Shown here: piece after piece, positions 1 to 64,000 of the stretch | How the letters are laid out: each line of letters starts with the position of its first letter | How positions within the stretch are numbered: the stretch's first letter is position 1 | Assembly: GCA_039961735.1 (NCBI GenBank) | Contig: JABRVX010000004.1 | Location: 3,220 to 67,219 of the forward strand | Origin: Fimbriimonadia bacterium | GTDB lineage: Bacteria > Armatimonadota > Fimbriimonadia > Fimbriimonadales > JABRVX01 | Direction: 5' to 3' | DNA: 64,000 bases | The notes under the pieces: generated by a model | The model's database searches: none | Told to the model about the DNA's origin: nothing | Seen by the model: the letters and a program-made list of their open reading frames with translations, nothing else | Made by a program: the position numbers and the translations under genes

Positions 1-1
1 C

Positions 2-1258
2 GCGCTCTTTCCGTCTGCTGCAAGCCAGTCCTCCACACCGAAAGCCGTTGTCAGCAAGCTGCCATCGGGCGTAATGCTCGTCGTGGAGCGCAATGCCTCG
101 ACCCCAACTGTGGCCATCGAAGTCATGGTGCGCGCAGGCTCGGCGCGGGAGACGGCCTCGCAAGCAGGCTGTGCACACCTCCTGGAACACCTGGCCTTTG
201 CCGGAACCCCGAGTCATCCCGGCGATGCGATTGACAAACGCGCGGGGGAACTCGGCTACAGCCTAGAGGCCAACACACAATCGGAGATCGTCCGCTACTT
301 CACTTCCTGCCTCAAGGCGGATTGGCTCGAGGTTTTGGGACTGCTCGCCGACGCTGTGGTGAACTTGGCACCCACGGAAGAAGTGTTTCGCCGGCATCAG
401 CGCGTGGTGTTGCAAGAGCTGATCGGGCGACGCGACAACCCGCTTCTGTTTCTGTCCGAGCACGTGCACGTCCTCGCTTACCCTTCCTCCGGGTACGGAC
501 GTGGAGCGGCGGGTTCGCTGGAGGATGTGCGGCGACGCACCCTGGAAGACGTGCGCGAATTCCACAAGAGATGGTACACGACCGGCAACACGGTGGTCGC
601 TATCGTTGGTGACGTGGATCCGGGCGAGGCGGCCAAGCAGGTGGAGGTGTGGTTCGGCGGGCTGCGAAGAGCAGCGGGAGAGCCGTTCGAAGCCCCTCCC
701 CCCCCAGGAGCCAAGGTGGTGGACGAGGTGGGCCCCTACACCAAGGCCGCGGCGGCTTTCGCGTACCCTGCGATCCCTGCGTCGCGTATCGAAGACTCCG
801 CGGCGCTAGACGTCCTTGTAGCTCTGCTACAGGAGCGCGCCGCTACCGGACCGCTAAAGGATTACGCCCTCGCCTTCCAGGCGCAATACCAGACGTTGTC
901 GCACCCGGGATTGGTCGTAGCTTCGCTGTTTTGTGACGAGGAACGGGCCAAGGACGCAACCGCCAAGCTCGCCGAGGAGATCGGGCGTCTTCGTTCCGGC
1001 TCGTTCACCGAAACCGAGTTCATTGCCGCGCGAAACCGGGTGCGGGCGCAGGAGCTGTACGCCACCGAGACCAATGCTGGACGGGCGCACGCTCTGGGAT
1101 ACTGGCTGATTGTCGGCGGGGAAGGCATCGCCGAGCGCTACCTTGCCGCACTGAACACTCTCTCGGTTGGAGATGCCCGTCGGGTGGGCGCCGAGGTGTT
1201 CGATCCGGCCAAAGAGATCCGTGTCCAGTGGCATCCCCCGAAGGGTGGTGGGCGATGA
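2..1258 (+). CDS. M16 (pitrilysin/insulinase) family zinc peptidase, catalytic-type subunit; 5' end runs off the window
   Basis: The frame is open from nt 2 (ALFPSAASQ...VSKLPSGV precedes the first ATG at 74). The inverted zinc motif HxxEH is present as CAHLLEHLAFAG. The N-terminal 'LPSGVMLVVERN...VAIEVMVRAGS' pattern is typical of M16B. Confidence 0.85.
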   Translation, partial: ALFPSAASQSSTPKAVVSKLPSGVMLVVERNASTPTVAIEVMVRAGSARETASQAGCAHLLEHLAFAGTPSHPGDAIDKRAGELGYSLEANTQSEIVRYFTSCLKADWLEVLGLLADAVVNLAPTEEVFRRHQRVVLQELIGRRDNPLLFLSEHVHVLAYPSSGYGRGAAGSLEDVRRRTLEDVREFHKRWYTTGNTVVAIVGDVDPGEAAKQVEVWFGGLRRAAGEPFEAPPPPGAKVVDEVGPYTKAAAAFAYPAIPASRIEDSAALDVLVALLQERAATGPLKDYALAFQAQYQTLSHPGLVVASLFCDEERAKDATAKLAEEIGRLRSGSFTETEFIAARNRVRAQELYATETNAGRAHALGYWLIVGGEGIAERYLAALNTLSVGDARRVGAEVFDPAKEIRVQWHPPKGGGR

Positions 1259-2598
1259 TGCGGTGGGGGACGCTCGTTGTCTTCGCACTCGCGGTTGCCG
1301 TCGCAGTCGCGCAGCCCGTGCGCACCGTGCTGCCGAACGGGGCCAAGCTTATCACGTCGCCGGAGCCTGGCGCGCCGTGGGTCATCGCGATGGCCTTTCT
1401 GAAGGCTGGCGAGGATACGGACCAGGACAAGCCGGGAACGCGGTGGGTCACCGCGCAGGCGGCCTATCGTCGCCATGCACTGCTCTCTCCCTCCGAGCTG
1501 CAGCACATCTCGGCTGCGGTAGGTGGGGGCGTGAAACTGTTCATAGAGAGGGATCACCTGCGCTACGAGGTGTACACCACCGGGAAGTGGCTGGAAAACG
1601 CTCTATTCCTCCTCGGCGGTGCAGCCAAGCATGGAGAGCTGACCGCGGACGAGGTGGAGGCTGCCAAGAACGAGGTGAAGACCAGCATAACCGCCCCGAT
1701 CGGCCCTGCTGCCGAGGCGGTGAACAAGTTGCTGCTCGAGGCCTTCGGAGGGCACCCTTTCGGCACACGGCCGACGCTGGAGCAGGTAGACGCGGTGACG
1801 ATTCAGGACTGCCGCGACTACTACGCACGGTTCTTTCGGCCCAACCTGCTCACGTTAGTGATTGCCGGGGAAGTTCCAGGAGAAGAGGCTTTGCGTGTTG
1901 CCCGGCAGACGCTCGGCGGCTGGACTGCTTCCGGCCCCGAACCTTCGCCTGCGCCGGATATCCTGCCCCCCGAGGAACCATTCGAGCTAGTGCGGACCGC
2001 GAGCACGACCTCGGCCTACCTGGCTGCCGGCTTCGTGGGACCTCCGCCAGCGTCCAAAGACTTCCCTGCTTTCGCCCTGGTGGCCGCGGCTCTGGGAAAA
2101 GGAGAAACTTCGGTGCTGGCACGGACGATGAGAGGCAGTGGAGCGGCGTATCAAGTTGGAACGGGCCTGGTCCCAACCGTTTCGGGTAGCCTGCTGTTCG
2201 CCACGGTGCAGTTCTCCCCGTTCGAGGTTGACCCGACCACGCACCGTCCCGAAGTGGTTCTCACCAAGACACGCGAGCTTGCGAAAGACGCGCTTACCTC
2301 CTTGGCCAAGGACGGTCTGGGCGCTGCCGAGCTCGCTTCGGTAAAGCGACGACTGCTCGTGGACTACCAGCTCGCCGATCCGCCTAGAGCTATGCCTGCA
2401 CCGTTCGTTCAGGGCCACCAGCGGCTACGCGACCGAGCCTTCTGGCTTGGCTGGTGGGAGATGGTAGGATGCGGATACGAGATGGATGTCGGGTTCCCTA
2501 AGGCCGTCGAGCAGGTCACCGCAGAGGAGCTGTTGTCCGTGGCGCGTAAGTACTGCTCGAGACCCAGCTCGGTGCTGGTTGTGCCGTTGGAGCCGTAG
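1255..2598 (+). CDS. M16 family peptidase-like partner subunit (no HxxEH; probably non-catalytic), secreted
   Basis: The ATGATG start overlaps the upstream TGA (1256-1258), suggesting translational coupling. Signal peptide MMRWGTLVVFALAVAVAVAQP. M16-like length and layout, but the zinc motif is absent. Confidence 0.7.
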   Translation: MMRWGTLVVFALAVAVAVAQPVRTVLPNGAKLITSPEPGAPWVIAMAFLKAGEDTDQDKPGTRWVTAQAAYRRHALLSPSELQHISAAVGGGVKLFIERDHLRYEVYTTGKWLENALFLLGGAAKHGELTADEVEAAKNEVKTSITAPIGPAAEAVNKLLLEAFGGHPFGTRPTLEQVDAVTIQDCRDYYARFFRPNLLTLVIAGEVPGEEALRVARQTLGGWTASGPEPSPAPDILPPEEPFELVRTASTTSAYLAAGFVGPPPASKDFPAFALVAAALGKGETSVLARTMRGSGAAYQVGTGLVPTVSGSLLFATVQFSPFEVDPTTHRPEVVLTKTRELAKDALTSLAKDGLGAAELASVKRRLLVDYQLADPPRAMPAPFVQGHQRLRDRAFWLGWWEMVGCGYEMDVGFPKAVEQVTAEELLSVARKYCSRPSSVLVVPLEP

Positions 2599-2645
2599 CG
2601 GAAGCGCCTGCGAAACGTCCGACGTGTAGACACAGGGAAGGAAGG

Positions 2646-3626
2646 ATGCTGGTGAAGATCATTCGATGGATGGCACTGACCATCGGCCTGCTGGCCGTCC
2701 TCTTCGCTACGGGATGCGGAGGTGGCAGCGGCGGTGGTACCGGCCCGACACTAACGGGCCTCGTATTGAGCCTTCAGAGTCCGATCAGCGTGGCCACGGG
2801 TTCACGCCTCGCCATCGTGGCCGATGCTGTGTACAGCAACGGAGCCGTAGTGCGGGTGACTCCGAGTTGGGTGAGTGCCGGGGGCGTCGGAGACGTGGAC
2901 TCGCAGGGAGTCTTCATCGCAGCAGGTCAGGCTGCGTTCGGTACCATCCACGCTACCTTCCAGACCGCGACCGCTAGTATAGCCGTGAACGTGGTAGCCC
3001 CGGGAACGTTGTCGGATGCCAGGGTGGAGGCGCCAGACGGAGTGGTGGCCGGCGCGATCGCACTCGGCGCTGAGGTACCGTTCTATCTCACCGCAGTGAG
3101 TGGTGGCGGCGAACGCATCTACGTGGGAGCTGATGCCGGAACGTGGTCGGTGAGCGGAGGCGTAGGCACCATCAACGCCAACACGGGGCTGTTCGCTGCG
3201 GGGTCGTTGGGTGTTGGTAGTGTTAGTGCATCGGTGGGTGGTACCGCTGCGACGCCGCTGGCGATTCGCGTGGTGCAGACCGTGCGAGTCACCGGCAGCG
3301 TCCGCAATGCCAGGACGCTGGCAGGGATACCGAATGTGACGATTGCTTTCTTGTATGCTGACCGCACCGAGTCGGCTCGCTTGACCACAGGCACCGATGG
3401 TACGTTCCAGGGCAAGATCCCGACCAGCTCGACGATGCTGTACGTGCCGACGGTATCGTTCGCCTACTTCGACATCTTCCGATATCAGGGAGTAAACTAC
3501 TGGGTGGGGAAGCCTGCCACTTGCGGGGCGCCGATCGCGACACCCACCGAGGGTCGCAACTACGGTTTTGTTTATCTGTTCTCGACGAACGACCCGCCAC
3601 CGCCACCCCCCGGCTGTGAGTACTAA
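2646..3626 (+). CDS. Lipoprotein with two Big_2-like Ig repeats, a CarboxypepD_reg-like domain and a polyPro-Cys C-terminus
   Basis: SD GGAAGGAAGG lies just upstream. Lipobox LFATGC is followed by GGGSGGGTG. The segment 'VATGSRLAIVADAVYSNGAVVRVTPSWVSAGGVGDVDSQGVF' resembles bacterial Ig-like group 2. The protein ends NDPPPPPPGCEY. Confidence 0.7.
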   Translation: MLVKIIRWMALTIGLLAVLFATGCGGGSGGGTGPTLTGLVLSLQSPISVATGSRLAIVADAVYSNGAVVRVTPSWVSAGGVGDVDSQGVFIAAGQAAFGTIHATFQTATASIAVNVVAPGTLSDARVEAPDGVVAGAIALGAEVPFYLTAVSGGGERIYVGADAGTWSVSGGVGTINANTGLFAAGSLGVGSVSASVGGTAATPLAIRVVQTVRVTGSVRNARTLAGIPNVTIAFLYADRTESARLTTGTDGTFQGKIPTSSTMLYVPTVSFAYFDIFRYQGVNYWVGKPATCGAPIATPTEGRNYGFVYLFSTNDPPPPPPGCEY

Positions 3627-3635
3627 GGAGAGACG

Positions 3636-4622
3636 ATGTTCCGACACCTATCGCTGTCACGGATGCGAAGTGTGACTCTTGGTGGCGTATGCGCCGCGAT
3701 GGCCCTTTCCGCCGGTTGCGGAGGAGGTGGTGGGGGTGGCGGAACTTCCATCCGAGAGATCCTGGTCAGCATCCCTTCCGGCTCCCGGTTGCAAGCTGGT
3801 ACGCGGTTCGTGCTCGGCGCTACGGCCGTATACACCAATGGGGCTCGAGTGGAGATCTCTCCGACGTGGGAGGCTTCGGGGGGAATTGGCACGATCGGGG
3901 CCGATGGTGCGCTGCAAACGTCGGACATGGCTGCTAGTGGAACGGTAGTTGCTACCTACGCCACTCAGACAGCGAGCGTAGATGTGTCGGTCGTGACGCC
4001 AGGCGCTCTCTCGGACTTGCGAGTGCAACCTGCCGAGGGAATCGAGACTTCCGCAATCTCGGTTAGCGCTAGGCCACGGTTCTATCTGACAGCCGACGAT
4101 GGCTCGGGCAGGGTGTACGTCGCACCGGACCCTGGAAGCTGGACTTGCAGCCCGCCCCAGATGGGCTCGTTGGACGGTGACGGTGTACTAACTCCGTCCA
4201 GCGACGGACAAGCATCCATCGCTGCTAAGTATGCTGGAATGGATGCCACGCCCGCGTTGATTACCATCGTGGCACCCAAGGTGAATGTCAGGGGAGTAGT
4301 CCGTGAGGAGGGTGCGGGCACCGCAGTGCGGGGCGTCGTCGTGGTTTTCTGGAACGCTGCTGAGCTCGAGGTCGGGCGAGCCACGAGCGGGCAGGACGGC
4401 AAGTGGAGCGCGGTCATCCCCACTACTGCCACGCACATGTTTCTCGAGTCGGTCCCAAGCGGTTACTACCTCAACTGGAGGTACGGTACGGGCGTGTACG
4501 ACATCAATTTCGGGCCAGGAACCTGTAAGGCGCCTATTGCGGTGCCGACGCAAGGAAAGGACTACGGCACGATCTACGTTTACCCGACATCCGGCGGTCC
4601 GCCACCGCCCCCGACGTGTTAG
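3636..4622 (+). CDS. Paralogous lipoprotein with the same architecture as 2646-3626
   Basis: SD GGAGAG. Lipobox LSAGC followed by G8. Collinear similarity to the upstream ORF along its whole length. Ends SGGPPPPPTC. Confidence 0.7.
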   Translation: MFRHLSLSRMRSVTLGGVCAAMALSAGCGGGGGGGGTSIREILVSIPSGSRLQAGTRFVLGATAVYTNGARVEISPTWEASGGIGTIGADGALQTSDMAASGTVVATYATQTASVDVSVVTPGALSDLRVQPAEGIETSAISVSARPRFYLTADDGSGRVYVAPDPGSWTCSPPQMGSLDGDGVLTPSSDGQASIAAKYAGMDATPALITIVAPKVNVRGVVREEGAGTAVRGVVVVFWNAAELEVGRATSGQDGKWSAVIPTTATHMFLESVPSGYYLNWRYGTGVYDINFGPGTCKAPIAVPTQGKDYGTIYVYPTSGGPPPPPTC

Positions 4623-4626
4623 CACA

Positions 4627-7233
4627 TTAGCTTCTTGCGTGTAGTAGGCGAACGGGGCCCAACAGGCCCGACGGCAAACGCTCATTCGGCTCGTCCAACA
4701 TACCGGCACGGAGCAATTCATCCCATTCTTCTGCTGTTAGGCCGGGTAGCGGAATCGGGGCCCCGAGCGAGTTTCGCCGTGCTTGCACAGAGTTGAACGC
4801 GAGGTTGGTGACTTTCACGGTGACACGATTGCTGCCGATGCGCAGATGCGGGTCGAGACGGAAGCGATGTGGTCGGCACAGAGTGAGACCTTGCGGCACG
4901 TCGTTCAGTGTGAGTTCTGCCATGATCTCCACTTCGCCCAAGTCGAGGAAAATAGGTGATGGCGGAAGCACGTCGAAGTGGAGATCGAGCCGATACTCGA
5001 GGGTGCCAGAGAAGTCCCTCAGGCCGGCGATCGCTCTCCAATCCTCGAGGTGGTCCATCCGGCGACAAGTGCCATCGGGAAGTGTGAGGACGAACGAGCC
5101 AGGCACGCGACACTCCACCAGTGGTGGGTAGGGGTCATCAGCCTCGACTGAGTAGTCGGATAGCAACAGGATGATAGGTTCCGCGGCCGGCAAGCCGAGA
5201 TGTACTACTAGGTTTCCGTTGTCCACCTGGGGAGCCACTCGCTCGAATCTGCCGGTCCATGCATCAATGCGTGTTAGATGAGGAGGAACGGAGTCTGACA
5301 CCCTTCCCAAGCCTCCTCTTCCGCTTCGCAAGGACTGGCTTTCCGCTTCGCTCCAAAGGGAGGCGGTTTGCATGGCTGTGTGACGCGGGAAGGTCAGCAC
5401 GACCTCTTGCTTATCGGAGAGAGAGCGGGCGAAGCGATAGGGCATGGGATAGGTGGGACCACTTACGCGTGGGCCGATGAAAAAGATGTCTCCGCCTGCG
5501 AGCCGCCTGTGCTGGTACGCGGCGGGTCCGGGAGAGACCTGGACGGCTGGTGGTAAGTTCAGCCGATCGATGGGTAGCACCAGGGTGCTAAGCGACTCGG
5601 GAACAGGTTTATCCGCGTAGGCCGGCACACCGGCAGCGGCGAATCGGTGGATAGCATCAGCCGTCGCGGATGGTAGGTACTCGAGTGTGGGTAGTACGAG
5701 GGCCGGATACTCGATCTCCCGCAAGCGTACCCTGCCCTCGTGTGCGACCATGGCACGTACCGCAGCATCGTTCACCCAGTCATAGCAGTAACCTGCAAGG
5801 GCCTGTGGCATGTGCAGTGCACTTCGCCTGTCATCCCAAGAGAACATCTCTTCCACCGAGCTCTGGGACGCTCGTCGCCACACATCGTGAATAGGCAGGT
5901 ACACGGCCACATCCGGCACCGGGACCCCACAACCCATCAGGCAGGATATTCGTGCTAGGTAACGGTTGAACTCGCGCAGTCCGCGTGCCCATGGTAGTGT
6001 ATGATTCAGGTGGGTAGTGGCGTAGAAGTGCCTGCCGGGCCCGGCGTCTGAGTGCGGCGACGATGCGAATCCGTGGTGGACGACCTGTTGCACGCCATGC
6101 GCGAACTGCTGGTCGGCTGTTAGCTTCAGGTCGTCTGGCCGCTCGGCGAACATGCGACGATCCGGCCATCCGTAGGGGCAGGTGAAGGTCTCGCTGGTAA
6201 CTACCTTACGATCCCACAGGCGTGCGGCGGATGCAGCGAGCCGAGCGTTTGCAAAGGGCAGCAGCATGGTCTCGGTTTCTGGGATGTCCACCGTTCCGTA
6301 GGACTCCAGCGGCTCGGTAGGAGAGCCGTGGGTCTGCACGCGAGCGAGAAAGCCATGTGCTCGGCACCACTCCGCGAAGGGCAGATAGAAGTTTTCCATC
6401 GCCATCTCGTGCAGCGTCTGCCCGTAGTCGTGGAGGACTTGAGAGATGGCGCCCGGGAATGGCGCCTGCCAGAAGCCGAGAATGAAGGGCATGAGAGGGA
6501 CGATGTCATACCCCCTCCGCTTCTGGAACTGCTGTGGCAAGGCAGGCGTCCAGTACGGACCTTCCACCTCCCAACTGTCGCAGAACAGCGCACGCACGGG
6601 GGCTGCGCCAGCGACCTCCAGCAGCGGCGGGCCCCACGCTGCCAAATGTGCCTCCAGAGCGGCCTTGCAGAAGTGGTCCAGCACCGGCCCCTCCTGTCCT
6701 GGTGCAGCCCGTTTCACTTGCTGCCCGGAGTGGCGTGCGAACACTCGCGCGATGACCCAGCCGGCCGGGGCATCACCATCCACCCGCATGACCATTCCCG
6801 CGTCTGCAATCGGAGGCGAACCCTGCTTCAGAATGGGTGCCGCAACTGTCGCTACCAAGCGCTGGTCCAACCCGATTGTCTCTTCGCAATCGGCCACATG
6901 CACTGTCCATGCGGTCAGATGTTCCGAGATGTGCGGTCCACCGAACGGCCAGCCGCTGCCGCAGGTGATGTCCAATCCGAGGCCCAGCCGTTGGGCCGTC
7001 CGCGCGGCGTGCTTCAGCAGTTCCGTCCACTCGGGAGACAGCGGCTTGGGCCCGGGGTCGGCGCCAGGCCAAGCGTATACGAATGCAATCTCGGCGCCTC
7101 CATACCCGTGCTCTGCCATGAACGACAACTCTCGCTCGATTTGCTCTGGCGTGATGTCCGCGCCGAACCACCACCAGCGCGTCCACGGCCGGCAGTCGGG
7201 CGGCGGGTCGGTTAGAAGATGCGGGAGGTCCAC
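4627..7233 (-). CDS. Putative cytoplasmic glycoside hydrolase (GH106-like / 'glycosyl hydrolase' family with a C-terminal sugar-binding beta-sandwich)
   Basis: 868-aa ORF. The N-terminal 'RPWTRWWWFGADITPEQIERELSFMAEHGYGGAEI' and the C-terminal 'FSGTLEYRLDL...LDLGEVEIMAELTLNDV...GSNRVTVKVTNLAFN' match my recollection of this family. No signal peptide. Confidence 0.5.
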   Translation of the reverse strand: MDLPHLLTDPPPDCRPWTRWWWFGADITPEQIERELSFMAEHGYGGAEIAFVYAWPGADPGPKPLSPEWTELLKHAARTAQRLGLGLDITCGSGWPFGGPHISEHLTAWTVHVADCEETIGLDQRLVATVAAPILKQGSPPIADAGMVMRVDGDAPAGWVIARVFARHSGQQVKRAAPGQEGPVLDHFCKAALEAHLAAWGPPLLEVAGAAPVRALFCDSWEVEGPYWTPALPQQFQKRRGYDIVPLMPFILGFWQAPFPGAISQVLHDYGQTLHEMAMENFYLPFAEWCRAHGFLARVQTHGSPTEPLESYGTVDIPETETMLLPFANARLAASAARLWDRKVVTSETFTCPYGWPDRRMFAERPDDLKLTADQQFAHGVQQVVHHGFASSPHSDAGPGRHFYATTHLNHTLPWARGLREFNRYLARISCLMGCGVPVPDVAVYLPIHDVWRRASQSSVEEMFSWDDRRSALHMPQALAGYCYDWVNDAAVRAMVAHEGRVRLREIEYPALVLPTLEYLPSATADAIHRFAAAGVPAYADKPVPESLSTLVLPIDRLNLPPAVQVSPGPAAYQHRRLAGGDIFFIGPRVSGPTYPMPYRFARSLSDKQEVVLTFPRHTAMQTASLWSEAESQSLRSGRGGLGRVSDSVPPHLTRIDAWTGRFERVAPQVDNGNLVVHLGLPAAEPIILLLSDYSVEADDPYPPLVECRVPGSFVLTLPDGTCRRMDHLEDWRAIAGLRDFSGTLEYRLDLHFDVLPPSPIFLDLGEVEIMAELTLNDVPQGLTLCRPHRFRLDPHLRIGSNRVTVKVTNLAFNSVQARRNSLGAPIPLPGLTAEEWDELLRAGMLDEPNERLPSGLLGPVRLLHARS

Positions 7234-7236
7234 CGC

Positions 7237-8265
7237 CTAGCGGCTCGCGAGCAGCTCGTTCAGCTTGCGCATCACCTCGAAGGCGTCGGCGACGTACAGC
7301 ACGTCCGCCTTGCCCTGAGCCCATCCGCAGTTCGGGTCGAGATTGACGGCTCGCCGTTCGGTGATGAAGCGCCAGCCCACCACGTGCGGCTCTTCTCCGT
7401 GGCAGCAGGTCGCGAGCCCCTTCGGGTGCCTCGGGGACGAGCCAGTCTGGCCGACTTGGTTGAGGTGCGTGAGCAGAGACAGCACCTGGCCGCCCTCGCC
7501 GGTCTGGTCCACCAGAGATTTGCTGCTTCCGAGCGATGCCCCACTCCTCTGCAAGAAGATCCTGATTAGTTCCTCGGCCTCCGTCGCATGCACCTGCCCG
7601 TCGGCTTGCTTCTTCGTCCAGCCTGCGCCCGCGACGAAGAGCAGATCGGCGTCTGGGCGAATAGTCTGCTCGCCGAGACTCGCTGCTTCGGTGCCCTGCA
7701 CCTGGGTGCGGTCCCATGCAGGGTCGGTGGGCACCTCCACGCGCTCCATCTGAACCGTGGCGGGGGGGCCTTGCCATGCGGGGGCGATGCCGGCTTCGAG
7801 CAGCATAATCCACGGCCGCTCGCTTCGTGTGAACTCGGCGACGATGCGTTGACGGTAGAACCAGCGCTGCGCCATCGGCTTGCTATCAGCCACCGTAAGA
7901 GCGCTGATGCGGGTGTCCATGCGTCCACCGACACGGACGGTGGCTCCGGGGAGTGCCCTAGCCCATCGCGAGGAGGCATGGGCGAGTACGATGTGAGCAC
8001 CCGCGGCTCGTATCAGGGCTTCGGCGGCGGCTGCATCCGAGGCGTAACGCGGCTGTGTGAATGCGGGGGCCTCGACCGCTAGAAAGCGGATGGCGCCGCA
8101 ACCACCTATCTGCTGAGCAGCCGACTCCGTACGCCCTCCGAGCAGACCGACGTTAAGAGGCGAGCCGACCTCGGTAGACAGCGAAAGCGCAGCGCTCAGC
8201 CCTTCGAGGGCGCTTCTCGTCAGCAGTCCGCTGTTTTCGACCAGAGCGAGGTACAGAATGGACAT
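7237..8265 (-). CDS. etfA: Electron transfer flavoprotein alpha subunit (divergent FAD-domain signature)
   Basis: The C-terminal domain aligns to canonical EtfA: 'QVGQTG...AVNLDPNCGWAQ.KADVLYVADAFEVMRKL' against 'QVGQTGK...VAINKDPEAPIFQ.ADYGIVADLFKVVP'. The GISGAIQH signature is replaced by CCHGEEPH. Confidence 0.75.
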   Translation of the reverse strand: MSILYLALVENSGLLTRSALEGLSAALSLSTEVGSPLNVGLLGGRTESAAQQIGGCGAIRFLAVEAPAFTQPRYASDAAAAEALIRAAGAHIVLAHASSRWARALPGATVRVGGRMDTRISALTVADSKPMAQRWFYRQRIVAEFTRSERPWIMLLEAGIAPAWQGPPATVQMERVEVPTDPAWDRTQVQGTEAASLGEQTIRPDADLLFVAGAGWTKKQADGQVHATEAEELIRIFLQRSGASLGSSKSLVDQTGEGGQVLSLLTHLNQVGQTGSSPRHPKGLATCCHGEEPHVVGWRFITERRAVNLDPNCGWAQGKADVLYVADAFEVMRKLNELLASR

Positions 8266-8318
8266 TTCAGTACATCTCCAAGTGACTCAGTGACATAACG
8301 CCAACAGACGTGGGGAGG

Positions 8319-9128
8319 CTACCCACGCACCCACTCTGCCAGTTCCCGTGCGATGTCTTCTGGTGGGACGTCCTTCACCACCCGCGTATCCCTTCGCTGC
8401 TTTGGGGACTCAACCTTGCCGAACGCAACGTCGCCGACGGTGATGGCAACTGGCTTTGAACGCTGCAGCGCGGGCATGACGCCGCGCATGTTCGCCATGC
8501 CCACCTGTGGGTTGTTAGGTGGTTCCGGTAGGTTGCCGGTGGCCCAAGCGAGCAGTGCGGGCGGCCCCGCGCAGCGCGAGACTTGGTACTGCCCGCCTTC
8601 AATGCGCTCTTTCACCGTGAATGAGCCGTCCGGCAGCGGGTTCAGCTGGTCCACTCCCGCGAACTGGTCATGAATACCGAGGCGCTCGCCCACCATGTGC
8701 AACGTCACCCCCGCATCGCGAGAGGCCGAGGCCCACCCGCCGAAGAGCAGTAGTCGGGTGTGGTCCAGTCCCTCTATCTGCTGGATGGCATCCGCGAGTG
8801 CGTTGGCCGTTTCGTGTGCGTCGGTGAAGCCGCCCGCCGACCCGTCAAGCGCCACAAGATCGAACGGCGCCTTCTGCGCAACCGACATCATGAGTTGCTG
8901 CAGCTTGGCCTTCGGCCCCAGGCTCACCAACCAAACCCGGCTGTCGGGGGTGTCTTTAGCCAGATTCGCAGCTTCGTAGAGGGCGTGCGCCGCCCACGGG
9001 TCGAGCACAGCGGGAAGCATGGCCTCGTTCCTTAGTCCCGGGCCGCTAGGGGTTTCGACGGGTTCTAGGGTCTGCAGTGGATCGGGAACCAAGCTGCCGC
9101 AAACGACGATGTGATAGCCTACGCTCAT
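8319..9128 (-). CDS. etfB: Electron transfer flavoprotein beta subunit
   Basis: 269 aa. N-terminal 'YHIVVCGSLVPDP', 'VSLGPKAKLQQLM' and an EtfB-like layout. Located immediately upstream of etfA. Confidence 0.75.
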   Translation of the reverse strand: MSVGYHIVVCGSLVPDPLQTLEPVETPSGPGLRNEAMLPAVLDPWAAHALYEAANLAKDTPDSRVWLVSLGPKAKLQQLMMSVAQKAPFDLVALDGSAGGFTDAHETANALADAIQQIEGLDHTRLLLFGGWASASRDAGVTLHMVGERLGIHDQFAGVDQLNPLPDGSFTVKERIEGGQYQVSRCAGPPALLAWATGNLPEPPNNPQVGMANMRGVMPALQRSKPVAITVGDVAFGKVESPKQRRDTRVVKDVPPEDIARELAEWVRG

Positions 9129-9167
9129 CGGGCCAAACTCCTAGGCGCACTGCCAGCCTGCTCTCGG

Positions 9168-10997
9168 CTAGTTCTCTGCAGAGTGAAGCCCTCCTGCTGC
9201 GGCACGCAGCTGGATGTTTCCGCGCGTCCCATCCGGAAGCCGCTGAGGACAGCTCCAGACGCAAGCACCACAGTGCACGCACTTCTCACGGTCGAAGGCA
9301 GGTACCCCGTTCTCGCCTGGGGTGAGTGCCTGGCCCGAACAGATTTCCACGCAGAGCTGCACGCCACACTGCTCGCAGAGGTTGGGGTAAAGGAAGGCGA
9401 CATGGTCGGCGTAACCGGGAGCCCCCTGAACCTTTCCGCCCAGCAGCAGCGCGTCCTGATGCGATACCAACAACTTGCCGTCGTACTCGATCTCCGGCCA
9501 CCCGGCAAGACGCATCAGCAGGTCGTGGAGCGGCAGGCCGGCAGCTGCGGCCTGTTGTCTGGCTTCCTCGATCTGCGCGGCTGTGAGCCGGCCACGGTAG
9601 TATTCTTCGAGGCTCTTGGGGCTCGTGTGCTTCTTGGCGGGCCAGGCCAACCGCCCTGCCGTAAAGCCGGCCAGGCCCATACCGATCAGCCCTCTTAGGA
9701 AGCCGCTGGTGAAGCCGTCGCGCGCACGACGAGCGACGCGGCCTTCCCTCTCGACCCAACTTCCGTGCCGCTTGGCGAGGTACGTCTTCTCCAAGTTCTC
9801 TCGCGATAGGGGCTTGCCTTCGCGAAGAAGAGATACCACTGCTTCCGCAAGCTGCGACCCGGTGGTCCAAGCTTCGTCCACACCCGACCCCGTGAGCGCA
9901 TTGGTGCTACCGGAACCTTCGCCGATCCGTGCGAAGCCGTCGCCGACGACGGCAGGCTGCGCGGCGAGGCCGGATTCGTTCAGCGACTTCGCTCCCCAAG
10001 AGCGAAGCGTCGCGCCCTGCAGATGTCGCCACAGGTAGGGGTGTCGCATCCAGTGTTGGAGATACCTATACGCGGTGCGCACAGGGCTGTCGAAGAACGA
10101 TGGGACGAAGATTCCGAGCGAGGCGATGTTCTCGGGATGGACATACAGGAAGCCGAAGATCTCGGGCTCGGGGTAGCCGAAGGTGTGCAGTACCGTACCA
10201 GGCTCGAGTGTTGTGTCCTCGGGCAAGTCCACTACGAACTTCATGCCCACTGCCCAGTGTTCGGCCTTCTCGTCGTCCTCGCGAGGGAACCGCCGCGTGA
10301 GCTGGCGCCCTACCGCACCCACGGGACCATCGCCCACCACGGTGAGGGCAGCACGCACCTCCATGCCGGGCAGGTACGAGGTGCCGTCTTGCTCCGTCCC
10401 TTGGTCCGCTAGGCGTATCCCTACGATCCGCTCGCCCTCTTGCAACGCTTCCGCCACCGGGCTGGAGGGCCAGATTTGGATCGTGCCCATAGCCATGATC
10501 TGGGCCGCGACCCACTGGTTGAACTGACCGATGGAGAGAATGAGACCACCGTGTTTGTGCAAGAACGGCGGGGTCCAGGGCAACTCTACGGCACATCGTT
10601 TTCTTAGCGGGCGGGTCAGAAGATCGAGCAACTTGGTACCCGCCGAACGCCTACTCGCCCCAATCGGGTCGTGTAGGTACACCAACTTTTCGTGCCAGAC
10701 CGGATGGGCCATAGGGATCGAAGCGGGTTCGAGGCCCGGCCAGACCTCTCGAATCCCCCGCGCGCGTGTGACGACCCCTGAAACGCCGAAGCCTAGGTCG
10801 TCGGCCCTTTCGAAGCAGATCACCTGGAACGGCATACCAGGCAGTACGTTGCTCTGTAGAGAGGGTTCCTCCGAAAGCGCGCGGCTTAAAACCGTCAGGA
10901 AGCCTCCCATAGCTGGCCCGAAGCCGACGCAGGCGATGTCCGCCTCGATGGTTTGCCTGGAGCTGGCCGCCCCGCTCTCCAGCACCTCTTCAGTCAC
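9168..10997 (-). CDS. Electron-transfer flavoprotein:quinone oxidoreductase (ETF-QO; FixC-FixX-like fusion)
   Basis: N-terminal FAD dinucleotide fold 'DIACVGFGPAMGG'. C-terminal ferredoxin-type Cys clusters 'CEQCGVQLCVEICS' and 'CVHCGACVWSCP'. About 600 aa, as in ETFDH. Confidence 0.8.
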   Translation of the reverse strand: MTEEVLESGAASSRQTIEADIACVGFGPAMGGFLTVLSRALSEEPSLQSNVLPGMPFQVICFERADDLGFGVSGVVTRARGIREVWPGLEPASIPMAHPVWHEKLVYLHDPIGASRRSAGTKLLDLLTRPLRKRCAVELPWTPPFLHKHGGLILSIGQFNQWVAAQIMAMGTIQIWPSSPVAEALQEGERIVGIRLADQGTEQDGTSYLPGMEVRAALTVVGDGPVGAVGRQLTRRFPREDDEKAEHWAVGMKFVVDLPEDTTLEPGTVLHTFGYPEPEIFGFLYVHPENIASLGIFVPSFFDSPVRTAYRYLQHWMRHPYLWRHLQGATLRSWGAKSLNESGLAAQPAVVGDGFARIGEGSGSTNALTGSGVDEAWTTGSQLAEAVVSLLREGKPLSRENLEKTYLAKRHGSWVEREGRVARRARDGFTSGFLRGLIGMGLAGFTAGRLAWPAKKHTSPKSLEEYYRGRLTAAQIEEARQQAAAAGLPLHDLLMRLAGWPEIEYDGKLLVSHQDALLLGGKVQGAPGYADHVAFLYPNLCEQCGVQLCVEICSGQALTPGENGVPAFDREKCVHCGACVWSCPQRLPDGTRGNIQLRAAAGGLHSAEN

Positions 10998-11063
10998 TCT
11001 CGCACCCGTGCTGTAAGTACTGGGCCGAAGGGATAGCGCGCCTTCGCAGAATGAAGCCGGAGG

Positions 11064-13298
11064 TCACTGCGGGTAATCCAGCGCTTCGGGGATCATAACG
11101 TGGGTCAGTGCCTCCGCCGCACGGTCCTTGGCAAGGCGAGCGCCGGTCAGGCACCCGTCCAGACGCGCTCTCAATCGGGTGAAGGTCTCGAATCCGGTGA
11201 ATCGCACACACGGTCCGGCCTTGTCGGCGTGCGAACCAGATTCGTCAATCGTGTCGCCCTCCACCAGGGCACTCGCCCCCATGCCGGGTATCAGGCTCTC
11301 CAGCGTGATCACGTCGGGAGGCGAATAGCACGACTCCGACTGGCCGTCCCAGGCTGGATGCCGGTTGTAGCCGTAGACGAGTTCGGAGCAGATGCGTCCT
11401 ACCTCTCCGGCGGCACGCGCAGCCTGTACGTGCACTAGGTCGGTGAAGAACTGCACGTACGCATCGAGTGCATCCTGAGGCATCGCCGAGGCCCCCTGCT
11501 CTTCCAGCGCCAGCACATCCGAGATGAGGCACTTGGCCGCGAGCAGCCAGCACAGGGCGTCCGCCATCGGGAAGGCGACCCCTTGCCTTCGGCTGTGGAA
11601 GAGCGCCTCGCCATCGGCATCTTTCGCCTCGCGCAGGTGTCGCAGGGTGAAAAGCCACAAGTCGAAGGCCGAAGCGAGTGTGCACGCTCCGGTGCCTGGT
11701 CGCCTCCCGGCGACACCTCTAAGTTCCCTGATCCACAGTCGGACCTGCTCCAGGAAAACCTCGTTCACCATCGTGACCGAGAGCTGGCGGCGCTGGACAG
11801 CCTCTGGCCCCTCGTAGGTGGCTTCGAGCTGCGCATCCATCCACTTGTGCCCGAGGAAGCCGGGGCAGTCTTCGGTGATGCCGTAACCGCCCATCAGACT
11901 CACGGCCTCACGCATCATGTTCGTGCCATGCCCGGTGTTCCACAGCTTGCACGCGGGGCACAGCACCTGTGCGAGCGAGTCCAGAACGACATACTGAACC
12001 AACGGGTCGGCCTTCAGTTCGGCATGTCTGGCACCGCGCCGTGCGGGCGGGAGGGCATCCATGCGCAAGAAGTCAATCGCGTCCGGCGTCAACTTCTGGA
12101 ACTCGCGAAGCTGAGCGCGCCCTCCCTCGATGCCCTTCTCTTTGAAGATGCGGTCCTTCTCCTTCTCCAGTGGGTCGAACTCATCGAAGAGCCGTGCCGC
12201 GGCGAACCCGAGCGACGCGCTGGCCTCGCCTGTGGCCCACACATCCACCAGGCGGTGCAGGGCGTCTTCGTTCTGCTGCAGACCTTGCTCGTAACGCGGT
12301 GTTCCCGGTGCCGCAGCGGTTCCCCCACGGAATCGACCGCGTTGGTATCGGATCACCGGCTCGATCGCCGAGAGCAGCTTTGCCGAGGTCATCAGGCCGA
12401 CCGTAACGCGTGTACGGCGGAACACCGCCTCGATGATCTCGGAGTGGGTGAAGTTGGGCACGATTACCCCATTCTGCAGGGTGTAGCCGCCGACGATTCG
12501 CGAAGCCGGAACTCGAAGACTGAGCGCCGGATCGCGTGTGGACGAGAGCTGGTGCACCAGTTTCCGGGTCGGCACGCCACGATCGAACGTGCCGGGGTCG
12601 TCTTCGTGCAGGATCACGACGAAGCTGCCTTTGAGTCGCTCGTCCGTCGAAGTTACTGCGGCCGTCACGAAGTTGGCGAACGCCATATTGGTGATGAAGC
12701 GACCGCGCTTGTCTATCTGCAGGATCGGCTCGCCGCCGTCCGGCCACTCGGCGACGCGCGCCGCCCCTGAAAGGACATTGGTGTCCACACCCACGTAGGG
12801 CAGCGGCTCCGTAAGCGCGAAGGCACCACGCCACTGCTCCCGGTCCTCCCCGGGCTGCGGCGGAACGCAGCGCGATAGGTATAGCGCGCGCTGTTCGGGA
12901 GTGCCACGCTCGTGGATGGGTGAGAGCGCTAAGTTGCCCGCCAGGCTGCAGGTTGCTGCGCCGGCATCCACCCATGCCAGTTCGAAAGCGATGAGGGCGA
13001 GCGCGAGGTTCTTAGGCCCTTCGATGTAGCCGCCGTGCTCGGGGTCCATGAATGCCGTGGTGATACCGGCAGCGTCGAACTCCGCAAGCAGCGAGTGCTT
13101 GGCGTCCGTCCACTCGTGAGTGTTGCGTCCGCCTTCGGCCACGACGCGCGCGACCGGTCCCCGCGCCACACCACGTGCGGACTGCACGAGCATCTGCAGG
13201 TCGAACCGATCGGCGAATCGCCACATGATCTGACGAACCTCGTCGCCGGGCAGTGCGGGGAGTTTCGTAGCGCAAGGGGCTTGGTCGTGGGTTTCCAT
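11064..13298 (-). CDS. Large (about 744 aa) acyl-CoA dehydrogenase family protein with a long C-terminal extension
   Basis: ACAD N-terminal and middle domain pattern ('FMDPEHGGYIEGPKNLALALIAFELAWVDAGAATCSLAGNLALSPI', 'GAFALTEPLPYVGVD'). I prefer the ATG at 13298 (METHDQ; SD AAGGAC 9 nt upstream) over the TTG at 13358. Confidence 0.7.
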   Translation of the reverse strand: METHDQAPCATKLPALPGDEVRQIMWRFADRFDLQMLVQSARGVARGPVARVVAEGGRNTHEWTDAKHSLLAEFDAAGITTAFMDPEHGGYIEGPKNLALALIAFELAWVDAGAATCSLAGNLALSPIHERGTPEQRALYLSRCVPPQPGEDREQWRGAFALTEPLPYVGVDTNVLSGAARVAEWPDGGEPILQIDKRGRFITNMAFANFVTAAVTSTDERLKGSFVVILHEDDPGTFDRGVPTRKLVHQLSSTRDPALSLRVPASRIVGGYTLQNGVIVPNFTHSEIIEAVFRRTRVTVGLMTSAKLLSAIEPVIRYQRGRFRGGTAAAPGTPRYEQGLQQNEDALHRLVDVWATGEASASLGFAAARLFDEFDPLEKEKDRIFKEKGIEGGRAQLREFQKLTPDAIDFLRMDALPPARRGARHAELKADPLVQYVVLDSLAQVLCPACKLWNTGHGTNMMREAVSLMGGYGITEDCPGFLGHKWMDAQLEATYEGPEAVQRRQLSVTMVNEVFLEQVRLWIRELRGVAGRRPGTGACTLASAFDLWLFTLRHLREAKDADGEALFHSRRQGVAFPMADALCWLLAAKCLISDVLALEEQGASAMPQDALDAYVQFFTDLVHVQAARAAGEVGRICSELVYGYNRHPAWDGQSESCYSPPDVITLESLIPGMGASALVEGDTIDESGSHADKAGPCVRFTGFETFTRLRARLDGCLTGARLAKDRAAEALTHVMIPEALDYPQ

Positions 13299-13478
13299 TC
13301 GAGACCGGTCCTTTCGTACGCACATTTCGCCGCGAGGTCCGCCGGTTCCTTTCGCCAATAGGCCCTTCGCAACGCAGCCGGAACACCAGCGTACTCCCCT
13401 AAGGAGCAGATTTTGGCAGGTCTGATAGAGCGGACAGTGAACTCCGACGATGGAAGCAGGTAGAGGGAGGTCCTTGCC

Positions 13479-15371
13479 GTGAAAGCAACAAGGCAGTGGA
13501 GCGACAGGCGAAGCCGCTTGTACCGCGCCGTGTGTGCGGTGCTGCTGCTTGGCACATCCGCGCTCGCGCTCGCCAAGTCATACGATCACCCGCTCATCGA
13601 GCAGACCTTTCGCTTGCTGCCGAACGGGGACGCCGAGGTCACCGACATTCGCACGTACCGCTTCAGTGGTTCCTTTTCGTGGGCCGACTTACGACTGAAA
13701 ACGACCGGGCAGTACGGCTCTTACGGCATCGAGTACCTCGGGGTGAAGGACGCAGATACCGGTGCAGAGCTTCCCTCAGAGCAGTTCTCTGCAGGCGGGG
13801 AGCAGGTGTTGAAATGGAGCTACAAGGCGGAGGACGAGGTCAAGCGCTTCGAGTTACGCTACCGCATCACGGGTGCGGTCCAGCGTTACCCTGACGCCGC
13901 TCACTTCTACTGGAAGGCCATCGAAGATAAGCATGCACCCATCGAGACGGTGCGCATACGGATCGTGCCGCCCAAGCCGAGCCCAACGTTGTTCAAGGTG
14001 TTTGTCCACAGCCTCGCCGCCCCCGGCAGACTCACCTTCGCCGACGATTTCAGTCAAGCCGACGTCGAGCAGTCGGACATACCCGAGGCCAGCTTCGTAG
14101 AGTTGCGTGTGTTACTCGACCCGGCCATCTTCGTGAACGCCGAGGTGTCGTCCGGCCAGACGTACGAGTCGCTGCTCGAAGATGAGCGCCGGAACTTCGA
14201 GCAGGTGAGCAAGGACTACGCTGCGATGCGGCTCAAGGAGAGGTTAGACAAAGGCCTCTGGGTGCTCGCAGGGCTGCTGTTCGTGGCTCAGATGGGTGCG
14301 CTGGCGTGGGCGTATCGGGAGCATGGCCGCGAGCCGAGGATCGCCTACGACGCCGTCTATGAGCGCGAGCCCCCGCGCGAGATTCCGCCTGCCGTGGTGC
14401 CCGCGATCTTGCCCCAAGTGGGCTACGACAAGTCGGCGATGGGCAACGCGTTTGCTGCTACGCTCCTCGAAGCGGCGAGGCTGGGCTATCTGGAGATCCG
14501 AGAGGTCGAAGACTCGGGGTTTCTGGGCCTGGGTCTCTTCAAGGGTACGGACCTGGTGTACTCGTTGACCGACAAAGGGAGAGCGCTGCTTGCGGGGCGG
14601 CCCGTGGACCTGAAGCGCAAGGAACGTCCGCTCCAGCCATTCGAGGTGGATGTCCTTCGTGTCGCATTCGTGGAAGCCGGCTCGGGCGATGCGGTAACCA
14701 GCGACATGATCGAGAAGTGGGGCAAGGAGATGGTGGGGCAGAAGAGCCGGTTCCTCATCTTCATCGAAAGTTGGGGACCGGAGCTGCGAATGTGGTTCGA
14801 GAACAACTTCTTTCAGCTTGACGACCAGGTTAGCGCCCGGTGGAAGACGCTGCTCTCGGTAACGAGCGTGCTAGTGGCCGTGCCACTCTTGTTTACCACC
14901 CCGCCATTCGGCTGGTTCGCCGGGGCTGGTGCCGTCCTGTTGTGCGTCATCATAGCGCAAGCGTCTATTGGCAGACGCACTCCTGAGGCGGCACTCGAGT
15001 ATCGCCGGTGGCAAGCGTTTAAGAGGATGATGACCGATTTCACTGCCCTAAAGAGCGCAGGGCCAGAATACTTGCCGCTTTGGGAGTTGTATCTCGTGTA
15101 CGCCACCGCCCTAGGTGTGGCGGACAAATTGCTCGACAACCTCAAGATGGTAGCAAAGGAGTACCACCAAGACCTGCCTGCCGCCGTGTGGTTCCATAGT
15201 AGAAGCGGTGTGCCGGGTTCCATGAACCTCGCATCGCTGAACAAACTATCCTCGTCCATGTCGAACTTCAACAGCATGGCGAAAGCTCTATCGAGCAGCA
15301 CGTCGTCAGGAGGGGGGTTCAGCGGAGGCGGCGGAGGCGGTGGCGGTGGCGGTAGTAGTAGTGCGGGTTAG
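13479..15371 (+). CDS. DUF2207 domain-containing membrane protein
   Basis: GTG start with SD GAGGGAGG 8 nt upstream. Signal peptide, large extracytoplasmic domain, multiple TM helices and the family-typical Gly-rich tail SSGGGFSGGGGGGGGGGSSSAG. Adjacent to LemA. Confidence 0.75.
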   Translation: MKATRQWSDRRSRLYRAVCAVLLLGTSALALAKSYDHPLIEQTFRLLPNGDAEVTDIRTYRFSGSFSWADLRLKTTGQYGSYGIEYLGVKDADTGAELPSEQFSAGGEQVLKWSYKAEDEVKRFELRYRITGAVQRYPDAAHFYWKAIEDKHAPIETVRIRIVPPKPSPTLFKVFVHSLAAPGRLTFADDFSQADVEQSDIPEASFVELRVLLDPAIFVNAEVSSGQTYESLLEDERRNFEQVSKDYAAMRLKERLDKGLWVLAGLLFVAQMGALAWAYREHGREPRIAYDAVYEREPPREIPPAVVPAILPQVGYDKSAMGNAFAATLLEAARLGYLEIREVEDSGFLGLGLFKGTDLVYSLTDKGRALLAGRPVDLKRKERPLQPFEVDVLRVAFVEAGSGDAVTSDMIEKWGKEMVGQKSRFLIFIESWGPELRMWFENNFFQLDDQVSARWKTLLSVTSVLVAVPLLFTTPPFGWFAGAGAVLLCVIIAQASIGRRTPEAALEYRRWQAFKRMMTDFTALKSAGPEYLPLWELYLVYATALGVADKLLDNLKMVAKEYHQDLPAAVWFHSRSGVPGSMNLASLNKLSSSMSNFNSMAKALSSSTSSGGGFSGGGGGGGGGGSSSAG

Positions 15372-15416
15372 CCTGGTCGGTCGGGCTTCGGACAGAAGGA
15401 AGGAGATAGCAGGAAC

Positions 15417-15977
15417 ATGGTTTGGGTGTTAGTGATCCTGATTCTGGCAGTGCTGGTTGTAGCGGGTTGGCTCATCGGCTCATACAACCGCTTGGTCACG
15501 CAGCGCAACCGCTGCCACAACTCGATGGCGCAGATTGACGTGCAACTGAAGCGACGTCACGACCTGATCCCCAATCTGGTGGAGACGGTGAAGGGCTATG
15601 CTGCGCACGAGAAAGAGGCGTTCGAGAAGGTGAGCGAGTATCGCGCGAAGGCCATGTCGGCGAGCACGGTCAGCGAGAAATCGCAGACGGAGAACATGTT
15701 GACACAGGCGCTGCGCTCCGTGTTCGCCGTCGCGGAAGCTTATCCCGAGCTGAAGGCGAATCAGAACTTTCTGCAGTTGCAGGACGAGCTGAGCGACACG
15801 GAGAGCAAGATCGGCTACGCGCGCCAGATCTATAACGACAGCGTTATGTTGTACGAGAACGCGCGCCAGACGTTTCCGACCGTGCTGCTCGCGCAGATGT
15901 TCGGCTTCGGCAAGGAGGAGTACTTCGAGTTGGATGCCACGCCCGAGCAGCGCGAGGCACCGCAGGTGCGGTTCTAG
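15417..15977 (+). CDS. lemA: LemA family protein
   Basis: N-terminal TM helix followed by 'YNRLVTQRNRCHNSMAQIDVQLKRRHDLIPNLVETVKGYAAHEKEAFEKV...AYPELKANQNF', which is classical LemA. Confidence 0.9.
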   Translation: MVWVLVILILAVLVVAGWLIGSYNRLVTQRNRCHNSMAQIDVQLKRRHDLIPNLVETVKGYAAHEKEAFEKVSEYRAKAMSASTVSEKSQTENMLTQALRSVFAVAEAYPELKANQNFLQLQDELSDTESKIGYARQIYNDSVMLYENARQTFPTVLLAQMFGFGKEEYFELDATPEQREAPQVRF

Positions 15978-16115
15978 GGCGCACACGCGGGTAGTGCAGT
16001 TAGTTGACATGCACCGGTCCAGAGCTAGAGGTCCGTCACGCTGGAGCCCGTCGAAGCATGACTGCGCTCGCCGCGGGCGTAGTACCTGAACACAGCGGCA
16101 TGCGACTACCCAGAA

Positions 16116-16140
16116 CATGCTTCGACGGGCTCAGCATGAC
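16116..16140. repeat. Orphan copy of the 'CATGCTTCGACrGGCTCAGCATGAC' palindromic repeat family
   Basis: catgcttcgacgggctcagcatgac differs by 1 nt from the copy at 37984-38008. It generates the spurious 'MLRRAQHDG' start of the ORF-track entry 16117..17910. Confidence 0.7.
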
Positions 16141-16203
16141 GGATATGGAGACGGCATGACGGGCCTGGAGACAGCGTCACGGATCGAGAGAAAGTGGGAG
16201 AAC

Positions 16204-17910
16204 ATGAGAGGCTTGGTAGGACTAGCGATAGGTGTCTCGCTCGTAACCAGTGCTGGCGCGCAGGTGGTGGCGCCAGCCAAGAGCGGCAGCTGCAAGCCCC
16301 CGGAGGTGATCAAGGTGCAGACGTGGCAAGTGGACCCGTTGGTCAAAGTGTTCCCTGACAGCCGACCCGATGTGCAGCCAGCCCTCACCTGCGAGGTGGC
16401 AAAGGGAGAGACGGCCACGTGGCAGATTGCGCTGCGCTGTGACCTGCCGGCAGAGGCCCTCGATGCTGACGTCAGCGCTTTCGCGCTCCGCGGCGGTGAT
16501 GCGCACCTGGCGGGTGCGCGTGTGCGCTTCGTCGGCTATGTGCCGGTGGACCGGGGTCTCCCGGCACCGCCGGCAGACAGGCTTCGGGTTCCCCCATGCC
16601 TATACCCCGACCCACTGCTCGAAGCTGCACCCGATATCGAGGCCGGTACGACCTACGCCGTGTGGATCAGCTTACCTGTCTCGATGGATGCAAAGGCCGG
16701 TGAGTACGTAGCGAGCCTGACTCTTTCGGGGCAGTGCAACGGAAGAGCCGTAAGCGGCAAGCATGAGCTACGCCTCCGGGTCTATGATGTCGCAGTTGGC
16801 AAGTCGCGTCTTTGGGTTACGAACTGGTTCTGGAACAACTCACGACACATGCAGATAAGCGCCGAGGTAGACACCCCACAGTATTGGGCACTGCTCGCGA
16901 GATATGCACTCAACATGGCAGAGCATCGCCAGAACGTGGCCATCGTCCCTGTGCTGGCGCTGACGGATTTCCGCCCGAAGGAAGGCGGCGGATGGAGCAT
17001 GGACTTCTCGCGCTTCAATCGCTGGGTGCACACTTTCGTCAGAGCGGGGGTCATTGGAAGGATCGAGGGTGGTCACATCGGGGGGCGCGAGGGAGACTGG
17101 GAGTCGCAGTTCCTGGCGCAGGTTCCGACCGTGGTGGATGGCGCGGTGCGCATGGCGAACCTGCCCGCTGATAGCCCCGAGGCAGACGCATTCTACGCGC
17201 AGTTCTTCCCTGCCCTGTTAGAGAACCTGCAGGCCAATGGGTGGCTGGACATTTATATGCAACACCTGGCGGACGAGCCGATCGCCTCCAACATCGGCAG
17301 CTACAGAGCCCTCGCTGCTCTGGTTAGGAAGTATGCGCCGGGAGTGCCGATCGTCGAGGCGTGTCACACGAAAGACCTCGTTGGTTCGGTGGACGTGTGG
17401 GTCCCGCAGCTCAATTACCTGCACCAAGACTTCGAGCACTACCAGCAGCGTCAGGCCGAGGGTGAGGAGGTGTGGCATTATACGTGCATCTATCCGATGG
17501 GTGAGTATGCGAACCGCTTCATCGAACACCCCTTGATCAAGACCCGACTGCTGCACTGGATCAACTACCGCTATGGGATCACTGGGTACTTGCACTGGGG
17601 ATACAACCATTGGGGCGAGGCCAATCCCTACGAGCATTTGACCGGGCCGTTCGACAGCCATGGGTACCTGCCGGCGGGAGATGCGTGGATCGTGTATCCC
17701 GGCAAGGACGGACCCGTCGACTCAATCCGTTGGGAGACGATGCGCGACGGCATTGCGGACTACGAGCTGCTATGTATGCTAGCGGAGCGCGATCCGGAGG
17801 CGGCGAATCGCCTCGCAGGAAGGCACATCCTGGCCTTCGACCGGTATGAGATTGACGTCACGGTCTTTCGGCAGACGCGGCGAGAGCTGTTGGAGCGGCT
17901 CTCGCGCTAA
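16204..17910 (+). CDS. DUF4091 domain-containing protein (GH123-like putative glycoside hydrolase), secreted
   Basis: Start moved to ATG 16204, which gives the signal peptide [21 protein letters not shown]. The C-terminal '[47 protein letters not shown]...GDAWIVYPG...[17 protein letters not shown]' matches DUF4091. Confidence 0.7.
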
Positions 17911-18094
17911 GCGACGGACCAGTTCGCCTCCGGACGGAGTTCCGGCGTCTCGCCGGTCACTACGCCTGCAGCCGCGACTGCGGTCTTACGGAACTGCGCC
18001 GGAGCCCGGATGCGGCGCCGGGAGATGTAGACTAGCGCGTTGGGAACCATTTTGGCGCGGCACCGCTATACCCCTATCAGGGGGTGAGACAGAG

Positions 18095-18574
18095 ATGAGA
18101 AGCCAAGTCGCGACGTTCGCTGCCGGTTGTTTCTGGGGGGTCGAGGAGGCGTTCCGGCGAGTGCAGGGAGTGCTGGACACCGAGGTGGGCTACACCGGCG
18201 GTACTGTCGCGAACCCGACCTATCACGAGGTGTGCTCCGGTCGCACGGGCCACGCCGAGGCGGTTCGCGTCACGTTCGACCCGTCCGTGGTGTCGTACTC
18301 GGAGCTGCTGGACCTGTTCTGGGGCATCCACGATCCGACCACACCTAACCGCCAAGGCCCTGACATCGGCTCGCAATACCGATCGGCTATCTTCTTCCAT
18401 TCGCCTGAGCAGGAGCAAGAGGCCAGGGCGTCGCTGCAATCGCAGGAGGCCTCCGGCCGGTTCGGCAGGCCCATCGTGACGCAGATCGAGCCAGCACAGG
18501 AATTCTATCGCGCCGAGGATTACCATCAGCAGTACTTGGCGAAGCGTGGCTTGGGCAGTTGTCACGTGCGCTGA
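18095..18574 (+). CDS. msrA: Peptide-methionine (S)-S-oxide reductase
   Basis: '[32 protein letters not shown]...[23 protein letters not shown]' contains the canonical GCFWG active site. The start is at the internal ATG 18095; the upstream 83 codons are Arg-rich junk. Confidence 0.9.
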
Positions 18575-18612
18575 ACGAACCTGTGATATAGTGTGTGGGG
18601 AGGTAACACCCG

Positions 18613-18846
18613 ATGGGCTTTCGGTTTCAGCGTCGAATTCGCCTCGGCAAGGGCTTGTGGGCCAATCTCAGTAAGGGCGGCGTCGGCTTTAGCGTCGGTC
18701 GCCGCGGGCTCAGGTTCAGTATCAACCCGAGGGGTAAGAAACAGGTATCGGTCGGTGCACCGGGAACCGGTATGTCCTATCGCACGGGATGCATCTTGCC
18801 CACGGCCCTGCTACTGCTTGCGCTCGCCTCGTTCTTGGTCAGATGA
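18613..18846 (+). CDS. DUF4236 domain-containing small membrane-anchored protein
   Basis: SD GGAGG. 'GFRFQRRIRLGKGLWANLSKGGVGFSVGRRGLRFSINPRGKKQVSVGAPGTGMSY' matches the DUF4236 repeat pattern. C-terminal TM helix. Confidence 0.6.
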   Translation: MGFRFQRRIRLGKGLWANLSKGGVGFSVGRRGLRFSINPRGKKQVSVGAPGTGMSYRTGCILPTALLLLALASFLVR

Positions 18847-19528
18847 TCCGCCAAATGTGCACCAGGCAGTAGTAGATTCCCACGAGCACGAAAACTGCCC
18901 CCGTCAGCCTTCTCGCCACCGACTCGAAGCGTGTGATGGCGCGGTGGGCTCGAGAGACGGCTTGGACTCCCATCGCGAGTAGCAGTGCGCACACGAGTAC
19001 CGGCAGGCCGGTCGCCACGCCGTACACCGCAGGGACCAACACCTTCGACTTCGCATGCACTGCCACTGGCAGCAGACTTCCGAAAAACAGTGCAGCAGAG
19101 GCGGGACAAAAGGAGAGCGCGAACAACACTCCCAAGAACAACGCTCCAGCAAATCCCATCTGCTCTGTCCGACGACCGAGTCCTTCGCTTACCGAAACGG
19201 CAGGTGTCTTCGGTGATAGTATGCCGAGCAGTATCATTCCCACCAGGATCAGCAGGGGACCCAGCAGTTGATTCATGTGCTTCTGCAGCAGATTGGACAA
19301 GTGTGGAGCAGAGAGCAAGCCGGACACGAGCAATACCCCTAGCACCGTGTAGGCGAGAGTGCGTCCGAGTGTGTACAGCCCCCCCGTAGCAAGCGCCGCC
19401 ATCGTGCCGCTCGCCTTCCGCGACACGAACGAGAGTGCCGCGATGTTCGTGGCCAAGGGACAGGGACTTACGGCAGTCAATAGGCCCAGCCAGAATGCCG
19501 TACCCGTCGCCAGGATCGCTTCCGTCAT
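18839..19528 (-). CDS. CcdA/DsbD-like thiol-disulfide membrane transporter (ArsG-family-like permease)
   Basis: The start ATG at 19528 shares 1 nt with the upstream TAA. 'GLLTAVSPCPLATNIAALSF' and a second 'LSFCPASAALFFG' half are typical of the DsbD_2/CcdA fold, which as I recall NCBI names ArsG family. Confidence 0.6.
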   Translation of the reverse strand: MTEAILATGTAFWLGLLTAVSPCPLATNIAALSFVSRKASGTMAALATGGLYTLGRTLAYTVLGVLLVSGLLSAPHLSNLLQKHMNQLLGPLLILVGMILLGILSPKTPAVSVSEGLGRRTEQMGFAGALFLGVLFALSFCPASAALFFGSLLPVAVHAKSKVLVPAVYGVATGLPVLVCALLLAMGVQAVSRAHRAITRFESVARRLTGAVFVLVGIYYCLVHIWRII

Positions 19529-20013
19529 TACTTCTTGGCGGCAGCCAGCATCACGTCGATCTTTCTGGTCAAATAATCGCGGAACTTCGCGGGATCCGAT
19601 GTCAGTAGCCACACATCGTCTAGAGACTTCCACTCTGCGCGCTTGCCCTTGACGAACCGGGCTGCAATGAGGCTGCTCGATATGAGTTCATACTCCCTTA
19701 TGAACGAGTCGTTGCCGGGATCATCCACGTTGATGACCTGATACACCAGGCGCCCACTCTCGAGTTCCTTGGCATACACCTCTTGGACGATCTGGCCAGT
19801 CAGGTCCTCGATCTTGAGGCAGGTCGGGCAGCGCTGCGTGCGGTGGAAGTAGTAAAGCATCAGATCGGGAGCTCGGATCTCCGTTTGCTGTGTGGGTCCG
19901 GGACTCGACGTACTCTGGGTGCTCTGCGGGTTGCCCCCTCCCAGCCCGAGATAGGCCAGGCTGGCTCCGACGAACAGGAGAAGACCCCACTTCACTAAGC
20001 TAGCGGAGAGCAT
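19528..20013 (-). CDS. Membrane-anchored thioredoxin-fold protein (ArsF-family-like)
   Basis: The start ATG at 20013 overlaps the upstream TGA. N-terminal TM helix MLSASLVKWGLLLFVGASLAYLG. CxxC motif in 'YYFHRTQRCPTCLKIE'. Layout matches proteins named 'nitrophenyl compound nitroreductase subunit ArsF family' (from recollection). Confidence 0.5.
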   Translation of the reverse strand: MLSASLVKWGLLLFVGASLAYLGLGGGNPQSTQSTSSPGPTQQTEIRAPDLMLYYFHRTQRCPTCLKIEDLTGQIVQEVYAKELESGRLVYQVINVDDPGNDSFIREYELISSSLIAARFVKGKRAEWKSLDDVWLLTSDPAKFRDYLTRKIDVMLAAAKK

Positions 20014-20390
20014 CAGAAGACTCCTTTCAGTATCTGGACAATCGAATCGTACACTCTGTCTACATTCTCGGTGGATACCGGCGTGTTGCCCTTCTCCATA
20101 CCCATCTCCTGGAGGGCGAAGTGCATCATGCCCGCAGCGCCGACACTCTCCAATGTGCGACGCGCACATTCATGGTCGCACCCATCAATCGCGACAATGG
20201 AAGTGGCCGCACGGGCCTTTTCGACCATATCCTCGACCCTGCCACCGATCGCTGCGATACAGCTCATCGTTGCCAGGCGACGACGCGACAACTTGCGAGC
20301 CACTTGGTCCGTGATTGCACCGACGTCCGACGCGCCAGAGCATGCGAAGACCATCGGTAGGCCAGTGCCCCCACATCCGCAACCACCCAC
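20013..20390 (-). CDS. DGC-domain putative zinc-binding protein (ArsE-like position)
   Basis: 'VFACSGASDVGAITDQVARKL' together with 'VAIDGCDHECARRTL' forms the DGC motif. GTG start with AGGAGG upstream. Confidence 0.7.
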   Translation of the reverse strand: MGGCGCGGTGLPMVFACSGASDVGAITDQVARKLSRRRLATMSCIAAIGGRVEDMVEKARAATSIVAIDGCDHECARRTLESVGAAGMMHFALQEMGMEKGNTPVSTENVDRVYDSIVQILKGVF

Positions 20391-20392
20391 GG

Positions 20393-20632
20393 TTACGATC
20401 CCTCCTGCAGAAGTTGCTTGATTGCCTCCGCTGAGAGCACCTTTCCGGAAGACACCACCTTGCCATCCACCGCCAGCCCAGGAGTCATCATTACTCCGAG
20501 CTGGATAATCTGCCCAATGTCAGTAATCTTCTCGATCTCGTACGGCAAGCCCAGCTCCTTTGCAGCCGTCTCCGCGTGTTCTGCCAGCAGCTTGCACTTC
20601 GGGCATCCGGTTCCTAGTATCTGAAGCTTCAT
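20393..20632 (-). CDS. Thioredoxin family protein (redox-active disulfide protein 2 type)
   Basis: 79 aa. 'MKLQILGTGCPKCKLLAEHAE...GVMMTPGLAVDGKVVSSGKV' is the classic small CPxC Trx-like protein found beside PF03773 permeases. Confidence 0.8.
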   Translation of the reverse strand: MKLQILGTGCPKCKLLAEHAETAAKELGLPYEIEKITDIGQIIQLGVMMTPGLAVDGKVVSSGKVLSAEAIKQLLQEGS

Positions 20633-20663
20633 AGTCCGCCTCCTATCGTTCTCAATCCAGTCG

Positions 20664-21995
20664 TCACGATGACGTCGTCTCTCCGAAGAACGCTCCGAAC
20701 ACGATACCGGAGAGTGTTGCTAGTATTACTACCAGTAAGATGAACGCGAGGGTCTTGCGTGTACCCATCACGCTACGTATCACGAGCATATTGGGGAGCG
20801 ACAGGGCGGGTCCTGCGAGCAGGAGCGCCAGCGCAGGTCCTTTGCCCATACCGCTTCCTACCAGTCCTTGTACGATCGGCACCTCGGTCAGCGTGGCGAA
20901 GTACATGAATGCACCCGCCACCGACGCAAACAGGTTGGCCCACAGGGAGTTGCCGCCCACCGCCGCTGTTACCCACTCGGAGGGGATCAAGCCCTCGCTC
21001 CCGGGCCGCCCGAGCAGCGCTCCGGCGATCAACACACCACCCAATAGCAGCGGCATGATCTGTTTTGCGAAGCCGTAGGACGAGCCGAACCACTCCTTCC
21101 CCTCGCCCGAATCCGTGGCTAGTACGAGCGAAAGCCCGACCACACCTGCGGCGAAGGAGATCATGGGGGCACCGGGCACCACGACTACCAGTATCGCAAC
21201 CGGTAGCGCAACACACGCGAGCTTCCAGGCTTTCACACCCATCCAGGCTGTCATGATGAACCCGAGCGCGATTGCGCTGAGCGAGGTCAGCCACCACTTC
21301 ACGCCATAGATGGCCGACCATATACCCACACCTTGCTCCGGCTTGGCCCAGTTGGCGAAGACCAGAAGCGCGATCATGGATGCGAAGAACAGCGCGTTCT
21401 GCCAAAGCGGACGTGGTGCTTCGGGCTGGACTGTGTTGGCGGCCGCAGATGCCTTTGCCATCTCGTCGTTGCGGAACAGGAGATGCATGCACACACCGAT
21501 CACGATGCTGAACACCACTGCCCCAACGGCGCGTGCGACCCCTAGTTGCAGTCCTAGGATTCGCGCAGTCAGGATGATAGCGAGGACGTTGATGGCCGGA
21601 CCGGAGTACAGAAATGCCGTGGCCGGTCCCAATCCCGCCCCCATCCGATAGATGCCTGCAAACAGTGGGAGCACCGTGCACGAGCACACTGCTAGCACCG
21701 TACCAGACACCGACGCCACGCCATACGACAACAGCTTGTTTGCGCCGGCACCAAGGTAGCGCATGACCGATGCCTGGCTGACGAACACGGCCATCGCGCC
21801 GGCGATGAAGAAGGCGGGCACGAGACAGAGCAGGACGTGCTCCTGCGCATACCACCTCGCTAGATAGAGCGCTTCCCACAGGGCGTTCTTGACGCGGTGC
21901 GATTCCCGGAGCCACTCGATCGGCAGATAGAAAAAGGCGAGGAAGACGAAGAGCATGAGAAGAAGAACTCGCCACTCTTTCCGCCAATCGTACAT
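20664..21995 (-). CDS. PF03773-type permease (ArsP_1 / 'predicted permease' family)
   Basis: 443 aa and polytopic. The 'LAVCSCTVLPLFAGI' Cys pair and two-lobed topology are typical of the family. Operon position is directly after ArsR. Confidence 0.7.
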   Translation of the reverse strand: MYDWRKEWRVLLLMLFVFLAFFYLPIEWLRESHRVKNALWEALYLARWYAQEHVLLCLVPAFFIAGAMAVFVSQASVMRYLGAGANKLLSYGVASVSGTVLAVCSCTVLPLFAGIYRMGAGLGPATAFLYSGPAINVLAIILTARILGLQLGVARAVGAVVFSIVIGVCMHLLFRNDEMAKASAAANTVQPEAPRPLWQNALFFASMIALLVFANWAKPEQGVGIWSAIYGVKWWLTSLSAIALGFIMTAWMGVKAWKLACVALPVAILVVVVPGAPMISFAAGVVGLSLVLATDSGEGKEWFGSSYGFAKQIMPLLLGGVLIAGALLGRPGSEGLIPSEWVTAAVGGNSLWANLFASVAGAFMYFATLTEVPIVQGLVGSGMGKGPALALLLAGPALSLPNMLVIRSVMGTRKTLAFILLVVILATLSGIVFGAFFGETTSS

Positions 21996-22031
21996 CCCGT
22001 CCCCCAGTAGGTACTTGTTAGTTGTGTGGTA

Positions 22032-22379
22032 TCAATCGCTGTGTGCGGAGCGTGTCGCCATCGCCAGCTCATATCGTTGCCTGGCGGTCGCCTCCAACAC
22101 TCTGTCGACGCAATCCAGGAATCCCTGTAGGCAAGGCACGCGCAGCGAGCAGATCACCTTCGTGCCGACGCGGCGGTCGGCGACGACACCCGCTGCCCTC
22201 ATGACCGACAGATGACGTGACACCGTGGACACGTCGTCACCGACCAGGTCCGTAAGCTCACACACGCACCGTTCTCCCTTGGCAAGCTCCATGGCGATGA
22301 AGAGACGAGTCGGGTGTGCGAGGGCCTTGATAACTGCGGCTTTGGCCTCGAGGGCGGCCCGCGTGGTGTCGTCGAGCAT
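22032..22379 (-). CDS. ArsR/SmtB family metalloregulator
   Basis: 'IKALAHPTRLFIAMELAKGERCVCELTDLVGDDVSTVSRHLSVMRAAGVV' is a winged HTH with the CVC metal/metalloid site. Confidence 0.9.
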   Translation of the reverse strand: MLDDTTRAALEAKAAVIKALAHPTRLFIAMELAKGERCVCELTDLVGDDVSTVSRHLSVMRAAGVVADRRVGTKVICSLRVPCLQGFLDCVDRVLEATARQRYELAMATRSAHSD

Positions 22380-22397
22380 GGTCAGGTGTGCTCCTAC

Positions 22398-22425
22398 ATT
22401 TTTGTCTTTTTGCTATTATGGCCAA
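22398..22425 (-). promoter_or_regulatory. AT-rich candidate promoter/operator of the arsR operon
   Basis: This is the only AT-rich patch in the region. The minus strand reads TTGGCC-N16-AAAAAT, then GGAG, then ATG (22379). It contains a central TGGCCA palindrome. Confidence 0.3.
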
Positions 22426-22967
22426 ATATTCCATGTTCGGCGACCTCGGCAGTCCCTTTGACCCAATCCCAGTTGCCGGCCCAGGGCAGATTGGCGCCGG
22501 AGGCTGCGATCCTGGCGAGCCCTTTGCGAACCTTGCGTGGCAATCAGAGCAGTGCCCTGGTGATGCGCAGCTACACGAGCTACAGCACGGTGCCGGCAAG
22601 GGCTTCCACGCGGAGCGAGCAGAGATCCGCGGAGGGCGCATGAGGTCATCGCGGTGGCTATCCCGGGTGGTTCGTGTTCCACGATGGCTCCGACGCCCGT
22701 CCGCGATGCCTACGACCGTTCGAGGAAGGGCGGGAACCGCGCGGCGCCACATCCCGACTCGCGCTTGAAAGTTGAACGTAATTGCTACTGCCGCACGTTG
22801 CGGCGTTGCCAAGCGGCGTGCAGGTCCAGATGCAATTGGTTCCGCCCGCCGTAGTACGCGGCCCACCCCCCGACGGGTGGCGCGCTGTCACCCATGGACG
22901 CTATACATGTCGTATTGGGGCATGGAAACCTCGGTGCCACCGCCCGAAGCAGGAGAAGGTGGGCGCA

Positions 22968-23747
22968 ATGGGCGAACTGGGAGACACCTTGGGCCCTTCT
23001 CGATTCCTGGTCGCTGCGCGCTCTGAAGCGCTGGACAATCTGGTCGGCGTCATCACCAGTCTGCTGGACTTCACGCTGCGGTTCCACCGTCCGCCCTGGT
23101 GGTCCGAGCAGTGGCAGCAGGCGCGCGCCGAGGTCGGTCCTTCGCGCCATGCTAAGCTGCTGGTTCGCTTTGCCCGCGAGATCGCCGAGATCGAGCGAGA
23201 GATGGAATGGCAACCTCCCCCTTCGCGGATTCCACCCTCCATTCAGTGCCGACGTGGCCTGAAGTTGCTTCGCTTTTGGCTCGCGGAGGGCATTCCGACC
23301 GAGTGTTTCCATCCGTTCTTGGTTGGTGGGCTAGTCGGCTTTGAAGGGCGCTGGCCGGAGGAAGTGTCGCTGGCAGTAAGCCACTGGGGCTCCGAGCGGC
23401 CGGCCGCGGCCAATCTGATTCGCGAGCTGATGGAGTCCTCCCGCCCCCGAACTCACGCTCTGCACGGGGACTGGCCCGTGCCAGACGAGGCGCTGCCGGA
23501 CCCGCTGGTAGACATCGCCCAGGCGGTCACCTTCGGGGTGTATCTCGGGAACGTGCCTTGCACGGCTCGGTTCGAGGCCGTCACCGAGAGTGGGCGGGTG
23601 GAGGCGACGCTCCTCGAGATGGTGCTCGAAGCGCTGCGGGAGGGCTGGAGCGCGGAGAGGCTGGCTGCCGATCTGGCCGAATGTGGCGTCCTACTCCGCT
23701 CGGCCCAGCCCCGCCGCAGACGGCACGCCGAGAAGCCTCAGGCCTGA
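22968..23747 (+). CDS. Hypothetical protein (259 aa), no family recognised
   Basis: ATG at 22968 preceded by GGAGAAGGTG. Protein-like composition, with an amphipathic helical N-terminus 'ALDNLVGVITSLLDFTLRF'. The upstream part of ORF 22782 looks non-coding. Confidence 0.5.
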   Translation: MGELGDTLGPSRFLVAARSEALDNLVGVITSLLDFTLRFHRPPWWSEQWQQARAEVGPSRHAKLLVRFAREIAEIEREMEWQPPPSRIPPSIQCRRGLKLLRFWLAEGIPTECFHPFLVGGLVGFEGRWPEEVSLAVSHWGSERPAAANLIRELMESSRPRTHALHGDWPVPDEALPDPLVDIAQAVTFGVYLGNVPCTARFEAVTESGRVEATLLEMVLEALREGWSAERLAADLAECGVLLRSAQPRRRRHAEKPQA

Positions 23748-23771
23748 GCGTCTTAGGCTCTCGCGTAGTGT

Positions 23772-23787
23772 AGAGACGGCCGTCTCT
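23772..23787 (+). terminator. Perfect palindrome AGAGACGGCCGTCTCT downstream of the hypothetical ORF
   Basis: 16-nt self-complementary sequence 25 nt after the stop at 23747. There is only a weak T-tract afterwards. Confidence 0.3.
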
Positions 23788-23803
23788 TGCAATCAGGTTT
23801 CTC

Positions 23804-23833
23804 TTGACGATTCGGCTCCCACTATGGTATTTG
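23804..23833 (+). promoter_or_regulatory. Candidate sigma70-type promoter for the tRNA pair
   Basis: TTGACG (23804-23809), an 18-nt spacer, then TATTTG (23828-23833). It sits 17 nt upstream of the tRNA-Tyr 5' end. Confidence 0.3.
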
Positions 23834-23849
23834 ATTCCCCGTCTCTCAT

Positions 23850-23935
23850 GGCGCGATGGCCGAGCGGTCAATGGCAACAGACTGTAAATCTGTCGGGAGT
23901 ACCCTACCTAGGTTCGAATCCTAGTCGCGCCACCA
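23850..23935 (+). tRNA. tRNA-Tyr (anticodon GTA), CCA encoded
   Basis: Hand-folded cloverleaf. Acceptor GGCGCGA/TCGCGCC, D stem GCCG/TGGC, anticodon stem ACAGA/TCTGT with loop CTGTAAA. Long variable arm CGGGAGTACCCTAC. T arm CTAGG-TTCGAAT-CCTAG, then ACCA. Confidence 0.9.
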
Positions 23936-23938
23936 GAA

Positions 23939-24013
23939 GCCCATGTAGCTCAGTGGTAGAGCACTTCTTTGGTAAAGAAGAGGTCACGAGTCCGATTCTC
24001 GTCATGGGCTCCA
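23939..24013 (+). tRNA. tRNA-Thr (anticodon GGT), CCA encoded
   Basis: Acceptor GCCCATG/CATGGGC, D arm GCTC-AGTGGTA-GAGC, anticodon stem CTTCT/AGAAG with loop TTGGTAA. T arm ACGAG-TCCGATT-CTCGT, where position 55 is C rather than the usual T. Confidence 0.85.
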
Positions 24014-24289
24014 GTCTCACTTTCCATTGAGCCTTCAGGGTCGAAAACAGGACTTCGTTGTAGGTCTCGGTCAATTCCGAGGGGCCTGTTGGAAGGCAAA
24101 TGGAAAAACAGAGCTTCGTTCTGTCGGTTCGCCGGCACCCCTATCACGTGAGGAGTTGCGCTCAACGGCGCAAGGATGGCTCCTCGACTGCGAGATTCGC
24201 CGGCATTCGCGCTACAATCGTCATTCGGCGGACCGCCGTCGACAATCTCCTGTGGTTCCTCAAGGCGTGCCTGGCCGCCCCGGGCGAGG

Positions 24290-24527
24290 TCCTCTACGCT
24301 CGCCCGGATCGCCACCAACCGCAGCCCCTGAGCCAGGAGCAGGCGCAAAAGATGCTCGTAACTGTAGCGGGCGTACTTCGGAGCGCCGGTCGGGGGCGGA
24401 AGAATACCCGCCTAGCGCGCCTGCCGACCAGGATGTCGGGGCGTGTGCGTAGCAGGCCGTTTGCTGCCGCCACCAGTTCCTCCAGGGCGAAAGGAGCGGC
24501 GATGCGGCACTCCTTCACCTTCGGCAC
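24290..24527 (-). pseudogene. Possible frameshifted MerR-type HTH remnant
   Basis: Frame A (GTG 24527) gives 'RIAAPFALEELVAAANGLL...'. After a frame change near 24412 (a TAG in the other frame), the text 'AGILPPPTGAPKYARYSYEHLLRLLLAQGLR' matches the MerR-like 'GLLPPP.G....Y..EHL.RL' pattern. The second frame has no stop until it reads into tRNA-Thr. Confidence 0.3.
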
Positions 24528-24837
24528 GCTTCCATTCTACGCGACACTTCGCGCCGTCGTACGCGCCACGGCATGTAACCCGCACTGTTGCCGGTTCGCA
24601 TCCCCCATGCCCAAACTCGGCGGGTAAGGAACGGGGGCGTATGACAACAACCCGGATGCTTTCAAAAGAATGAAAACTTCCCTCGCGTTCGGCAATGCTC
24701 CGCTGGTTTCCGGACTGCGCGAACCTGCTTGTGCCTTTGACAGCGACCGACCGCGATGCATTCAAAGCGAGCAGGCTCGCGCAGTCTCAGAAGCCCTGCC
24801 TATCGATCCGGCGGCGGGGGCAACACTGCTATCGCAC

Positions 24838-26316
24838 CTACTCGAGAGCGGAACTGATGAACGCGGCGACGTCCTTCTTCAGCTTCTTCAGCGAGACGCC
24901 GTGGATGTACATCATGTGCCCAGCCTCATACTCGGATGTGTTGATACGATCCCGCAGCGATCTATCGAGCCCCATGTGCGCCAGCGTGTACTTCGTCGCG
25001 TAGTAGGGTGTGGCGAGGTCGTAGTAGCCCGATGCCACCATGAGACGCATATAGGGGTTTTTCGCGAACGCCGATCGGAGTGCTTCGCTGGTATCCGGAG
25101 GGCCCTCGCCCGCCGAGCCCCAGTCCCACGGTTTCTCGATACCTTCGCCTAACACGTAATAAGGCACGTAATAAGGAACGTCGGTCTTGTAGCCGAGGGT
25201 GCCGCGGATGTAGTCGTTGATCATGGAAGTGTAGGGGGGACGAATCGCTGCCATGCTAGGGTCGTGCTCCGGCCTTTCGGTTACTCCGCTAGCGTCCATA
25301 CCCTTGATGCGGCTGTCGAGCCGTCCGACCGTGCGTCCCTCGTCGCGGAGCAGCTCCTTGCAGAAATGGTGGATGTTCACACGAAGATCACAGTTACGGA
25401 TGAACCTGGGCTCCAGCCCGGTGTACCGCGAGAGACGCGATACCACCTCGTCTCTCTCCCTGACTGACAACCTGTCACCTTTTGCGAGTGCGAGGGTGTA
25501 TTCGGTGCCCGCCCATTGTTCCACCTCGGCCAGCGTCTTGTGAAGGTCCTTCATTAGGTCCTTCGGCAGCTTCTTGTGATACCACGCGGTAGCGGTGTAT
25601 GTAGGCAGGAAGAGCACGTACGGCAGGTCGTTGCCCTTGACGAATCGGGCTGTTAGAAAGTTGAGAATGGACGAGACGAGGATGATACCGTTGAAGGCGA
25701 TACCTTTCTCAATCAGGTGCCCGGCGAGGCCGGCAGCGCGAGTCGTGCCATAGCTTTCGCCTACCAAGAAGAGCGGGGACGTCCAACGCTCGAAGCGTGT
25801 TAGGAACAGCCGAATGAACTCTCCCACCGACTCGATGTCACCTTTCAGTCCCCAGAACTTCTCGCCGAGCTCCTTGGTGGCGGGACGGCTATAACCTGTG
25901 CCGACGGGGTCTATGAAACACAGGTCCGTGTCCTCCAGCCAGGTTTCCGGGTTGTCCACCAGTTTGTAGGGCGGTGGCGGTAGGTTCCCGTCGTCCTGCA
26001 ACCGCACGCGCTTCGGCCCGACGGCACCCAGGTGCAGCCAGAGCGAGGCCGAACCCGGCCCGCCGTTGAACGAGAACATGAGGGGTCGTTTCGCGCGGTC
26101 CGCGCCCTTCTTGAAGTACGCCATGAAGAAGACTCCCGCCTCGGTCTCACCGGTCGGCCCGTTGATGGGCAGCATGCCGGTGTGTGCTTCGTACGCTAGC
26201 GTCTTCTGGCCGATCTGCAGCTTGTGGGAGGTAACGACCGGCGGTTGGTCGGTGGTCAGCGGATAGCGTTCTTCCTTCTTTTCGTTCTTGTCGGCTTTCT
26301 GGTCGGGCTGTTCCAT
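24838..26316 (-). CDS. Peptidase S10 family serine carboxypeptidase
   Basis: 'PLMFSFNGGPGSASLWLHLGAVGP', 'FIDPVGTGYSR' and the nucleophile motif 'FLVGESYGTTRA'. No obvious signal peptide. Confidence 0.85.
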   Translation of the reverse strand: MEQPDQKADKNEKKEERYPLTTDQPPVVTSHKLQIGQKTLAYEAHTGMLPINGPTGETEAGVFFMAYFKKGADRAKRPLMFSFNGGPGSASLWLHLGAVGPKRVRLQDDGNLPPPPYKLVDNPETWLEDTDLCFIDPVGTGYSRPATKELGEKFWGLKGDIESVGEFIRLFLTRFERWTSPLFLVGESYGTTRAAGLAGHLIEKGIAFNGIILVSSILNFLTARFVKGNDLPYVLFLPTYTATAWYHKKLPKDLMKDLHKTLAEVEQWAGTEYTLALAKGDRLSVRERDEVVSRLSRYTGLEPRFIRNCDLRVNIHHFCKELLRDEGRTVGRLDSRIKGMDASGVTERPEHDPSMAAIRPPYTSMINDYIRGTLGYKTDVPYYVPYYVLGEGIEKPWDWGSAGEGPPDTSEALRSAFAKNPYMRLMVASGYYDLATPYYATKYTLAHMGLDRSLRDRINTSEYEAGHMMYIHGVSLKKLKKDVAAFISSALE

Positions 26317-26370
26317 GCGGATGGTGTTCGCCGGGGAAGGTGTGATCCCTGCCGGGGATGGTCGGGCAAC

Positions 26371-29300
26371 CTATTGCCGAGACGGCGAAAGCCCGGGCTG
26401 CCGCGTGGACGATGGCGCGACGGGGGATTGAAGGACGATGTGCCACCACCAGTCGAGGGGTTTCCCCGCGGCATCTCGGCCGGCAGCGTGTGGAAGGTGG
26501 CTGAGCCACCACTTGGCGTGAGCGACCGTCTCGCCGGAGCCCCATTCCTCGGGGTTCAGCGCCCTACGGGTACCGCGCAGGTTGGGCCAGTTGTGCAGCC
26601 AGTCGTCGGATGAGCTCAGCACCGTGGTGTCACCAGGCGGGTGCGACAGTGTGCCGCACGCCGCTTCACCGGGTGCGATGGCTTCGTGTAACGTGAACCG
26701 GTCCCAATCGTGTCGTGGCGGATACCCGTTCCAGCCACCAAATGCGTGGGTCAGCAACTTTTCTGCCCTTCGACAGTAGGTCGCCAGGAGCCCGCCTAGC
26801 CCTTCCCGAACATCCGCCACCGTCACTACGAACGTCCGTCGGTAGGGAGGCTTGGAGATACCACTAGCATCGAGCTCGATCGCCTCTTCGCCGAACATGA
26901 ATGCGCCGGGTTTTAGAGAGTCGTTCGAGACCAGAACGAGTACTTCGTCCACGTTGCCTGCGTTCACTCGGACTGCTACCTCGGCGTGCCGGAGAAGCTG
27001 GTGCAGGCTACTCCCACGCACGAGAGCGTACTCGACGACCCGGTATTCGACCCTACCATGGCTGGCTTCGAAAAGGCACTGCGTGTAGCCATCCACGAGG
27101 TCCTGGCCGAAGGTGTCTTCCTCCCCCCGTGCATCTAGTACTAACAATCGTACCGGTCTGGACACGGCCAATTCGGATATGGCGGCGGGAGAAGTACTAA
27201 CTCGACCAGGGGCACCTATACCGGGGCGTTCCACCAGCAGTACTACCCGATCCAGTCCATCCACAGCGTAGAGGCCGAGTCGCCCTTCTCTCGTAACGTA
27301 GGCCACGTCGCTAGGTGCGTCGAGCGTTGCGTTGCCCATGTAGTTGCCGGTGGGGACGTTGTACGTGGCGAGCACGGTTCCCTGCTCATTGTACTCCCTT
27401 ACTACCTTTGAAGATGCATTTGTCACTGCCAACAGCACGGTCGAGCCGTCTGCACTGGCTGTCGCAAGGCCCACCTCCTTACCACCCGACCAATCGCCTG
27501 CCACCACCGACACTGGGAAGCCAGAGTCCACAGACAGCGAGGACCCGTCGAAGGAGAAGCGGTACAGACGGTTCATGCCGCGATCCACAACGTATACTTT
27601 GCCCTGAGTCAGCGGATGCGCCGCGACCGCCGCGGGTTTGGCACCGGCGTCCTCGAACTGATAGTGTGTCACGTACTTCGTGTTCGCATCCCACACGACC
27701 AACCTGCGGTTCCCTGTGTCTGCGATGGCAACGTACTCTGCGCCGGAGCGCAAGAACACTGCAAGTCCTCTGGCAGACTGGAGCTCCCGCCGAGCCGAGT
27801 CGGTACCTGTATAGCCGGCAAGGCGACTGCCCGAGAACCACGGATTCGTGTCCGACTGATTGAACACCAACGCATCGGTGTAGATGCGGTTTCCCGATAC
27901 CGCGTTGACTCTGGAAGACGTGGCGGTACCAATAACCAAGTCTCCGGGCAGATAGCGAGTCGCTGCCTGAGAGTTTTGTATCCAATATGGTGGGGTCTTA
28001 CTGAAGGAGCTCGCCTGATAGGACGGTATGTCGTTGCGAACGTCATAGCCGTAGGGGGCCGACGTGGGAGCCGTGACGAGGTCGAAGCGGTACTCGGGTG
28101 TCATGTCAGCGAACTGCAGCGTTGCGTAATACTTGCCCGCCGTAAGCTTCGACGCCACGACCTTCTGTGCCGTGTGGCCGAAGCGGAAGTGATAGAAGAG
28201 CTCGCGGTAGGGTGTCGTCCCATCGAAAAGCTGGCAGAAGGGGTTAGCGATTCCAGCGTTGGAGGCGACCAGCATTCTGCCCTGTCCGTCATCGCTGATG
28301 CCGCACGCGTTGGACAAGCCGGTTACGAAGACGCTGCGAGGAAGAGTTTCCACGGCGTCTTGAACGCCGCCAGGAGTCGCGGGGGCAGTACCTACGATGC
28401 GAGTCACTTCGTACATCGCGCGGTATCGATTAGCGTCGAAGGAGTCGGCCTCCGCCATATCCTGTACGACACGCACTGTATTGCCGTCGGCGGCGAAATC
28501 CCCGATGGCGTACCTAACGAACGTCGGCTGCCAACGGCGGTACACGCGGTACGTCGCGTTGGGCGGTCCCGATACCTCGAGACTCACCTTGCGCCCTTCG
28601 ACGGCAGCGGTGACGGTGAAATCAGGAGGAGCCGCGGTTGCACGATAGTTCGTGTGGAAGTCCCATGTCCACCCAGTCTCGTTCACCATCGAATGACCCA
28701 TGTAGGTATGACGGCTGTGAGATGCCGTGTCCTCTATGCCCCAGATCGTGGCATCTAGGTAGTGTTGACCTATACGGACCGTGAACACCTGTGCGAGACT
28801 GTGTATCAGCGATTGGTTCTGTGTGTAATGCCTTCTTCCGAAAGCGTCGGTCGTAGAACTGCCGAACAGGGATGTGATCTCCCATCTTCCATCAGACCCG
28901 GTAGTGCCACTAGCGAGGGGGGTCTTTGCACCATACGTGTAGAGGCTCACCTCGGCCCCCTGCACCGGTCTGCCATCGCAGTCGAGCACTCGCACCCACG
29001 TGCGGTCCGGGGCCAACGACTCCCATCCAGAGATACTATTATTGCGAGCTCCCACCAGGAAGCGCCTCATCATCTCGCAGGCAGGCCAGGAGATCTTCGT
29101 CTGCCCGGGTCCATAACTATCAGCAGCCCAACACCACGATGCGACCTGTACAGGTGTCCCATCCGCCATTTGGGAAGCGGAAGTAAAGACTGGGTGTGCG
29201 TAATACTGATACAGGTCACCGAGAGGGTGAAAGAGGTGACCCGTCTCGTGCAGTTCGGCACCACCGTCGCCCCAGTTGAACCGCTCCCAACCCTGGTAGT

Positions 29301-31083
29301 GTCCCCACCAGCCATCTAGCTCCCGCCAGCCCTCGTACTTGGCTTGCACGATCTGCCAGGCCTGGTTAGGATCCGCGGCGTCGGAAGGCCATCCGATTTC
29401 GTAACTGTCGAACCAGAGCCGCTGCAGGACATCTTGGCCGTCACGAGTGGCGGATCGCTCCCACATACACTGCACGGCGTCCGCTAGCTTGCGACTAAGG
29501 TACTCCTTGCTGGGTGGATCCCCCAGCACCGTGGGCTGTCTATCCGCAAGCGAGGCCTGGCTTCGGAAGATGGGGTGGAATGTCAGGCCGTGGATGGCGA
29601 ACTCGTATCGGTTGTTCCGCTGATTAGCATCGTCTGCCCACTCCAACACGGCGATTATCCACCGTTCCCCCACGTCGTCCAGGTTTATCTTTCGCCACGT
29701 AGCACGAGGACCGGCCAAGATGAGTTGGTATGGCCAGCTGAGGGTCACGATGCGCGACACGTAGCTCGGGCTGTTAGCATCGTACGCGGGGATGTCTTCA
29801 CCGATGAGGAAGTCGTAATCCGGCGTATCACAGGTGACGGGGTCCGTGTCGGCGTTCCGGTAGTCGCGATCCACCCACACCTTGAGCCGAACACTTCCAC
29901 CCGGGATGGTGCTCGCACCGGTGTTCTGCAAGTTGATCTCGTAACTGACAGTCTCGCCGTAGGCAGGCCAGCCATAGGGGGGACGCTCGTCCTTGCGTGG
30001 GCTGCGTTTGGCAAAGGATATCTGGGCGTCCGCTGTGTTCGATATGCTGTAGCGCGAGTTCAGGTCGGTGTTGATATACCCGAAGAGCCGCCCAGCGCCG
30101 AAGGCCAACCTGTTCCCCGCTTCCGCACCGAAGAACCCTGTCATCACCTTCTTGCTGGCGTAGCCCCCATTGCCTGGCATCCACTGTCCTGACAGCGCCT
30201 TGCCATCATACTGCGGACCTGGATCATACTTTCCACCCGGCTTGGCAGGCGCGACACGGAGCTGGTACCCGCCGAATGGAGGCACCAGCGTCAACACGTC
30301 GAACCCATCCTTCTGGTAGTCTGCGGCGCACAAGCCCCCTGGTACCAAGTTGGGCAGATCGCCCGCCCGGTCGTCCACTACGAATTCGAAGCGGTTCCCT
30401 GCCACGGTGTATCGGTAGAAGGCGATGCGAGTCTGGCCTCCAACTACCGTGGCAAGAGCGATGTAGTCCTTCTTCTCGCCCCAGAAGTCACCACATGCGA
30501 ACGCGATGAAGCTACCCTGCACGTTGGGCAAGTCCGACTCGGCGATCTTGCTCCAGGTAGTACCCATCGAGCTAGTAGGAGGATTCAGCATAGCGATGCG
30601 CACGTTTCCGTTGTACTCGGTCGCTATCAGCAGTTGATCCTTGGTAGCCCCACGCGGGTTTCCGCCGGCTGCACCCAGGAAGGTACCACTGATGCTTACG
30701 CCCGTCGAGACGCTCTTCTGTGACCACTGGCGGACCGCAAAGTGCTGTGGCGGCTCGTACACGTACATGAAGACCTGGCTACCCACCACCCGAATCGCCA
30801 CGATGTGGTCCGTGTCGAAGCTGGCGGGCCAGAAGTTACCCACCGTTAGTCCACCTACCGGCACATCGTCGAAGGAGGTGGTTCGGTCTATCCAACGGCT
30901 GGGCCACATTCCGTCCTTCGCACGCAAAGGGGGTTCGTACACGACGAGCCGCCGCTGCCCACCGACCTCCTCGAGAGCTGCGAAGTAGGAGAAGCCGAAC
31001 CCCCAGTGCTGCGGACCCGCATGACAGATGCAGACCGACACTACAGCGAACACGCACACCAGGCACGGGATGGCTGATCTCAT
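26371..31083 (-). CDS. 1570-aa secreted multidomain protein: FG-GAP-like N-terminus, CARDB-like plus HExxH module, NHL-like repeats, unassigned Trp-rich C-terminal domain
   Basis: SD AAGGAG. Signal peptide MRSAIPCLVCVFAVVSVCICHA. FG-GAP-like 'CGDFWGEKKDYIALATV' and 'CAADYQKDGFDVLTLV'. HETGH at 29236-29250. NHL-like 'IADTGNRRLVVWD' and 'VYVVDRGMNRLYRF'. Confidence 0.8.
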   Translation of the reverse strand: MRSAIPCLVCVFAVVSVCICHAGPQHWGFGFSYFAALEEVGGQRRLVVYEPPLRAKDGMWPSRWIDRTTSFDDVPVGGLTVGNFWPASFDTDHIVAIRVVGSQVFMYVYEPPQHFAVRQWSQKSVSTGVSISGTFLGAAGGNPRGATKDQLLIATEYNGNVRIAMLNPPTSSMGTTWSKIAESDLPNVQGSFIAFACGDFWGEKKDYIALATVVGGQTRIAFYRYTVAGNRFEFVVDDRAGDLPNLVPGGLCAADYQKDGFDVLTLVPPFGGYQLRVAPAKPGGKYDPGPQYDGKALSGQWMPGNGGYASKKVMTGFFGAEAGNRLAFGAGRLFGYINTDLNSRYSISNTADAQISFAKRSPRKDERPPYGWPAYGETVSYEINLQNTGASTIPGGSVRLKVWVDRDYRNADTDPVTCDTPDYDFLIGEDIPAYDANSPSYVSRIVTLSWPYQLILAGPRATWRKINLDDVGERWIIAVLEWADDANQRNNRYEFAIHGLTFHPIFRSQASLADRQPTVLGDPPSKEYLSRKLADAVQCMWERSATRDGQDVLQRLWFDSYEIGWPSDAADPNQAWQIVQAKYEGWRELDGWWGHYQGWERFNWGDGGAELHETGHLFHPLGDLYQYYAHPVFTSASQMADGTPVQVASWCWAADSYGPGQTKISWPACEMMRRFLVGARNNSISGWESLAPDRTWVRVLDCDGRPVQGAEVSLYTYGAKTPLASGTTGSDGRWEITSLFGSSTTDAFGRRHYTQNQSLIHSLAQVFTVRIGQHYLDATIWGIEDTASHSRHTYMGHSMVNETGWTWDFHTNYRATAAPPDFTVTAAVEGRKVSLEVSGPPNATYRVYRRWQPTFVRYAIGDFAADGNTVRVVQDMAEADSFDANRYRAMYEVTRIVGTAPATPGGVQDAVETLPRSVFVTGLSNACGISDDGQGRMLVASNAGIANPFCQLFDGTTPYRELFYHFRFGHTAQKVVASKLTAGKYYATLQFADMTPEYRFDLVTAPTSAPYGYDVRNDIPSYQASSFSKTPPYWIQNSQAATRYLPGDLVIGTATSSRVNAVSGNRIYTDALVFNQSDTNPWFSGSRLAGYTGTDSARRELQSARGLAVFLRSGAEYVAIADTGNRRLVVWDANTKYVTHYQFEDAGAKPAAVAAHPLTQGKVYVVDRGMNRLYRFSFDGSSLSVDSGFPVSVVAGDWSGGKEVGLATASADGSTVLLAVTNASSKVVREYNEQGTVLATYNVPTGNYMGNATLDAPSDVAYVTREGRLGLYAVDGLDRVVLLVERPGIGAPGRVSTSPAAISELAVSRPVRLLVLDARGEEDTFGQDLVDGYTQCLFEASHGRVEYRVVEYALVRGSSLHQLLRHAEVAVRVNAGNVDEVLVLVSNDSLKPGAFMFGEEAIELDASGISKPPYRRTFVVTVADVREGLGGLLATYCRRAEKLLTHAFGGWNGYPPRHDWDRFTLHEAIAPGEAACGTLSHPPGDTTVLSSSDDWLHNWPNLRGTRRALNPEEWGSGETVAHAKWWLSHLPHAAGRDAAGKPLDWWWHIVLQSPVAPSSTRQPGLSPSRQ

Positions 31084-31140
31084 CGATTCTCCTTCACTTG
31101 CATGGACCGATGCAACCTGTCAGTGTGCGCCAATCCCAGG

Positions 31141-33849
31141 CTAGCTATCCCCCTGCCTACCGAAGTTGATCAGCACGATGTTCAGGTCATTAAGCGTGAC
31201 GCCGTCCACTCCATCTAGGTCAGCGGTCTGATCGGTGCCTCCGTACGTGATCAACACGCGAGCGAGATCACCCATATCCACCGCGTTGTTAACCTGGCAA
31301 TCACCATTAAGGAGGCTGAAGTGGAGTGTCTCCGTCAGCGGGAAGGTGACCGCGGGCACCGTCCTTCGTAACCAGGCCCGGCCCCACAGCTTCACGTCAT
31401 GGGTGCCGGCCGGAATCGACCCGGGCATCGAGAACTTGCCCTCGGCATCAAGAGTAACCGTGTATTGCGACGTACCTACCAACAAGTTGAGCTGCACGCC
31501 TGCGACCGGTGCCGACCAGTGGCCCAGCACGACCTCGCCTCCGTAGACCGGTGTCTGAAGCTCCCACGTCAGTTTGGCTGTGGCCGACGATCCGTTCTCG
31601 TAGTGCTCCACTCGTATCAGGTGGTAGCCCTCGTCCATCTCATGAGTGAAGGTGTAGGTGGTCGCATTCTGATCGAACCACTTATTCAGCACCAGAACAT
31701 CGTCTATCCATATGCGTATGCCATCGTCGGTTCTAGCGGTAAAGTCGTACGTACCCGCCGGGAAGTACCAGTATCCGGTGCGGCGCACGCTCCAGTTGTC
31801 ACCGTTGATCGCAGGATCGGGGCTCCCACTGCCGTACTCGTGATCGATTCGATCTTCCAGTCTACTAGTTATGTAGCCTGTTAAGTTCTTCTGGCTATAC
31901 AGATCGACTCGCCAAGCGTCATAGGGTATCTCGTCTGGCGGCGGCTGGTCCGTCCAGCTAACCTGGATGCGTGCAGTCCCCGTGCCGTGGCGGTAACGCA
32001 CCACCACTCTGTGTCTCGTGGTGTCCGCACTCGCCTGACCGGGGTTCACGTAGTTCGACCAGTTCATCGTATAGATGTCCGGCGTGAAAGTATTGGTAGT
32101 GGTGTTATTCCACGCATCGAACACCAGCCTCTCGTCGATGAAGAGCTGAACACCGCCGTCCGTGGTAATCGTAAAGCGTTTCCATCCGTCCGTGAAAGTA
32201 AAGTTCCCGTGCCAGAAGACGCTCACGTTGTCTTCGTCCAGGCCGGGTGCTAGAGCGCCGGAAGTCTCGAAGTCTATGCCGCTATCCGTGCGGCTCGTGA
32301 CGAACGTCTGGTAGTTGGTGCCGTTGAAGTAGTTGCCGAGCCAAGCGTTGTTCGGCACGGTGGCGGGGTTGTCGCGAAGGTCGATCTGGCGCACGTAGTA
32401 CGCGTTGGTGGTATTCCCTCTCCAGTAGGCCAGATTGAAATCCGTAATCTCCTGGAATGTGAAGTAGAGCTGTCCATTGTGGCGGACTTTCAAGATCATC
32501 ACGGTATTGGCTAGCCCATAGGTGTGTCGGATGGGGCTTCCGAACGGGTTCTGAGGCATCGTGATATAGCCGTTGGAGTCCGTCGTGAACGTTGCGTCGG
32601 ACACGTTGTCGTATGTTTTGGCGTACCAGCCCGTGCCGCCCGTCGCGCGATACACGTCCACCGTTGCCCCGGCCAAGGGCACACCGTTCTCGTCTATGAA
32701 CTGGAAGTGGTTGTTCTGTGGCAGGTCGGTCAGGAAGACGCCGATATCCGGAGGCGAGTTTTGGTTACCACGTCCGCGCTTGTGGTGCTTCCAGTTCCAC
32801 ACGCTTGCCGTGTAAGCATCGTATATGGCAGGCCCACCCATGATGTCGGACCACTTATTGTAGTGCACTCCTTGCCAAGAGATGAAGGGCATGTACATGG
32901 TCCCTGTAATGATATTGCCGCCATCGTCGCGGACATCTATGGACCAAGGCGCGCTCTCGCTCTGGTGCACGTCGAAGCCGTAGTTGTCAATCATGAACCT
33001 GGCGTGGTTCATCTCGTGGATGCTACCAATGTCAATCAAGAACGGACCGTTCCATCGGAAGCCATAAAAGGCACCGGGCAGGATATCGTTGGGGTTGTAG
33101 GGATATCCCCACATCATGTCCACCGTGCGGTCAAGCCGATCCGGGTTGTTGGTGGCAATGCCGCCGTTCAGGGGCAATGCACCGTTCGGCACCACCACTA
33201 CCTTGTCCAGCGACATTCTGTCCAGCGCACCGTTAGGGCAGAACGGGAACTTGGCTTTCGCGTGCATCTCGTTCCAGCGGCGTATCATCCGCTGCCCCCA
33301 ATCCTCGAAGCCGTTCGCACCGTCGTTCAGCTTGTACTGATTCTCGTGGAAATAATCGTAGAGGCCCTGCTCCACCCACAGACCGACGAGGAGCGCGTTA
33401 GTTCTGATCTCCACGGTGTTGTTCAACTTGGTCAGCTCGGTGAGCAGGTTGTTGGGGTCGGCAACGATCTTCAGGTCGTGATCGGCGGGGTCCCAGTTCC
33501 AGTCGAAGGCCACCTGCACGGTCTGCCCTGCCGGAATCTGCACCATACCACCCAGTCCCGGCACGCCGTCGAAGTACCACAGGTACTCGACATCCTGGGT
33601 AACCGGTCCCCAGTTCTTGATATGTGCCAGGTAAGTCACCGCCTGGCCCACACTCGGCAGCCCGCTGCTGTAAGTCATATCATTGGGGTTGAACGACAGC
33701 CGGGGGGTGCGCTCGATGTAGAGCACGTTGATGTCGGGATAATCGTTCGCCTGTGCCCTCGGACCGTCGAACGGCCATGGTTGAGCACTACCCGCGAGCG
33801 CGAGGGCTGTGGGTATGAAGACGAGAAGTTGCCGAAGGCTTGAGCGCAT
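31141..33849 (-). CDS. 902-aa secreted protein: CARDB-like plus HExxH module, two PA14 domains, beta-sandwich and dockerin-like C-terminus
   Basis: SD AAAGGGGAG. Signal peptide ending ALAGSAQ. HEMNH at 33004-33018. PA14-like 'WLGNYFNGTNYQTFVTSRTDSGIDF...FWHGNFTF' and 'WRVDLYSQKNLTGYITSRLEDRIDHEYG'. Dockerin-like 'NGDCQVNNAVDMGDLARVL...DLDGVDGVTLNDLNIVL'. Confidence 0.8.
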   Translation of the reverse strand: MRSSLRQLLVFIPTALALAGSAQPWPFDGPRAQANDYPDINVLYIERTPRLSFNPNDMTYSSGLPSVGQAVTYLAHIKNWGPVTQDVEYLWYFDGVPGLGGMVQIPAGQTVQVAFDWNWDPADHDLKIVADPNNLLTELTKLNNTVEIRTNALLVGLWVEQGLYDYFHENQYKLNDGANGFEDWGQRMIRRWNEMHAKAKFPFCPNGALDRMSLDKVVVVPNGALPLNGGIATNNPDRLDRTVDMMWGYPYNPNDILPGAFYGFRWNGPFLIDIGSIHEMNHARFMIDNYGFDVHQSESAPWSIDVRDDGGNIITGTMYMPFISWQGVHYNKWSDIMGGPAIYDAYTASVWNWKHHKRGRGNQNSPPDIGVFLTDLPQNNHFQFIDENGVPLAGATVDVYRATGGTGWYAKTYDNVSDATFTTDSNGYITMPQNPFGSPIRHTYGLANTVMILKVRHNGQLYFTFQEITDFNLAYWRGNTTNAYYVRQIDLRDNPATVPNNAWLGNYFNGTNYQTFVTSRTDSGIDFETSGALAPGLDEDNVSVFWHGNFTFTDGWKRFTITTDGGVQLFIDERLVFDAWNNTTTNTFTPDIYTMNWSNYVNPGQASADTTRHRVVVRYRHGTGTARIQVSWTDQPPPDEIPYDAWRVDLYSQKNLTGYITSRLEDRIDHEYGSGSPDPAINGDNWSVRRTGYWYFPAGTYDFTARTDDGIRIWIDDVLVLNKWFDQNATTYTFTHEMDEGYHLIRVEHYENGSSATAKLTWELQTPVYGGEVVLGHWSAPVAGVQLNLLVGTSQYTVTLDAEGKFSMPGSIPAGTHDVKLWGRAWLRRTVPAVTFPLTETLHFSLLNGDCQVNNAVDMGDLARVLITYGGTDQTADLDGVDGVTLNDLNIVLINFGRQGDS

Positions 33850-34128
33850 ATACTCCCCTTTCCGAGGCTTTTATCTTTGCAACAAGCCTTGCGTGCCGAG
33901 TCAGACGGCTCCGCACTCGTTGCGAGTTTGGGCGGGCCAACCGTCCCGAGCGACCCACGCTGAACCCTGCGTGGCAGGGCCGTACCCGATAGCCACGCTC
34001 AATGGAACGGACAACCAGAACGGCACTGCGGTTCCCGACGAGCGGCCCTGACCCGTTGAATGCTGGGCTCTGGGACCAGAAAAGGAAGAAGAATCCCGGC
34101 ATGGAACCCCTCGCCTGGAGGCGAAACG

Positions 34129-37100
34129 ATGATCGGGTTCTTTCGTTCGGCTTTGACGGCTGCGTCGCTCGGGGTGTTGGCCACGGGCGGCATCGGTTGC
34201 ATGATGCCCCTGGTGCTGCTGATTCAGGATGATAGCGTTGCTCCCCACGCGGGGATGATCCGCTATCCGGATGTGAGTGCGAAGCACATCGTGTTCACAT
34301 ACTCGGGCAATCTGTGGGTTATGCCGCGGACCGGAGGGGTTGCACAGCCACTCACGAGCGCCGTCGGGGGTGAGGTCTTTGCCAAGTTCAGCCCAGACGG
34401 CTCGCAGGTGGCTTTCCTGGGCGGCTATGATGCCGGTTCGGATATCTACACGCTGCCGGTCGAGGGCGGAGTGCCGTTCCGCGTCACATACCATCCCAAC
34501 CAAGAAATCCCGTGCGACTGGACGGCGTCCGGTGACATTCTCTTCTTTTCGTACGGCAGGGACTTGCATGGCTCGCAATCGCAACTGATGCGTGTGCCTG
34601 CATCTGGAGGGCAGCCCAAAAAACTCCCGGTGCCGTACGGCGCGAACGGAGCGATCAGCCCGGATGGAAAGTGGCTGGCTTACGTGCTGCACTCGACGGA
34701 CTTCTCTACCTGGAAGCGGTACACCGGAGGGCAGGCGACGGACATATGGCTGTTCCACCTAGAAACCCACCAGTCGAAGAAGATCACGGACTGGATGGGC
34801 ACGGACTCGCTCCCGATGTGGCATGGCGACACCGTGTACTACCTGTCCGACGACGGTCCGTCTCATCGCCTCAACATCTGGGCCTACGACACGAAGAGCG
34901 GTCGGCGACGACAGGTTACGAGGTATGCAGACTTCGACGTGAAGTGGCCTTCCATCGGACCGGGTCCCGATGGAAAAGGAGAAATCGTGTACCAGCACGG
35001 ACCGGATATCCGCCTGCTCGACCTCGCTACGGGCGAGAGCAAGAGGGTGGAGGTTCGTATTCCGGGAGCTAGGCCGACGCTGAGGGCTCGCGCCGTCAAC
35101 GCGGCGCGCTACCTTTCTTCCTTTGACCTATCGCCCACCGGAAAGCGCGTCGTGGTGTCGGCGCGGGGCGACGTTTGGTCGCTGCCCGCCGAAGAAGGCA
35201 CGTTGCGCAACATGACGCGAACGAGCGGCGTGTTTGAGCGCGAGCCGACATGGAGCCCGGACGGCAAGTGGATCGCCTATTGGTCCGACGAGAGCGGGGA
35301 GTACGAGCTGTACCTGATGCCGTCGGACGGCTCGGGTGAGACGAAGAAACTCACTTCGCTCGGAGCGGGTTATCGCCAGAACCTGACGTGGTCGCCAGAT
35401 TCGAAGAATCTCGTGTTCCAGGACGAGAAGGGCCGTATCTGTCTTATCTCGGCGGAAGGCGGCGAGCCGAAGGTGGTGGACACTGACGGAAGCGGCTACA
35501 ACTCCAGGGTTGCGTGGTCTCACGATTCCTCCTGGCTGGTCTACACGAAGTTGTCGAACACCCGCCTGTCGGCAGTGTGGCTGTACAACGTAGCAGAAGA
35601 CAAGGCGACGCAAGTCACGGCGGGCGTGTTCCCCGATAGCTGGCCCGTGTTCGACCGCAAGGGCGACTATCTGTTTCTCGCCAGCAATCGAAACGTGACT
35701 TCGCCCGTGTTCGACGAGTTCGGAGGGTGGAGAGCGGTTTACGCTAACACGGACGTGCTGCTCGCCGTGCCGTTGCGAAAAGATATCAAGTCGCCGTTCC
35801 TGCCCAAGAGCGACGAGGAGAGCTTCAAGAAGGACACTAAGCCTGCGGGGGAAGGTGACAAGAAGGACGACAAGCCGGCCAGTGACGGGGACAAATCGAG
35901 AGAAGAGGAGAAGCCCCTAGCAATAGACCTGGATGGGTTCGAATCCAGAGCTATTCGGCTACCAGTTCCTCCGGGCTCCTTTCACAGCCTGAACGTCACA
36001 GCGGACGGGAAATTGATGTACACGCGGAGCGGATCGGGCATCAAGCTGTTCGAGATGAGCGGACCGCAGGCGCAAGAGCAGCCGGTGCTCGCGGGGGTCG
36101 AGCAATTCACCATCTCGGCGGACGGCAAGAAGCTGCTCGTAGCCGTGGGTGATGGGCTGGCGGTCATCTCTGCGTCACCCAACCAGAAAACAGAGAAGAT
36201 GGTACCGATGCAGGGCATGACTGCGAACGTCGAGCCTCGCGAGGAGTGGAGGCAGATATTCAACGATGCATGGCGGCTATTCCGTGACTACTTCTATGCT
36301 GGGAACATGCACGGCGTGGACTGGCCAGCTATCCGGGAGCAATATTCCAGGATGCTGGAAGACTGCTCGAGCCGGGGCGACCTGAACTACATTTTGGGTG
36401 AGATGATAGGCGAGCTCAACGTCGGGCACGCATACATCTGGGAGGTCGGCGACGTGGAGCAGGCACCTCCCGCAAACGTCGGGCTGTTAGGCTGCGACTA
36501 CGAAGTCCACCGAGGAGCGTATCGCATCTCGCGGATTCTCGGTGGGGCCGCTTGGGATGACGATGCGCGTGGACCGCTGGGTCAGCCAGGAGTTGATGTG
36601 AAGGTGGGCGACTACGTGCTGGCAGTGAATGGTGTGCCTATAGACGTGAGCAAGGAGATTCACGCTGCGTTCCTAAACACCGCGGGGCGTACGATCACGA
36701 TAACCGTGAGCGAGAACCCGGTGATGGACGAGAAGGCGCGCGACGTAGTGGTCAAGCCAACAGCCAACGAAGGAGCACTGCGCTACCGCACGTGGGTGGA
36801 GAAGAACCGTAAGTATGTCGAGGAGAGGAGTGGCGGGCGTGTCGGTTACATCCATGTGCCGGATACGGCTAACAACGGGCTGAACGAACTGAACCGCCAG
36901 TTCATCGGGCAGATGAACAAAGAAGCGCTCATCGTGGACGAGCGCTGGAACGGGGGTGGACAATCTCCTGACAAGTTCATCGAACTGCTCAATCGCCCTG
37001 CACTCTCATACTTCCACACACGGAACGGGCGAAACGACCCGGTGCCCGGCATCTCACACCTCGGACCGAAGTGCATGCTGATCAACTCGCTTGCCGGCTC

Positions 37101-37464
37101 CGGCGGCGACGCATTCCCTTACTACTTCCGCAAGGCAGGCGTTGGAAAGCTCATCGGCACGCGCACGTGGGGCGGCCTCGTCGGCCTCTCGTGGAATCCG
37201 GAACTGATAGATGGTGGGGTGCTTCGCGTACCCAGGCATGCCTTCTTCGAGACCGACGGCACGTGGGGAGTGGAGGGCTACGGCGTGGCCCCGGACATCG
37301 AGGTGGTTGACGATCCCGCGCTGATGGTAGATGGTGGCGATCCGCAGCTCGACGCTGCGATTCGACACATGCTGGACGAACTCAAGCGCAGGCCCTATGT
37401 GGCGCCCAAGACGCCCGAGTATCCGGACAGGAGCGGGATAGGACTGCATCCAAAGGACCGATAA
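34129..37464 (+). CDS. Tricorn protease homologue (S41 family; beta-propellers, PDZ and tail-specific protease core)
   Basis: Start at ATG 34129 (SD GGAGG). 'SAKHIVFTYSGNLWVMPRTGGVAQPLTS', repeated TolB/WD40-like 'SPDG' blades, then 'GYIHVPDT...DERWNGGG' with 'LINSLAGSGGDAFPYYFR...GTRTWGG' as the S41 core. Confidence 0.85.
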   Translation: MIGFFRSALTAASLGVLATGGIGCMMPLVLLIQDDSVAPHAGMIRYPDVSAKHIVFTYSGNLWVMPRTGGVAQPLTSAVGGEVFAKFSPDGSQVAFLGGYDAGSDIYTLPVEGGVPFRVTYHPNQEIPCDWTASGDILFFSYGRDLHGSQSQLMRVPASGGQPKKLPVPYGANGAISPDGKWLAYVLHSTDFSTWKRYTGGQATDIWLFHLETHQSKKITDWMGTDSLPMWHGDTVYYLSDDGPSHRLNIWAYDTKSGRRRQVTRYADFDVKWPSIGPGPDGKGEIVYQHGPDIRLLDLATGESKRVEVRIPGARPTLRARAVNAARYLSSFDLSPTGKRVVVSARGDVWSLPAEEGTLRNMTRTSGVFEREPTWSPDGKWIAYWSDESGEYELYLMPSDGSGETKKLTSLGAGYRQNLTWSPDSKNLVFQDEKGRICLISAEGGEPKVVDTDGSGYNSRVAWSHDSSWLVYTKLSNTRLSAVWLYNVAEDKATQVTAGVFPDSWPVFDRKGDYLFLASNRNVTSPVFDEFGGWRAVYANTDVLLAVPLRKDIKSPFLPKSDEESFKKDTKPAGEGDKKDDKPASDGDKSREEEKPLAIDLDGFESRAIRLPVPPGSFHSLNVTADGKLMYTRSGSGIKLFEMSGPQAQEQPVLAGVEQFTISADGKKLLVAVGDGLAVISASPNQKTEKMVPMQGMTANVEPREEWRQIFNDAWRLFRDYFYAGNMHGVDWPAIREQYSRMLEDCSSRGDLNYILGEMIGELNVGHAYIWEVGDVEQAPPANVGLLGCDYEVHRGAYRISRILGGAAWDDDARGPLGQPGVDVKVGDYVLAVNGVPIDVSKEIHAAFLNTAGRTITITVSENPVMDEKARDVVVKPTANEGALRYRTWVEKNRKYVEERSGGRVGYIHVPDTANNGLNELNRQFIGQMNKEALIVDERWNGGGQSPDKFIELLNRPALSYFHTRNGRNDPVPGISHLGPKCMLINSLAGSGGDAFPYYFRKAGVGKLIGTRTWGGLVGLSWNPELIDGGVLRVPRHAFFETDGTWGVEGYGVAPDIEVVDDPALMVDGGDPQLDAAIRHMLDELKRRPYVAPKTPEYPDRSGIGLHPKDR

Positions 37465-37515
37465 CCAGGCCGACTGAGACGTGACGTATCGTTAGGGTCA
37501 TGTGGGATTCCACGC

Positions 37516-37732
37516 ACTGTCATCCCGAGGGATCGGCAGCTAGCCTGTTCTGCCACACTATGCCTGCCACGAGCAACTGAGGCAACCCTTTCTGGTTCCT
37601 CCCGCGAAGCGCTGCACCCCGGTGGCCAAATCCCCGCACGCTGCACGCGCGATCACAAGGGGTTCGCTCAGTCGCTATCGTAGGATCACTACTAGCTCTC
37701 GGCATAGGCGTGCGCTCCGTCGGGATGACAGT
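37516..37732. repeat. 217-bp unit bounded by 17-nt inverted repeats (MITE-like)
   Basis: ACTGTCATCCCGAGGGA (37516-37532) matches the reverse complement of TCCGTCGGGATGACAGT (37716-37732) at 16 of 17 positions. A degenerate third copy, GGAATGACAGC, lies at 38033-38043. Confidence 0.5.
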
Positions 37733-37833
37733 CCCTTGGGTTCGCCGCCCGGTGATAGCATCGCGGTGCGCGGGAAGGTAGCATTGAGAGGCTGTTGCTG
37801 CACGCGCGAGAGCACCCCACAAGCCCACCCCGC

Positions 37834-38008
37834 CATGCTGAGTCTGCAGAAGCAAACGTCATGCTGAGCCTGTCGAAGCACGCGTCATGCTGAGCCCGTC
37901 TCCGTCATGCTGAGCCTGTCGAAGCATGTCCCCGCAAGCCGCATGCTCCCGGCTCAGGATACTACGTTTGCGACAACCGGCGGCATGCTTCGACAGGCTC
38001 AGCATGAC
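37834..38008. repeat. Cluster of at least 6 copies of a 23-25 nt palindromic REP-like unit GTCATGCTGAGCCTGTCGAAGCATG
   Basis: Direct copies at 37834-37854, 37858-37880, 37884-37900 (truncated) and 37904-37928. Inverted copies at 37941-37959 (degenerate) and 37984-38008. Each unit can fold through CATGCT/AGCATG. Confidence 0.8.
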
Positions 38009-38117
38009 GGTAGCCCAGCCCGGACCTATCTTGGAATGACAGCAAGCCGCGGCGGACCTAACTGCCTTGCATCCTCTCGGGGATTGACGAACCGACAGAC
38101 CGGGTCCGACACCGGCC

Positions 38118-38336
38118 CTACTTAGCGACTGGCTTCATTGCATGTGGGCACATGCCCTTGGAGCATGGACCGTAGGTCTTGCAGTTGCTCTTGTAGCGGA
38201 AGTTCCCGGTGTGGCGCAGAATGCTGACGTCCGGCGCACCGAGCTTGGGCTCGTAGGTCTCAACGTGGGCGACGGCCGTTGTCGCCAGGATGGCGGAGCC
38301 TAGGCTAAAGGCAAGCGCTTGCAGTGTCTTCTTCAT
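38118..38336 (-). CDS. Small secreted Cys-containing protein (72 aa), paralog A
   Basis: ATG 38336 with SD GGAGGG 7 nt upstream. Signal peptide MKKTLQALAFSLGSAILATTAVA. Shares 'LGAPD.SILRHTG.FR...NC...GPC.K..C' with 38479-38739. Confidence 0.65.
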   Translation of the reverse strand: MKKTLQALAFSLGSAILATTAVAHVETYEPKLGAPDVSILRHTGNFRYKSNCKTYGPCSKGMCPHAMKPVAK

Positions 38337-38431
38337 CGAAGACCCTCCATGGGTCGGACAAGTCTGTCGTGAGTGCACTGATTATGGCGGGGTGCCTGTC
38401 GCCGACGTCAACATGAATGACGCTAACGATA

Positions 38432-38455
38432 AGGCCCGGCCGAGGGGCCGGGCCT
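38432..38455 (-). terminator. Strong GC hairpin after paralog B
   Basis: AGGCCCGGCC-loop4-GGCCGGGCCT forms a 10-bp perfect stem 24 nt downstream of the stop at 38479. The minus strand then reads TATCGTT, a weak U-tract. Confidence 0.45.
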
Positions 38456-38478
38456 GACGACCTTTCTGCCGAGCAGAA

Positions 38479-38739
38479 CTACTTGGCGGCCGCGCCGCAG
38501 CAGGTGATCTTCGCAGGGCAACAGGCCGACTTCTTGACCATGGAGCCGCATGTGGACTTCGCACACGGCCCACACAGATCGCCGCAGTTCTTCATCGCAC
38601 GAAACTTGCCCGTGTGCCGCAGAATGCTGTAATCCGGAGCCCCGAGGCTGCTCGGCTGGCAGCAGTTTCGCCCCCCGAAACTGCTGGCGGACAGGGCCAG
38701 GGCCGCTGCCGCTACGATCAGAACGATGGCCTTTCTCAT
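38479..38739 (-). CDS. Small secreted Cys-rich protein (86 aa, 10 Cys after the signal peptide), paralog B
   Basis: SD GGAGG 9 nt upstream. Signal peptide MRKAIVLIVAAAALALSAS. The same conserved core as paralog A, plus CC pairs (NCCQP, ACCPAKITCCG). Confidence 0.65.
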   Translation of the reverse strand: MRKAIVLIVAAAALALSASSFGGRNCCQPSSLGAPDYSILRHTGKFRAMKNCGDLCGPCAKSTCGSMVKKSACCPAKITCCGAAAK

Positions 38740-38796
38740 TCCCAGATTCCTCCGTAGACTAGTTGGCGGATCGGCGCGCGCCCCCCTAAGAACAGC

Positions 38797-38822
38797 GGGC
38801 CGATTACCTTTGTAATCGGTCC
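38797..38822. promoter_or_regulatory. 11-bp-stem palindrome GGGCCGATTAC-CTTT-GTAATCGGTCC upstream of paralog B
   Basis: Hand-paired, with one G-T wobble. It lies 58 nt upstream of the ATG at 38739 in the divergent intergenic region. Confidence 0.35.
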
Positions 38823-38966
38823 GGGGCTGCCCCGCCTTACGCTCGAAATGCTAGTTTACCCTCTTGGCCGGCATTCCGCCCGGTGGACAGGGCGGCGAGC
38901 GCAACCGCACTAACTAGGCGCAGGTGGGCGACACTGGCTCGAAGAGTCGCGAGTCGTGCCAAGCCG

Positions 38967-38975
38967 TGATACAAT
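38967..38975 (+). promoter_or_regulatory. Extended -10 element TGATACAAT
   Basis: TGnTACAAT lies about 190 nt upstream of the PEP-CTERM gene ATG (39166). The -35 is weak. Confidence 0.3.
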
Positions 38976-39165
38976 ATGGGCACGGTCCCTTGGGTCTGAA
39001 TCCACGGCCAGTGCCGTGCGCCCGAGGTGATCGGAAACGCAATAAAGAGATGGAGTGATGCGCGCCATCTGGGCTAAGCGGAGTTAGGCGCGCGTTGGTG
39101 CGGTGGCGCCTAAGGCGCGCTATGTAGCGTCTAGGCGTCACCGTCGCCTGCAAAAGAGGGACATC

Positions 39166-40110
39166 ATGAAGCAGGTTTGCCATCTCGTAGCGGCGATATG
39201 CACAGCGTTCGTGCAATTAGGCACCCATGCGCTGGCGCAGGAGCAGTGCCGCCACGAAAAGCTGCTTTCCCAAGTCTACGATGTTGCAGCCACTCCGCAG
39301 TAGTATGGACCAACGCGAAGGGGGAAGTAGCGTACTATGCCAGTCCCACGTGTTCCTCGACGACTACCCTCTCTCGCGCAGCATCGTGGGTCCCGACTAC
39401 TCCGCAGGGGCCGCGTATCTCAACCGCCGCGGCGACGTGCTATGGACCCGCCCGGACCTGGACGGCTACACCGACATCTTCATCGACGACGTGAACTACA
39501 GCCGATCGCACTTCGGAAACGCGCCCAGAAACTACCATGCCTATTCGCGGGGCATGAACGACAATGGCGATATCGTCTGGGCGGGCATCGACTGGAACCT
39601 CGCCTACGGCTACTCGGACGTCTTCAAGAATCACGAGAACCTGTCGCTGGCTGTGTACGGAGATATACCTCGTGCGGCATTCCCGATGGGCATCAGCAAC
39701 ACTGGACAAGCGGTATGGATCGGCTTCCGGAAGGGACTCGAGTTCAAGAACACCATCTGGCGGGACACTACCAACATCTCGGGCCCACCGGCACTCCCAC
39801 CGATGCACCGCAGATTGACAACTGGGGGCGCGTAATGTGGTGGGCGTACGGCCCGCAGTTCAACGGGTGGGTGCGGACCTTCGTGGACTCGCTGGACATC
39901 TCGGCGAATGCGCTCGGCGACGACGTGTGGAACTACACCTGCAAGGGCGTCAAGATAGGCCCTAACGGCCACGTCTTCTGAATCGCGGTGGACCTTCGTA
40001 CGAACCTGGCGGACGTCTGGCTATCCACACCGGTGCCCGAGCCGAGTGGAGCGTTGGGATTGGGATTGCTCCTTATCTGCATCGCATACCGGCGGTGTAG
40101 CCGGCGGTAG
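39166..40110 (+). pseudogene. Decayed PEP-CTERM secreted repeat protein gene (three frame changes plus an in-frame TGA)
   Basis: Signal peptide MKQVCHLVAAICTAFVQLGTHALA in frame 1 up to the TAG at 39301. The protein-like text moves to frame 3 near 39297, frame 2 near 39344 and back to frame 1 near 39785. After the TGA at 39979 the same frame continues to 'PVPEPSGALGLGLLLICIAYRRCSRR' and a TAG at 40108. Confidence 0.6.
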
Positions 40111-40215
40111 CGTCTTCTAGCGCACCACGCGCCGGGACCGAAGAACCGGCGGGCGTCGGCAGCACGTGCCGATCGGGATAATGAGCCCGATGCGTGTGCT
40201 CGGCGTGATATCGCA

Positions 40216-41121
40216 GTGAGCCAAAGGAAGGACCTTGCCGCAGACTCGGCCCTCTTGGCCGTGCTGGCTATCTGGGTGGGCAGCTTCCTGGTGTTCAAGG
40301 TGGCCTTTCACCAGTTCCAGCCGCATGCCTTCAACCTGGCGCGATTCACCCTGATGATCCCGCTCGCGTTCGCCACGCTGTGGTTCTCGGAGGGCGACCT
40401 GCGGCTGCGGCGGTCCGACTTGCGGCCGATGATCGTCTCCGGGCTGCTAGGCTTCGGCATCTACCAGTCGCTGTTCATCTCCGGCCTCGCGCGCACGCAG
40501 GCGTCCAACATGGCCTTGCTGCTCTCCATGACGCCGGTGTTTTCGGCGCTGATCTTGGCGCTGTTTCGGCTGGAGACGGTGACGCGCGGGCAGTGGGCGG
40601 GTATTGCCATCTCCATGGCGGGTGTCGCGCTTTTCATCACCAAGGGCGGCTCGCTCGGGCAGGCGAGGCTCGGTCCCGGCGACCTGATGGCGCTCGGCAG
40701 CTCGGCGTGTTTCGCAGCGTACGGCATCCTGAATAAGCCGTTGCTGGAACGGATGACCCCGGTGCGGTTGATGGCGTACGGGCTACTCATCGGCATCGTC
40801 CCGCTCATTCCCGTGTCGCTGCCGGACGTAATGCGGCAGGATTGGGCCGCGATTGACACGTCCGGGTGGCTGCTGCTCGCGTATGCGACGGTGTTCCCCG
40901 TGTATCTGGCCTACATGCTGTGGAACTGGGCCATCGCACGGCACGGCGTGATCCGAACCGCGCCCGTAAGCTACCTGGTGCCCGTGTTCACCGGCCTTGC
41001 GGCTTGGCTCTTCTTGGGAGAGCGGCTTACCGCAGTGCAGGTGCTCGCCGGAGCGGTGGTGCTGGCGGGGGTGGGCCTCACGCGCTCGTCGCCGAGTTCG
41101 CTAGCTCCGGTGGAGGAGTGA
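40216..41121 (+). CDS. DMT superfamily (EamA-like) transporter
   Basis: 301 aa with about 10 TM helices in two EamA-like halves. GTG start. Confidence 0.75.
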   Translation: MSQRKDLAADSALLAVLAIWVGSFLVFKVAFHQFQPHAFNLARFTLMIPLAFATLWFSEGDLRLRRSDLRPMIVSGLLGFGIYQSLFISGLARTQASNMALLLSMTPVFSALILALFRLETVTRGQWAGIAISMAGVALFITKGGSLGQARLGPGDLMALGSSACFAAYGILNKPLLERMTPVRLMAYGLLIGIVPLIPVSLPDVMRQDWAAIDTSGWLLLAYATVFPVYLAYMLWNWAIARHGVIRTAPVSYLVPVFTGLAAWLFLGERLTAVQVLAGAVVLAGVGLTRSSPSSLAPVEE

Positions 41122-41215
41122 AAGCCAAACGGCCATGTCTCGTAGCACGAGAGTTTGCTATGTGAACTATGATAGTCTAGCTGGTGCTTTCTTTTAGCAG
41201 AACCCATGAAACCTC

Positions 41216-41244
41216 TTGACAACCAGCGAGAATGCCCGTATCAT
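41216..41244 (+). promoter_or_regulatory. Near-consensus sigma70 promoter TTGACA-N17-TATCAT
   Basis: Exact TTGACA (41216-41221), a 17-nt spacer, then TATCAT (41239-41244). It is followed by GGAGGTGGAGA and a TTG start at 41285. Confidence 0.5.
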
Positions 41245-41284
41245 CAGGGGGCCGCAGACGTCAATATGGCGTTGGAGGTGGAGA

Positions 41285-42580
41285 TTGCGCTGTTACTGGG
41301 TTCCGGCCTCGATCTTGGCGCTGAGCCCGCTGCTCGGGTGGGCGCAGGGCGCGATGATAGAGCCACTTCCGTATCCGTTCGCTGCGCTGGATTGGAGCGC
41401 GGAGAGCGGGCGTGAGGAAGCCGAGATGTGGCTGCGCGTCTCAGGCCTTCCCCCGATTGACGTTCGCTGTACTCCACTCAGCTTTGAATGGACCTTCCAG
41501 GGCTGTGGGGCGCACCTCGCGGACCCCGAGCATCATCCGCCGGGTGCGGAGCTTTACCTGCGGTTCACCAGTCCTGGCGTTTGCCACGTCTCTGTGGATG
41601 TGTCGGAGAACGGATCGGAAGGATGTACGCGGACTTGGCATGCCGAAGCCGATGTCTATGTACTGGGCGGGCCCATCAGTGTGCAGATTAGGGATCACCC
41701 CCAGCACTACGATATCCATCAGGACAGCACGACATGTTGGTATCTATCATACTACGGCTACAACGTTGGCTACCTCGTCCCGCGCAAGAGGTCAGAGCAG
41801 GCGACCAGCGAGGCTTGGATATCAGCCGACCGTGCAGCCCAACAACCCCCGGGAACCCGTTTTCGCTGGACCGTCACGCATCCTGGTGTTTTCACCTCTA
41901 ACCCCGCCCTAAACGGTACGACCCAAGCCACCAGCATCACGATCAAGGCGAACGGCCCGAGCAACCCGGGCCAGATCCAGGTTCGCCTGGAATACGAGTT
42001 GGACATCCCCGGCTGGGGCACGGCCGTGGTGCCGGACGACACGGACAACGTGCCGAGGCCACCCCACAACGTCCCGTCTTCGAACTACAGACGCTTCACG
42101 GGCCACAAGCCGATCCGCGTCGAGTTGGCCGAGATGGTGGTGAACCCGATCAACACGATATCGGTAATCGGCCCTCCGGAATGGGTATACCAGGACGACT
42201 ACTACTACACGCTCTTCGATCAGCTCTCGGCTGCGATGAGAGGCGTGTGGGTGCAAGAGCGTTTCCCCGACGGTGTTCCCACGCATTACAATGACGGGAG
42301 GCTCCTGCCTCAGCCGTTCCTGTGGAACGGTGCCACCGGTTCCTACTGGATCACCCTGATTAACAACGCTCAGAACCCAACTCGGCCTTTCGGCACATTC
42401 GGACCCGACCACATCATACTAGCCGATACTAGGGAATGGCCCTCTGATGGACCGCCAGGGCTCGGTCCGCTCCGGCACGAGTATTGGGCGGGAACCAAGG
42501 GCGCCTTTGCCAACGATGGGGGATGCAAGGTCGGTGAGTTCCAGATGAGCATGTGGACCGACGCGACGGCTCACTGGTGA
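41285..42580 (+). CDS. Secreted hypothetical protein (about 431 aa), no family recognised
   Basis: I propose the TTG at 41285 as the start (SD GGAGG 6 nt upstream). This gives the signal peptide (M)RCYWVPASILALSPLLGWAQG. Trp/Tyr-rich and beta-rich in appearance. Confidence 0.6.
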   Translation: MRCYWVPASILALSPLLGWAQGAMIEPLPYPFAALDWSAESGREEAEMWLRVSGLPPIDVRCTPLSFEWTFQGCGAHLADPEHHPPGAELYLRFTSPGVCHVSVDVSENGSEGCTRTWHAEADVYVLGGPISVQIRDHPQHYDIHQDSTTCWYLSYYGYNVGYLVPRKRSEQATSEAWISADRAAQQPPGTRFRWTVTHPGVFTSNPALNGTTQATSITIKANGPSNPGQIQVRLEYELDIPGWGTAVVPDDTDNVPRPPHNVPSSNYRRFTGHKPIRVELAEMVVNPINTISVIGPPEWVYQDDYYYTLFDQLSAAMRGVWVQERFPDGVPTHYNDGRLLPQPFLWNGATGSYWITLINNAQNPTRPFGTFGPDHIILADTREWPSDGPPGLGPLRHEYWAGTKGAFANDGGCKVGEFQMSMWTDATAHW

Positions 42581-42604
42581 TAGTGAGAGACTGGAGTTCA
42601 TGGG

Positions 42605-43837
42605 ATGCTGAACCTCATACCATGGTCGATACTTCTGGTGGCGCAGACGTCCGACGGAGGACGCGGCGCCTTCACTGACGGCGTGTTGGGCCTATGGTGT
42701 CTGGCCGACGCGGTGGCTTACGTTCGGCCCAGGCCCGCCGAAGCGACCACGATTCGGCTCGATGTCGTGGACACCCGAGGCTCACTCCTAACAGACGAGA
42801 ATGGTAACCTGTTGGCGAAGCGAGCGGACGGGAGTATTCTGATCGAGAATCGCGCATTCCGTCTTGTGCCGTGCGACGTCCTCAGGGTTGCCAAGGGTCA
42901 GCTACCGGAGCGCATCGCTGTTCTGCTTTGGCCACCACCGCCAAAGGGAGACGCTGCGATACTGCCGAGCTCGCCGGAAGGGCGGGCGGTGTTGGCGTTT
43001 CTCAAGCGACCCGACAGCCGCGGCTACCTTCTTCTGGATAGCATCTCGCCGGGAGTGTTCTTCTACGAGGTGCGGCCTCCGGACGGCGGGCCGACGGTAG
43101 TCGGTCCGCTGGACCTGGTAAGCCCCCTGTCCTTCTGGCCAGTCGGGTGGCCAGTTGCTGAGTGCCACGAGCAGCTGGCATTCCGTGGCCTGGTGAATGG
43201 CGTTGCCTCCACGCTCGTGCTTCCCGAGCATGCGTCCCGAGCGAGTGGACTCGAGCTGCTGGCATGGGCTGCACCAGCCCGGCTTCGCTTGAGTTGGCCG
43301 TTCATCCCCACTCCGGATGTTGGACTGTCCCAGGTTGGAGGAGACTATGAAGCGTGGTTCCGTAGGACCATCTACCCCGCTGTTCTGAGTCGCACACAGT
43401 CTGGTGACGACCAAGAGGCTGCACTTGCCCTAAGCGTGCTCTTGTACAACGATGACTGGCAGTACATGGAGCAGTTCGCTGACCGCGTCGTTGCGCTGAC
43501 TGAGAAGTCCGAGTCGGTAGCCACCGACGTGATCGGGTGGCTCAGACGAGCGCCGGACCCGGACGTCGCCTACAAGAAGCTGTTGCAATCCAAGCATCCT
43601 TTAGTCCTGGTTCAAACCCTGGAGGAAATCACCCGGGGCAAGCGGGTCGCATGTCGTGCCGCAGTAAAGGGTGTTTTGGGGCACACCAGCGCTCGCGTGC
43701 TCTTCCGAGCGATGCATGCACTCTCGATCCTGGATAATGACCCCGACCACGATCCAGGATCGGGCGGGGTTGTCGCCAAGATCGATCCGGGCTCGCGTGC
43801 CGCGGAGCTCCTGGAATACTGGCGCAACAAACCCTAA
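42605..43837 (+). CDS. Hypothetical protein (410 aa) with N-terminal hydrophobic segment and C-terminal helical-repeat-like region
   Basis: Lies 24 nt after the previous stop, with SD GGAG. N-terminus MLNLIPWSILLVAQTS. The C-terminal 'PLVLVQTLEEITRGKRVACRAAVKGVLGHTSARVLFRAMHALSIL' looks HEAT/ARM-like. Confidence 0.6.
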   Translation: MLNLIPWSILLVAQTSDGGRGAFTDGVLGLWCLADAVAYVRPRPAEATTIRLDVVDTRGSLLTDENGNLLAKRADGSILIENRAFRLVPCDVLRVAKGQLPERIAVLLWPPPPKGDAAILPSSPEGRAVLAFLKRPDSRGYLLLDSISPGVFFYEVRPPDGGPTVVGPLDLVSPLSFWPVGWPVAECHEQLAFRGLVNGVASTLVLPEHASRASGLELLAWAAPARLRLSWPFIPTPDVGLSQVGGDYEAWFRRTIYPAVLSRTQSGDDQEAALALSVLLYNDDWQYMEQFADRVVALTEKSESVATDVIGWLRRAPDPDVAYKKLLQSKHPLVLVQTLEEITRGKRVACRAAVKGVLGHTSARVLFRAMHALSILDNDPDHDPGSGGVVAKIDPGSRAAELLEYWRNKP

Positions 43838-43915
43838 CGGCCGCCCGAGCAGGCATCCGGCGGTTGGGGCCGGTGGTGGGCTGGGACTAGCCACGGACAG
43901 GGTTGCGTACATACG

Positions 43916-45790
43916 CTATCTCCGCGGCAGCCAGACCTCCATCTCACCCGGCTCGCGGTTGTCCCACAGACAGTACGGGACCAGCGTGAGCCTCTTCGGT
44001 GTCTGCGGAGGTACCTCCGGTGAGTACAGCTTTCCCTCCCACGCCGATGGGGGCACGACTACGCCATCCACATCTAACAGGTGCACGCCGCCGAGCACCT
44101 CACCTCGGCGCGCCTCGACCTTCGGCTCCACCTTGACGAATGGCAGACCGGGCCCGTTGTCTACCTGCTCGGCGCAGTACACGATAGGTCCCATACGAAA
44201 AGCCACGCGTCCGGTGTCGGCACGAACGAGCGGGTTGGCATACACGGGTTCCGGCGTCATGCCGAAGTCCACTTCTACGCTGTCACTGTTCGACCACACG
44301 CGTCGCATGGTGGCATACCCATCGGACACGTGCCACCCGCCGGCGCGCAGCGACTCGGCGTTGCAGGACCACGCCGGAATGCGCAGATGCAAGCCGAGCT
44401 CCGCCGGCCCATCGCACTGCACGCTGAGTTTCACCCTGCCGTTCCATGGGTATTCCGTTTCCTGTCGCAAAACTACCTTGCGGCCACCGATTTCCACCTG
44501 CACCGACCCTGCTATGTACAGTGCCACCCACACCTCGTCACCGGAAACCGCGTAGGCATACGAGCCGAGCGATGCGAGGAGACGCGCGATGTTGGGTGGA
44601 CAGCACGCACACCCGAACCATTCTTGTCGGTGGTGCGTACCACTCGACGCTAGTGGGTTTTCGTAAAAGTACTTCGTGCCGTCCAGCGAGATGCCGGAAA
44701 GGAAACCGTTGTACAGCGCCAGCTCCATCACGTCGGCGTATTCCGACTTGCCTTCGATCAGCCACATGCGATGCGCCCATAGAATCAGCGCAATGGCCGC
44801 GCAGGTCTCTGCGTAGGCAGTCTCGTTCGGCAGGTCGTAGTCCCGTGTGAAGCCTTCATTCGATGCGGAGGGACCTACCCCACCTGTCACGTACATACGC
44901 TTCTTGGTTAGGTTGTCCCACAGACGGTGTAGAGCTGTTAGCAGTGTCTCGTCCTTCGTCCAGTCGTACAGGTCTGCCATGCCGGAGAACAGATAGAGCG
45001 CGCGAACTGCGTGACCTACCACCTCGCTCTGCTCGCGCACGGGCAAGTGGTCTTGGGTGTAGCCGCCGTCGTACTCCCCGCGCTTGAACCACAACCCCGC
45101 CCAATCCACGATGTTTCGTGGTGCGTTGGGGTCGCGAAGCTCTGCCTCGAAGGGCGACGGGCGACTGCCTCGCGCATCTATGAAGAACTGCGCGAGCTCG
45201 CGGTACTTGTCGTCTCCCGTGGCACGCGCCAGGCGAAACAGCGCGAGCTCGATCTCCGGGTGGCCGCAATAACCGAGCCGCTTGCCGGGACCGAAGATGG
45301 AAGCGATGTGGTCGGCGTTCTTCACGGCGATATCCAAGAGGCGCCTGCTTCCCGTCGCTTCGTAGTGCGCTACGGCCGCCTCGAACAGGTGCCCCGCGCA
45401 GTACAGCTCGTGGTTCATCGAAAGGTTCTGCCACTTCTGCTCGGGGTGCTCCACGGTGAAGTAGGAGTTCAGATAGCCGTCGGCCTCTTGCGCCGCCTCG
45501 AACGCCTCGATGCTCTCGTTTACGGCGGCTTCGAGCTTGGGGTCCGGATGCGTGGCAAGCGAGTAGGCGGCTCCCTCGAGCCACTTGTACACATCCGAGT
45601 CGTTGAACCGATAGCCCTCGAAGCCCCCTTCCATCTTGCCGCCTGCCCTCAGGATGTTGTTCAAGCGGCCGGTTCCGGTGATTTGCTCGAACTGCTGATG
45701 CAGGGTGACCTCGCGGTTGGTCTTCTGGCGCGGGGCCCAGAAGGTGTCCTCGAATGTGACTTGGGTGAAGGGCACGGGTCGAAGCTTCAT
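43916..45790 (-). CDS. Glycoside hydrolase family 127 (DUF1680; beta-L-arabinofuranosidase-like)
   Basis: 'VTFEDTFWAPRQKTNREVTLHQQFEQITGTGRLNNI', '(alpha/alpha)6' core motifs and 'CACCPPNIARLLASL', the Cys-rich metal/catalytic site typical of GH127. Confidence 0.8.
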   Translation of the reverse strand: MKLRPVPFTQVTFEDTFWAPRQKTNREVTLHQQFEQITGTGRLNNILRAGGKMEGGFEGYRFNDSDVYKWLEGAAYSLATHPDPKLEAAVNESIEAFEAAQEADGYLNSYFTVEHPEQKWQNLSMNHELYCAGHLFEAAVAHYEATGSRRLLDIAVKNADHIASIFGPGKRLGYCGHPEIELALFRLARATGDDKYRELAQFFIDARGSRPSPFEAELRDPNAPRNIVDWAGLWFKRGEYDGGYTQDHLPVREQSEVVGHAVRALYLFSGMADLYDWTKDETLLTALHRLWDNLTKKRMYVTGGVGPSASNEGFTRDYDLPNETAYAETCAAIALILWAHRMWLIEGKSEYADVMELALYNGFLSGISLDGTKYFYENPLASSGTHHRQEWFGCACCPPNIARLLASLGSYAYAVSGDEVWVALYIAGSVQVEIGGRKVVLRQETEYPWNGRVKLSVQCDGPAELGLHLRIPAWSCNAESLRAGGWHVSDGYATMRRVWSNSDSVEVDFGMTPEPVYANPLVRADTGRVAFRMGPIVYCAEQVDNGPGLPFVKVEPKVEARRGEVLGGVHLLDVDGVVVPPSAWEGKLYSPEVPPQTPKRLTLVPYCLWDNREPGEMEVWLPRR

Positions 45791-45964
45791 CGGTGTTCTC
45801 CTAGTTCTTGAGCTGATGCGCCGTCTGGGGACCAGGCGCTACTTCTCCATCCCGGCTCGCCTCCCTCCCCCACCCGCCAAATGTCCTGGGCTCAGCCTTC
45901 ACCAGCTTCGCGGCCGCGTTAGCGATGTGCTGTGTGGCGCACCATAGGAACCTGCTGTTGCCCT

Positions 45965-47281
45965 TTAGCCGGCTCGGACGACTTCGGGTTCCGGCTTTTC
46001 CAGGTAGATGGTCGAGGTGCTGTCGTCGTAGGCGAGCAGCTCGGCGTAGCGGCCCCAGGCGATGGCTAGCTCCAACTGCCGCGCGGCATCTTCGGGCGGA
46101 AACTCCAGCTCCAGCGCTGCGAGCGTCACGTCGTACTCCAGCCGCTTGTCGTCGGCCGCCCTCAGGAGTCGTAGCAACCATCGGAACAGTGGCAGCCTGC
46201 GAAGCCGCATGGCGAAGATCTCCTTTCGCGCCAGGATGCTCGCCTCGGCAAAGGTGTCGCCTAGCGGTGTGGATGAGATGTCCCCCTGCGCCAGCGTGGC
46301 AAAGCCTAACAACTCGGCTGCCTCTGTTAGTGCCAGCAGATGATCGGAGTCCGCCTTGAGATCGGTCGCCAGACGGAAGATGTCGGCCTTACGCTCTGGC
46401 TCCTCTTGAAGCCGCTCCATCATACCGATCAGGTCGTCGATCTCGACGTCCGGCAGCGCACGTGTCCGCCCGGGCTCGCCCGGAGCCGTGCCCATCTCGA
46501 GGTACTCCGGCTGCGTCTGGCCGGCAAGCGTGGCATAGAGCTGGTCCACGATTTCCGCGAACGCTCGCGAGTGACGGTCGCGTGGGTGTGGTAGTGCGAC
46601 GTTGATGTGTGCGATGATCCTGCCAGGGTCCTTATCCATCACCACGATTCGGTCTGCCATGAACACCGCTTCCTCGATGTTATGTGTCACCATCAGGATG
46701 GCCTTGGTAGGGATGTTACCACTGAGCCACAGTTCCATCAACTCGCCCCGAAGTGACTCCGCACTCAGTACGTCCAGCGCAGAGAATGGCTCATCGAGGC
46801 AGAGTAGCTCCGGCTCTACCGCCATGGCACGTGCAAACCCCGTCTTCTGGCGCATGCCACCGGAGAGCTCACGTGGGTAGGCAGTCTCGAACCCGTCCAG
46901 ACCTACCATGTCCAGCAAGGAGATCGCTCGCTTCCTCCGCTCTTCGGCCGGCACACCGCGCGCTTGCAGCGCAACCTCTACGTTCTGTTGTACGTTCAGC
47001 CACGGGAAGAGTGCGAAGGTCTGAAAGACTATCGTGGAATGGGGATTGACTCCTACCAGAGGTTGTCCGCGGTAGATCACCTCACCCTCGGTGGGACGCT
47101 GTAGACCCGTCACGATTCGAAGGAGGGTGCTCTTGCCGCATCCCGACGGCCCGACGAGAAGCACGAACTCGCCTTCTTTGATGCCGAGGTTGATATCCTT
47201 GACCGCGACGAACTCCCGCCGCGTCCCCCGGTATCGCTGAGTAACGTCTTTCAACAGAACCAGACTGCTATCATTCGTCAT
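45965..47281 (-). CDS. ABC transporter ATP-binding protein (NitT/TauT-like) with a C-terminal extension of about 180 aa
   Basis: Walker A GPSGCGKST, signature LSGGMRQK, Walker B LLCLDEPFSALD. The extra C-terminal domain ('...LLGFATLAQGDISSTPLG...') resembles the AAA-associated C-terminal domain of this subfamily. Confidence 0.8.
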   Translation of the reverse strand: MTNDSSLVLLKDVTQRYRGTRREFVAVKDINLGIKEGEFVLLVGPSGCGKSTLLRIVTGLQRPTEGEVIYRGQPLVGVNPHSTIVFQTFALFPWLNVQQNVEVALQARGVPAEERRKRAISLLDMVGLDGFETAYPRELSGGMRQKTGFARAMAVEPELLCLDEPFSALDVLSAESLRGELMELWLSGNIPTKAILMVTHNIEEAVFMADRIVVMDKDPGRIIAHINVALPHPRDRHSRAFAEIVDQLYATLAGQTQPEYLEMGTAPGEPGRTRALPDVEIDDLIGMMERLQEEPERKADIFRLATDLKADSDHLLALTEAAELLGFATLAQGDISSTPLGDTFAEASILARKEIFAMRLRRLPLFRWLLRLLRAADDKRLEYDVTLAALELEFPPEDAARQLELAIAWGRYAELLAYDDSTSTIYLEKPEPEVVRAG

Positions 47282-47285
47282 ACTA

Positions 47286-49010
<1,725 letters not shown>

Positions 49011-49268
49011 CAGATCCTCTCCTGGCAGGGCGGAACCGAGCTAACGACGGAGCCCGCGAGGTATCGAGGTGCGAGGGCAACTGAACCCATCGTCAGCCCT
49101 CGACATGGGTTCTTCGAGCGTGCGTGTCTTGTGTGCGTGAACACTCATCGGGATGCCCTCCAGTGAGTCGAGAACTTTTGATGGTAAGCGAGCATCGGGC
49201 CCCGCTAGCGGAACCCGAACCGAATGGTCCGGAACGTCGCGCTCGAGCGGCGCGTCCGAGGTGAGATG

Positions 49269-49298
49269 AGTGTACTTGCCGCGACCGCCGTGGGTCAA
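49269..49298 (-). promoter_or_regulatory. Candidate promoter TTGACC-N18-TACACT for the ABC operon leader
   Basis: Read on the minus strand. It would give a 5' leader of about 250 nt before the permease ATG at 49010. Confidence 0.3.
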
Positions 49299-49480
49299 GT
49301 CCCGCCGACGCCCCCTCGAGCTCGCTGCCGGTCGCCTGAGGGAAGACCGGTGATTCCCGGAGCGAGAGGGAGGGCGTGCGAGCTGCTCTATCCAGACCTC
49401 GAGGGGTCAGTGCCGGCGATAGAGAGCAGCTGTCGGCCCTGCTATGACCCGCCCGAAAATCGGTTGCTGTTACCCGTTCT

Positions 49481-50284
49481 CTACTCCACCTCGTAGGTTG
49501 CCGTCACAACCACGGTCGTCACCAGATCGCCTGGCTGGATCGTCACCTCCTCCGCATCTTCAGGCTCCGCACCAGGCTGCAGATCCACGGTAGTCTGTGC
49601 GTGGGGTGAAGCCGGTGCGTATCCGTAGTACCCGCCGTAGCGGCCGTAGTCGTAGGGATACCCTTCGTTGCACGATGTCAGGCGACCGAGTTTGCCACCG
49701 AGCGCCTTCGCGAGCTCTGCGGCTTTCTTGCGAGCCGTCTCCGCTGCCTTGCCGCGTCCCGCCGCCCGGATCTTACTGACGTCCTCCACCGAGTACACCA
49801 GTCCGCCGACGCGATTGGCGCCTACCTTTACCGCTGAGTCTACGATCTCGGCGACTCTGTTGAGATCCCGGATTCGCACGCGGAACGACTCCTCGCAATT
49901 CCACTTCTTAGCGTCCTGACTGCGAGGAATCCACTCCGACGCGAGAGCGAACCGCTGCGTCTTGATGTCCTTGCTCGACACACCTGCCTCGCCCAGGGTA
50001 GACAGGATTCTCGCGCAGGTAGACTTCACGTAATCCTTGGCCGCCTTCGCCGTCGTTTGCGATTGGTACACGCCGATCGTCACTTCGGCGAACTCGGGCT
50101 TCGTACGAACGATGCAAGTGCCAGTAGCGGTCACACCGATGGGCCGCCCGTACAGATCGGGCCCGACTGGGGTAGCTGCCTCGGCCTTCGCGGCGGGCCG
50201 GAGCATTGACCACCCAACCAAGGCAATCACTACCACGAAGACGACGTACAGGAAGCGCAGCAGCGCCTTCTGGAATTCGCTCAT
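49481..50284 (-). CDS. SIMPL (DUF541) domain-containing protein, membrane-anchored
   Basis: N-terminal TM helix FLYVVFVVVIALVGW. 'PEFAEVTIGVYQSQTTAKAAKDYV...GVSSKDIKTQRF' and 'GKAAETARKKAAELAKALGGKLGRL' match the SIMPL pattern. Confidence 0.7.
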   Translation of the reverse strand: MSEFQKALLRFLYVVFVVVIALVGWSMLRPAAKAEAATPVGPDLYGRPIGVTATGTCIVRTKPEFAEVTIGVYQSQTTAKAAKDYVKSTCARILSTLGEAGVSSKDIKTQRFALASEWIPRSQDAKKWNCEESFRVRIRDLNRVAEIVDSAVKVGANRVGGLVYSVEDVSKIRAAGRGKAAETARKKAAELAKALGGKLGRLTSCNEGYPYDYGRYGGYYGYAPASPHAQTTVDLQPGAEPEDAEEVTIQPGDLVTTVVVTATYEVE

Positions 50285-50506
50285 AGTTAGCCTCCTATCT
50301 GATGATGCGAGCCGTCCCGGACCGGGCGACCGATTGCAGGACTGTCAAGCTCCAGCCTCGCAGTCTCGACGTGCTGTCCCACCGCCCGCCCGTCGGAGGG
50401 CGTCGCAGCGCGACGTGGAGTATCTTCACCTGCGTCCCCATACCGTCAACACGCAGGCGAAATAGGCAGCCGTACCTGACCGGTCGCCTCGCAGGCCCGC
50501 GAGACG

Positions 50507-51280
50507 TTAGAACGAGGTGCACATGCTGAATCCGATGACAGCCAGTCTGCGGTCCGCGCCGCTAGCCCGTAGATCGGAATCGAGCAACTCGGTGAGAGAC
50601 AAGGAGGTGCATAGGTTCCAGCCGGGTAGCAGTTCGTGCTCGAGCGCCATCTGCAGTGTGGCCGCGTTCCACGCGGCCTTCCCGACGCCCACGTACACAT
50701 CGTTGAACTTGCGCGAACCGACCGACACGCCCACCGACACGTCGAGCGAGGTCCGAGTATCCATCTCGTATGAGTAGCACAGACCAATCTCGGTGTAGTG
50801 CGCGCCGCGGTAGTGGACAAAGTCCGCGGCATGGGAGACATATGTGGTAAAGGGCCCGACGGGATAGTGCAGCGACACCACCGCTTCACCAGTCGCCGGT
50901 GAGTCCGCCTGGTTAGGGTACGCGAAGAACTGGAGAGACGTCTCCACTCCCAGGTTTCCCGCATTCGTCTGATAGGACAGGAAAAGGTCCGCTTCGTTCA
51001 GCGAGGTGCCATCGCGTCGATCGAGACCGAAGTTTGCCCATCCGGTTGCTTCGAACGGGCCCGAGCCTACAGTTACTGAAGGCTGAAGAACCGGCCCCTC
51101 GCTCCACGCCAGTCCACGCCACACGTAGCGCGTGAAGAACTCCATTTGAACGCTTACAGCGGGTCTGACCGGCTCGTCCACATTCGCGTCGGCGGCACTC
51201 GCTGAGCACACGGCCGATAGTGACAACCAGACAACCGGTAACACACTATTGGGCTTATAGCGTCGCGTGCGTCTCGTCAT
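50507..51280 (-). CDS. Putative outer-membrane beta-barrel (TorF/Gcw_chp-like porin)
   Basis: Start at ATG 51280 (MTRRTRRYKPN; signal ...CSASA/AD). 'FFTRYVWRGLAWSEGPVLQPSVTV' is TorF-family-like. Alternating beta-strand pattern, ending in ...SF. Confidence 0.5.
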   Translation of the reverse strand: MTRRTRRYKPNSVLPVVWLSLSAVCSASAADANVDEPVRPAVSVQMEFFTRYVWRGLAWSEGPVLQPSVTVGSGPFEATGWANFGLDRRDGTSLNEADLFLSYQTNAGNLGVETSLQFFAYPNQADSPATGEAVVSLHYPVGPFTTYVSHAADFVHYRGAHYTEIGLCYSYEMDTRTSLDVSVGVSVGSRKFNDVYVGVGKAAWNAATLQMALEHELLPGWNLCTSLSLTELLDSDLRASGADRRLAVIGFSMCTSF

Positions 51281-51654
51281 GAGTGGCGTCTCCCGAAGCC
51301 GGTATTCCATACCGGGTCGGCAGGTCCACCCGGCACATTGAGCAGGGAGCGCCCACTGCTCCTGCCGAACGTTCCAAGCGGCAACCGGGGTGGTGCGAGT
51401 TGTCCCAGCCCCAGACGACTCCCCCAACACCGACTACCGTTACGCGCTGCCGACGCAATCACCCCGCAACGCGATCGCGACCCTTCCTAATGGGTTCGAC
51501 GCAGCGGCATGGAGATTTCAGTCCCAGAACAGGTGCCGTTGCACCTTGGGAAACCAGAGACTCGCCGAGTCGGACCTTCAATCTCGATCGCACTCTGGCT
51601 GTAAGGCCACCCCAGATCCAGCCTCCGAAATCTGGCTGGTTCGTGCGGATGCCG

Positions 51655-52008
51655 TGGTGGAGGCGGGGGGAGTTGAACCCCCTTCCAAAGCCGATGCCTC
51701 TCGGGCGTCTACGAGCGTAGCCTGCCTTCTGATCTCGCGGAGCGCTAACCCGCAGGCGGGGATGCCACTCTCGCCAGTCCGGTTTCTTCTCGCCTCTCCG
51801 TGCTACGGACCGAAGCCGGAGACGCTAGTCGGATTTGTCCACGCCTCCTTCGCGCCTACCGACCCGGCGCTGGGAGACGGCTGCAGCTAATTAGGCAGCG
51901 TAAGCGTAAGAGTTCGCACTTACTGTTTGTGCCGCTTTTTTACGAGGCCAACGGCACCTCGGCTCGCAGCTCGAGCGCAAACCGACCCTGTCGAGCCCGT
52001 TCGCCCCC
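51655..52008 (-). ncRNA. ssrA: tmRNA (SsrA), 354 nt, standard one-piece
   Basis: The 5' GGGGGCG pairs with 3' CGCCTCC-ACCA, including a G3:U wobble. T arm GGGGG-TTCAACT-CCCCC. 'GGCCTCGTAAAAAAGCGGCAC' precedes the tag ORF GCG AAC TCT TAC GCT TAC GCT GCC TAA (51891-51917), which encodes ANSYAYAA. A perfect TATAAT at 52020-52025 lies 11 nt upstream. Confidence 0.9.
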
Positions 52009-52109
52009 ACGTTGCAATTATTATACTGCCAAAAGGTCCGACGGGTTCCACCGGGACCGTTGCGGGCTTCTGGGCAGGGATAGGTCTCCTGCCGTAGAAA
52101 GCCTGATCC

Positions 52110-53015
52110 GTGAGTAAGGCTTTTCTGTTCCCCGGTCAAGGTTCCCAGGTTCCCGGCATGGGTCGGAGCATCCGCGAGGCATCGGCGGTAGCCCACGAGG
52201 CGTTCGAGCGGGTTAGCGAGGTGGTCGGCCGCGACGTTGCCGCGCTATGCGACGAGGCCGATGAGGAAACGCTACGCTTCACCGAGAACGCACAAATCGC
52301 GCTCTACGCGTGCGGCGTCGCAACGGCCGCGGCGCTGAGAGAGAAAGGCGTCGTGCCGTCGTTCGCCCTGGGCCACAGCGTGGGCGAGTATGCAGCGCTG
52401 GCGGCGGCAGGAGTCATCTCGCTGGAAGACGGCGCCCGGCTGGTGGACCGCCGGGGAGAGCTGATGGCGCAAGCAAAGAACGGCACCATGGCCGCAATCA
52501 TCGGGTTGGACGATGCCCAGGTGGAAGCGGCTTGCTCGGGTGTCTCGAACGGCATCGTGGTGGTCGCCAACTACAACTCACCGGGACAAGTGGTCATTTC
52601 CGGTGAGCCTGCCGCGGTAGAAGCGGCTTGCACGAGCGCCAAGGCGGCGGGAGCGCGACGGGTGGTCCCGTTGAACGTCTCGGGCGCATTTCATTCGCCG
52701 CTGATGGAGGAAGCCGCCGCGGCGATGCGCTCGGCACTAGCGACTGTATCGTTTGCTGCCGGCACCGCCCGTGTGGCATCCAACGTCCTGGGCGATTTCG
52801 TGACGGACGCTTCGGCATGGCCCGAGTTGCTTGCACGGCAGATTGCGTCGCCCGTACGATGGACCGACTGCGTCCGGGCCGCCGTGCGCGAGGGAGCGTC
52901 GGAGTTCTTCGAGTGTGGGCCGGGCAGCGTGCTGTGTGGGTTGTTGCGGCGCATCGAGCCCGAGGCAAAGTGCATTGGCGTTGCGGAGGCTGATGGGTTG
53001 GCAGGACTGCTCTAG
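52110..53015 (+). CDS. fabD: Malonyl CoA-acyl carrier protein transacylase
   Basis: 'FLFPGQGSQVPGMG' and the active-site motif 'GHSVGEYAAL'. About 300 aa. GTG start. Confidence 0.9.
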   Translation: MSKAFLFPGQGSQVPGMGRSIREASAVAHEAFERVSEVVGRDVAALCDEADEETLRFTENAQIALYACGVATAAALREKGVVPSFALGHSVGEYAALAAAGVISLEDGARLVDRRGELMAQAKNGTMAAIIGLDDAQVEAACSGVSNGIVVVANYNSPGQVVISGEPAAVEAACTSAKAAGARRVVPLNVSGAFHSPLMEEAAAAMRSALATVSFAAGTARVASNVLGDFVTDASAWPELLARQIASPVRWTDCVRAAVREGASEFFECGPGSVLCGLLRRIEPEAKCIGVAEADGLAGLL

Positions 53016-53037
53016 TCGCGTAGGTACACTTCGCCGC

Positions 53038-54234
53038 ATGGATTTCTCCCTAACGAACGAGCACAAGTTGATTCAGGAGAGCGCGCGCCGATTTGCCGAG
53101 ACCGAGGTGCTACCCGGCCTGAAGGAGCGTGACCGAGAAGGAAAGCCCGACCCCACGCTGCTGAGGAAGATGGGGGAAGCGGGTTTTCTCGGCGTGTGCA
53201 TTCCCGCCAAGTATGGGGGACAGGACGCCGACTACATCAGCCTGGGCCTCGTGTGCGAAGAGCTGGAGCGAGCCGATAGCACGGCCCGCGTCATCATGTC
53301 CGTCCACGTCGGACTGAACAGCTTGGCACTGCTTCAGTGGGGGTCAGAGGATCAGAAGCAACGTTTCCTGGTTCCGCAGGCGAAGGGCGAGAAGTTCGCC
53401 GGGTTCGGGCTAACAGAGCCCAACGCCGGTTCGGACGTGATAGGCATTCGGAGCACCGCGGTACGCGACGGCGACACGTATGTGCTGAATGGCGAGAAGA
53501 CGTGGATCAGCCTGGCCGACCTGGCGGACAACTTCTTGGTGGTCGCATACACTGACCGCGAGAAGAAGGCACGCGGCATGACAGCGTTCATTGTGGAGCG
53601 CGGTATGCCCGGCTTTACAACACAACCGATCCATGGCAAGTTGGGTGTACGAGCTGGAGACACGGGCACGTTGATTATGGAAGACGTGCGCGTACCCGTT
53701 GCAAACCGAATAGGTGAAGAGGGTGAGGGTTTCAAGATCGCGATGTCGGCGCTGGACAACGGGCGATACACCGTGGGGAGCGGCGCCGTCGGCATCATCG
53801 TCGCGTGCCTAGACGCGTGCATCCCCTACTGCCGGGACCGAAGGACGGGCGGCCAGGAGATCGGCAGGCATCAGCTCATCCAGCAGATGGTAGCGCGCAT
53901 GGCGGCATCGCGAGACATAGGACGTCTTCTTTATTACCGATGTGGGTGGATGAAAAACCAAGGCATGCGTTGCACACGCGAGGTGAGCATGGCAAAGTGG
54001 ATCAACTGCGATAACGCATTTGCCGCAGCCAACGACGCAGTGCAAATCCACGGTGCCTACGGGTACAGCGACGAGTTCCCCGTAGAGCGGTACCTGCGAA
54101 ATAGCCGGGGCGCGGTGATCTACGAGGGTACACGAGAGATCCATACGCTGATGCAGGCGGAGTACGAACTAGGCTACCGCCACGACCGCCCGCTCCGCTG
54201 CGAACTCCCCGGCTGGCCATTCGAAACGGGCTGA
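53038..54234 (+). CDS. Acyl-CoA dehydrogenase (standard size, about 398 aa)
   Basis: Start at ATG 53038 (MDFSLTNEH...). 'FGLTEPNAGSDV', 'GEKTWISLA' and the C-terminal 'YEGTREIHTL' are ACAD hallmarks. Confidence 0.85.
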   Translation: MDFSLTNEHKLIQESARRFAETEVLPGLKERDREGKPDPTLLRKMGEAGFLGVCIPAKYGGQDADYISLGLVCEELERADSTARVIMSVHVGLNSLALLQWGSEDQKQRFLVPQAKGEKFAGFGLTEPNAGSDVIGIRSTAVRDGDTYVLNGEKTWISLADLADNFLVVAYTDREKKARGMTAFIVERGMPGFTTQPIHGKLGVRAGDTGTLIMEDVRVPVANRIGEEGEGFKIAMSALDNGRYTVGSGAVGIIVACLDACIPYCRDRRTGGQEIGRHQLIQQMVARMAASRDIGRLLYYRCGWMKNQGMRCTREVSMAKWINCDNAFAAANDAVQIHGAYGYSDEFPVERYLRNSRGAVIYEGTREIHTLMQAEYELGYRHDRPLRCELPGWPFETG

Positions 54235-54394
54235 GGCATGCAGCCTCACGACCTCCCACCCTTCGTCGAATCGCGTTGGGCTTCTCCTGTCGGTTCTCGG
54301 TCCTGTCAGCAGTGGGGATCGGCGCTTCTTACTCATCGTCACAGAGTAGGATCGGACTCAGATAGGGACACGACAACGACTTGGAGGCAAGGGT

Positions 54395-55525
54395 ATGCAG
54401 CTAATCGGCAAGGAAGAAGTACGCGAGATGTTGGAGCCGCGCGAGGGTCCGTGCGTGACCATCACGATGCCGCTCGAGCGGATGAGCGCGAAGGCGCGCG
54501 CCAACGGCACGAAGCTGCGAAACCTGTTGCGCCAGGCGCTGCGGTCGCTACTGAATGGCGGAATGAAGCGAGCCGAAGCGGAGGCGATGCTCGAGCCCGG
54601 CCACGCCCTAGCAGCCGAGGGCGCTCCCTGGCACGAGGGGATGAGCGGCTTGGCCTTCCACTTCGCCCCTGGTTACGCGAAAAAGCTCTTGGTGCCCATC
54701 TCGCTTCCCGAGCTGGCGGTCGTAGGTTCGAGGTTCTACATCAAGCCACTCCTATCGCTTCTCGGCGCGGAAGCCACGTTTGCCGTACTCGCCCTCAGCT
54801 CGAATTCACATCGCCTGGTGCGAGCCACGCGGTTCTCGACTCTAGCAACACTGCTCGAAGGGCCAGAGGAAGGCAGGAGGCCCACTCGCAAGGAGAAGCA
54901 ACTGCAGTTTCGCTCGGCGCCTTCGACCTCGGGAGGCGTAGTATTCCATGGACATGGTGCGGGTGACGAGTTGAAGAAGGAGGAGGTCACCAAGGCCTTT
55001 CGCGAGGTAGCTCGAGCGGTGAGTGAGGCCCTCCGCGGCTCGCAAGAGCCGCTTGTCGTGGCCTGCGTCGAGTATCTGTTCCCTCTGTATCGAGATGTCA
55101 ACAACTACCCGCACCTCGTCGGCGTCTGTGCCGCAGGTAACCCGGATGAGTGGACCGATGACGAGCTGCGCGCGCGAGCCTGGCAGGTAGTCGAGCCGGT
55201 CTTTGGCGCGGGTCGGATGGCAGCCGCCCAGCGCTACAGGGAAGCCAGAGAAGCGGGTAAGGCCGCGGACAACCTGGGCGAGTGCCTGCTTGCAGCGCAG
55301 GAGGGCCGGCTGGAAGTCCTGTACGTGCCCGTCGGCATCCAGGCGTGGGGTCGCTTCGACTCCGAGGCCGGACGCGTGGAGGTCCGCTCGGAGCCTGCGG
55401 CAGGCGACGAGGACTTGCTGAACCTCGCCGCCGCTCTCGCCCTCGCCGGAGGTGCCGCTGTATATGCAGTGCATCCGGACGAGATGCCCGAACATGGATT
55501 GGTGGCCGGGCTGGTTCGCTACTGA
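54395..55525 (+). CDS. baeRF3-like protein (bacterial member of the archaeo-eukaryotic release factor aeRF1 superfamily)
   Basis: 'CVTITMPLER...NGTKLRNLLRQA...GLAFHFAPGY...VVGSRFYIKPLLSLL...FAVLALSSNSHRLV' and the C-terminal '...EDLLNLAAALALAGGAAVYAVHPDEMPEHGLVAGLVRY' match my recollection of baeRF family 3/7 proteins. Confidence 0.5.
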   Translation: MQLIGKEEVREMLEPREGPCVTITMPLERMSAKARANGTKLRNLLRQALRSLLNGGMKRAEAEAMLEPGHALAAEGAPWHEGMSGLAFHFAPGYAKKLLVPISLPELAVVGSRFYIKPLLSLLGAEATFAVLALSSNSHRLVRATRFSTLATLLEGPEEGRRPTRKEKQLQFRSAPSTSGGVVFHGHGAGDELKKEEVTKAFREVARAVSEALRGSQEPLVVACVEYLFPLYRDVNNYPHLVGVCAAGNPDEWTDDELRARAWQVVEPVFGAGRMAAAQRYREAREAGKAADNLGECLLAAQEGRLEVLYVPVGIQAWGRFDSEAGRVEVRSEPAAGDEDLLNLAAALALAGGAAVYAVHPDEMPEHGLVAGLVRY

Positions 55526-55550
55526 GCGGCCTGCAGCGCTCGGGTGCGCC

Positions 55551-56471
55551 TCATGCAGCTGCCGAAGGTGCCCAGTCGGACGATACTCTGTTTCTCCCGG
55601 CCCTTTTGCTCTCGTACATGAGTGCGTCCACGCGCTGAAACGCATCTTCCAGCGTCTCCTGGCTGCGCACGAGCGAAGCGCCGATGGAGATGGTAACCTG
55701 CAGCTTACCCCGCGGCCCCTCGACGTACGAGTTCTCAACGAGTATTCGGTACCGCTGGGCGCACCGAAGCATCTCCATCTCGCTAATCTGCGCCAGGCCC
55801 ACCACGAACTCCTCGCCACCCCAGCGCCCCACCACGTCCATCGGCCGCGAGTTCTTTGCGAGGGTCTGGGCGACCATGCGCAACACTCGGTCGCCAGTGT
55901 CGTGGCCGTGCGTATCGTTGACGGACTTGAAGCGATCCACGTCCAGGAACAGCAGCCCGAAGCCCCAACCCATTCTGCGCGACTGCTCCAGAGTGGATTG
56001 AAGCGCCTGCTCGCAATAACCTCGATTGGCGATCTCGGTTAACGGGTCCAGGCAGGACGTGCGCTTCAGATCGTCGGCCAGCGAAAGCGCCGCGACGGTC
56101 TGGCTGTTGTCGCTGAACACCTCCACCGCACCGACGATCTTGCCGCCCTCGCCACGGATGGGCGAGACTCGTACGATCACCGGGACACGATGCCCGTCTC
56201 GATGGTGAAGGCAGACATCGGCCTGGCGCGGCTGGCCGTCCAAGATTGTGGCGGTGAGCGGGCACGCAGTGTGGCAGAGAGGAGTGCCCTCTCCGTCTAC
56301 GTGCCTCAGAGGCGTATTCCAGCAGCACTTTCCCACGGAGTCGGCCGAGGTGTAGCCTGTGAGCCGCTCGGCGCCCCGGTTCCAATAGGTGATGCGCCGG
56401 TCCCGGTCCACGAAGTAGACCCCATCGTACAGATTGTCCAAGAGCTCTCGGTAGAAGTCCTCGTTTTGCAT
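55551..56471 (-). CDS. PAS sensor-containing diguanylate cyclase (GGDEF)
   Basis: Start at ATG 56471 (SD GGAGG). PAS segment 'LYDGVYFVDRDRRITYWNRGAERLTGY' with a Cys/His cluster 'GKCCWNTPLRHVDGEGTPLCHTACPL'. GGDEF core 'RWGGEEFVV'. Confidence 0.85.
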   Translation of the reverse strand: MQNEDFYRELLDNLYDGVYFVDRDRRITYWNRGAERLTGYTSADSVGKCCWNTPLRHVDGEGTPLCHTACPLTATILDGQPRQADVCLHHRDGHRVPVIVRVSPIRGEGGKIVGAVEVFSDNSQTVAALSLADDLKRTSCLDPLTEIANRGYCEQALQSTLEQSRRMGWGFGLLFLDVDRFKSVNDTHGHDTGDRVLRMVAQTLAKNSRPMDVVGRWGGEEFVVGLAQISEMEMLRCAQRYRILVENSYVEGPRGKLQVTISIGASLVRSQETLEDAFQRVDALMYESKRAGRNRVSSDWAPSAAA

Positions 56472-56618
56472 CACACAGCCTCCACCCGCTTTCCTTCCAC
56501 AGTTGTGTCGGTTCTTGGTCGTCCTTTCTGCCACTTTGCAGGATCGCGGTTCCTCCGACGGTTTAGTGCAAGCCACTTCCGGGGGCAATCGGGCTCGCGG
56601 AACGGGTAGGCTATTCGC

Positions 56619-59234
56619 GTGGACAATGAGGTCATCTCCAGCGGCATAGAGCCGTTGGATGAGGCAATACAGGGCCTTCGGCTAGGAGACAACGTCGTCT
56701 GGAGAGTCGCCAACCTCGCCGACTACCGGTATTTTGCCGAGCCCTTCGCTCGTCATTCCATCTCTGAGGGCAGAGACTGTTACTACCTGCGCTTTGCCCC
56801 GCACGAGCCAATCGTGAGCTCGGTTCCCGGTGTCAAAACCATCGAGCTCAACCCGAAGCAGGGATTCGACGCGTTCACCGGCGAGGTCTACGACCTGGCG
56901 GAGCGGCTCGGCGAGGAAGTATTCTATGTCTTCGATAACCTCTCGGCCCTGGTAGAGGAATGGGCTACCGACGAGCTGCTCGCGAACTTCTTTCAGGTGA
57001 CCTGCCCCTTCCTCTACGAGCTACGTACGATCGCTTACTTCGGGCTGTCCCGACAACAGCACCCTCACAGCGCTGTGGCCCGACTTCGCGACACACCCCA
57101 GGTACTGCTGGATGTGTACCGTGTGAAGGGCCAGATGTACGTTCACCCCATCAAGGTGCTCGGCAGATACTCCCCCCACATGTTCGTGCCCCACGCCGTG
57201 TCACCCGACGGGTGGACGCATGTCGTGCAGAGCGGCGATGCTGCCTCGGTCACGGCGGCCGCACGTAAGGCACCGCTCGGCGGTCCCATCACGCAGACCG
57301 CGCCGTGGGAGCGCGTGTATCGTAGGCTGTTGCAGTTCGTAGAGGACGGCGATGAAGTCCCCGAACAGAATCCGGAGATACGCGAGCTGAAGAGCCACCT
57401 ATGCCGCATGGTCATGGGCAGTCACCCGGGCTTCGACCGACTCGCTGATCGGTACTTCACACTGGACGATCTGCTGAGCGTTCGCAATCGGCTGATCGGT
57501 TCAGGGCGTGTCGGCGGGAAGGCTGCGGGGATGCTGTTGGCCCGTGCCATTCTGCGCTCGGAAGCCGAGGAAGTGGCGCTCGATTACGGGCCCATTCTGG
57601 AACGGCACGACTCCTTCTACATCGGATCGGACGTCTTCTTCACCTTCTTGGTAAGAAACCAGCTCTTCCGGGATCGGCTGCACATCAGTCACCGAGCCGA
57701 GATCTCGCCGGAGGAGTACGAAGAGATCAGGCGGCGGTTCCATTCTGCCACCTTCCCTGCAGAGATCGTGGATCAGTTCCGCAGCATGATTGACTACTAC
57801 GGTCAGGCGCCCATCATCGTGCGTTCCAGCAGCTTGCTCGAGGACAGCTTCGGCAACGCCTTCGCGGGGAAGTATCACAGCGAGTTCTTGGCCAATCAGG
57901 GGTCTCCCGAGGAGAGACTCGAAGCGCTGATGAGTGCGATCAAGCGGGTGTACGCGAGTGCGCTGAGCCCGGACGCGCTAGCCTACCGCAAGCGGCGTGG
58001 GCTGCACCGGAACACCGAACAGATGGCGGTGTTAGTGCAGCGCGTGTCCGGCATGCCGTATCGCAACTGGTTCTTCCCTGCACTGGCGGGAGTCGCCTTT
58101 TCGCGCAACATGTATGCATGGACGGACCGGATCGACCCCAAGCAGGGCGTCATTCGTTTGGTATTCGGACTGGGCACCCGTGCCGTGGAACGGGTTGGCG
58201 GCGACTACCCACGAATGATCCCTGTTAGCGATCCCTTCCTCCGACCAGAAACCGGCATGGATGTTGCGGTACATTCGCAGCACGCAGTGGACGTGCTGGA
58301 CACGACAGCCAACCGCGAGATGACACTACCACTCGCTGAAGTGTTGCGTAACCTCGACTACCCAGGCATGCACTACTTCGTCTCTCAGCGCACCGACGAT
58401 GACATCCAACATCCCGTAAGCAATCGCGTTGAGGGGCCCGCAGACAGGCTCGTACTTACGTTCGAAAACCTGCTACGCCGCACCGACTTCGTGTCGACTC
58501 TGGGTGGACTACTCGCACGGCTGGATGCGGCTTATGGCATGGCAGTGGACGTGGAATTCACGGCGCACGTTCGGCAGGACGGATCGGTTAGGGTCAACCT
58601 CTTGCAATGCCGACCCATGACGCTCCCCGGCGCTACGACTCGTGTCAGCGTGCCTAGCGACCTTCCCGCTGAGCGTGTCGTTTTTCGAACGAACAGGATG
58701 CTAGCAGGTGGTGAGGTACACGGTATTCGTCATATCGTCTACGTAGACCCGGGCGCTTATGTAGCCCTGCCACAGGACGAGAAGCGATCGGTCGGACGAG
58801 CGGTAGGTAAGATCAACGAACGCTTCGGATCGCAGGGGAAACTTCTGACCATGGGCCCCGGTCGCTGGGGTAGCAGCAATCTGGAGCTGGGTGTGAACGT
58901 CGGGTATGCCGACATCAGCAACGCTGCAGTGCTCGTGGAGATCGCGCGGACCGAGTCCGGGCAGGTACCCGAAGTCTCGTACGGCACACACTTCTTCCTG
59001 GATCTCGTCGAGGCCGAAGTGATCTACCTGCCCGTGTACCCCGATGAGCCGGAGACGCAGTATAACGAAACGGTGCTGCTTGGGATGTCGAGCGTTCTGA
59101 GTTCCGAGTTGCCGGAACTGTCCTCGCTGGATGGACTACTGCGTGTGATAGACGTGCCTGTTGCGACCGGCGGCATGCACGCCCACGTAGCCGCGGATCC
59201 CGACAGCCGCCAAGCAGTCTGCTACTTGGAGTAG
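56619..59234 (+). CDS. PEP/pyruvate-binding (PPDK_N ATP-grasp) domain protein with an N-terminal degenerate KaiC/RecA-like domain
   Basis: GTG start. The N-terminal 'GIEPLDEAIQGLRLGDNVVWRV' resembles the KaiC/RadA 'GI.GLD..L.GG...G' lead-in but has no GxxGxGKT P-loop. 'RVGGKAAGMLLA' begins PPDK_N. The C-terminal 'GPGRWGSSNLELGVNVGY...SYGTHFFLDLVEA' is typical of this protein family. Confidence 0.65.
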   Translation: MDNEVISSGIEPLDEAIQGLRLGDNVVWRVANLADYRYFAEPFARHSISEGRDCYYLRFAPHEPIVSSVPGVKTIELNPKQGFDAFTGEVYDLAERLGEEVFYVFDNLSALVEEWATDELLANFFQVTCPFLYELRTIAYFGLSRQQHPHSAVARLRDTPQVLLDVYRVKGQMYVHPIKVLGRYSPHMFVPHAVSPDGWTHVVQSGDAASVTAAARKAPLGGPITQTAPWERVYRRLLQFVEDGDEVPEQNPEIRELKSHLCRMVMGSHPGFDRLADRYFTLDDLLSVRNRLIGSGRVGGKAAGMLLARAILRSEAEEVALDYGPILERHDSFYIGSDVFFTFLVRNQLFRDRLHISHRAEISPEEYEEIRRRFHSATFPAEIVDQFRSMIDYYGQAPIIVRSSSLLEDSFGNAFAGKYHSEFLANQGSPEERLEALMSAIKRVYASALSPDALAYRKRRGLHRNTEQMAVLVQRVSGMPYRNWFFPALAGVAFSRNMYAWTDRIDPKQGVIRLVFGLGTRAVERVGGDYPRMIPVSDPFLRPETGMDVAVHSQHAVDVLDTTANREMTLPLAEVLRNLDYPGMHYFVSQRTDDDIQHPVSNRVEGPADRLVLTFENLLRRTDFVSTLGGLLARLDAAYGMAVDVEFTAHVRQDGSVRVNLLQCRPMTLPGATTRVSVPSDLPAERVVFRTNRMLAGGEVHGIRHIVYVDPGAYVALPQDEKRSVGRAVGKINERFGSQGKLLTMGPGRWGSSNLELGVNVGYADISNAAVLVEIARTESGQVPEVSYGTHFFLDLVEAEVIYLPVYPDEPETQYNETVLLGMSSVLSSELPELSSLDGLLRVIDVPVATGGMHAHVAADPDSRQAVCYLE

Positions 59235-59243
59235 CCGTCTGGG

Positions 59244-60302
59244 TCAGCTCGGCTCGGCCTCGTACAGGATCTGGTCCACCATCGAGGTGGTATCCATCAG
59301 CTCCAACACCAGGCCGCGGTGGTGGCGGGTGCTCCGCTCGCTGGGCACTAGCACCAGCCGATGCGAGCGCCCGAACATCTCCACCTCTCGATCCGTCAGC
59401 GCCGCAGGGTCATCGAACACCTGCTCGGCAAATGTGCGCAGGATGTTCATGCAGATCGTCTTCTGCTCGCGACCCACTTCGCACATCTCGAGGTCGGGGA
59501 GCCCGAGCTTCCGCATCCCGTGCGTGTGCAGCCACCAGCCACGTGCTTCCTCCGCAGCATCGAAGGCTACCAACCGTTCGAAGGTCTGTCTGGCGTTATC
59601 CGACATCATCTCCTTTTTCCAGCGCTCGCCGGTGTAGAAGCGCATTCCCTCGCGGTCGTAGATCAGCTCCGAGCCCATGAGGTCGGCCACAGCGTCTGCG
59701 AGATGCGCGACGAAGTGAAGGTAATCACGGTTCGGCATCGGCTCTTCGGCCACGAAGCGAACGATAACCATGGACTTCGCTTCCTTCATCGTGTCCATCG
59801 CCTCCGGCGGCACGACGGCCTCGTCGGAGTAGAAGTTGGGGTCGAACAGATGCCGGTTCTTTGGCGGCAGCGAGATGCCTACGTGCGTTCGGATGTCGGT
59901 GAGCAGCAGCGCCTCGGAAGTGCTCACCGCGGGCCTGCCGGAGGAGTTATGCGGATTCCCGCGCAGCAGTCGGTTGCTGATTGCGTGTTCGGAGGGAAGA
60001 TGCTCCTTGGGCGTCCACATCCAGAACTCGTGGACGATGGGCTGGGAACGCTGGAGCGAGGGGGTACGCCGAAGCAGACACCTGGCGCCTCGCGCCACCA
60101 CGTACAGCACCAGAACGAGTGCAATGGCCCAGCCAATCTCCCACACGCCGCAAAGTATGACACCCCGGCCGCTGGTACAATTGGCCATGGTCGCCATTTG
60201 GCGACGTCTCGAATCGGGGAGGAGCAGATTGGCCAAGGTGCAGCCGGGAGACCGAGTTCGGATCAAGGAGAGAGCCGCGACGGAGCAGGACGTTGCTTCC
60301 AT
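59244..60302 (-). CDS. Membrane-anchored DUF4261-like protein (start uncertain: 60302, 60197 or 60188)
   Basis: TM helix VILCGVWEIGWAIALVLVLYVV. The C-terminal 'GWWLHTHGMRKLGLPDLEM' resembles DUF4261/SUFU-like modules. There is no good SD at any candidate start. Confidence 0.45.
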   Translation of the reverse strand: MEATSCSVAALSLIRTRSPGCTLANLLLPDSRRRQMATMANCTSGRGVILCGVWEIGWAIALVLVLYVVARGARCLLRRTPSLQRSQPIVHEFWMWTPKEHLPSEHAISNRLLRGNPHNSSGRPAVSTSEALLLTDIRTHVGISLPPKNRHLFDPNFYSDEAVVPPEAMDTMKEAKSMVIVRFVAEEPMPNRDYLHFVAHLADAVADLMGSELIYDREGMRFYTGERWKKEMMSDNARQTFERLVAFDAAEEARGWWLHTHGMRKLGLPDLEMCEVGREQKTICMNILRTFAEQVFDDPAALTDREVEMFGRSHRLVLVPSERSTRHHRGLVLELMDTTSMVDQILYEAEPS

Positions 60303-60696
60303 GACCTATTTCCCGCACTACGCGGGGCTGGAGGGTGAAGTGACTCGCATCTACGACTCTGGAGAAGCGGCCGTCACGATAGACCCCGACTGCCTGCAGC
60401 CTGCAGCTGCGGAGATGCACCGAAAGGTTCAGCAGCGGGTGGCAGACAAGTTCCTCGCCGGCCTCTCGGAGGAGGGCCGCAAGAGACTGACGCCGGAGGA
60501 GAAGGAGATCCGCCTGAACTACGTGGTGTTGGTGCAGCCCGCCGACCTGGAGCCTGCGAAGGTGGCTAAGACCACCGCGAAGCCGAAGGCGCAGCCCGAG
60601 GGAGCCGAGGCGGCCACTGCACCGAAGCGGCCGAGCGCCAAGGACCTGAAGAAGGCCGAAGAGGAGTACCTGGCTACGCGCAAGAAGGCGAAGTAG
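60229..60696 (+). CDS. Small hypothetical protein with an SH3/KOW-like N-terminus and a Lys/Ala/Pro-rich tail
   Basis: TTG 60229 lies 6 nt after GGAGG (60218-60222). 'VQPGDRVRIKE...GLEGEVTRIYDSGEAAVTID' looks KOW/SH3-like. Tail 'AKVAKTTAKPKAQPEGAEAATAPKRPSAKDLKKAEEEY'. Confidence 0.45.
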   Translation: MAKVQPGDRVRIKERAATEQDVASMTYFPHYAGLEGEVTRIYDSGEAAVTIDPDCLQPAAAEMHRKVQQRVADKFLAGLSEEGRKRLTPEEKEIRLNYVVLVQPADLEPAKVAKTTAKPKAQPEGAEAATAPKRPSAKDLKKAEEEYLATRKKAK

Positions 60697-60712
60697 CTAG
60701 GCAACACACTCT

Positions 60713-61993
60713 ATGTCACTCCGAGACAGCGTTGCCACGACGCGACGGCGAGTGCATCGTGCGCCGCTCCAACTCTTCAACATCTCTCTACTATGGTTGT
60801 CCGTCAACTTCTGGTGGGCAGGCGTGTTGGGACTGCTGCTGCCACTATTCGTGGAGCGGCTGGTGGGCGGTGAGTGGAAGGGTACTTACCTATTCTACAT
60901 CGGGGCAACGGGAGCCGCACTCTCTAGCATTATTCAGCTCGTGATCGGGCCGATCAGCGATCGCACGGCCAGCCCGTTCGGCCGTCGCACTCCCTATGTG
61001 TTCATCGGTGTGGTGCTATCGCTACCTGCAATCTACCTGTTCTTTCACGCCCCGCTAGTGCTGCGTAGCTTCGGCTGGCTGCTATTCGCCTACTGCTGGG
61101 TACAGGTGTGGATGAACGTCAGCAACGGTCCGTATCAAGCGTTCATTCCGGACTTGGTGCCGGAAGATAGGCAAGGCCTGGCGTCTGCTTTCATGGGAAT
61201 GATGCTGCTGATAGGTCAGGCCGGGGGCTTCCTCGGGTACATGCTGCTGTCCGAGAAGCTGTTCGTGCTATGTTGGGTGATCATCGCGATGCTCGGGGTG
61301 TCGGTGCTATACACCACGATCAGCGTTCGGGAGCCTGCCTCGGCGGCCTCGACGCTTCCCCCGCTCGAGTGGTCACGCATTCTTCTCGTTCCGCTGAGAC
61401 CTTATCCCAGCTTTGTGTGGCTCATGGTGTCGCGGTTTTTCATCAATATGGGCTTCTACACAGCGCTTCCCTTTCTACTTTACTACCTACAAGATGCCTT
61501 AGGTTCGAGCGATCCGGGCGGGGATTTCGCGAAGTTGGCGCTGCTGTTTACCGGTGGCGCGTTGCTAGGCAACTGGCCATCGGGATGGCTGGCTGACCGC
61601 GTGAGCAAAAAGGCCATCGTGTATTTCACTTGCGCAATGATGGCGGCATCGGCTATCGCGTTCGTTCTCGACCAGACGCTAACAGGCGCGTTCGTGATCG
61701 GCTTTGCTTTCGGCCTGAGCTACGGGGCTTTCGTAGCCGTGGACTGGGCCTTCGCGTGCAACCTGGTGCCGAAGGAGCAGGAAGGTAGATACATGGCGGT
61801 GTGGCACCTCGCGTTCACGGTGCCACAGGTGCTCGCGCCATGGGTCGGGCCGGTGGCCGACTGGTTCAACCGCACCTATCCCGACATGCCTGGCATCGGC
61901 TGGCGAGTAGCGTTCTCCATCATCCCCATCTACCTCGCCATTGGCGCGTGGGCGGTACGCCACGTGAAGGAACGTAAGCCGGTGTCGGTGTAG
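60713..61993 (+). CDS. MFS transporter
   Basis: 426 aa with about 12 TM helices. 'GPISDRTASPFGRRTPY' is a loop 2-3 MFS/GPH-like motif. Confidence 0.7.
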   Translation: MSLRDSVATTRRRVHRAPLQLFNISLLWLSVNFWWAGVLGLLLPLFVERLVGGEWKGTYLFYIGATGAALSSIIQLVIGPISDRTASPFGRRTPYVFIGVVLSLPAIYLFFHAPLVLRSFGWLLFAYCWVQVWMNVSNGPYQAFIPDLVPEDRQGLASAFMGMMLLIGQAGGFLGYMLLSEKLFVLCWVIIAMLGVSVLYTTISVREPASAASTLPPLEWSRILLVPLRPYPSFVWLMVSRFFINMGFYTALPFLLYYLQDALGSSDPGGDFAKLALLFTGGALLGNWPSGWLADRVSKKAIVYFTCAMMAASAIAFVLDQTLTGAFVIGFAFGLSYGAFVAVDWAFACNLVPKEQEGRYMAVWHLAFTVPQVLAPWVGPVADWFNRTYPDMPGIGWRVAFSIIPIYLAIGAWAVRHVKERKPVSV

Positions 61994-62081
61994 GCCGTAT
62001 GCGCTGGAGGTTTGCCGCCGCGCGACTCCCGTGATACACTATGCGTGGCCCCGCAACGACGCGGGGACAGGGGAGAACTCG

Positions 62082-62915
62082 ATGAGGATTGCCTGTCTGA
62101 CTGCTCTGATGCTCCTATCGGTCACCGCCTTCGCCGATAGTTGCGTGGATCTGGTGCGTTTCACGTACTGCCCGCCAAGCGACGATGTTACCCCGAGCTA
62201 CATGGCGCAGTTCATGGTCTCATGCAATCAGCAGCCGGCGGACTACGGTATCACTACGACGGTTCTGTTCCGTCGTCCGGGCTACCGAGGCTATGACACT
62301 CTCAGCCACTCCACCAACTGGTTCTTCGGAATGCCCGAGACCACTTACTTCCAGTTCAATTGGAGCTTCGCACAGCCCGGAATCTACGTGTTTCAGGCGG
62401 AGGCGAATCCGGCGTGTCCTGACGACCCCTGTGGAGATCCCCCGTGCAACCTGGACCGCTGCGAGGTTCGATGGCGTGTGGCAGACATCACGGTAGACAT
62501 GACGCTGCAGAACTACGAGTTCACCGACCCTGTAACCATCCGCTTCGAACTCCGCGATCCTGTCACCGGCGAGGAAGTTCGTCCCGCGTGGCTCGTACCT
62601 ATCAGCGGCAATGGCCCTGTAGTGCTCGACGAGGCACCCTTCGGTACTTGGAAACTGCGAGTCGGCACTCCCGGCGGACAGTGGTTGAGTAGGGTCCAGG
62701 ACGTGGTGATCGACCAGCGAGCCTATCAGGCGCCGGCGTACTCCCTGCACAACGGTGACGCCAACCGCGACGGTTGTGTCGACCTGGCAGACCTCAACTT
62801 CGTCTTGGTGCGGTTCGCTCAGACAGGTGGGCCCGCGGATCTGGACAACGACGGACAGGTGGGTGTGCCCGACCTGGCCATCGTTCTCGTCAGCTTCACC
62901 AAGTGCTCGGAATAG
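62082..62915 (+). CDS. Secreted protein with a beta-sandwich and a dockerin-like C-terminal module
   Basis: Start at ATG 62082 (SD GGGGAG). Signal peptide MRIACLTALMLLSVTAFA. C-terminal 'NGDANRDGCVDLADLNFVLVRF...DLDNDGQVGVPDLAIVLVSF' is a duplicated EF-hand-like dockerin repeat. Confidence 0.7.
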   Translation: MRIACLTALMLLSVTAFADSCVDLVRFTYCPPSDDVTPSYMAQFMVSCNQQPADYGITTTVLFRRPGYRGYDTLSHSTNWFFGMPETTYFQFNWSFAQPGIYVFQAEANPACPDDPCGDPPCNLDRCEVRWRVADITVDMTLQNYEFTDPVTIRFELRDPVTGEEVRPAWLVPISGNGPVVLDEAPFGTWKLRVGTPGGQWLSRVQDVVIDQRAYQAPAYSLHNGDANRDGCVDLADLNFVLVRFAQTGGPADLDNDGQVGVPDLAIVLVSFTKCSE

Positions 62916-62919
62916 TGGG

Positions 62920-64000
62920 CTAGTCGAGAACCTGACGGACGGAATCGATCACGGTTCCGTCCACCCACTTGATGGCGGCGACCACCTTATCTCCGAGCTT
63001 CGGCCGAGAGGGTGGACCACCGCAGATGGCATCCACCTCACGCTTGATGTCCTCCAGGGGGCGGATCGGAAGCGACGAGCCCTTGACTGCGTCTATCAGG
63101 TCCTGCCGTAAGGGGTTGATGGCGATGCCGCGCTCGGTTACGATCACATCGATCAGCTCGCCGGGACCGCAAAGTGTTGTCACCTCGTCCAGTATGACGG
63201 GGATCCGGTCGCGGAAGGAAGGAATCGGCAGCATGGTGCACTTGGCGAAAAGGCAGTTTTGCCAGCCGCCAATCCCATGCAGCAAAAGACCGTCTGAGTG
63301 TGTTACTACATTCGCGTTGAAGTTTAGATCCACCTCGGTCGCACCGAGAACCGTCACATCCACCATCGAGGCGAAGTTGCCCTTGCCGTGATAGTTATAG
63401 CTCGTGAACGGACTGGTGTTCACGTGTCTGGGGTTGTCCCTCATCGAGCGAACGCCGTCCAGATCGAACGTTTGCCCGTCCAGGATGTATTCCACCAAAC
63501 CCTCTTCGAGCATCTCCACGAGGTACTTGTTACTGCCGCCTCGCGCGAACCTCGCCTTGATACCCTTCTTCCTCATCATCTCGCCGAGGAAGATGGAGAA
63601 GGAGAGAGCCGTGCCACCCGCCCCGGCCTGGAACGAGAAACCGTCACGCACGATCCCGGCTTCTTCGCAGAAGCGCGCCGCCAATTCCGCAATGAGCAAC
63701 CGATCCGGACTTCGCGTGATCTGTGTGGTGCCGGAGACGATCTTCGCCGGGTCACCGATTCGGTCCATCACTACCACATAGTCCACATAGTTGCCGTGGA
63801 TCTGCCAAGGGATGCAGGGAAACGGCACGAGGTTGTCCGTGACGACGATCACCTTGTCGGCATATTGGCTGTCAGCGAGCGCGAAACCTAACAACCCGCA
63901 CGCCGAAGGTCCGGTCACGCCATTCGCGTTACCGAAGGGGTCCGCCGTCGGCGCTGCGATGACTGCGATATCGATATGCACTTCTCCATCCTGCACCGCC
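62920..64000 (-). CDS. citF: Citrate lyase alpha subunit / citrate CoA-transferase, C-terminal about 360 aa (5' end beyond the window)
   Basis: 'IAVIAAPTADPFGNANG', 'GFSFQAGAGGTALS', 'VDVTVLGATEVDLNFNANVVT' and 'IVTERGIAINP' are collinear with CitF. The ORF is open to nt 64000. Confidence 0.8.
   Translation of the reverse strand, partial: AVQDGEVHIDIAVIAAPTADPFGNANGVTGPSACGLLGFALADSQYADKVIVVTDNLVPFPCIPWQIHGNYVDYVVVMDRIGDPAKIVSGTTQITRSPDRLLIAELAARFCEEAGIVRDGFSFQAGAGGTALSFSIFLGEMMRKKGIKARFARGGSNKYLVEMLEEGLVEYILDGQTFDLDGVRSMRDNPRHVNTSPFTSYNYHGKGNFASMVDVTVLGATEVDLNFNANVVTHSDGLLLHGIGGWQNCLFAKCTMLPIPSFRDRIPVILDEVTTLCGPGELIDVIVTERGIAINPLRQDLIDAVKGSSLPIRPLEDIKREVDAICGGPPSRPKLGDKVVAAIKWVDGTVIDSVRQVLD

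Follow-up and report, generated by a model that had tools for sequence, protein, structure and literature searches.

Bufferins, a group of small Cys-containing proteins exported through Sec, serve as periplasmic copper chelators (PMC11626156, PMC12452194). Analysis of the neighborhoods of genes for multinuclear non-haem iron oxidative (MNIO) enzymes has additionally uncovered hundreds of uncharacterized small ORFs that encode signal peptides and 1-18 Cys, together with a "CxxxxC" precursor family that was found only in Pseudomonadati and some stand-alone precursor genes (PMC12452194). These bufferin/MNIO-type families, namely Buf1/DUF2282, Buf2, Buf_EGKCG/oxazolin and CxxxxC (PMC11626156, PMC12452194), are among the nearest described parallels to two short genes, here termed A and B, that lie in a 64-kb stretch of DNA from a Fimbriimonadia bacterium (the whole analyzed stretch is referred to as the window). 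A sequence-only reading of the window had described A and B as small, secreted, Cys-rich tandem paralogs that share a conserved core, have strong Shine-Dalgarno sequences and Sec-type signal peptides, and differ sharply outside of the core. The pair has the following features:

38479..38739, minus strand: gene B (P0001), an 86-aa precursor, MRKAIVLIVAAAALALSASSFGGRNCCQPSSLGAPDYSILRHTGKFRAMKNCGDLCGPCAKSTCGSMVKKSACCPAKITCCGAAAK
38599..38646, minus strand: conserved core of B, L32-R47, LGAPDYSILRHTGKFR, which aligns with A and with the remote homolog P0007
38482..38598, minus strand: Cys-rich C-terminus of B (codons 48-86), with three family-invariant Cys and a poly-Cys tail
38118..38336, minus strand: gene A (P0002), a 72-aa precursor counted from the ATG, MKKTLQALAFSLGSAILATTAVAHVETYEPKLGAPDVSILRHTGNFRYKSNCKTYGPCSKGMCPHAMKPVAK (the mechanical ORF reaches further, to a GTG at 38378)
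38196..38243, minus strand: conserved core of A, L32-R47, LGAPDVSILRHTGNFR

Every element of that description was upheld. BLASTP aligns A and B with 23 identities in 41 positions (56%, E=1e-12), a similarity that is not due to chance, and the two genes are tandem duplicates arranged in the order B then A on the minus strand. Both start codons are preceded by a GGAGG Shine-Dalgarno sequence, located 9 nt 5' of the ATG in B and 7 nt 5' of the ATG in A. Both precursors carry N-terminal leaders with Sec-type n-, h- and c-regions and AXA-type sites, so that export is likely. By rule-of-thumb assessment, both leaders combine a K/R-rich n-region with a hydrophobic core (Kyte-Doolittle mean of the best 10 residues, 3.2 in B and 2.0 in A), with probable cleavage of B between A-S-S and F or between ALS-A and S. 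Removal of the predicted 20-aa signal peptide would leave a mature B of 66 aa with 10 Cys (a density of 15%), a net charge of +8 and a pI of 9.2, while removal of the predicted 23-aa signal peptide of A, after AVA, would leave 49 aa with 3 Cys and 3 His, the first residue being His (computed net charge +5, pI 9.4). These Cys counts agree with the earlier ones, including the NCCQP and ACCPAKITCCG segments of B.

The core shared by the family comprises 16 residues, LGAPDxSILRHTGxFR, and three Cys are invariant in all seven distinct family sequences with the spacing C-x5-7-C-x4-C, such that the C-x4-C pair is present in every member. His or Met residues lie near these Cys in A (GMCPHAM) and P0007 (CCGMEM), but they are not conserved, as indicated by GACPHAG in the A ortholog P0005. 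Beyond the three invariant Cys, B carries two more Cys toward its N-terminus and a poly-Cys tail that evolves rapidly. The N-terminal 43 aa of B are perfectly conserved while its C-terminal region is divergent, and the tail does not keep its Cys at fixed positions. For example, neither of the terminal CC doublets is present in the L004 ortholog, which has acquired SCCPCC. Despite this movement, B orthologs retain 8-10 Cys per 66 residues.

Both genes are genuinely protein-coding and evolve under purifying selection. Values of dN/dS are 0.22-0.34 for A overall (0.09-0.30 on its mature part) and 0.28-0.53 for B overall. On the B core, L32-R47, dN/dS falls to 0.01-0.05 with a dS of 0.6-2.4, which points to strong purifying selection at the protein level, and even the C-terminal part of B (codons 48-86) remains below 1 at 0.48-0.64. 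At least four lineages preserve the reading frames along with their start codons and Shine-Dalgarno sequences, and wherever a related locus extends over both genes (L001-L008 and L011), the pair is present in the order B then A. ORFs antisense to B, one of which is in frame with the EamA gene in L004, were dismissed because they are not conserved in the window.

A and B constitute an orphan, previously undescribed small-protein family that is confined to a narrow clade of the Fimbriimonadales (Armatimonadota), with approximately seven known sequences. Four matches came out of an exhaustive profile search that covered 1.84 billion (1.84e9) representatives. Beyond orthologs, these included one remote homolog of 70 aa, P0007, and a 908-aa protein, P0006, that was rejected as a low-complexity repeat artefact. 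Two rounds of word-index homolog searches, the second with P0007 in the profile, recovered orthologs only. The orthologs of A are P0004 (85%) and P0005 (76%), and B has orthologs in L001-L008 and L011. A scan of GTDB species representatives located a single locus, in Fimbriimonadales AMX-MBFR-61, and no match was present in JGI metagenome contigs, either with the patterns built into the scan or with a degenerate pattern spanning A, B and P0007. Further paralogs were likewise absent by tblastn from the window and from the related loci that were retrieved. Neither A, B nor P0007 matches a family in Pfam, NCBIfam or PHROGs, the sole library line being a hantavirus ITAM motif (E-value 0.31) that we took as noise, and a PDB profile search gave no sequence match below E=0.07. 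AlphaFold2 models of the mature parts reached a pLDDT of 47.9 for A and 39.5 for B with no confident fold, a result that is compatible with peptides disordered in the apo state but weak as evidence given alignments of only 6 sequences. The sequence-only reading, which did not recognize the family, had allowed that the ORFs might be spurious and without homologues or might fall into a known small-protein family. Instead, homologues exist and evolve under purifying selection, and no known family matches them.

The surroundings of the pair contain three further features:

40216..41121, plus strand: EamA/DMT-family transporter gene (Pfam EamA, E=9e-47), divergent from B
39166-39949: frameshifted gene with an internal deletion, whose PEP-CTERM tail lies at 39988-40110 (TIGR02595; score 22.8 bits, cutoff 16)
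37830-38015: REP-like direct and inverted repeats

The flanks are thus as accessory-looking as had been proposed, with the repeats on one side and the decayed PEP-CTERM gene on the other. The EamA gene is the only neighbor that is conserved across all family members and lineages. In the window the decayed gene separates it from B, and in L001 three genes intervene, while in L004 and L009 it is the direct neighbor of the small gene and diverges from it over a short shared spacer of 123-236 nt. Its best NCBIfam score is to a generic carboxylate/amino acid/amine transporter (104 bits) and its second-best is to an O-acetylserine/cysteine exporter (66.7 bits); both are sub-threshold, and the protein scores far below the cutoff of every NCBIfam equivalog. 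Extension of the family by synteny yielded three EamA homologs (42-45% identity) that lack a small Cys-rich neighbor. P0007 is a positional ortholog, occupying the same place beside an orthologous EamA transporter. A heavy-metal P1B-type ATPase gene (554 bits to TIGR01525, 469 bits to TIGR01512, SPC motif) lies 235 nt downstream of P0007 on the same strand, and a strong intrinsic terminator after P0007 indicates that the two are not co-transcribed.

What lies downstream of the pair differs between the window and its close relatives, being a gene either for a Tricorn-like S41 protease or for a protein that resembles xylose isomerase. In the window and L004 the protease gene converges on A, and a role for the pair as protease inhibitors was rejected, as this adjacency is absent from L001, L011 and L009. 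The TIM-barrel gene downstream in L001 has AP_endonuc_2 as its only Pfam match and an EAKQKEP motif that resembles the xylose-isomerase signature; it looks like a sugar isomerase and was set aside as a candidate MNIO. In the window, 53 of the 93 listed ORFs of at least 150 aa were scanned against Pfam, some having no Pfam match at all. Genes of the MNIO (DUF692), DUF2063, DoxX, radical-SAM, YcaO or lanthipeptide type were found neither among these 53 ORFs nor in the precomputed Pfam annotation of neighbors in L001, L004, L009 and L010. The 53 scanned ORFs also placed no metal-responsive regulator, metallochaperone or efflux gene near the pair, and the four contexts revealed no immunity gene, dedicated (ABC) exporter or outer-membrane secretion genes.

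Several noncoding elements surround the two genes:

38713..38756, minus strand: predicted hairpin in which the B Shine-Dalgarno sequence (GGAGGAA) pairs with B codons 4-9, with the AUG in the loop
38432..38455, minus strand: GC-rich stem-loop in the B-A intergenic space, AGGCCCGGCC-4-GGCCGGGCCT, that has a weak T tail
38740..38861, minus strand: conserved intergenic region 5' of B, with an identity of 85-94% across three lineages
38796-38823: palindrome in the B 5' region, CGGGCCGATTAC-N4-GTAATCGGTCCG

For the hairpin, RNAalifold and RNAfold predict energies between -13.8 and -17.4 kcal/mol (z-scores between -0.8 and -2.6), and there is one compensatory double change, U-A in the window where L001 and L004 have A-U. 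The evidence that this structure sequesters the B ribosome-binding site is suggestive only. Synonymous change is suppressed in B codons 1-30 (dS 0.04-0.14; Fisher p = 2e-4 to 7e-4), and the hairpin falls inside this zone. The stem-loop between B and A is both an inverted repeat and a terminator-like match, G-C to G-U changes leave its stem intact in L001 and L004, and it looks like a partial terminator or mRNA stabilizer. In L004, the 5' region of B makes up the whole spacer between B and the divergent EamA gene. The palindrome within this region is unique in the window, where 0.14 occurrences are expected, and is conserved in L001, L002, L003 and L011. Rfam returned only sub-threshold matches between 37400 and 39400, on the REP-like hairpins, and detected no riboswitch upstream of the ATPase gene in L009 and L010.

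Our best guess at function, a tentative one, is that A and B are thiol-based metal or redox buffers of the cell envelope. After Sec export and signal-peptide cleavage, proteins of ~5-7 kDa would work in the envelope through their thiols, where they may bind or buffer a thiophilic metal (of the Cu(I), Zn, Cd or Co class) or act as sacrificial redox buffers. The common site would be formed by the three invariant Cys with a nearby His or Met, the variable Cys-dense tail of B would supply additional metallothionein-like capacity, and translation of B might be gated by the hairpin that would occlude its ribosome-binding site. The odd number of invariant Cys argues for a thiol site, since scaffolds held by disulfides alone generally contain their Cys in even numbers, and the retention of Cys content in B while positions move points to selection on composition, as in metal-thiolate binders, rather than on a fixed disulfide knot. 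The heavy-metal ATPase beside P0007 also counts for a metal role, and bufferins offer a precedent for it. However, the ATPase link comes from one genome and involves no co-transcription, the downstream neighbors differ between the window and its close relatives, no metal regulator, metallochaperone or efflux gene was detected near the pair among the scanned ORFs, the His and Met residues beside the invariant Cys are not conserved, and there is no sequence-level match to metal-binding families. Additionally, unmodified Cys thiols in a diderm periplasm tend toward oxidation, and the known periplasmic Cu(I) binders use mostly Met and His ligands, both of which count against a thiol role. The metal- or redox-binding miniprotein listed among the options of the sequence-only reading gains weak support from the three invariant Cys, the shifting Cys-dense tail and the ATPase beside P0007.

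It is possible, though we consider it unlikely, that A and B are instead disulfide-stabilized secreted peptides that act on other cells as a Sec-dependent bacteriocin, a defensin-like antimicrobial or a signal, in which case the conserved N-terminal core would be a pro-region or scaffold and the fast-evolving Cys-rich C-terminus the active end. The cationic character of both window proteins, their Sec leaders, the tandem duplication, the restriction to a single lineage and the toxin-like evolution of B, with an invariant 43-aa N-terminus set against a divergent C-terminus (dN/dS 0.48-0.64), all fit such peptides. However, the dN/dS of the tail remains below 1, and charge is not conserved, ranging from 0 (pI 7.0) in the L007 ortholog of A and +2 in P0007 up to +8. 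The number of Cys in A is odd, and Cys positions in the B tail shift, whereas defensin- and knottin-type folds hold theirs fixed. Sec alone reaches only the periplasm in a diderm, and no immunity, dedicated exporter or outer-membrane secretion gene was found in the four contexts. The antimicrobial option raised earlier is weakened by the variable charge and by the missing immunity and export genes.

A role as envelope accessory or regulatory partners of the EamA/DMT transporter, perhaps by sensing or modulating how a thiol or amino-acid substrate is exported, or else an unrelated structural role that involves neither metal nor modification, is rather improbable in our estimation. The EamA gene is the sole neighbor conserved in all lineages, it is transcribed divergently from the small gene over the 123-236 nt spacer in L004 and L009, a conserved palindrome lies within the spacer, and the O-acetylserine/cysteine exporter is its second-best sub-threshold match. 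Yet adjacency among close relatives may reflect mere vertical inheritance, it is interrupted by three genes in L001 and by a pseudogene in the window, the EamA homologs at 42-45% identity do without such a neighbor, and its scores fall far below all equivalog cutoffs.

We regard as doubtful the proposal that A and B are Sec-signal RiPP precursors (bufferin-like/MNIO substrates) whose modifying enzyme is encoded elsewhere in the genome, an enzyme that would recognize the invariant leader and the LGAPDxSILRHT segment and convert Cys, for example to thiooxazoles, prior to export. The architecture, in which the signal peptide and a strongly conserved N-terminal segment are combined with a C-terminal segment that is Cys-rich and variable, is consistent with this proposal, as are the C-x4-C pair in all family members and the hundreds of small signal-peptide ORFs that surveys have placed by MNIO genes (PMC12452194). 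Against it, neither the 53 scanned window ORFs nor the four other contexts showed a match to MNIO or the other RiPP-type families, the xylose-isomerase-like gene of L001 matches only AP_endonuc_2, DUF2282 gives no match at E<=10, and the published CxxxxC family has been found only in Pseudomonadati. The suggestion that the pair are substrates of an unlinked modification enzyme consequently has no local support. Equally doubtful is the more far-reaching claim that A and B represent a new class of Sec-exported thiol peptides, either an unmodified functional analogue of bufferins that buffers soft metals in the envelope or a new Sec-type RiPP family in which the invariant leader and the LGAPDxSILRHT segment would be recognized by a Cys-modifying enzyme that is unlinked and may be novel. 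In both cases the hairpin would gate production of B. Finally, although both ORFs are short, lie in a GC-rich region with many overlapping ORFs on both strands and are annotated only as hypothetical proteins, the idea that they are chance reading frames is effectively refuted by substitutions that concentrate at synonymous sites (dN/dS well below 1), and is further opposed by conservation of frame, start and Shine-Dalgarno sequence in at least four lineages, by the A/B paralogy (E=1e-12) and by a remote homolog in syntenic position.

If the preferred thiol or metal role is true, then a small lineage-specific envelope metal/redox buffer would be added to the Armatimonadota, a phylum in which to our knowledge almost no small proteins have been characterized experimentally, and the pair would provide a further example, beside bufferins, of Sec-exported Cys-rich mini-proteins. 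The finding is modest and as it stands has no bearing on a major open question. Its use lies in annotation, where A and B can be scored as real genes rather than spurious ORFs, and in the supply of peptide-level candidates.

Comparison with described systems indicates both similarities and clear differences. Like Sec-dependent class II bacteriocins and defensin-like peptides, A and B have a Sec leader, a small mature peptide that is cationic in the window, Cys residues, and duplicated genes of restricted lineage. They differ from these peptides in having no adjacent immunity or transport genes and in the variation of charge, Cys number and Cys positions. The Fimbriimonadia host is presumably diderm, and secretion past the periplasm would need a further step. 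B resembles metallothioneins (for example, bacterial SmtA/BmtA) in its high Cys density (15% of the mature protein), CC doublets, small size, absence of a predicted stable fold without ligand, and fast evolution with retained Cys content. However, metallothioneins are cytoplasmic and have no signal peptide, A has only 3 Cys in 49 residues, the conserved non-Cys core has no counterpart in metallothioneins, and no metallothionein family model in Pfam or NCBIfam matches A or B at E<=10. Bufferins require enzymatic conversion of Cys, and MNIO, DUF2063 and DoxX genes were found neither in the scanned window ORFs nor in the related loci of A and B. The host taxon of A and B is Armatimonadota, DUF2282 (PF10048) matches neither protein (no Pfam line at E<=10 and no NCBIfam line), and the LGAPDxSILRHTGxFR core is not known from bufferins. 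Despite these differences, A and B share with bufferins a small precursor of ~60-90 aa that begins with a Sec-type signal peptide (by heuristic analysis), conserved Cys that include C-x4-C, a periplasmic destination that is predicted for A and B, and, through the heavy-metal ATPase beside P0007, a possible link to metal stress.

Genes A and B lie in tandem on the minus strand and encode small proteins that have in common the core LGAPD(V/Y)SILRHTG(N/K)FR followed by three aligned Cys. Comparison of the two proteins (23 identical residues of 41, E=1e-12) bears out the sequence-only reading that they are tandem paralogs with a common core. The genes and the features around them are as follows:

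38739..38479, minus strand: gene B, 86 aa
38336..38118, minus strand: gene A, 72 aa counted from ATG (the mechanical ORF reaches GTG at 38378)
38432-38455: GC-rich stem-loop with a weak T tail between B and A, its stem kept via wobble changes
38796-38823: palindrome CGGGCCGATTAC-N4-GTAATCGGTCCG in the conserved spacer upstream of B
39166-40110, plus strand: decayed PEP-CTERM protein gene, homologous to a 407-aa gene of the related contig L001
37830-38015: REP-like direct and inverted repeats flanking A

Strong Shine-Dalgarno sequences, Sec-type signal peptides, a flanking repeat cluster and Cys counts of 3 for A and 10 for B past the signal peptide had also been proposed, and each of these holds. 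GGAGG is located 9 nt 5' of the B ATG and 7 nt 5' of the A ATG, and the signal peptide calls, which follow a rule of thumb, rest on a K/R-rich n-region, a hydrophobic core (best 10-residue Kyte-Doolittle mean of 2.0 for A and 3.2 for B) and putative cleavage sites with small residues at -3/-1, between AVA and HVE in A and between ASS and FGG in B. Predicted mature A comprises 49 aa with 3 Cys, 3 His and a net charge of +5, while predicted mature B comprises 66 aa with 10 Cys and a net charge of +8. The Fimbriimonadia MAG annotates the pair as hypothetical proteins HRF45_01485 and HRF45_01490. The repeats beside A form part of a REP- or MITE-like cluster (37500-38015) with four direct copies of about 24 nt (CGTCATGCTGAGCCTGTCGAAGCA), an inverted copy, long hairpins and a second inverted repeat (37516-37535 / 37713-37732); Rfam gives only sub-threshold matches to this cluster (AaHKsRNA41), and contigs L004, L005 and L006 have a related hairpin at the corresponding place.

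A and B represent a genuine orphan family that had not been described before, with about seven sequences, all from one Armatimonadota clade; in kind it belongs with the small, exported proteins rich in Cys that are already known. The sequence-only reading had not recognised the family, and indeed neither protein matches a Pfam, NCBIfam or PHROG family or has a relative in the PDB. Word-index searches of 5.8e9 proteins returned orthologs only. When 1.84e9 representatives were searched exhaustively with a HMMER profile, a single remote homolog came to light, P0007 (70 aa, E=1.4e-4; MKVLFSLAAVLAIAASCLACKNCYSPRLGAADMSIFNYTKMYRHANDPCKEADGGQCGGGCCGMEMKKDK). It carries the core motif and the three Cys as well as a signal peptide, and shares 41-45% identity with A and 32-37% with B. 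A 908-aa match from the same search, P0006, was rejected as a repeat artefact. The scan of GTDB species representatives found the family in Fimbriimonadales AMX-MBFR-61 only, and JGI metagenome contigs gave zero matches. A proline, L-G-A, D, S-I, T, three Cys (C-x5-7-C-x4-C) and a C-terminal Lys are invariant in all seven distinct sequences.

Both genes are real. The order B then A is kept wherever a contig spans both (L001-L008 and L011, related contigs of 76-89% nucleotide identity), these loci also preserve the start codon, ribosome-binding site and frame of the genes, and Nei-Gojobori dN/dS values are 0.22-0.34 in A and 0.28-0.53 in B. Selection differs along B. Codons 1-30 (the signal peptide and FGGRNCCQPS) have a dN of 0 and a dS of only 0.04-0.14 against a background of 0.3-0.5 (Fisher p of 2e-4 to 7e-4 per pairwise comparison, the three comparisons not being independent), and this near-absence of synonymous change points to constraint on the nucleotide sequence itself. 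Codons 31-47, the core, are under very strong protein-sequence selection (dS 0.6-2.4, dN/dS 0.01-0.05), and codons 48-86 are fast-evolving (dN/dS 0.48-0.64), with positive selection not demonstrable. The poly-Cys tail of B is conserved in composition, at 8-10 Cys per 66 residues, and variable in position; for example, neither of the terminal CC doublets is present in the L004 ortholog, which has acquired SCCPCC. In L001 the stop codon of A (8144-8146) reads TAT instead of TAG, giving a 177-aa read-through ORF; the stop is present in L007 and L008, whose A is otherwise identical, and in L011, whose A differs slightly, and its loss reflects a polymorphism or else an error of assembly.

An EamA/DMT-family transporter gene (40216-41121) is the only neighbour conserved across all lineages. 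In L004 it diverges from B over a 123-nt spacer that is homologous throughout to 38740-38861. At L009, a P0007 locus, the EamA protein P0011 is 57% identical to that of the window (76% at the nucleotide level) and its gene diverges from P0007 over 236 nt, which makes P0007 a positional ortholog. EamA homologs of 42-45% identity in other organisms have no comparable small neighbour. The EamA-to-B interval holds three genes in L001, a pseudogene remnant in the window and none in L004, and so shows gene loss in steps across lineages. The remnant had been read as a decayed PEP-CTERM gene, and this is confirmed: the intact L001 counterpart matches it in three frames, residues 66-204 (about 140 codons) are deleted, and the PEP-CTERM tail survives at 39988-40110 (TIGR02595, 22.8 bits against a cutoff of 16).

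Elsewhere in the window, about 10.5 kb (41216-51655) separate EamA from the tmRNA gene (51655-52008, minus strand), whose 3' end in L009 (1-35) directly adjoins EamA. This stretch carries two large unannotated ORFs and GH127, ABC transporter, SIMPL and MipA-like genes; it may have entered as an island at the tmRNA gene, or the L009 lineage may have lost it by deletion. Envelope redox and thiol-related genes cluster 17-20 kb from A and B (17846-21995); they encode MsrA (17846-18574), a thiol-disulfide membrane protein of the DsbD_2 type (18839-19633) and an ArsP_1 permease (20664-21995). A bacterial archaeo-eukaryotic release-factor-like gene (baeRF family 3/7, 54395-55525, plus strand, E=1e-32), close to a PAS-GGDEF gene, is unrelated to the pair.

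Several suggestive regulatory features surround the genes. The upstream palindrome is a perfect 8+8 repeat (CCGATTAC-N4-GTAATCGG) whose 12-nt arms are 92% complementary; it occurs only once in the window (0.14 expected by chance), recurs at the same place in L001, L002, L003 and L011 and, with one mismatch, within the common EamA/B spacer of L004, and is a candidate operator or 5'-UTR hairpin. In a predicted hairpin at 38756..38713 (minus strand; -13.8 to -17.4 kcal/mol, z-scores -0.8 to -2.6) the B Shine-Dalgarno pairs with codons 4-9. The pair that closes it is A-U in L001 and L004 and U-A in the window, a single compensatory double change that falls on one of the rare synonymous differences within the constrained zone. 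This hairpin is a possible reason for the low synonymous rate of codons 1-30, on the thin basis of three sequences, and the region 38650-38756 (minus strand) may be a translational control element.

Our preferred reading, a tentative one, is that A and B, once exported, would act in the envelope through their thiols, binding a thiophilic metal or buffering oxidants. It is suggested by the odd number of invariant Cys, the His or Met near Cys in several members, the metallothionein-like behaviour of the B tail, the lack of a predicted autonomous fold (AlphaFold2 gave no confident fold for mature A or B; pLDDT 47.9 and 39.5) and the heavy-metal ATPase beside the sole remote ortholog. Downstream neighbours of the family are not conserved: the window and L004 have a convergent Tricorn-like S41 protease, L001 has a xylose-isomerase-like protein, and P0007 is followed at L009 (1533-3410) and L010 (922-2817) by this P1B-type ATPase (TIGR01525, 554 bits, and TIGR01512, 469 bits, both above cutoff). 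The ATPase has an SPC transmembrane motif and apparently no separate N-terminal metal-binding domain, a combination that suggests the Co/Zn/Fe-type P1B-4 subgroup, and a search of its upstream region revealed no known riboswitch. Four points speak against the thiol reading. The ATPase link is seen in one genome only, and a strong intrinsic terminator after P0007 makes the two genes separate transcription units; the His and Met near the Cys vary among members; an oxidising periplasm does not favour free thiols, which are unstable there; and a Pfam scan of 53 of the 93 listed window ORFs (at least 150 aa), several of them without any match, found no metal regulator.

It is rather unlikely that A and B are disulfide-stabilised secreted effectors, since charge is not conserved, Cys positions shift, and immunity or export genes were not found in the four contexts compared. 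A role as partners of the EamA transporter, or some other role, is improbable. Still more doubtful are Sec-type RiPP precursors served by an unlinked enzyme: there is no family match, and the same Pfam scan found no MNIO/DUF692 (multinuclear non-haem iron oxidative enzyme), DUF2063, DoxX, radical-SAM, YcaO or lanthipeptide enzyme locally. That A and B are chance ORFs, as a lack of homologues would have implied in the sequence-only reading, is effectively refuted by the existing homologues, dN/dS below 1 and conserved frames.

Among known systems, A and B do not classify as metallothioneins on a match to family models, nor as Sec-dependent bacteriocins on charge and adjacent immunity or export genes. 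For Sec-exported copper chelators rich in Cys there is a published precedent in the bufferins (PMC11626156, PMC12452194). The chemistry that defines them is Cys conversion and copper binding; A and B fail as members on the two features compared, the DUF2282 match, which both lack, and the MNIO/DUF2063/DoxX cluster, which the scanned window ORFs do not contain. Bufferins and other Sec-signal MNIO substrates are the closest functional analogues of this Sec-type, lineage-restricted, tandemly duplicated family with its tightly constrained non-Cys core.

Follow-up and report, generated by a model that had tools for sequence, protein, structure and literature searches.

Balon (AOC03_06830) of Psychrobacter urativorans is a ribosome hibernation factor that was solved on the ribosome (PDB 8RD8/8RDV/8RDW; Helena-Bueno et al., Nature 2024, PMC10901736), where it plugs the A site and silences the ribosome under stress. 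In the decoding centre, its N-terminal insertion (HP motif) touches A1492 and A1913; its lasso-like middle-domain loop wraps around A2602, U2585 holds the corresponding loop outside the catalytic centre, and a bL27 trap loop is also present (PMC10901736). Two mycobacterial proteins, Msmeg1130 and Rv2629 (PDB 8V9J/8V9L/8V9K), are both A-site binders as well (PMC10901736), and a homologue from Synechocystis sp. PCC 6803, which is reported to be ~30% identical to Balon, was found on LrtA-bound hibernating ribosomes (bioRxiv 10.64898/2026.07.03.736309). The Synechocystis homologue touches the decoding and peptidyl-transferase centres via residues unlike those of Balon, and neither EF-Tu nor translating ribosomes were seen with it (bioRxiv 10.64898/2026.07.03.736309); because EF-Tu was not seen there, the EF-Tu step may not apply throughout the family. 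In total, four Balon-family proteins, mutually 15-30% identical, have been located in the A site of ribosomes that are not translating (PMC10901736; bioRxiv 10.64898/2026.07.03.736309), and the characterised members leave both the nascent chain and the assembled ribosome intact (PMC10901736).

A sequence-only reading of a gene in a 64-kb stretch of DNA from a Fimbriimonadia bacterium (the whole stretch analysed, hereafter the window) had described the family of its product as lacking experimental characterisation. The work cited above, with Balon on the ribosome in 2024 and two mycobacterial and one Synechocystis homologue in the A site, makes that description outdated. The main outcome of the present analysis is a correction: the family has already been characterised, and the tmRNA and c-di-GMP genes lying near this gene are unlinked to it. 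The protein itself is a fairly ordinary addition to a recently characterised family.

The gene and its family

The product of 376 aa ends in GGAAVYAVHPDEMPEHGLVAGLVRY, and the position, strand, length and terminus of the ORF (Table 1) are those given in the sequence-only reading. Because the N-terminus lines up with the N-termini of homologues in the alignment, the start codon call is sound. An identical protein is recorded in 7 contigs; its annotation, from a Fimbriimonadia MAG, says only 'hypothetical protein'. The nearest relative is 43-45% identical, and the median identity to the family is 37%, compared with a pairwise median of 41% within the family. No paralogue or second copy was found within the window. 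A scan for sigma-70 promoters and terminators around the gene, which is uninformative for this phylum, revealed no promoter-like site, and the sole terminator-like site (53963-53979, minus strand), located within the acyl-CoA dehydrogenase (ACAD) gene, is no better than chance.

Table 1. Positions of the gene and of the features of its product in the window
Feature	Position	Strand	Basis or remark
Shine-Dalgarno sequence GGAGG	54383..54387	+	7 nt 5' of the ATG; seen in the sequence itself
Complete gene for the 376-aa baeRF_family3/Balon-family protein	54395..55525	+	ATG start; stop codon 55523-55525
N-terminal domain, aa 1-125	54395..54769	+	AF2 secondary structure; full-length alignment to Balon
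N-domain loop and helix start, aa 26-44, PLERMSAKARANGTKLRNL	54470..54526	+	Alignments; census of 259 homologues
Middle domain, aa 126-270, RNase-H-like core	54770..55204	+	Pfam match to aa 129-305; AF2
Flexible loop, aa 159-190, where aeRF1 has its GGQ loop and Balon its lasso loop	54869..54964	+	pLDDT < 50
FHGHG motif, aa 184-188, conserved subfamily loop motif	54944..54958	+	Census of 259 homologues
C-terminal Pelota/eRF1-domain-3-like domain, aa 271-376	55205..55522	+	AF2; Balon alignment to the terminal RY
C-domain beta-hairpin insertion, aa 318-331, WGRFDSEAGRVEVR	55346..55387	+	AF2 strands E318-322 and E327-331

The protein matches Pfam baeRF_family3 (PF18845) over aa 129-305 (profile positions 2-168 of 168) with a score of 114 bits and an E-value of 1.2e-32, the curated gathering threshold of this model being 31.5 bits. 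This is the top-scoring of five related baeRF models, and Balon, which itself falls in baeRF_family3, scores 105.6 bits on it. The NCBIfam model NF052287, 'AOC03_06830 family ribosome hibernation factor', was matched over aa 11-376 (profile positions 3-361 of 361; E 9e-28). The score of 97.8 bits is well under the curated equivalog cut-off of 330 bits and the protein is just about 22% identical to Balon, so that the match is not at the level of an orthologue. Judged by these sequence comparisons, the protein is related to Psychrobacter Balon, yet is no equivalog of it. All 41 aligned homologues matched NF052287 (best E 2e-54), and weak matches to the NCBI mycobacterial-Balon families NF052288 and NF052289 were found in 17 and 3 of these 41 relatives, respectively.

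A PDB sequence search returned Balon (8rd8_B) as the single match, aligned over its full length. A profile built from the homologues aligned collinearly with Balon (E 1.1e-40), positions 7-383 of 383 covering Balon residues 3-369 of 369 and including the terminal RY. In a library of 1.84 billion proteins, 6,583 cluster representatives match at E ≤ 1e-3. The protein retains 67 of the 94 positions that are conserved at ≥80% in the family, including FHGHG. Residue frequencies given below are from a census of 259 homologues.

Balon-type proteins were defined as having about 360-420 aa and all three domains (Helena-Bueno 2024); the present protein, with 376 aa as against 369 in Balon, has all three. 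Msmeg1130 and Rv2629 share the same three-domain fold, but their identity to the present protein is 15-18% and NCBI keeps them in separate families.

The three-domain fold and its loops

The AF2 model (pLDDT 83.8, pTM 0.77) adopts the three-domain aeRF1 fold with the aeRF1-type N/M/C architecture, its middle domain being RNase-H-like and its C-domain of the Pelota type. Foldseek yielded 37 PDB matches at E ≤ 1e-3, every one of which was a Balon, aRF1/eRF1 or Pelota. The leading matches were Balon 8rdw/8rdv/8rd8 (E 6e-21 to 8e-20; TM 0.65-0.68), while the top TM of the search, 0.68-0.70, was obtained with Msmeg1130 (8v9j/8v9l); Rv2629 (8v9k) gave 0.58-0.59. Below these three were aRF1/eRF1 (TM about 0.4; aRF1 4af1, E 4.5e-13) and Pelota (TM 0.2-0.35; 3wxm, E about 1e-6). 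The profile and structural matches bear out the call, made earlier from the letters alone, of a stand-alone bacterial aeRF1-superfamily, baeRF3-like protein, with the Balons placed ahead of aRF1/eRF1 and Pelota.

The present protein is related by descent to aeRF1/eRF1 and Pelota/Dom34 and is built from the same three domains, but it has no NIKS, GGQ or zinc ribbon and reaches a TM of only 0.2-0.45 with them. The shared superfamily and fold, as well as the significance of Pelota and aRF1 in Foldseek, would fit a Pelota/Dom34-like rescue or quality-control factor that splits subunits or clears mRNA or peptide at stalled ribosomes in concert with a GTPase, ATPase or nuclease, and non-catalytic rescue was one option proposed for baeRF-1 by Burroughs and Aravind 2019 (PMC6514570). 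Such a role is nevertheless unlikely for this gene, given that the TM values of the Balons (0.65-0.70) are far above those of Pelota, that the nascent chain is kept and ribosomes are left unsplit by the characterised members, and that the gene neighbourhoods described in the next section contain no suitable partner.

The N-domain consists of a beta-strand, a long helical hairpin (H31-54 and H59-75) and a beta-sheet in the AF2 model, and on model and alignment it is the predicted counterpart of the aeRF1/Balon domain that binds the decoding centre. Residues 26-44 align gaplessly to the HP-motif region of Balon, KTHREHPANDQDPIALKN, and to the consensus PTHRxGxExxQxPIRLKN. The loop reads PLERMSAKARANG and has no His-Pro opposite Balon's KTHREHPANDQDP, the segments being of equal length without gaps; PLERMSA is present here in place of Balon's THREHP, and PLER in place of the PTHR of the subfamily. 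No other part of the protein is as atypical. In the census, T27 occurs in 73% of the homologues, H28 in 53% (E in 6%), Q36 in 83%, I39 in 80% and R40 in 93%, so that A36, T39 and K40 are rare residues at sites where the family is 80-93% conserved. H89 and R162 also stand at well-conserved positions and are unique among the 259 homologues.

These five rare residues, together with the distance to the nearest relative (just 43-45% identity), could point to a decaying or neofunctionalised copy that has lost decoding-centre binding. Several lines of evidence make this very improbable: the ORF is intact and preceded by a good Shine-Dalgarno sequence, the identical sequence recurs in 7 contigs, the fold is predicted with confidence, most of the conserved positions are kept, and the median identity of the protein to the family is close to the family's own. 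Furthermore, the N-loop is variable family-wide, exact PTHR being found in just 33% of the homologues, and the N-loop of the A-site binder Msmeg1130 has no His either in the profile alignment. Like the present protein, Msmeg1130 and Rv2629 have no NIKS, no GGQ and no literal His-Pro in the N-loop.

The middle domain is predicted, on the same kinds of evidence, to correspond to the domain extending to the peptidyl-transferase centre. Neither GGQ nor NIKS, for which a counterpart loop had been proposed as a check, is present anywhere in the 376 residues, and both are missing from Balon as well; FHGHG occupies the position equivalent to GGQ. In the census, position 185 is H in 78%, 186 is G in 93%, 187 is H in 62% and Q in 20%, and 188 is G in 85%. 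G186 and G188 align with the G-x-G of Balon (TGDG), which shares these two glycines alone of FHGHG; Balon's YTTGDGG corresponds to FHGHGAG here. Between aa 145 and 185 there are 40 residues, about 7 more than the 33 in Balon, the family median being 47, and the length of the loop spans 28 to 64 residues across the family. A flexible, Gly-containing middle-domain loop is a feature of both proteins, as is a two-strand insertion in the C-domain.

The conservation of this motif at the GGQ-equivalent position (G186, H185 and G188) is above the expectation for a passive loop, and position 187 is Gln in a fifth of the members, as might be the case if F-H-G-[H/Q]-G stood in for GGQ in an active release factor or peptidyl-tRNA hydrolase. 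We regard this as very unlikely. Residue 187 is His here, not Gln, GGQ and NIKS are absent, loop-length variation of the kind seen in the family has been tied to inactive families by Burroughs and Aravind (PMC6514570), and U2585 keeps the loop of Balon from the catalytic centre (PMC10901736).

The C-domain ends in RY, a terminus common to Balon and the family (189 of 259 homologues), with R375 invariant in the 41-sequence alignment. W318 and G319 of the hairpin insertion are conserved at ≥90% in the same alignment, and the alignment with Balon is gapless here. In model and alignment, the hairpin lies at the place of Balon's EF-Tu(GDP)-contacting beta-loop, and an EF-Tu contact would follow by homology only. 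A two-strand insert in the Pelota domain of baeRF-1 was described by Burroughs and Aravind (PMC6514570).

Genomic context

The gene follows a FabD-like/ACAD gene pair, the ACAD gene ending at 54234, 160 nt upstream of the ORF, and converges on a PAS-GGDEF gene whose stop lies 25 nt past the ORF stop. A tmRNA (51655..52008, minus strand) is located 2,387 nt upstream. These coordinates agree with the arrangement noted from the sequence (after an ACAD gene, converging on a PAS-GGDEF gene, with tmRNA 2.4 kb upstream). The surroundings are housekeeping and metabolic, with unremarkable G+C around the gene.

The gene is a stand-alone one. No partner GTPase, ATPase or nuclease (Hbs1/aEF1a or ABCE1 type) was found within ±10 kb, upholding the earlier statement that a nuclease or ATPase partner is missing, and none recurs in 82 homologous loci, in which no conserved partner gene of any kind emerged from the neighbourhood analysis that had been proposed. 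Likewise, an eRF3/Hbs1/ABCE1-type partner such as accompanies aeRF1/eRF1 and Pelota is not present near the gene. The nearby tmRNA and an SmpB gene 3.6 kb from one homologue might have been taken in favour of ribosome rescue, and a relevance of tmRNA had been hinted at; tmRNA was found in 0 of 86 homologous loci, and a tmRNA/SmpB link was rejected.

A link with PAS or c-di-GMP was also rejected. A PAS sensor adjoined the gene in 4 of the first 8 loci (combined with GGDEF in both the window and L009, with HD-GYP in L010 and with HisKA in L005). In the full set of 82, no locus other than the window and L009 has a GGDEF neighbour, and PAS takes up 5 of 155 neighbouring slots, 3 of these 5 being the loci behind the PAS idea. 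The nearby tmRNA and PAS-GGDEF (c-di-GMP) gene are coincidental and functionally unlinked to the protein.

Conflict-driven origins were suggested for the baeRF-1 clade by Burroughs and Aravind (PMC6514570), and MazEF and AbiEii genes lie a few kb off in two homologous loci; a component of anti-phage or inter-bacterial conflict that targets or guards the ribosome is still the least probable reading considered, and hardly credible. PADLOC-DB defence models gave 0 families at E ≤ 10, no defence gene is a recurrent neighbour in the 82 loci, and effector, mobile-element and toxin genes are absent around the gene, whose setting is the ordinary metabolic one described above.

Stress genes occur near some homologues: Usp was found in 9 of the 82 loci (adjacent in 4), and one homologous locus contains Usp, DksA, OtsA/OtsB and a cold-shock protein. 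The window contains no stress-gene neighbour. HPF/RaiA was found neither in the window nor in the 82 loci, using E. coli probes of low sensitivity, so that this negative carries little weight, and tuf (EF-Tu) is absent after the tRNA-Tyr/Thr pair at 23.9 kb. The present gene differs in these respects from Balon genes, which often adjoin raiA or stress genes, and from the mycobacterial genes, which are under hypoxia (DosR) regulation, a context not seen at this gene. A link with PEP synthase/PPDK_N is not recurrent (4 of 82 loci, adjacent in one); a PPDK_N protein is encoded two genes downstream in the window, and PpsA adjoins the Anabaena homologue.

Proposed role and position within the family

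Since Balon belongs to baeRF_family3 and is the top PDB match in both sequence and fold, the best-supported role is hibernation rather than the rescue, quality-control or conflict roles cited in the sequence-only reading. The protein is probably a divergent Balon-family (baeRF_family3), non-catalytic ribosome hibernation factor, which, by homology, would bind the A site. In favour of this reading, besides the profile and fold matches, are the missing GGQ and NIKS, the many conserved positions kept and the stress genes near some homologues; against it stand the low identity to Balon, the atypical N-domain loop, a middle-domain loop unlike the lasso loop in both length and motif, and the lack of a stress-gene or RaiA/HPF neighbour in the window. 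When cells are stressed or stationary, the tRNA-shaped, three-domain protein would enter the ribosomal A site, with its N-domain seated on the decoding centre and the mRNA not read. The C-domain and its beta-hairpin would point towards the site where factors bind, perhaps holding EF-Tu(GDP), and the ribosome would stay inactive and shielded until better conditions return. That the protein binds ribosomes, that stress is the trigger and that EF-Tu is contacted at all are proposals drawn from homology to the solved complexes. If this assignment holds, Balon-type hibernation would be extended to Armatimonadota (Fimbriimonadia), and a gene still recorded as hypothetical would gain a name and a testable function.

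Psychrobacter Balon lies on the margin of a far larger and more conserved subfamily with an FHG[H/Q]G loop and a PTHR N-loop. The FHG[H/Q]G-loop baeRF3 subfamily, of which the present gene is a member, comprises >2,000 clusters at 50% identity (E ≤ 1e-30). A very improbable reading of this subfamily is that its loop performs chemistry or sensing at the peptidyl-transferase centre instead of acting as a passive plug, which would make it a distinct bacterial class resembling rescue or termination factors; the altered decoding-centre loop of the present protein would then be a further specialisation. Peptidyl-tRNA hydrolysis or checking and recognition of the CCA end are possible tasks for such a loop.

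The contacts of the subfamily with both ribosomal active centres probably differ from those of Balon. If the Synechocystis protein belongs to the subfamily, these contacts have so far been seen in one preprint only. The Synechocystis homologue may be a member, to judge by the cyanobacterial members, which show 25-28% identity to Balon and have the FHG[H/Q]G loop.

The gene and its surroundings

The gene encodes a 376-aa product (hereafter, the window protein), and both its reading frame and its C-terminus are identical to those proposed in the sequence-only reading. In the alignment, the N-terminus is in register with those of the homologues. The identical protein is recorded from seven contigs under the sole name 'hypothetical protein HRF45_01570 [Fimbriimonadia bacterium]', and it is labelled 'hypothetical protein' in both NCBI and JGI. 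This record assigns the window to an Armatimonadota MAG. The surroundings described earlier, namely an acyl-CoA dehydrogenase gene on the 5' side, a convergent PAS-GGDEF gene, and an upstream tmRNA, agree with the annotation of the window; as also described, no ATPase or nuclease partner was found within 10 kb of the gene.

PPDK_N is the ATP-grasp part of PEP synthase/pyruvate phosphate dikinase. It is the only Pfam match of an 871-aa protein encoded in the window. PEP-utilizers domains are missing from this protein, and no Pfam match is recorded for its long N-terminal region; a gene for a DUF4026_C-domain protein lies immediately past it. Elsewhere, a very large ORF (1,570 aa) and one of 492 aa adjoin one another downstream of a tRNA-Tyr/tRNA-Thr pair, behind which no tuf gene was found in the window.

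Features of the window gene and of other loci in the window
Feature	Position	Strand	Remarks
Window gene (ORF reading)	54395..55525	+	ATG start, 376 aa
Shine-Dalgarno GGAGG (sequence reading)	7 nt 5' of ATG	+	
FabD-like and acyl-CoA dehydrogenase genes	5' of ORF		gap to ORF, 160 nt
PAS-GGDEF gene	25 nt past ORF stop		convergent
tmRNA	51655..52008	-	2.4 kb 5' of ORF; predicted tag ANSYAYAA, unusually short
PPDK_N protein	56619..59234	+	871 aa
DUF4026_C-domain protein	59244..60302	-	
Large ORF	26371..31083	-	1,570 aa
Adjoining ORF	24838..26316	-	492 aa
tRNA-Tyr/tRNA-Thr pair	23850-24013		

Family assignment and relationship to Balon

The window protein matched Pfam baeRF_family3 with 114 bits (cut-off, 31.5) and, more weakly, the related baeRF families 7, 6, 8, and 11. 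The AlphaFold2 model, generated with 41 homologues as input, is a confident one (pLDDT 83.8; pTM 0.77) and comprises three domains with a single disordered loop (aa 159-190). All PDB structures matched by Foldseek at E<=1e-3 belong to the aeRF1 superfamily. The tests that the sequence-only reading had set as decisive thus all came out positive, and its assignment to this superfamily and to baeRF3 was correct.

The best Foldseek matches were the chains of Balon (8rd8, 8rdv, and 8rdw; E 6e-21; TM 0.65-0.68), the ribosome hibernation factor of Psychrobacter urativorans, followed by Mycobacterium smegmatis ribosome complexes containing the mycobacterial homologues Msmeg1130 (TM 0.68-0.70) and Rv2629. 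The TM-scores for all three proteins were higher than those for aRF1/eRF1 (TM ~0.4) and Pelota; a Pelota-like rescue factor, to which the weaker of these similarities might point, appears improbable.

The sole PDB sequence match was 8rd8_B (also 8rdv and 8rdw), over the full length. The single NCBIfam match, 'AOC03_06830 family ribosome hibernation factor', covered the whole length (E 9e-28) at a score far under the 330-bit equivalog threshold. Balon itself (residues 3-369, as reconstructed from the HMMER alignment) scored 105.6 bits against baeRF_family3 and hence falls in the same Pfam family, and a profile of the relatives of the window protein matched Balon with an E-value of 1.1e-40 over both full lengths, to a common C-terminal Arg-Tyr. 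By these profile comparisons, the window protein belongs to the same Pfam family as Balon, which has been characterized experimentally. In the PDB sequence file, chain B of the three Balon entries is still labelled 'Methyl-accepting chemotaxis protein', a legacy misannotation; searches by name would miss the connection between Balon and the window protein.

The window protein shares 22% identity with Balon (family median, 26%) and a median of 37% with its own subfamily, the internal pairwise median of which is 41%; its closest relative is 43-45% identical. As judged from sequence comparison, it is a divergent member of the Balon family from a poorly studied phylum, and not an orthologue of Psychrobacter Balon. 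A degenerating or neofunctionalized copy might diverge in this manner; the window protein retains 67 of the 94 positions conserved in at least 80% of 259 homologues, and we regard such a copy as very unlikely.

Loop motifs and proposed function

Helena-Bueno et al. (Nature 2024; PMC10901736) described Balon as a hibernation factor distantly homologous to aeRF1 and present in ~20% of representative bacteria. It lacks NIKS and GGQ, and it occupies the ribosomal A site independently of mRNA and jointly with EF-Tu(GDP). Its N-terminal 'HP motif' touches A1492 and A1913, its lasso loop encircles A2602 (a bL27 trap is also present), its C-domain beta-loop contacts EF-Tu, and Rv2629 and Msmeg1130 use the same binding site (PMC10901736). 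A Synechocystis homologue, ~30% identical to Balon, was found on LrtA-bound hibernating ribosomes, where its decoding- and peptidyl-transferase-centre contacts are unlike those of Balon and EF-Tu was not seen (bioRxiv 10.64898/2026.07.03.736309). With this ribosome-level characterization published, the earlier statement that such proteins are experimentally uncharacterized is out of date. For most baeRF-1 families, non-catalytic translation repression had already been predicted (Burroughs and Aravind 2019; PMC6514570).

In the window protein, the F-H-G-[H/Q]-G motif that typifies the subfamily is intact in the middle-domain loop (aa 184-188). Among the 259 homologues, H185, G186, and G188 are conserved in 78, 93, and 85%, respectively, and position 187 is His in 62% and Gln in 20%, the F-H-G-Q-G variant occurring in ~20% of subfamily members. 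Balon, in which the loop is shorter, has the two glycines alone in common with this motif. A catalytic role of the H-G-H/Q-G loop would be compatible with this conservation; however, neither GGQ nor NIKS was found anywhere in the window protein, and we give such a role little credence. A literal GGQ occurs in 22 of the 259 homologues, at unspecified locations in the protein.

The N-domain loop (family consensus, PTHRxGxExxQxPIRLKN) is atypical in the window protein, reading PLERMSAKARANGTKLRN, compared with KTHREHPANDQDPIALKN in Balon. This loop varies family-wide (exact PTHR, 33%; His28, 53%; Glu28, 6% of the 259 homologues), and Msmeg1130 likewise lacks the N-loop His, yet binds the A site. 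The C-domain beta-hairpin (aa 318-331), with the conserved W318 and G319, aligns to Balon without gaps.

The most likely mechanism of the window protein is Balon-like ribosome hibernation by A-site occupancy, which we consider probable. By homology, the protein would enter idle or stressed ribosomes at the A site and rest on the decoding centre, leaving the mRNA unread, and the flexible FHGHG loop would lie beside the peptidyl-transferase centre without release of the nascent chain. Access of tRNA and factors would be barred until growth returns, and the C-domain hairpin may hold EF-Tu(GDP), as in Balon. Of wider interest are the strongly conserved loop motifs of this large FHG[H/Q]G subfamily, which are absent from Balon.

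Gene neighbourhoods of the homologues

The comparison drew on six annotated loci of metagenomic or genomic origin. A further 80 were taken from species representatives in GTDB, with members of Chloroflexota, Desulfobacterota, Planctomycetota, Spirochaetota, Gemmatimonadota, Actinomycetota, Cyanobacteria, and other groups among them. Neighbour proteins of the 82 usable loci were clustered all-against-all, and cluster identities were recognized by eye from the sequences of representatives. No conserved partner gene was found among the 82 loci; the gene had rightly been called stand-alone. A PADLOC search for defence systems gave no match for the window protein, and a component of a conflict system is the least credible of the alternatives. 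The recurrent neighbours belong to common families: NtrC-type regulators (17 loci), ABC ATPases (12), Usp (9, adjacent in 4), P-type ATPases (6), trehalose-6-phosphate synthase/phosphatase (5), and PEP synthase (4). A full PEP synthase gene directly adjoins the baeRF3 homologue in Anabaena azotica, but PPDK_N was found in only four of the 82 loci. An early impression of a link to PAS/c-di-GMP genes disappeared in this larger sample. The nearby tmRNA had been implied to be relevant; none of the 86 homologous loci contains a tmRNA, which rules out a link to the baeRF3 gene and indicates that its presence in the window is a coincidence.

One locus (L007, 1..13158, encoding the homologue P0028) is a textbook stress cluster, in which genes for DksA/TraR, Usp, trehalose-6-P synthase (OtsA), a glycosyltransferase, trehalose phosphatase (OtsB), an S1-domain protein, CarD, ribosomal protein L35, and a cold-shock protein surround baeRF3, all on the same strand. 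Two subfamily gene copies were found on separate contigs of one MAG, Deltaproteobacteria bacterium DeMMO6_17 (L015 on JAGVBT010000047.1 and L021 on JAGVBT010000010.1, the latter beside a Usp gene), consistent with the reported occurrence of Balon genes in multiple copies.
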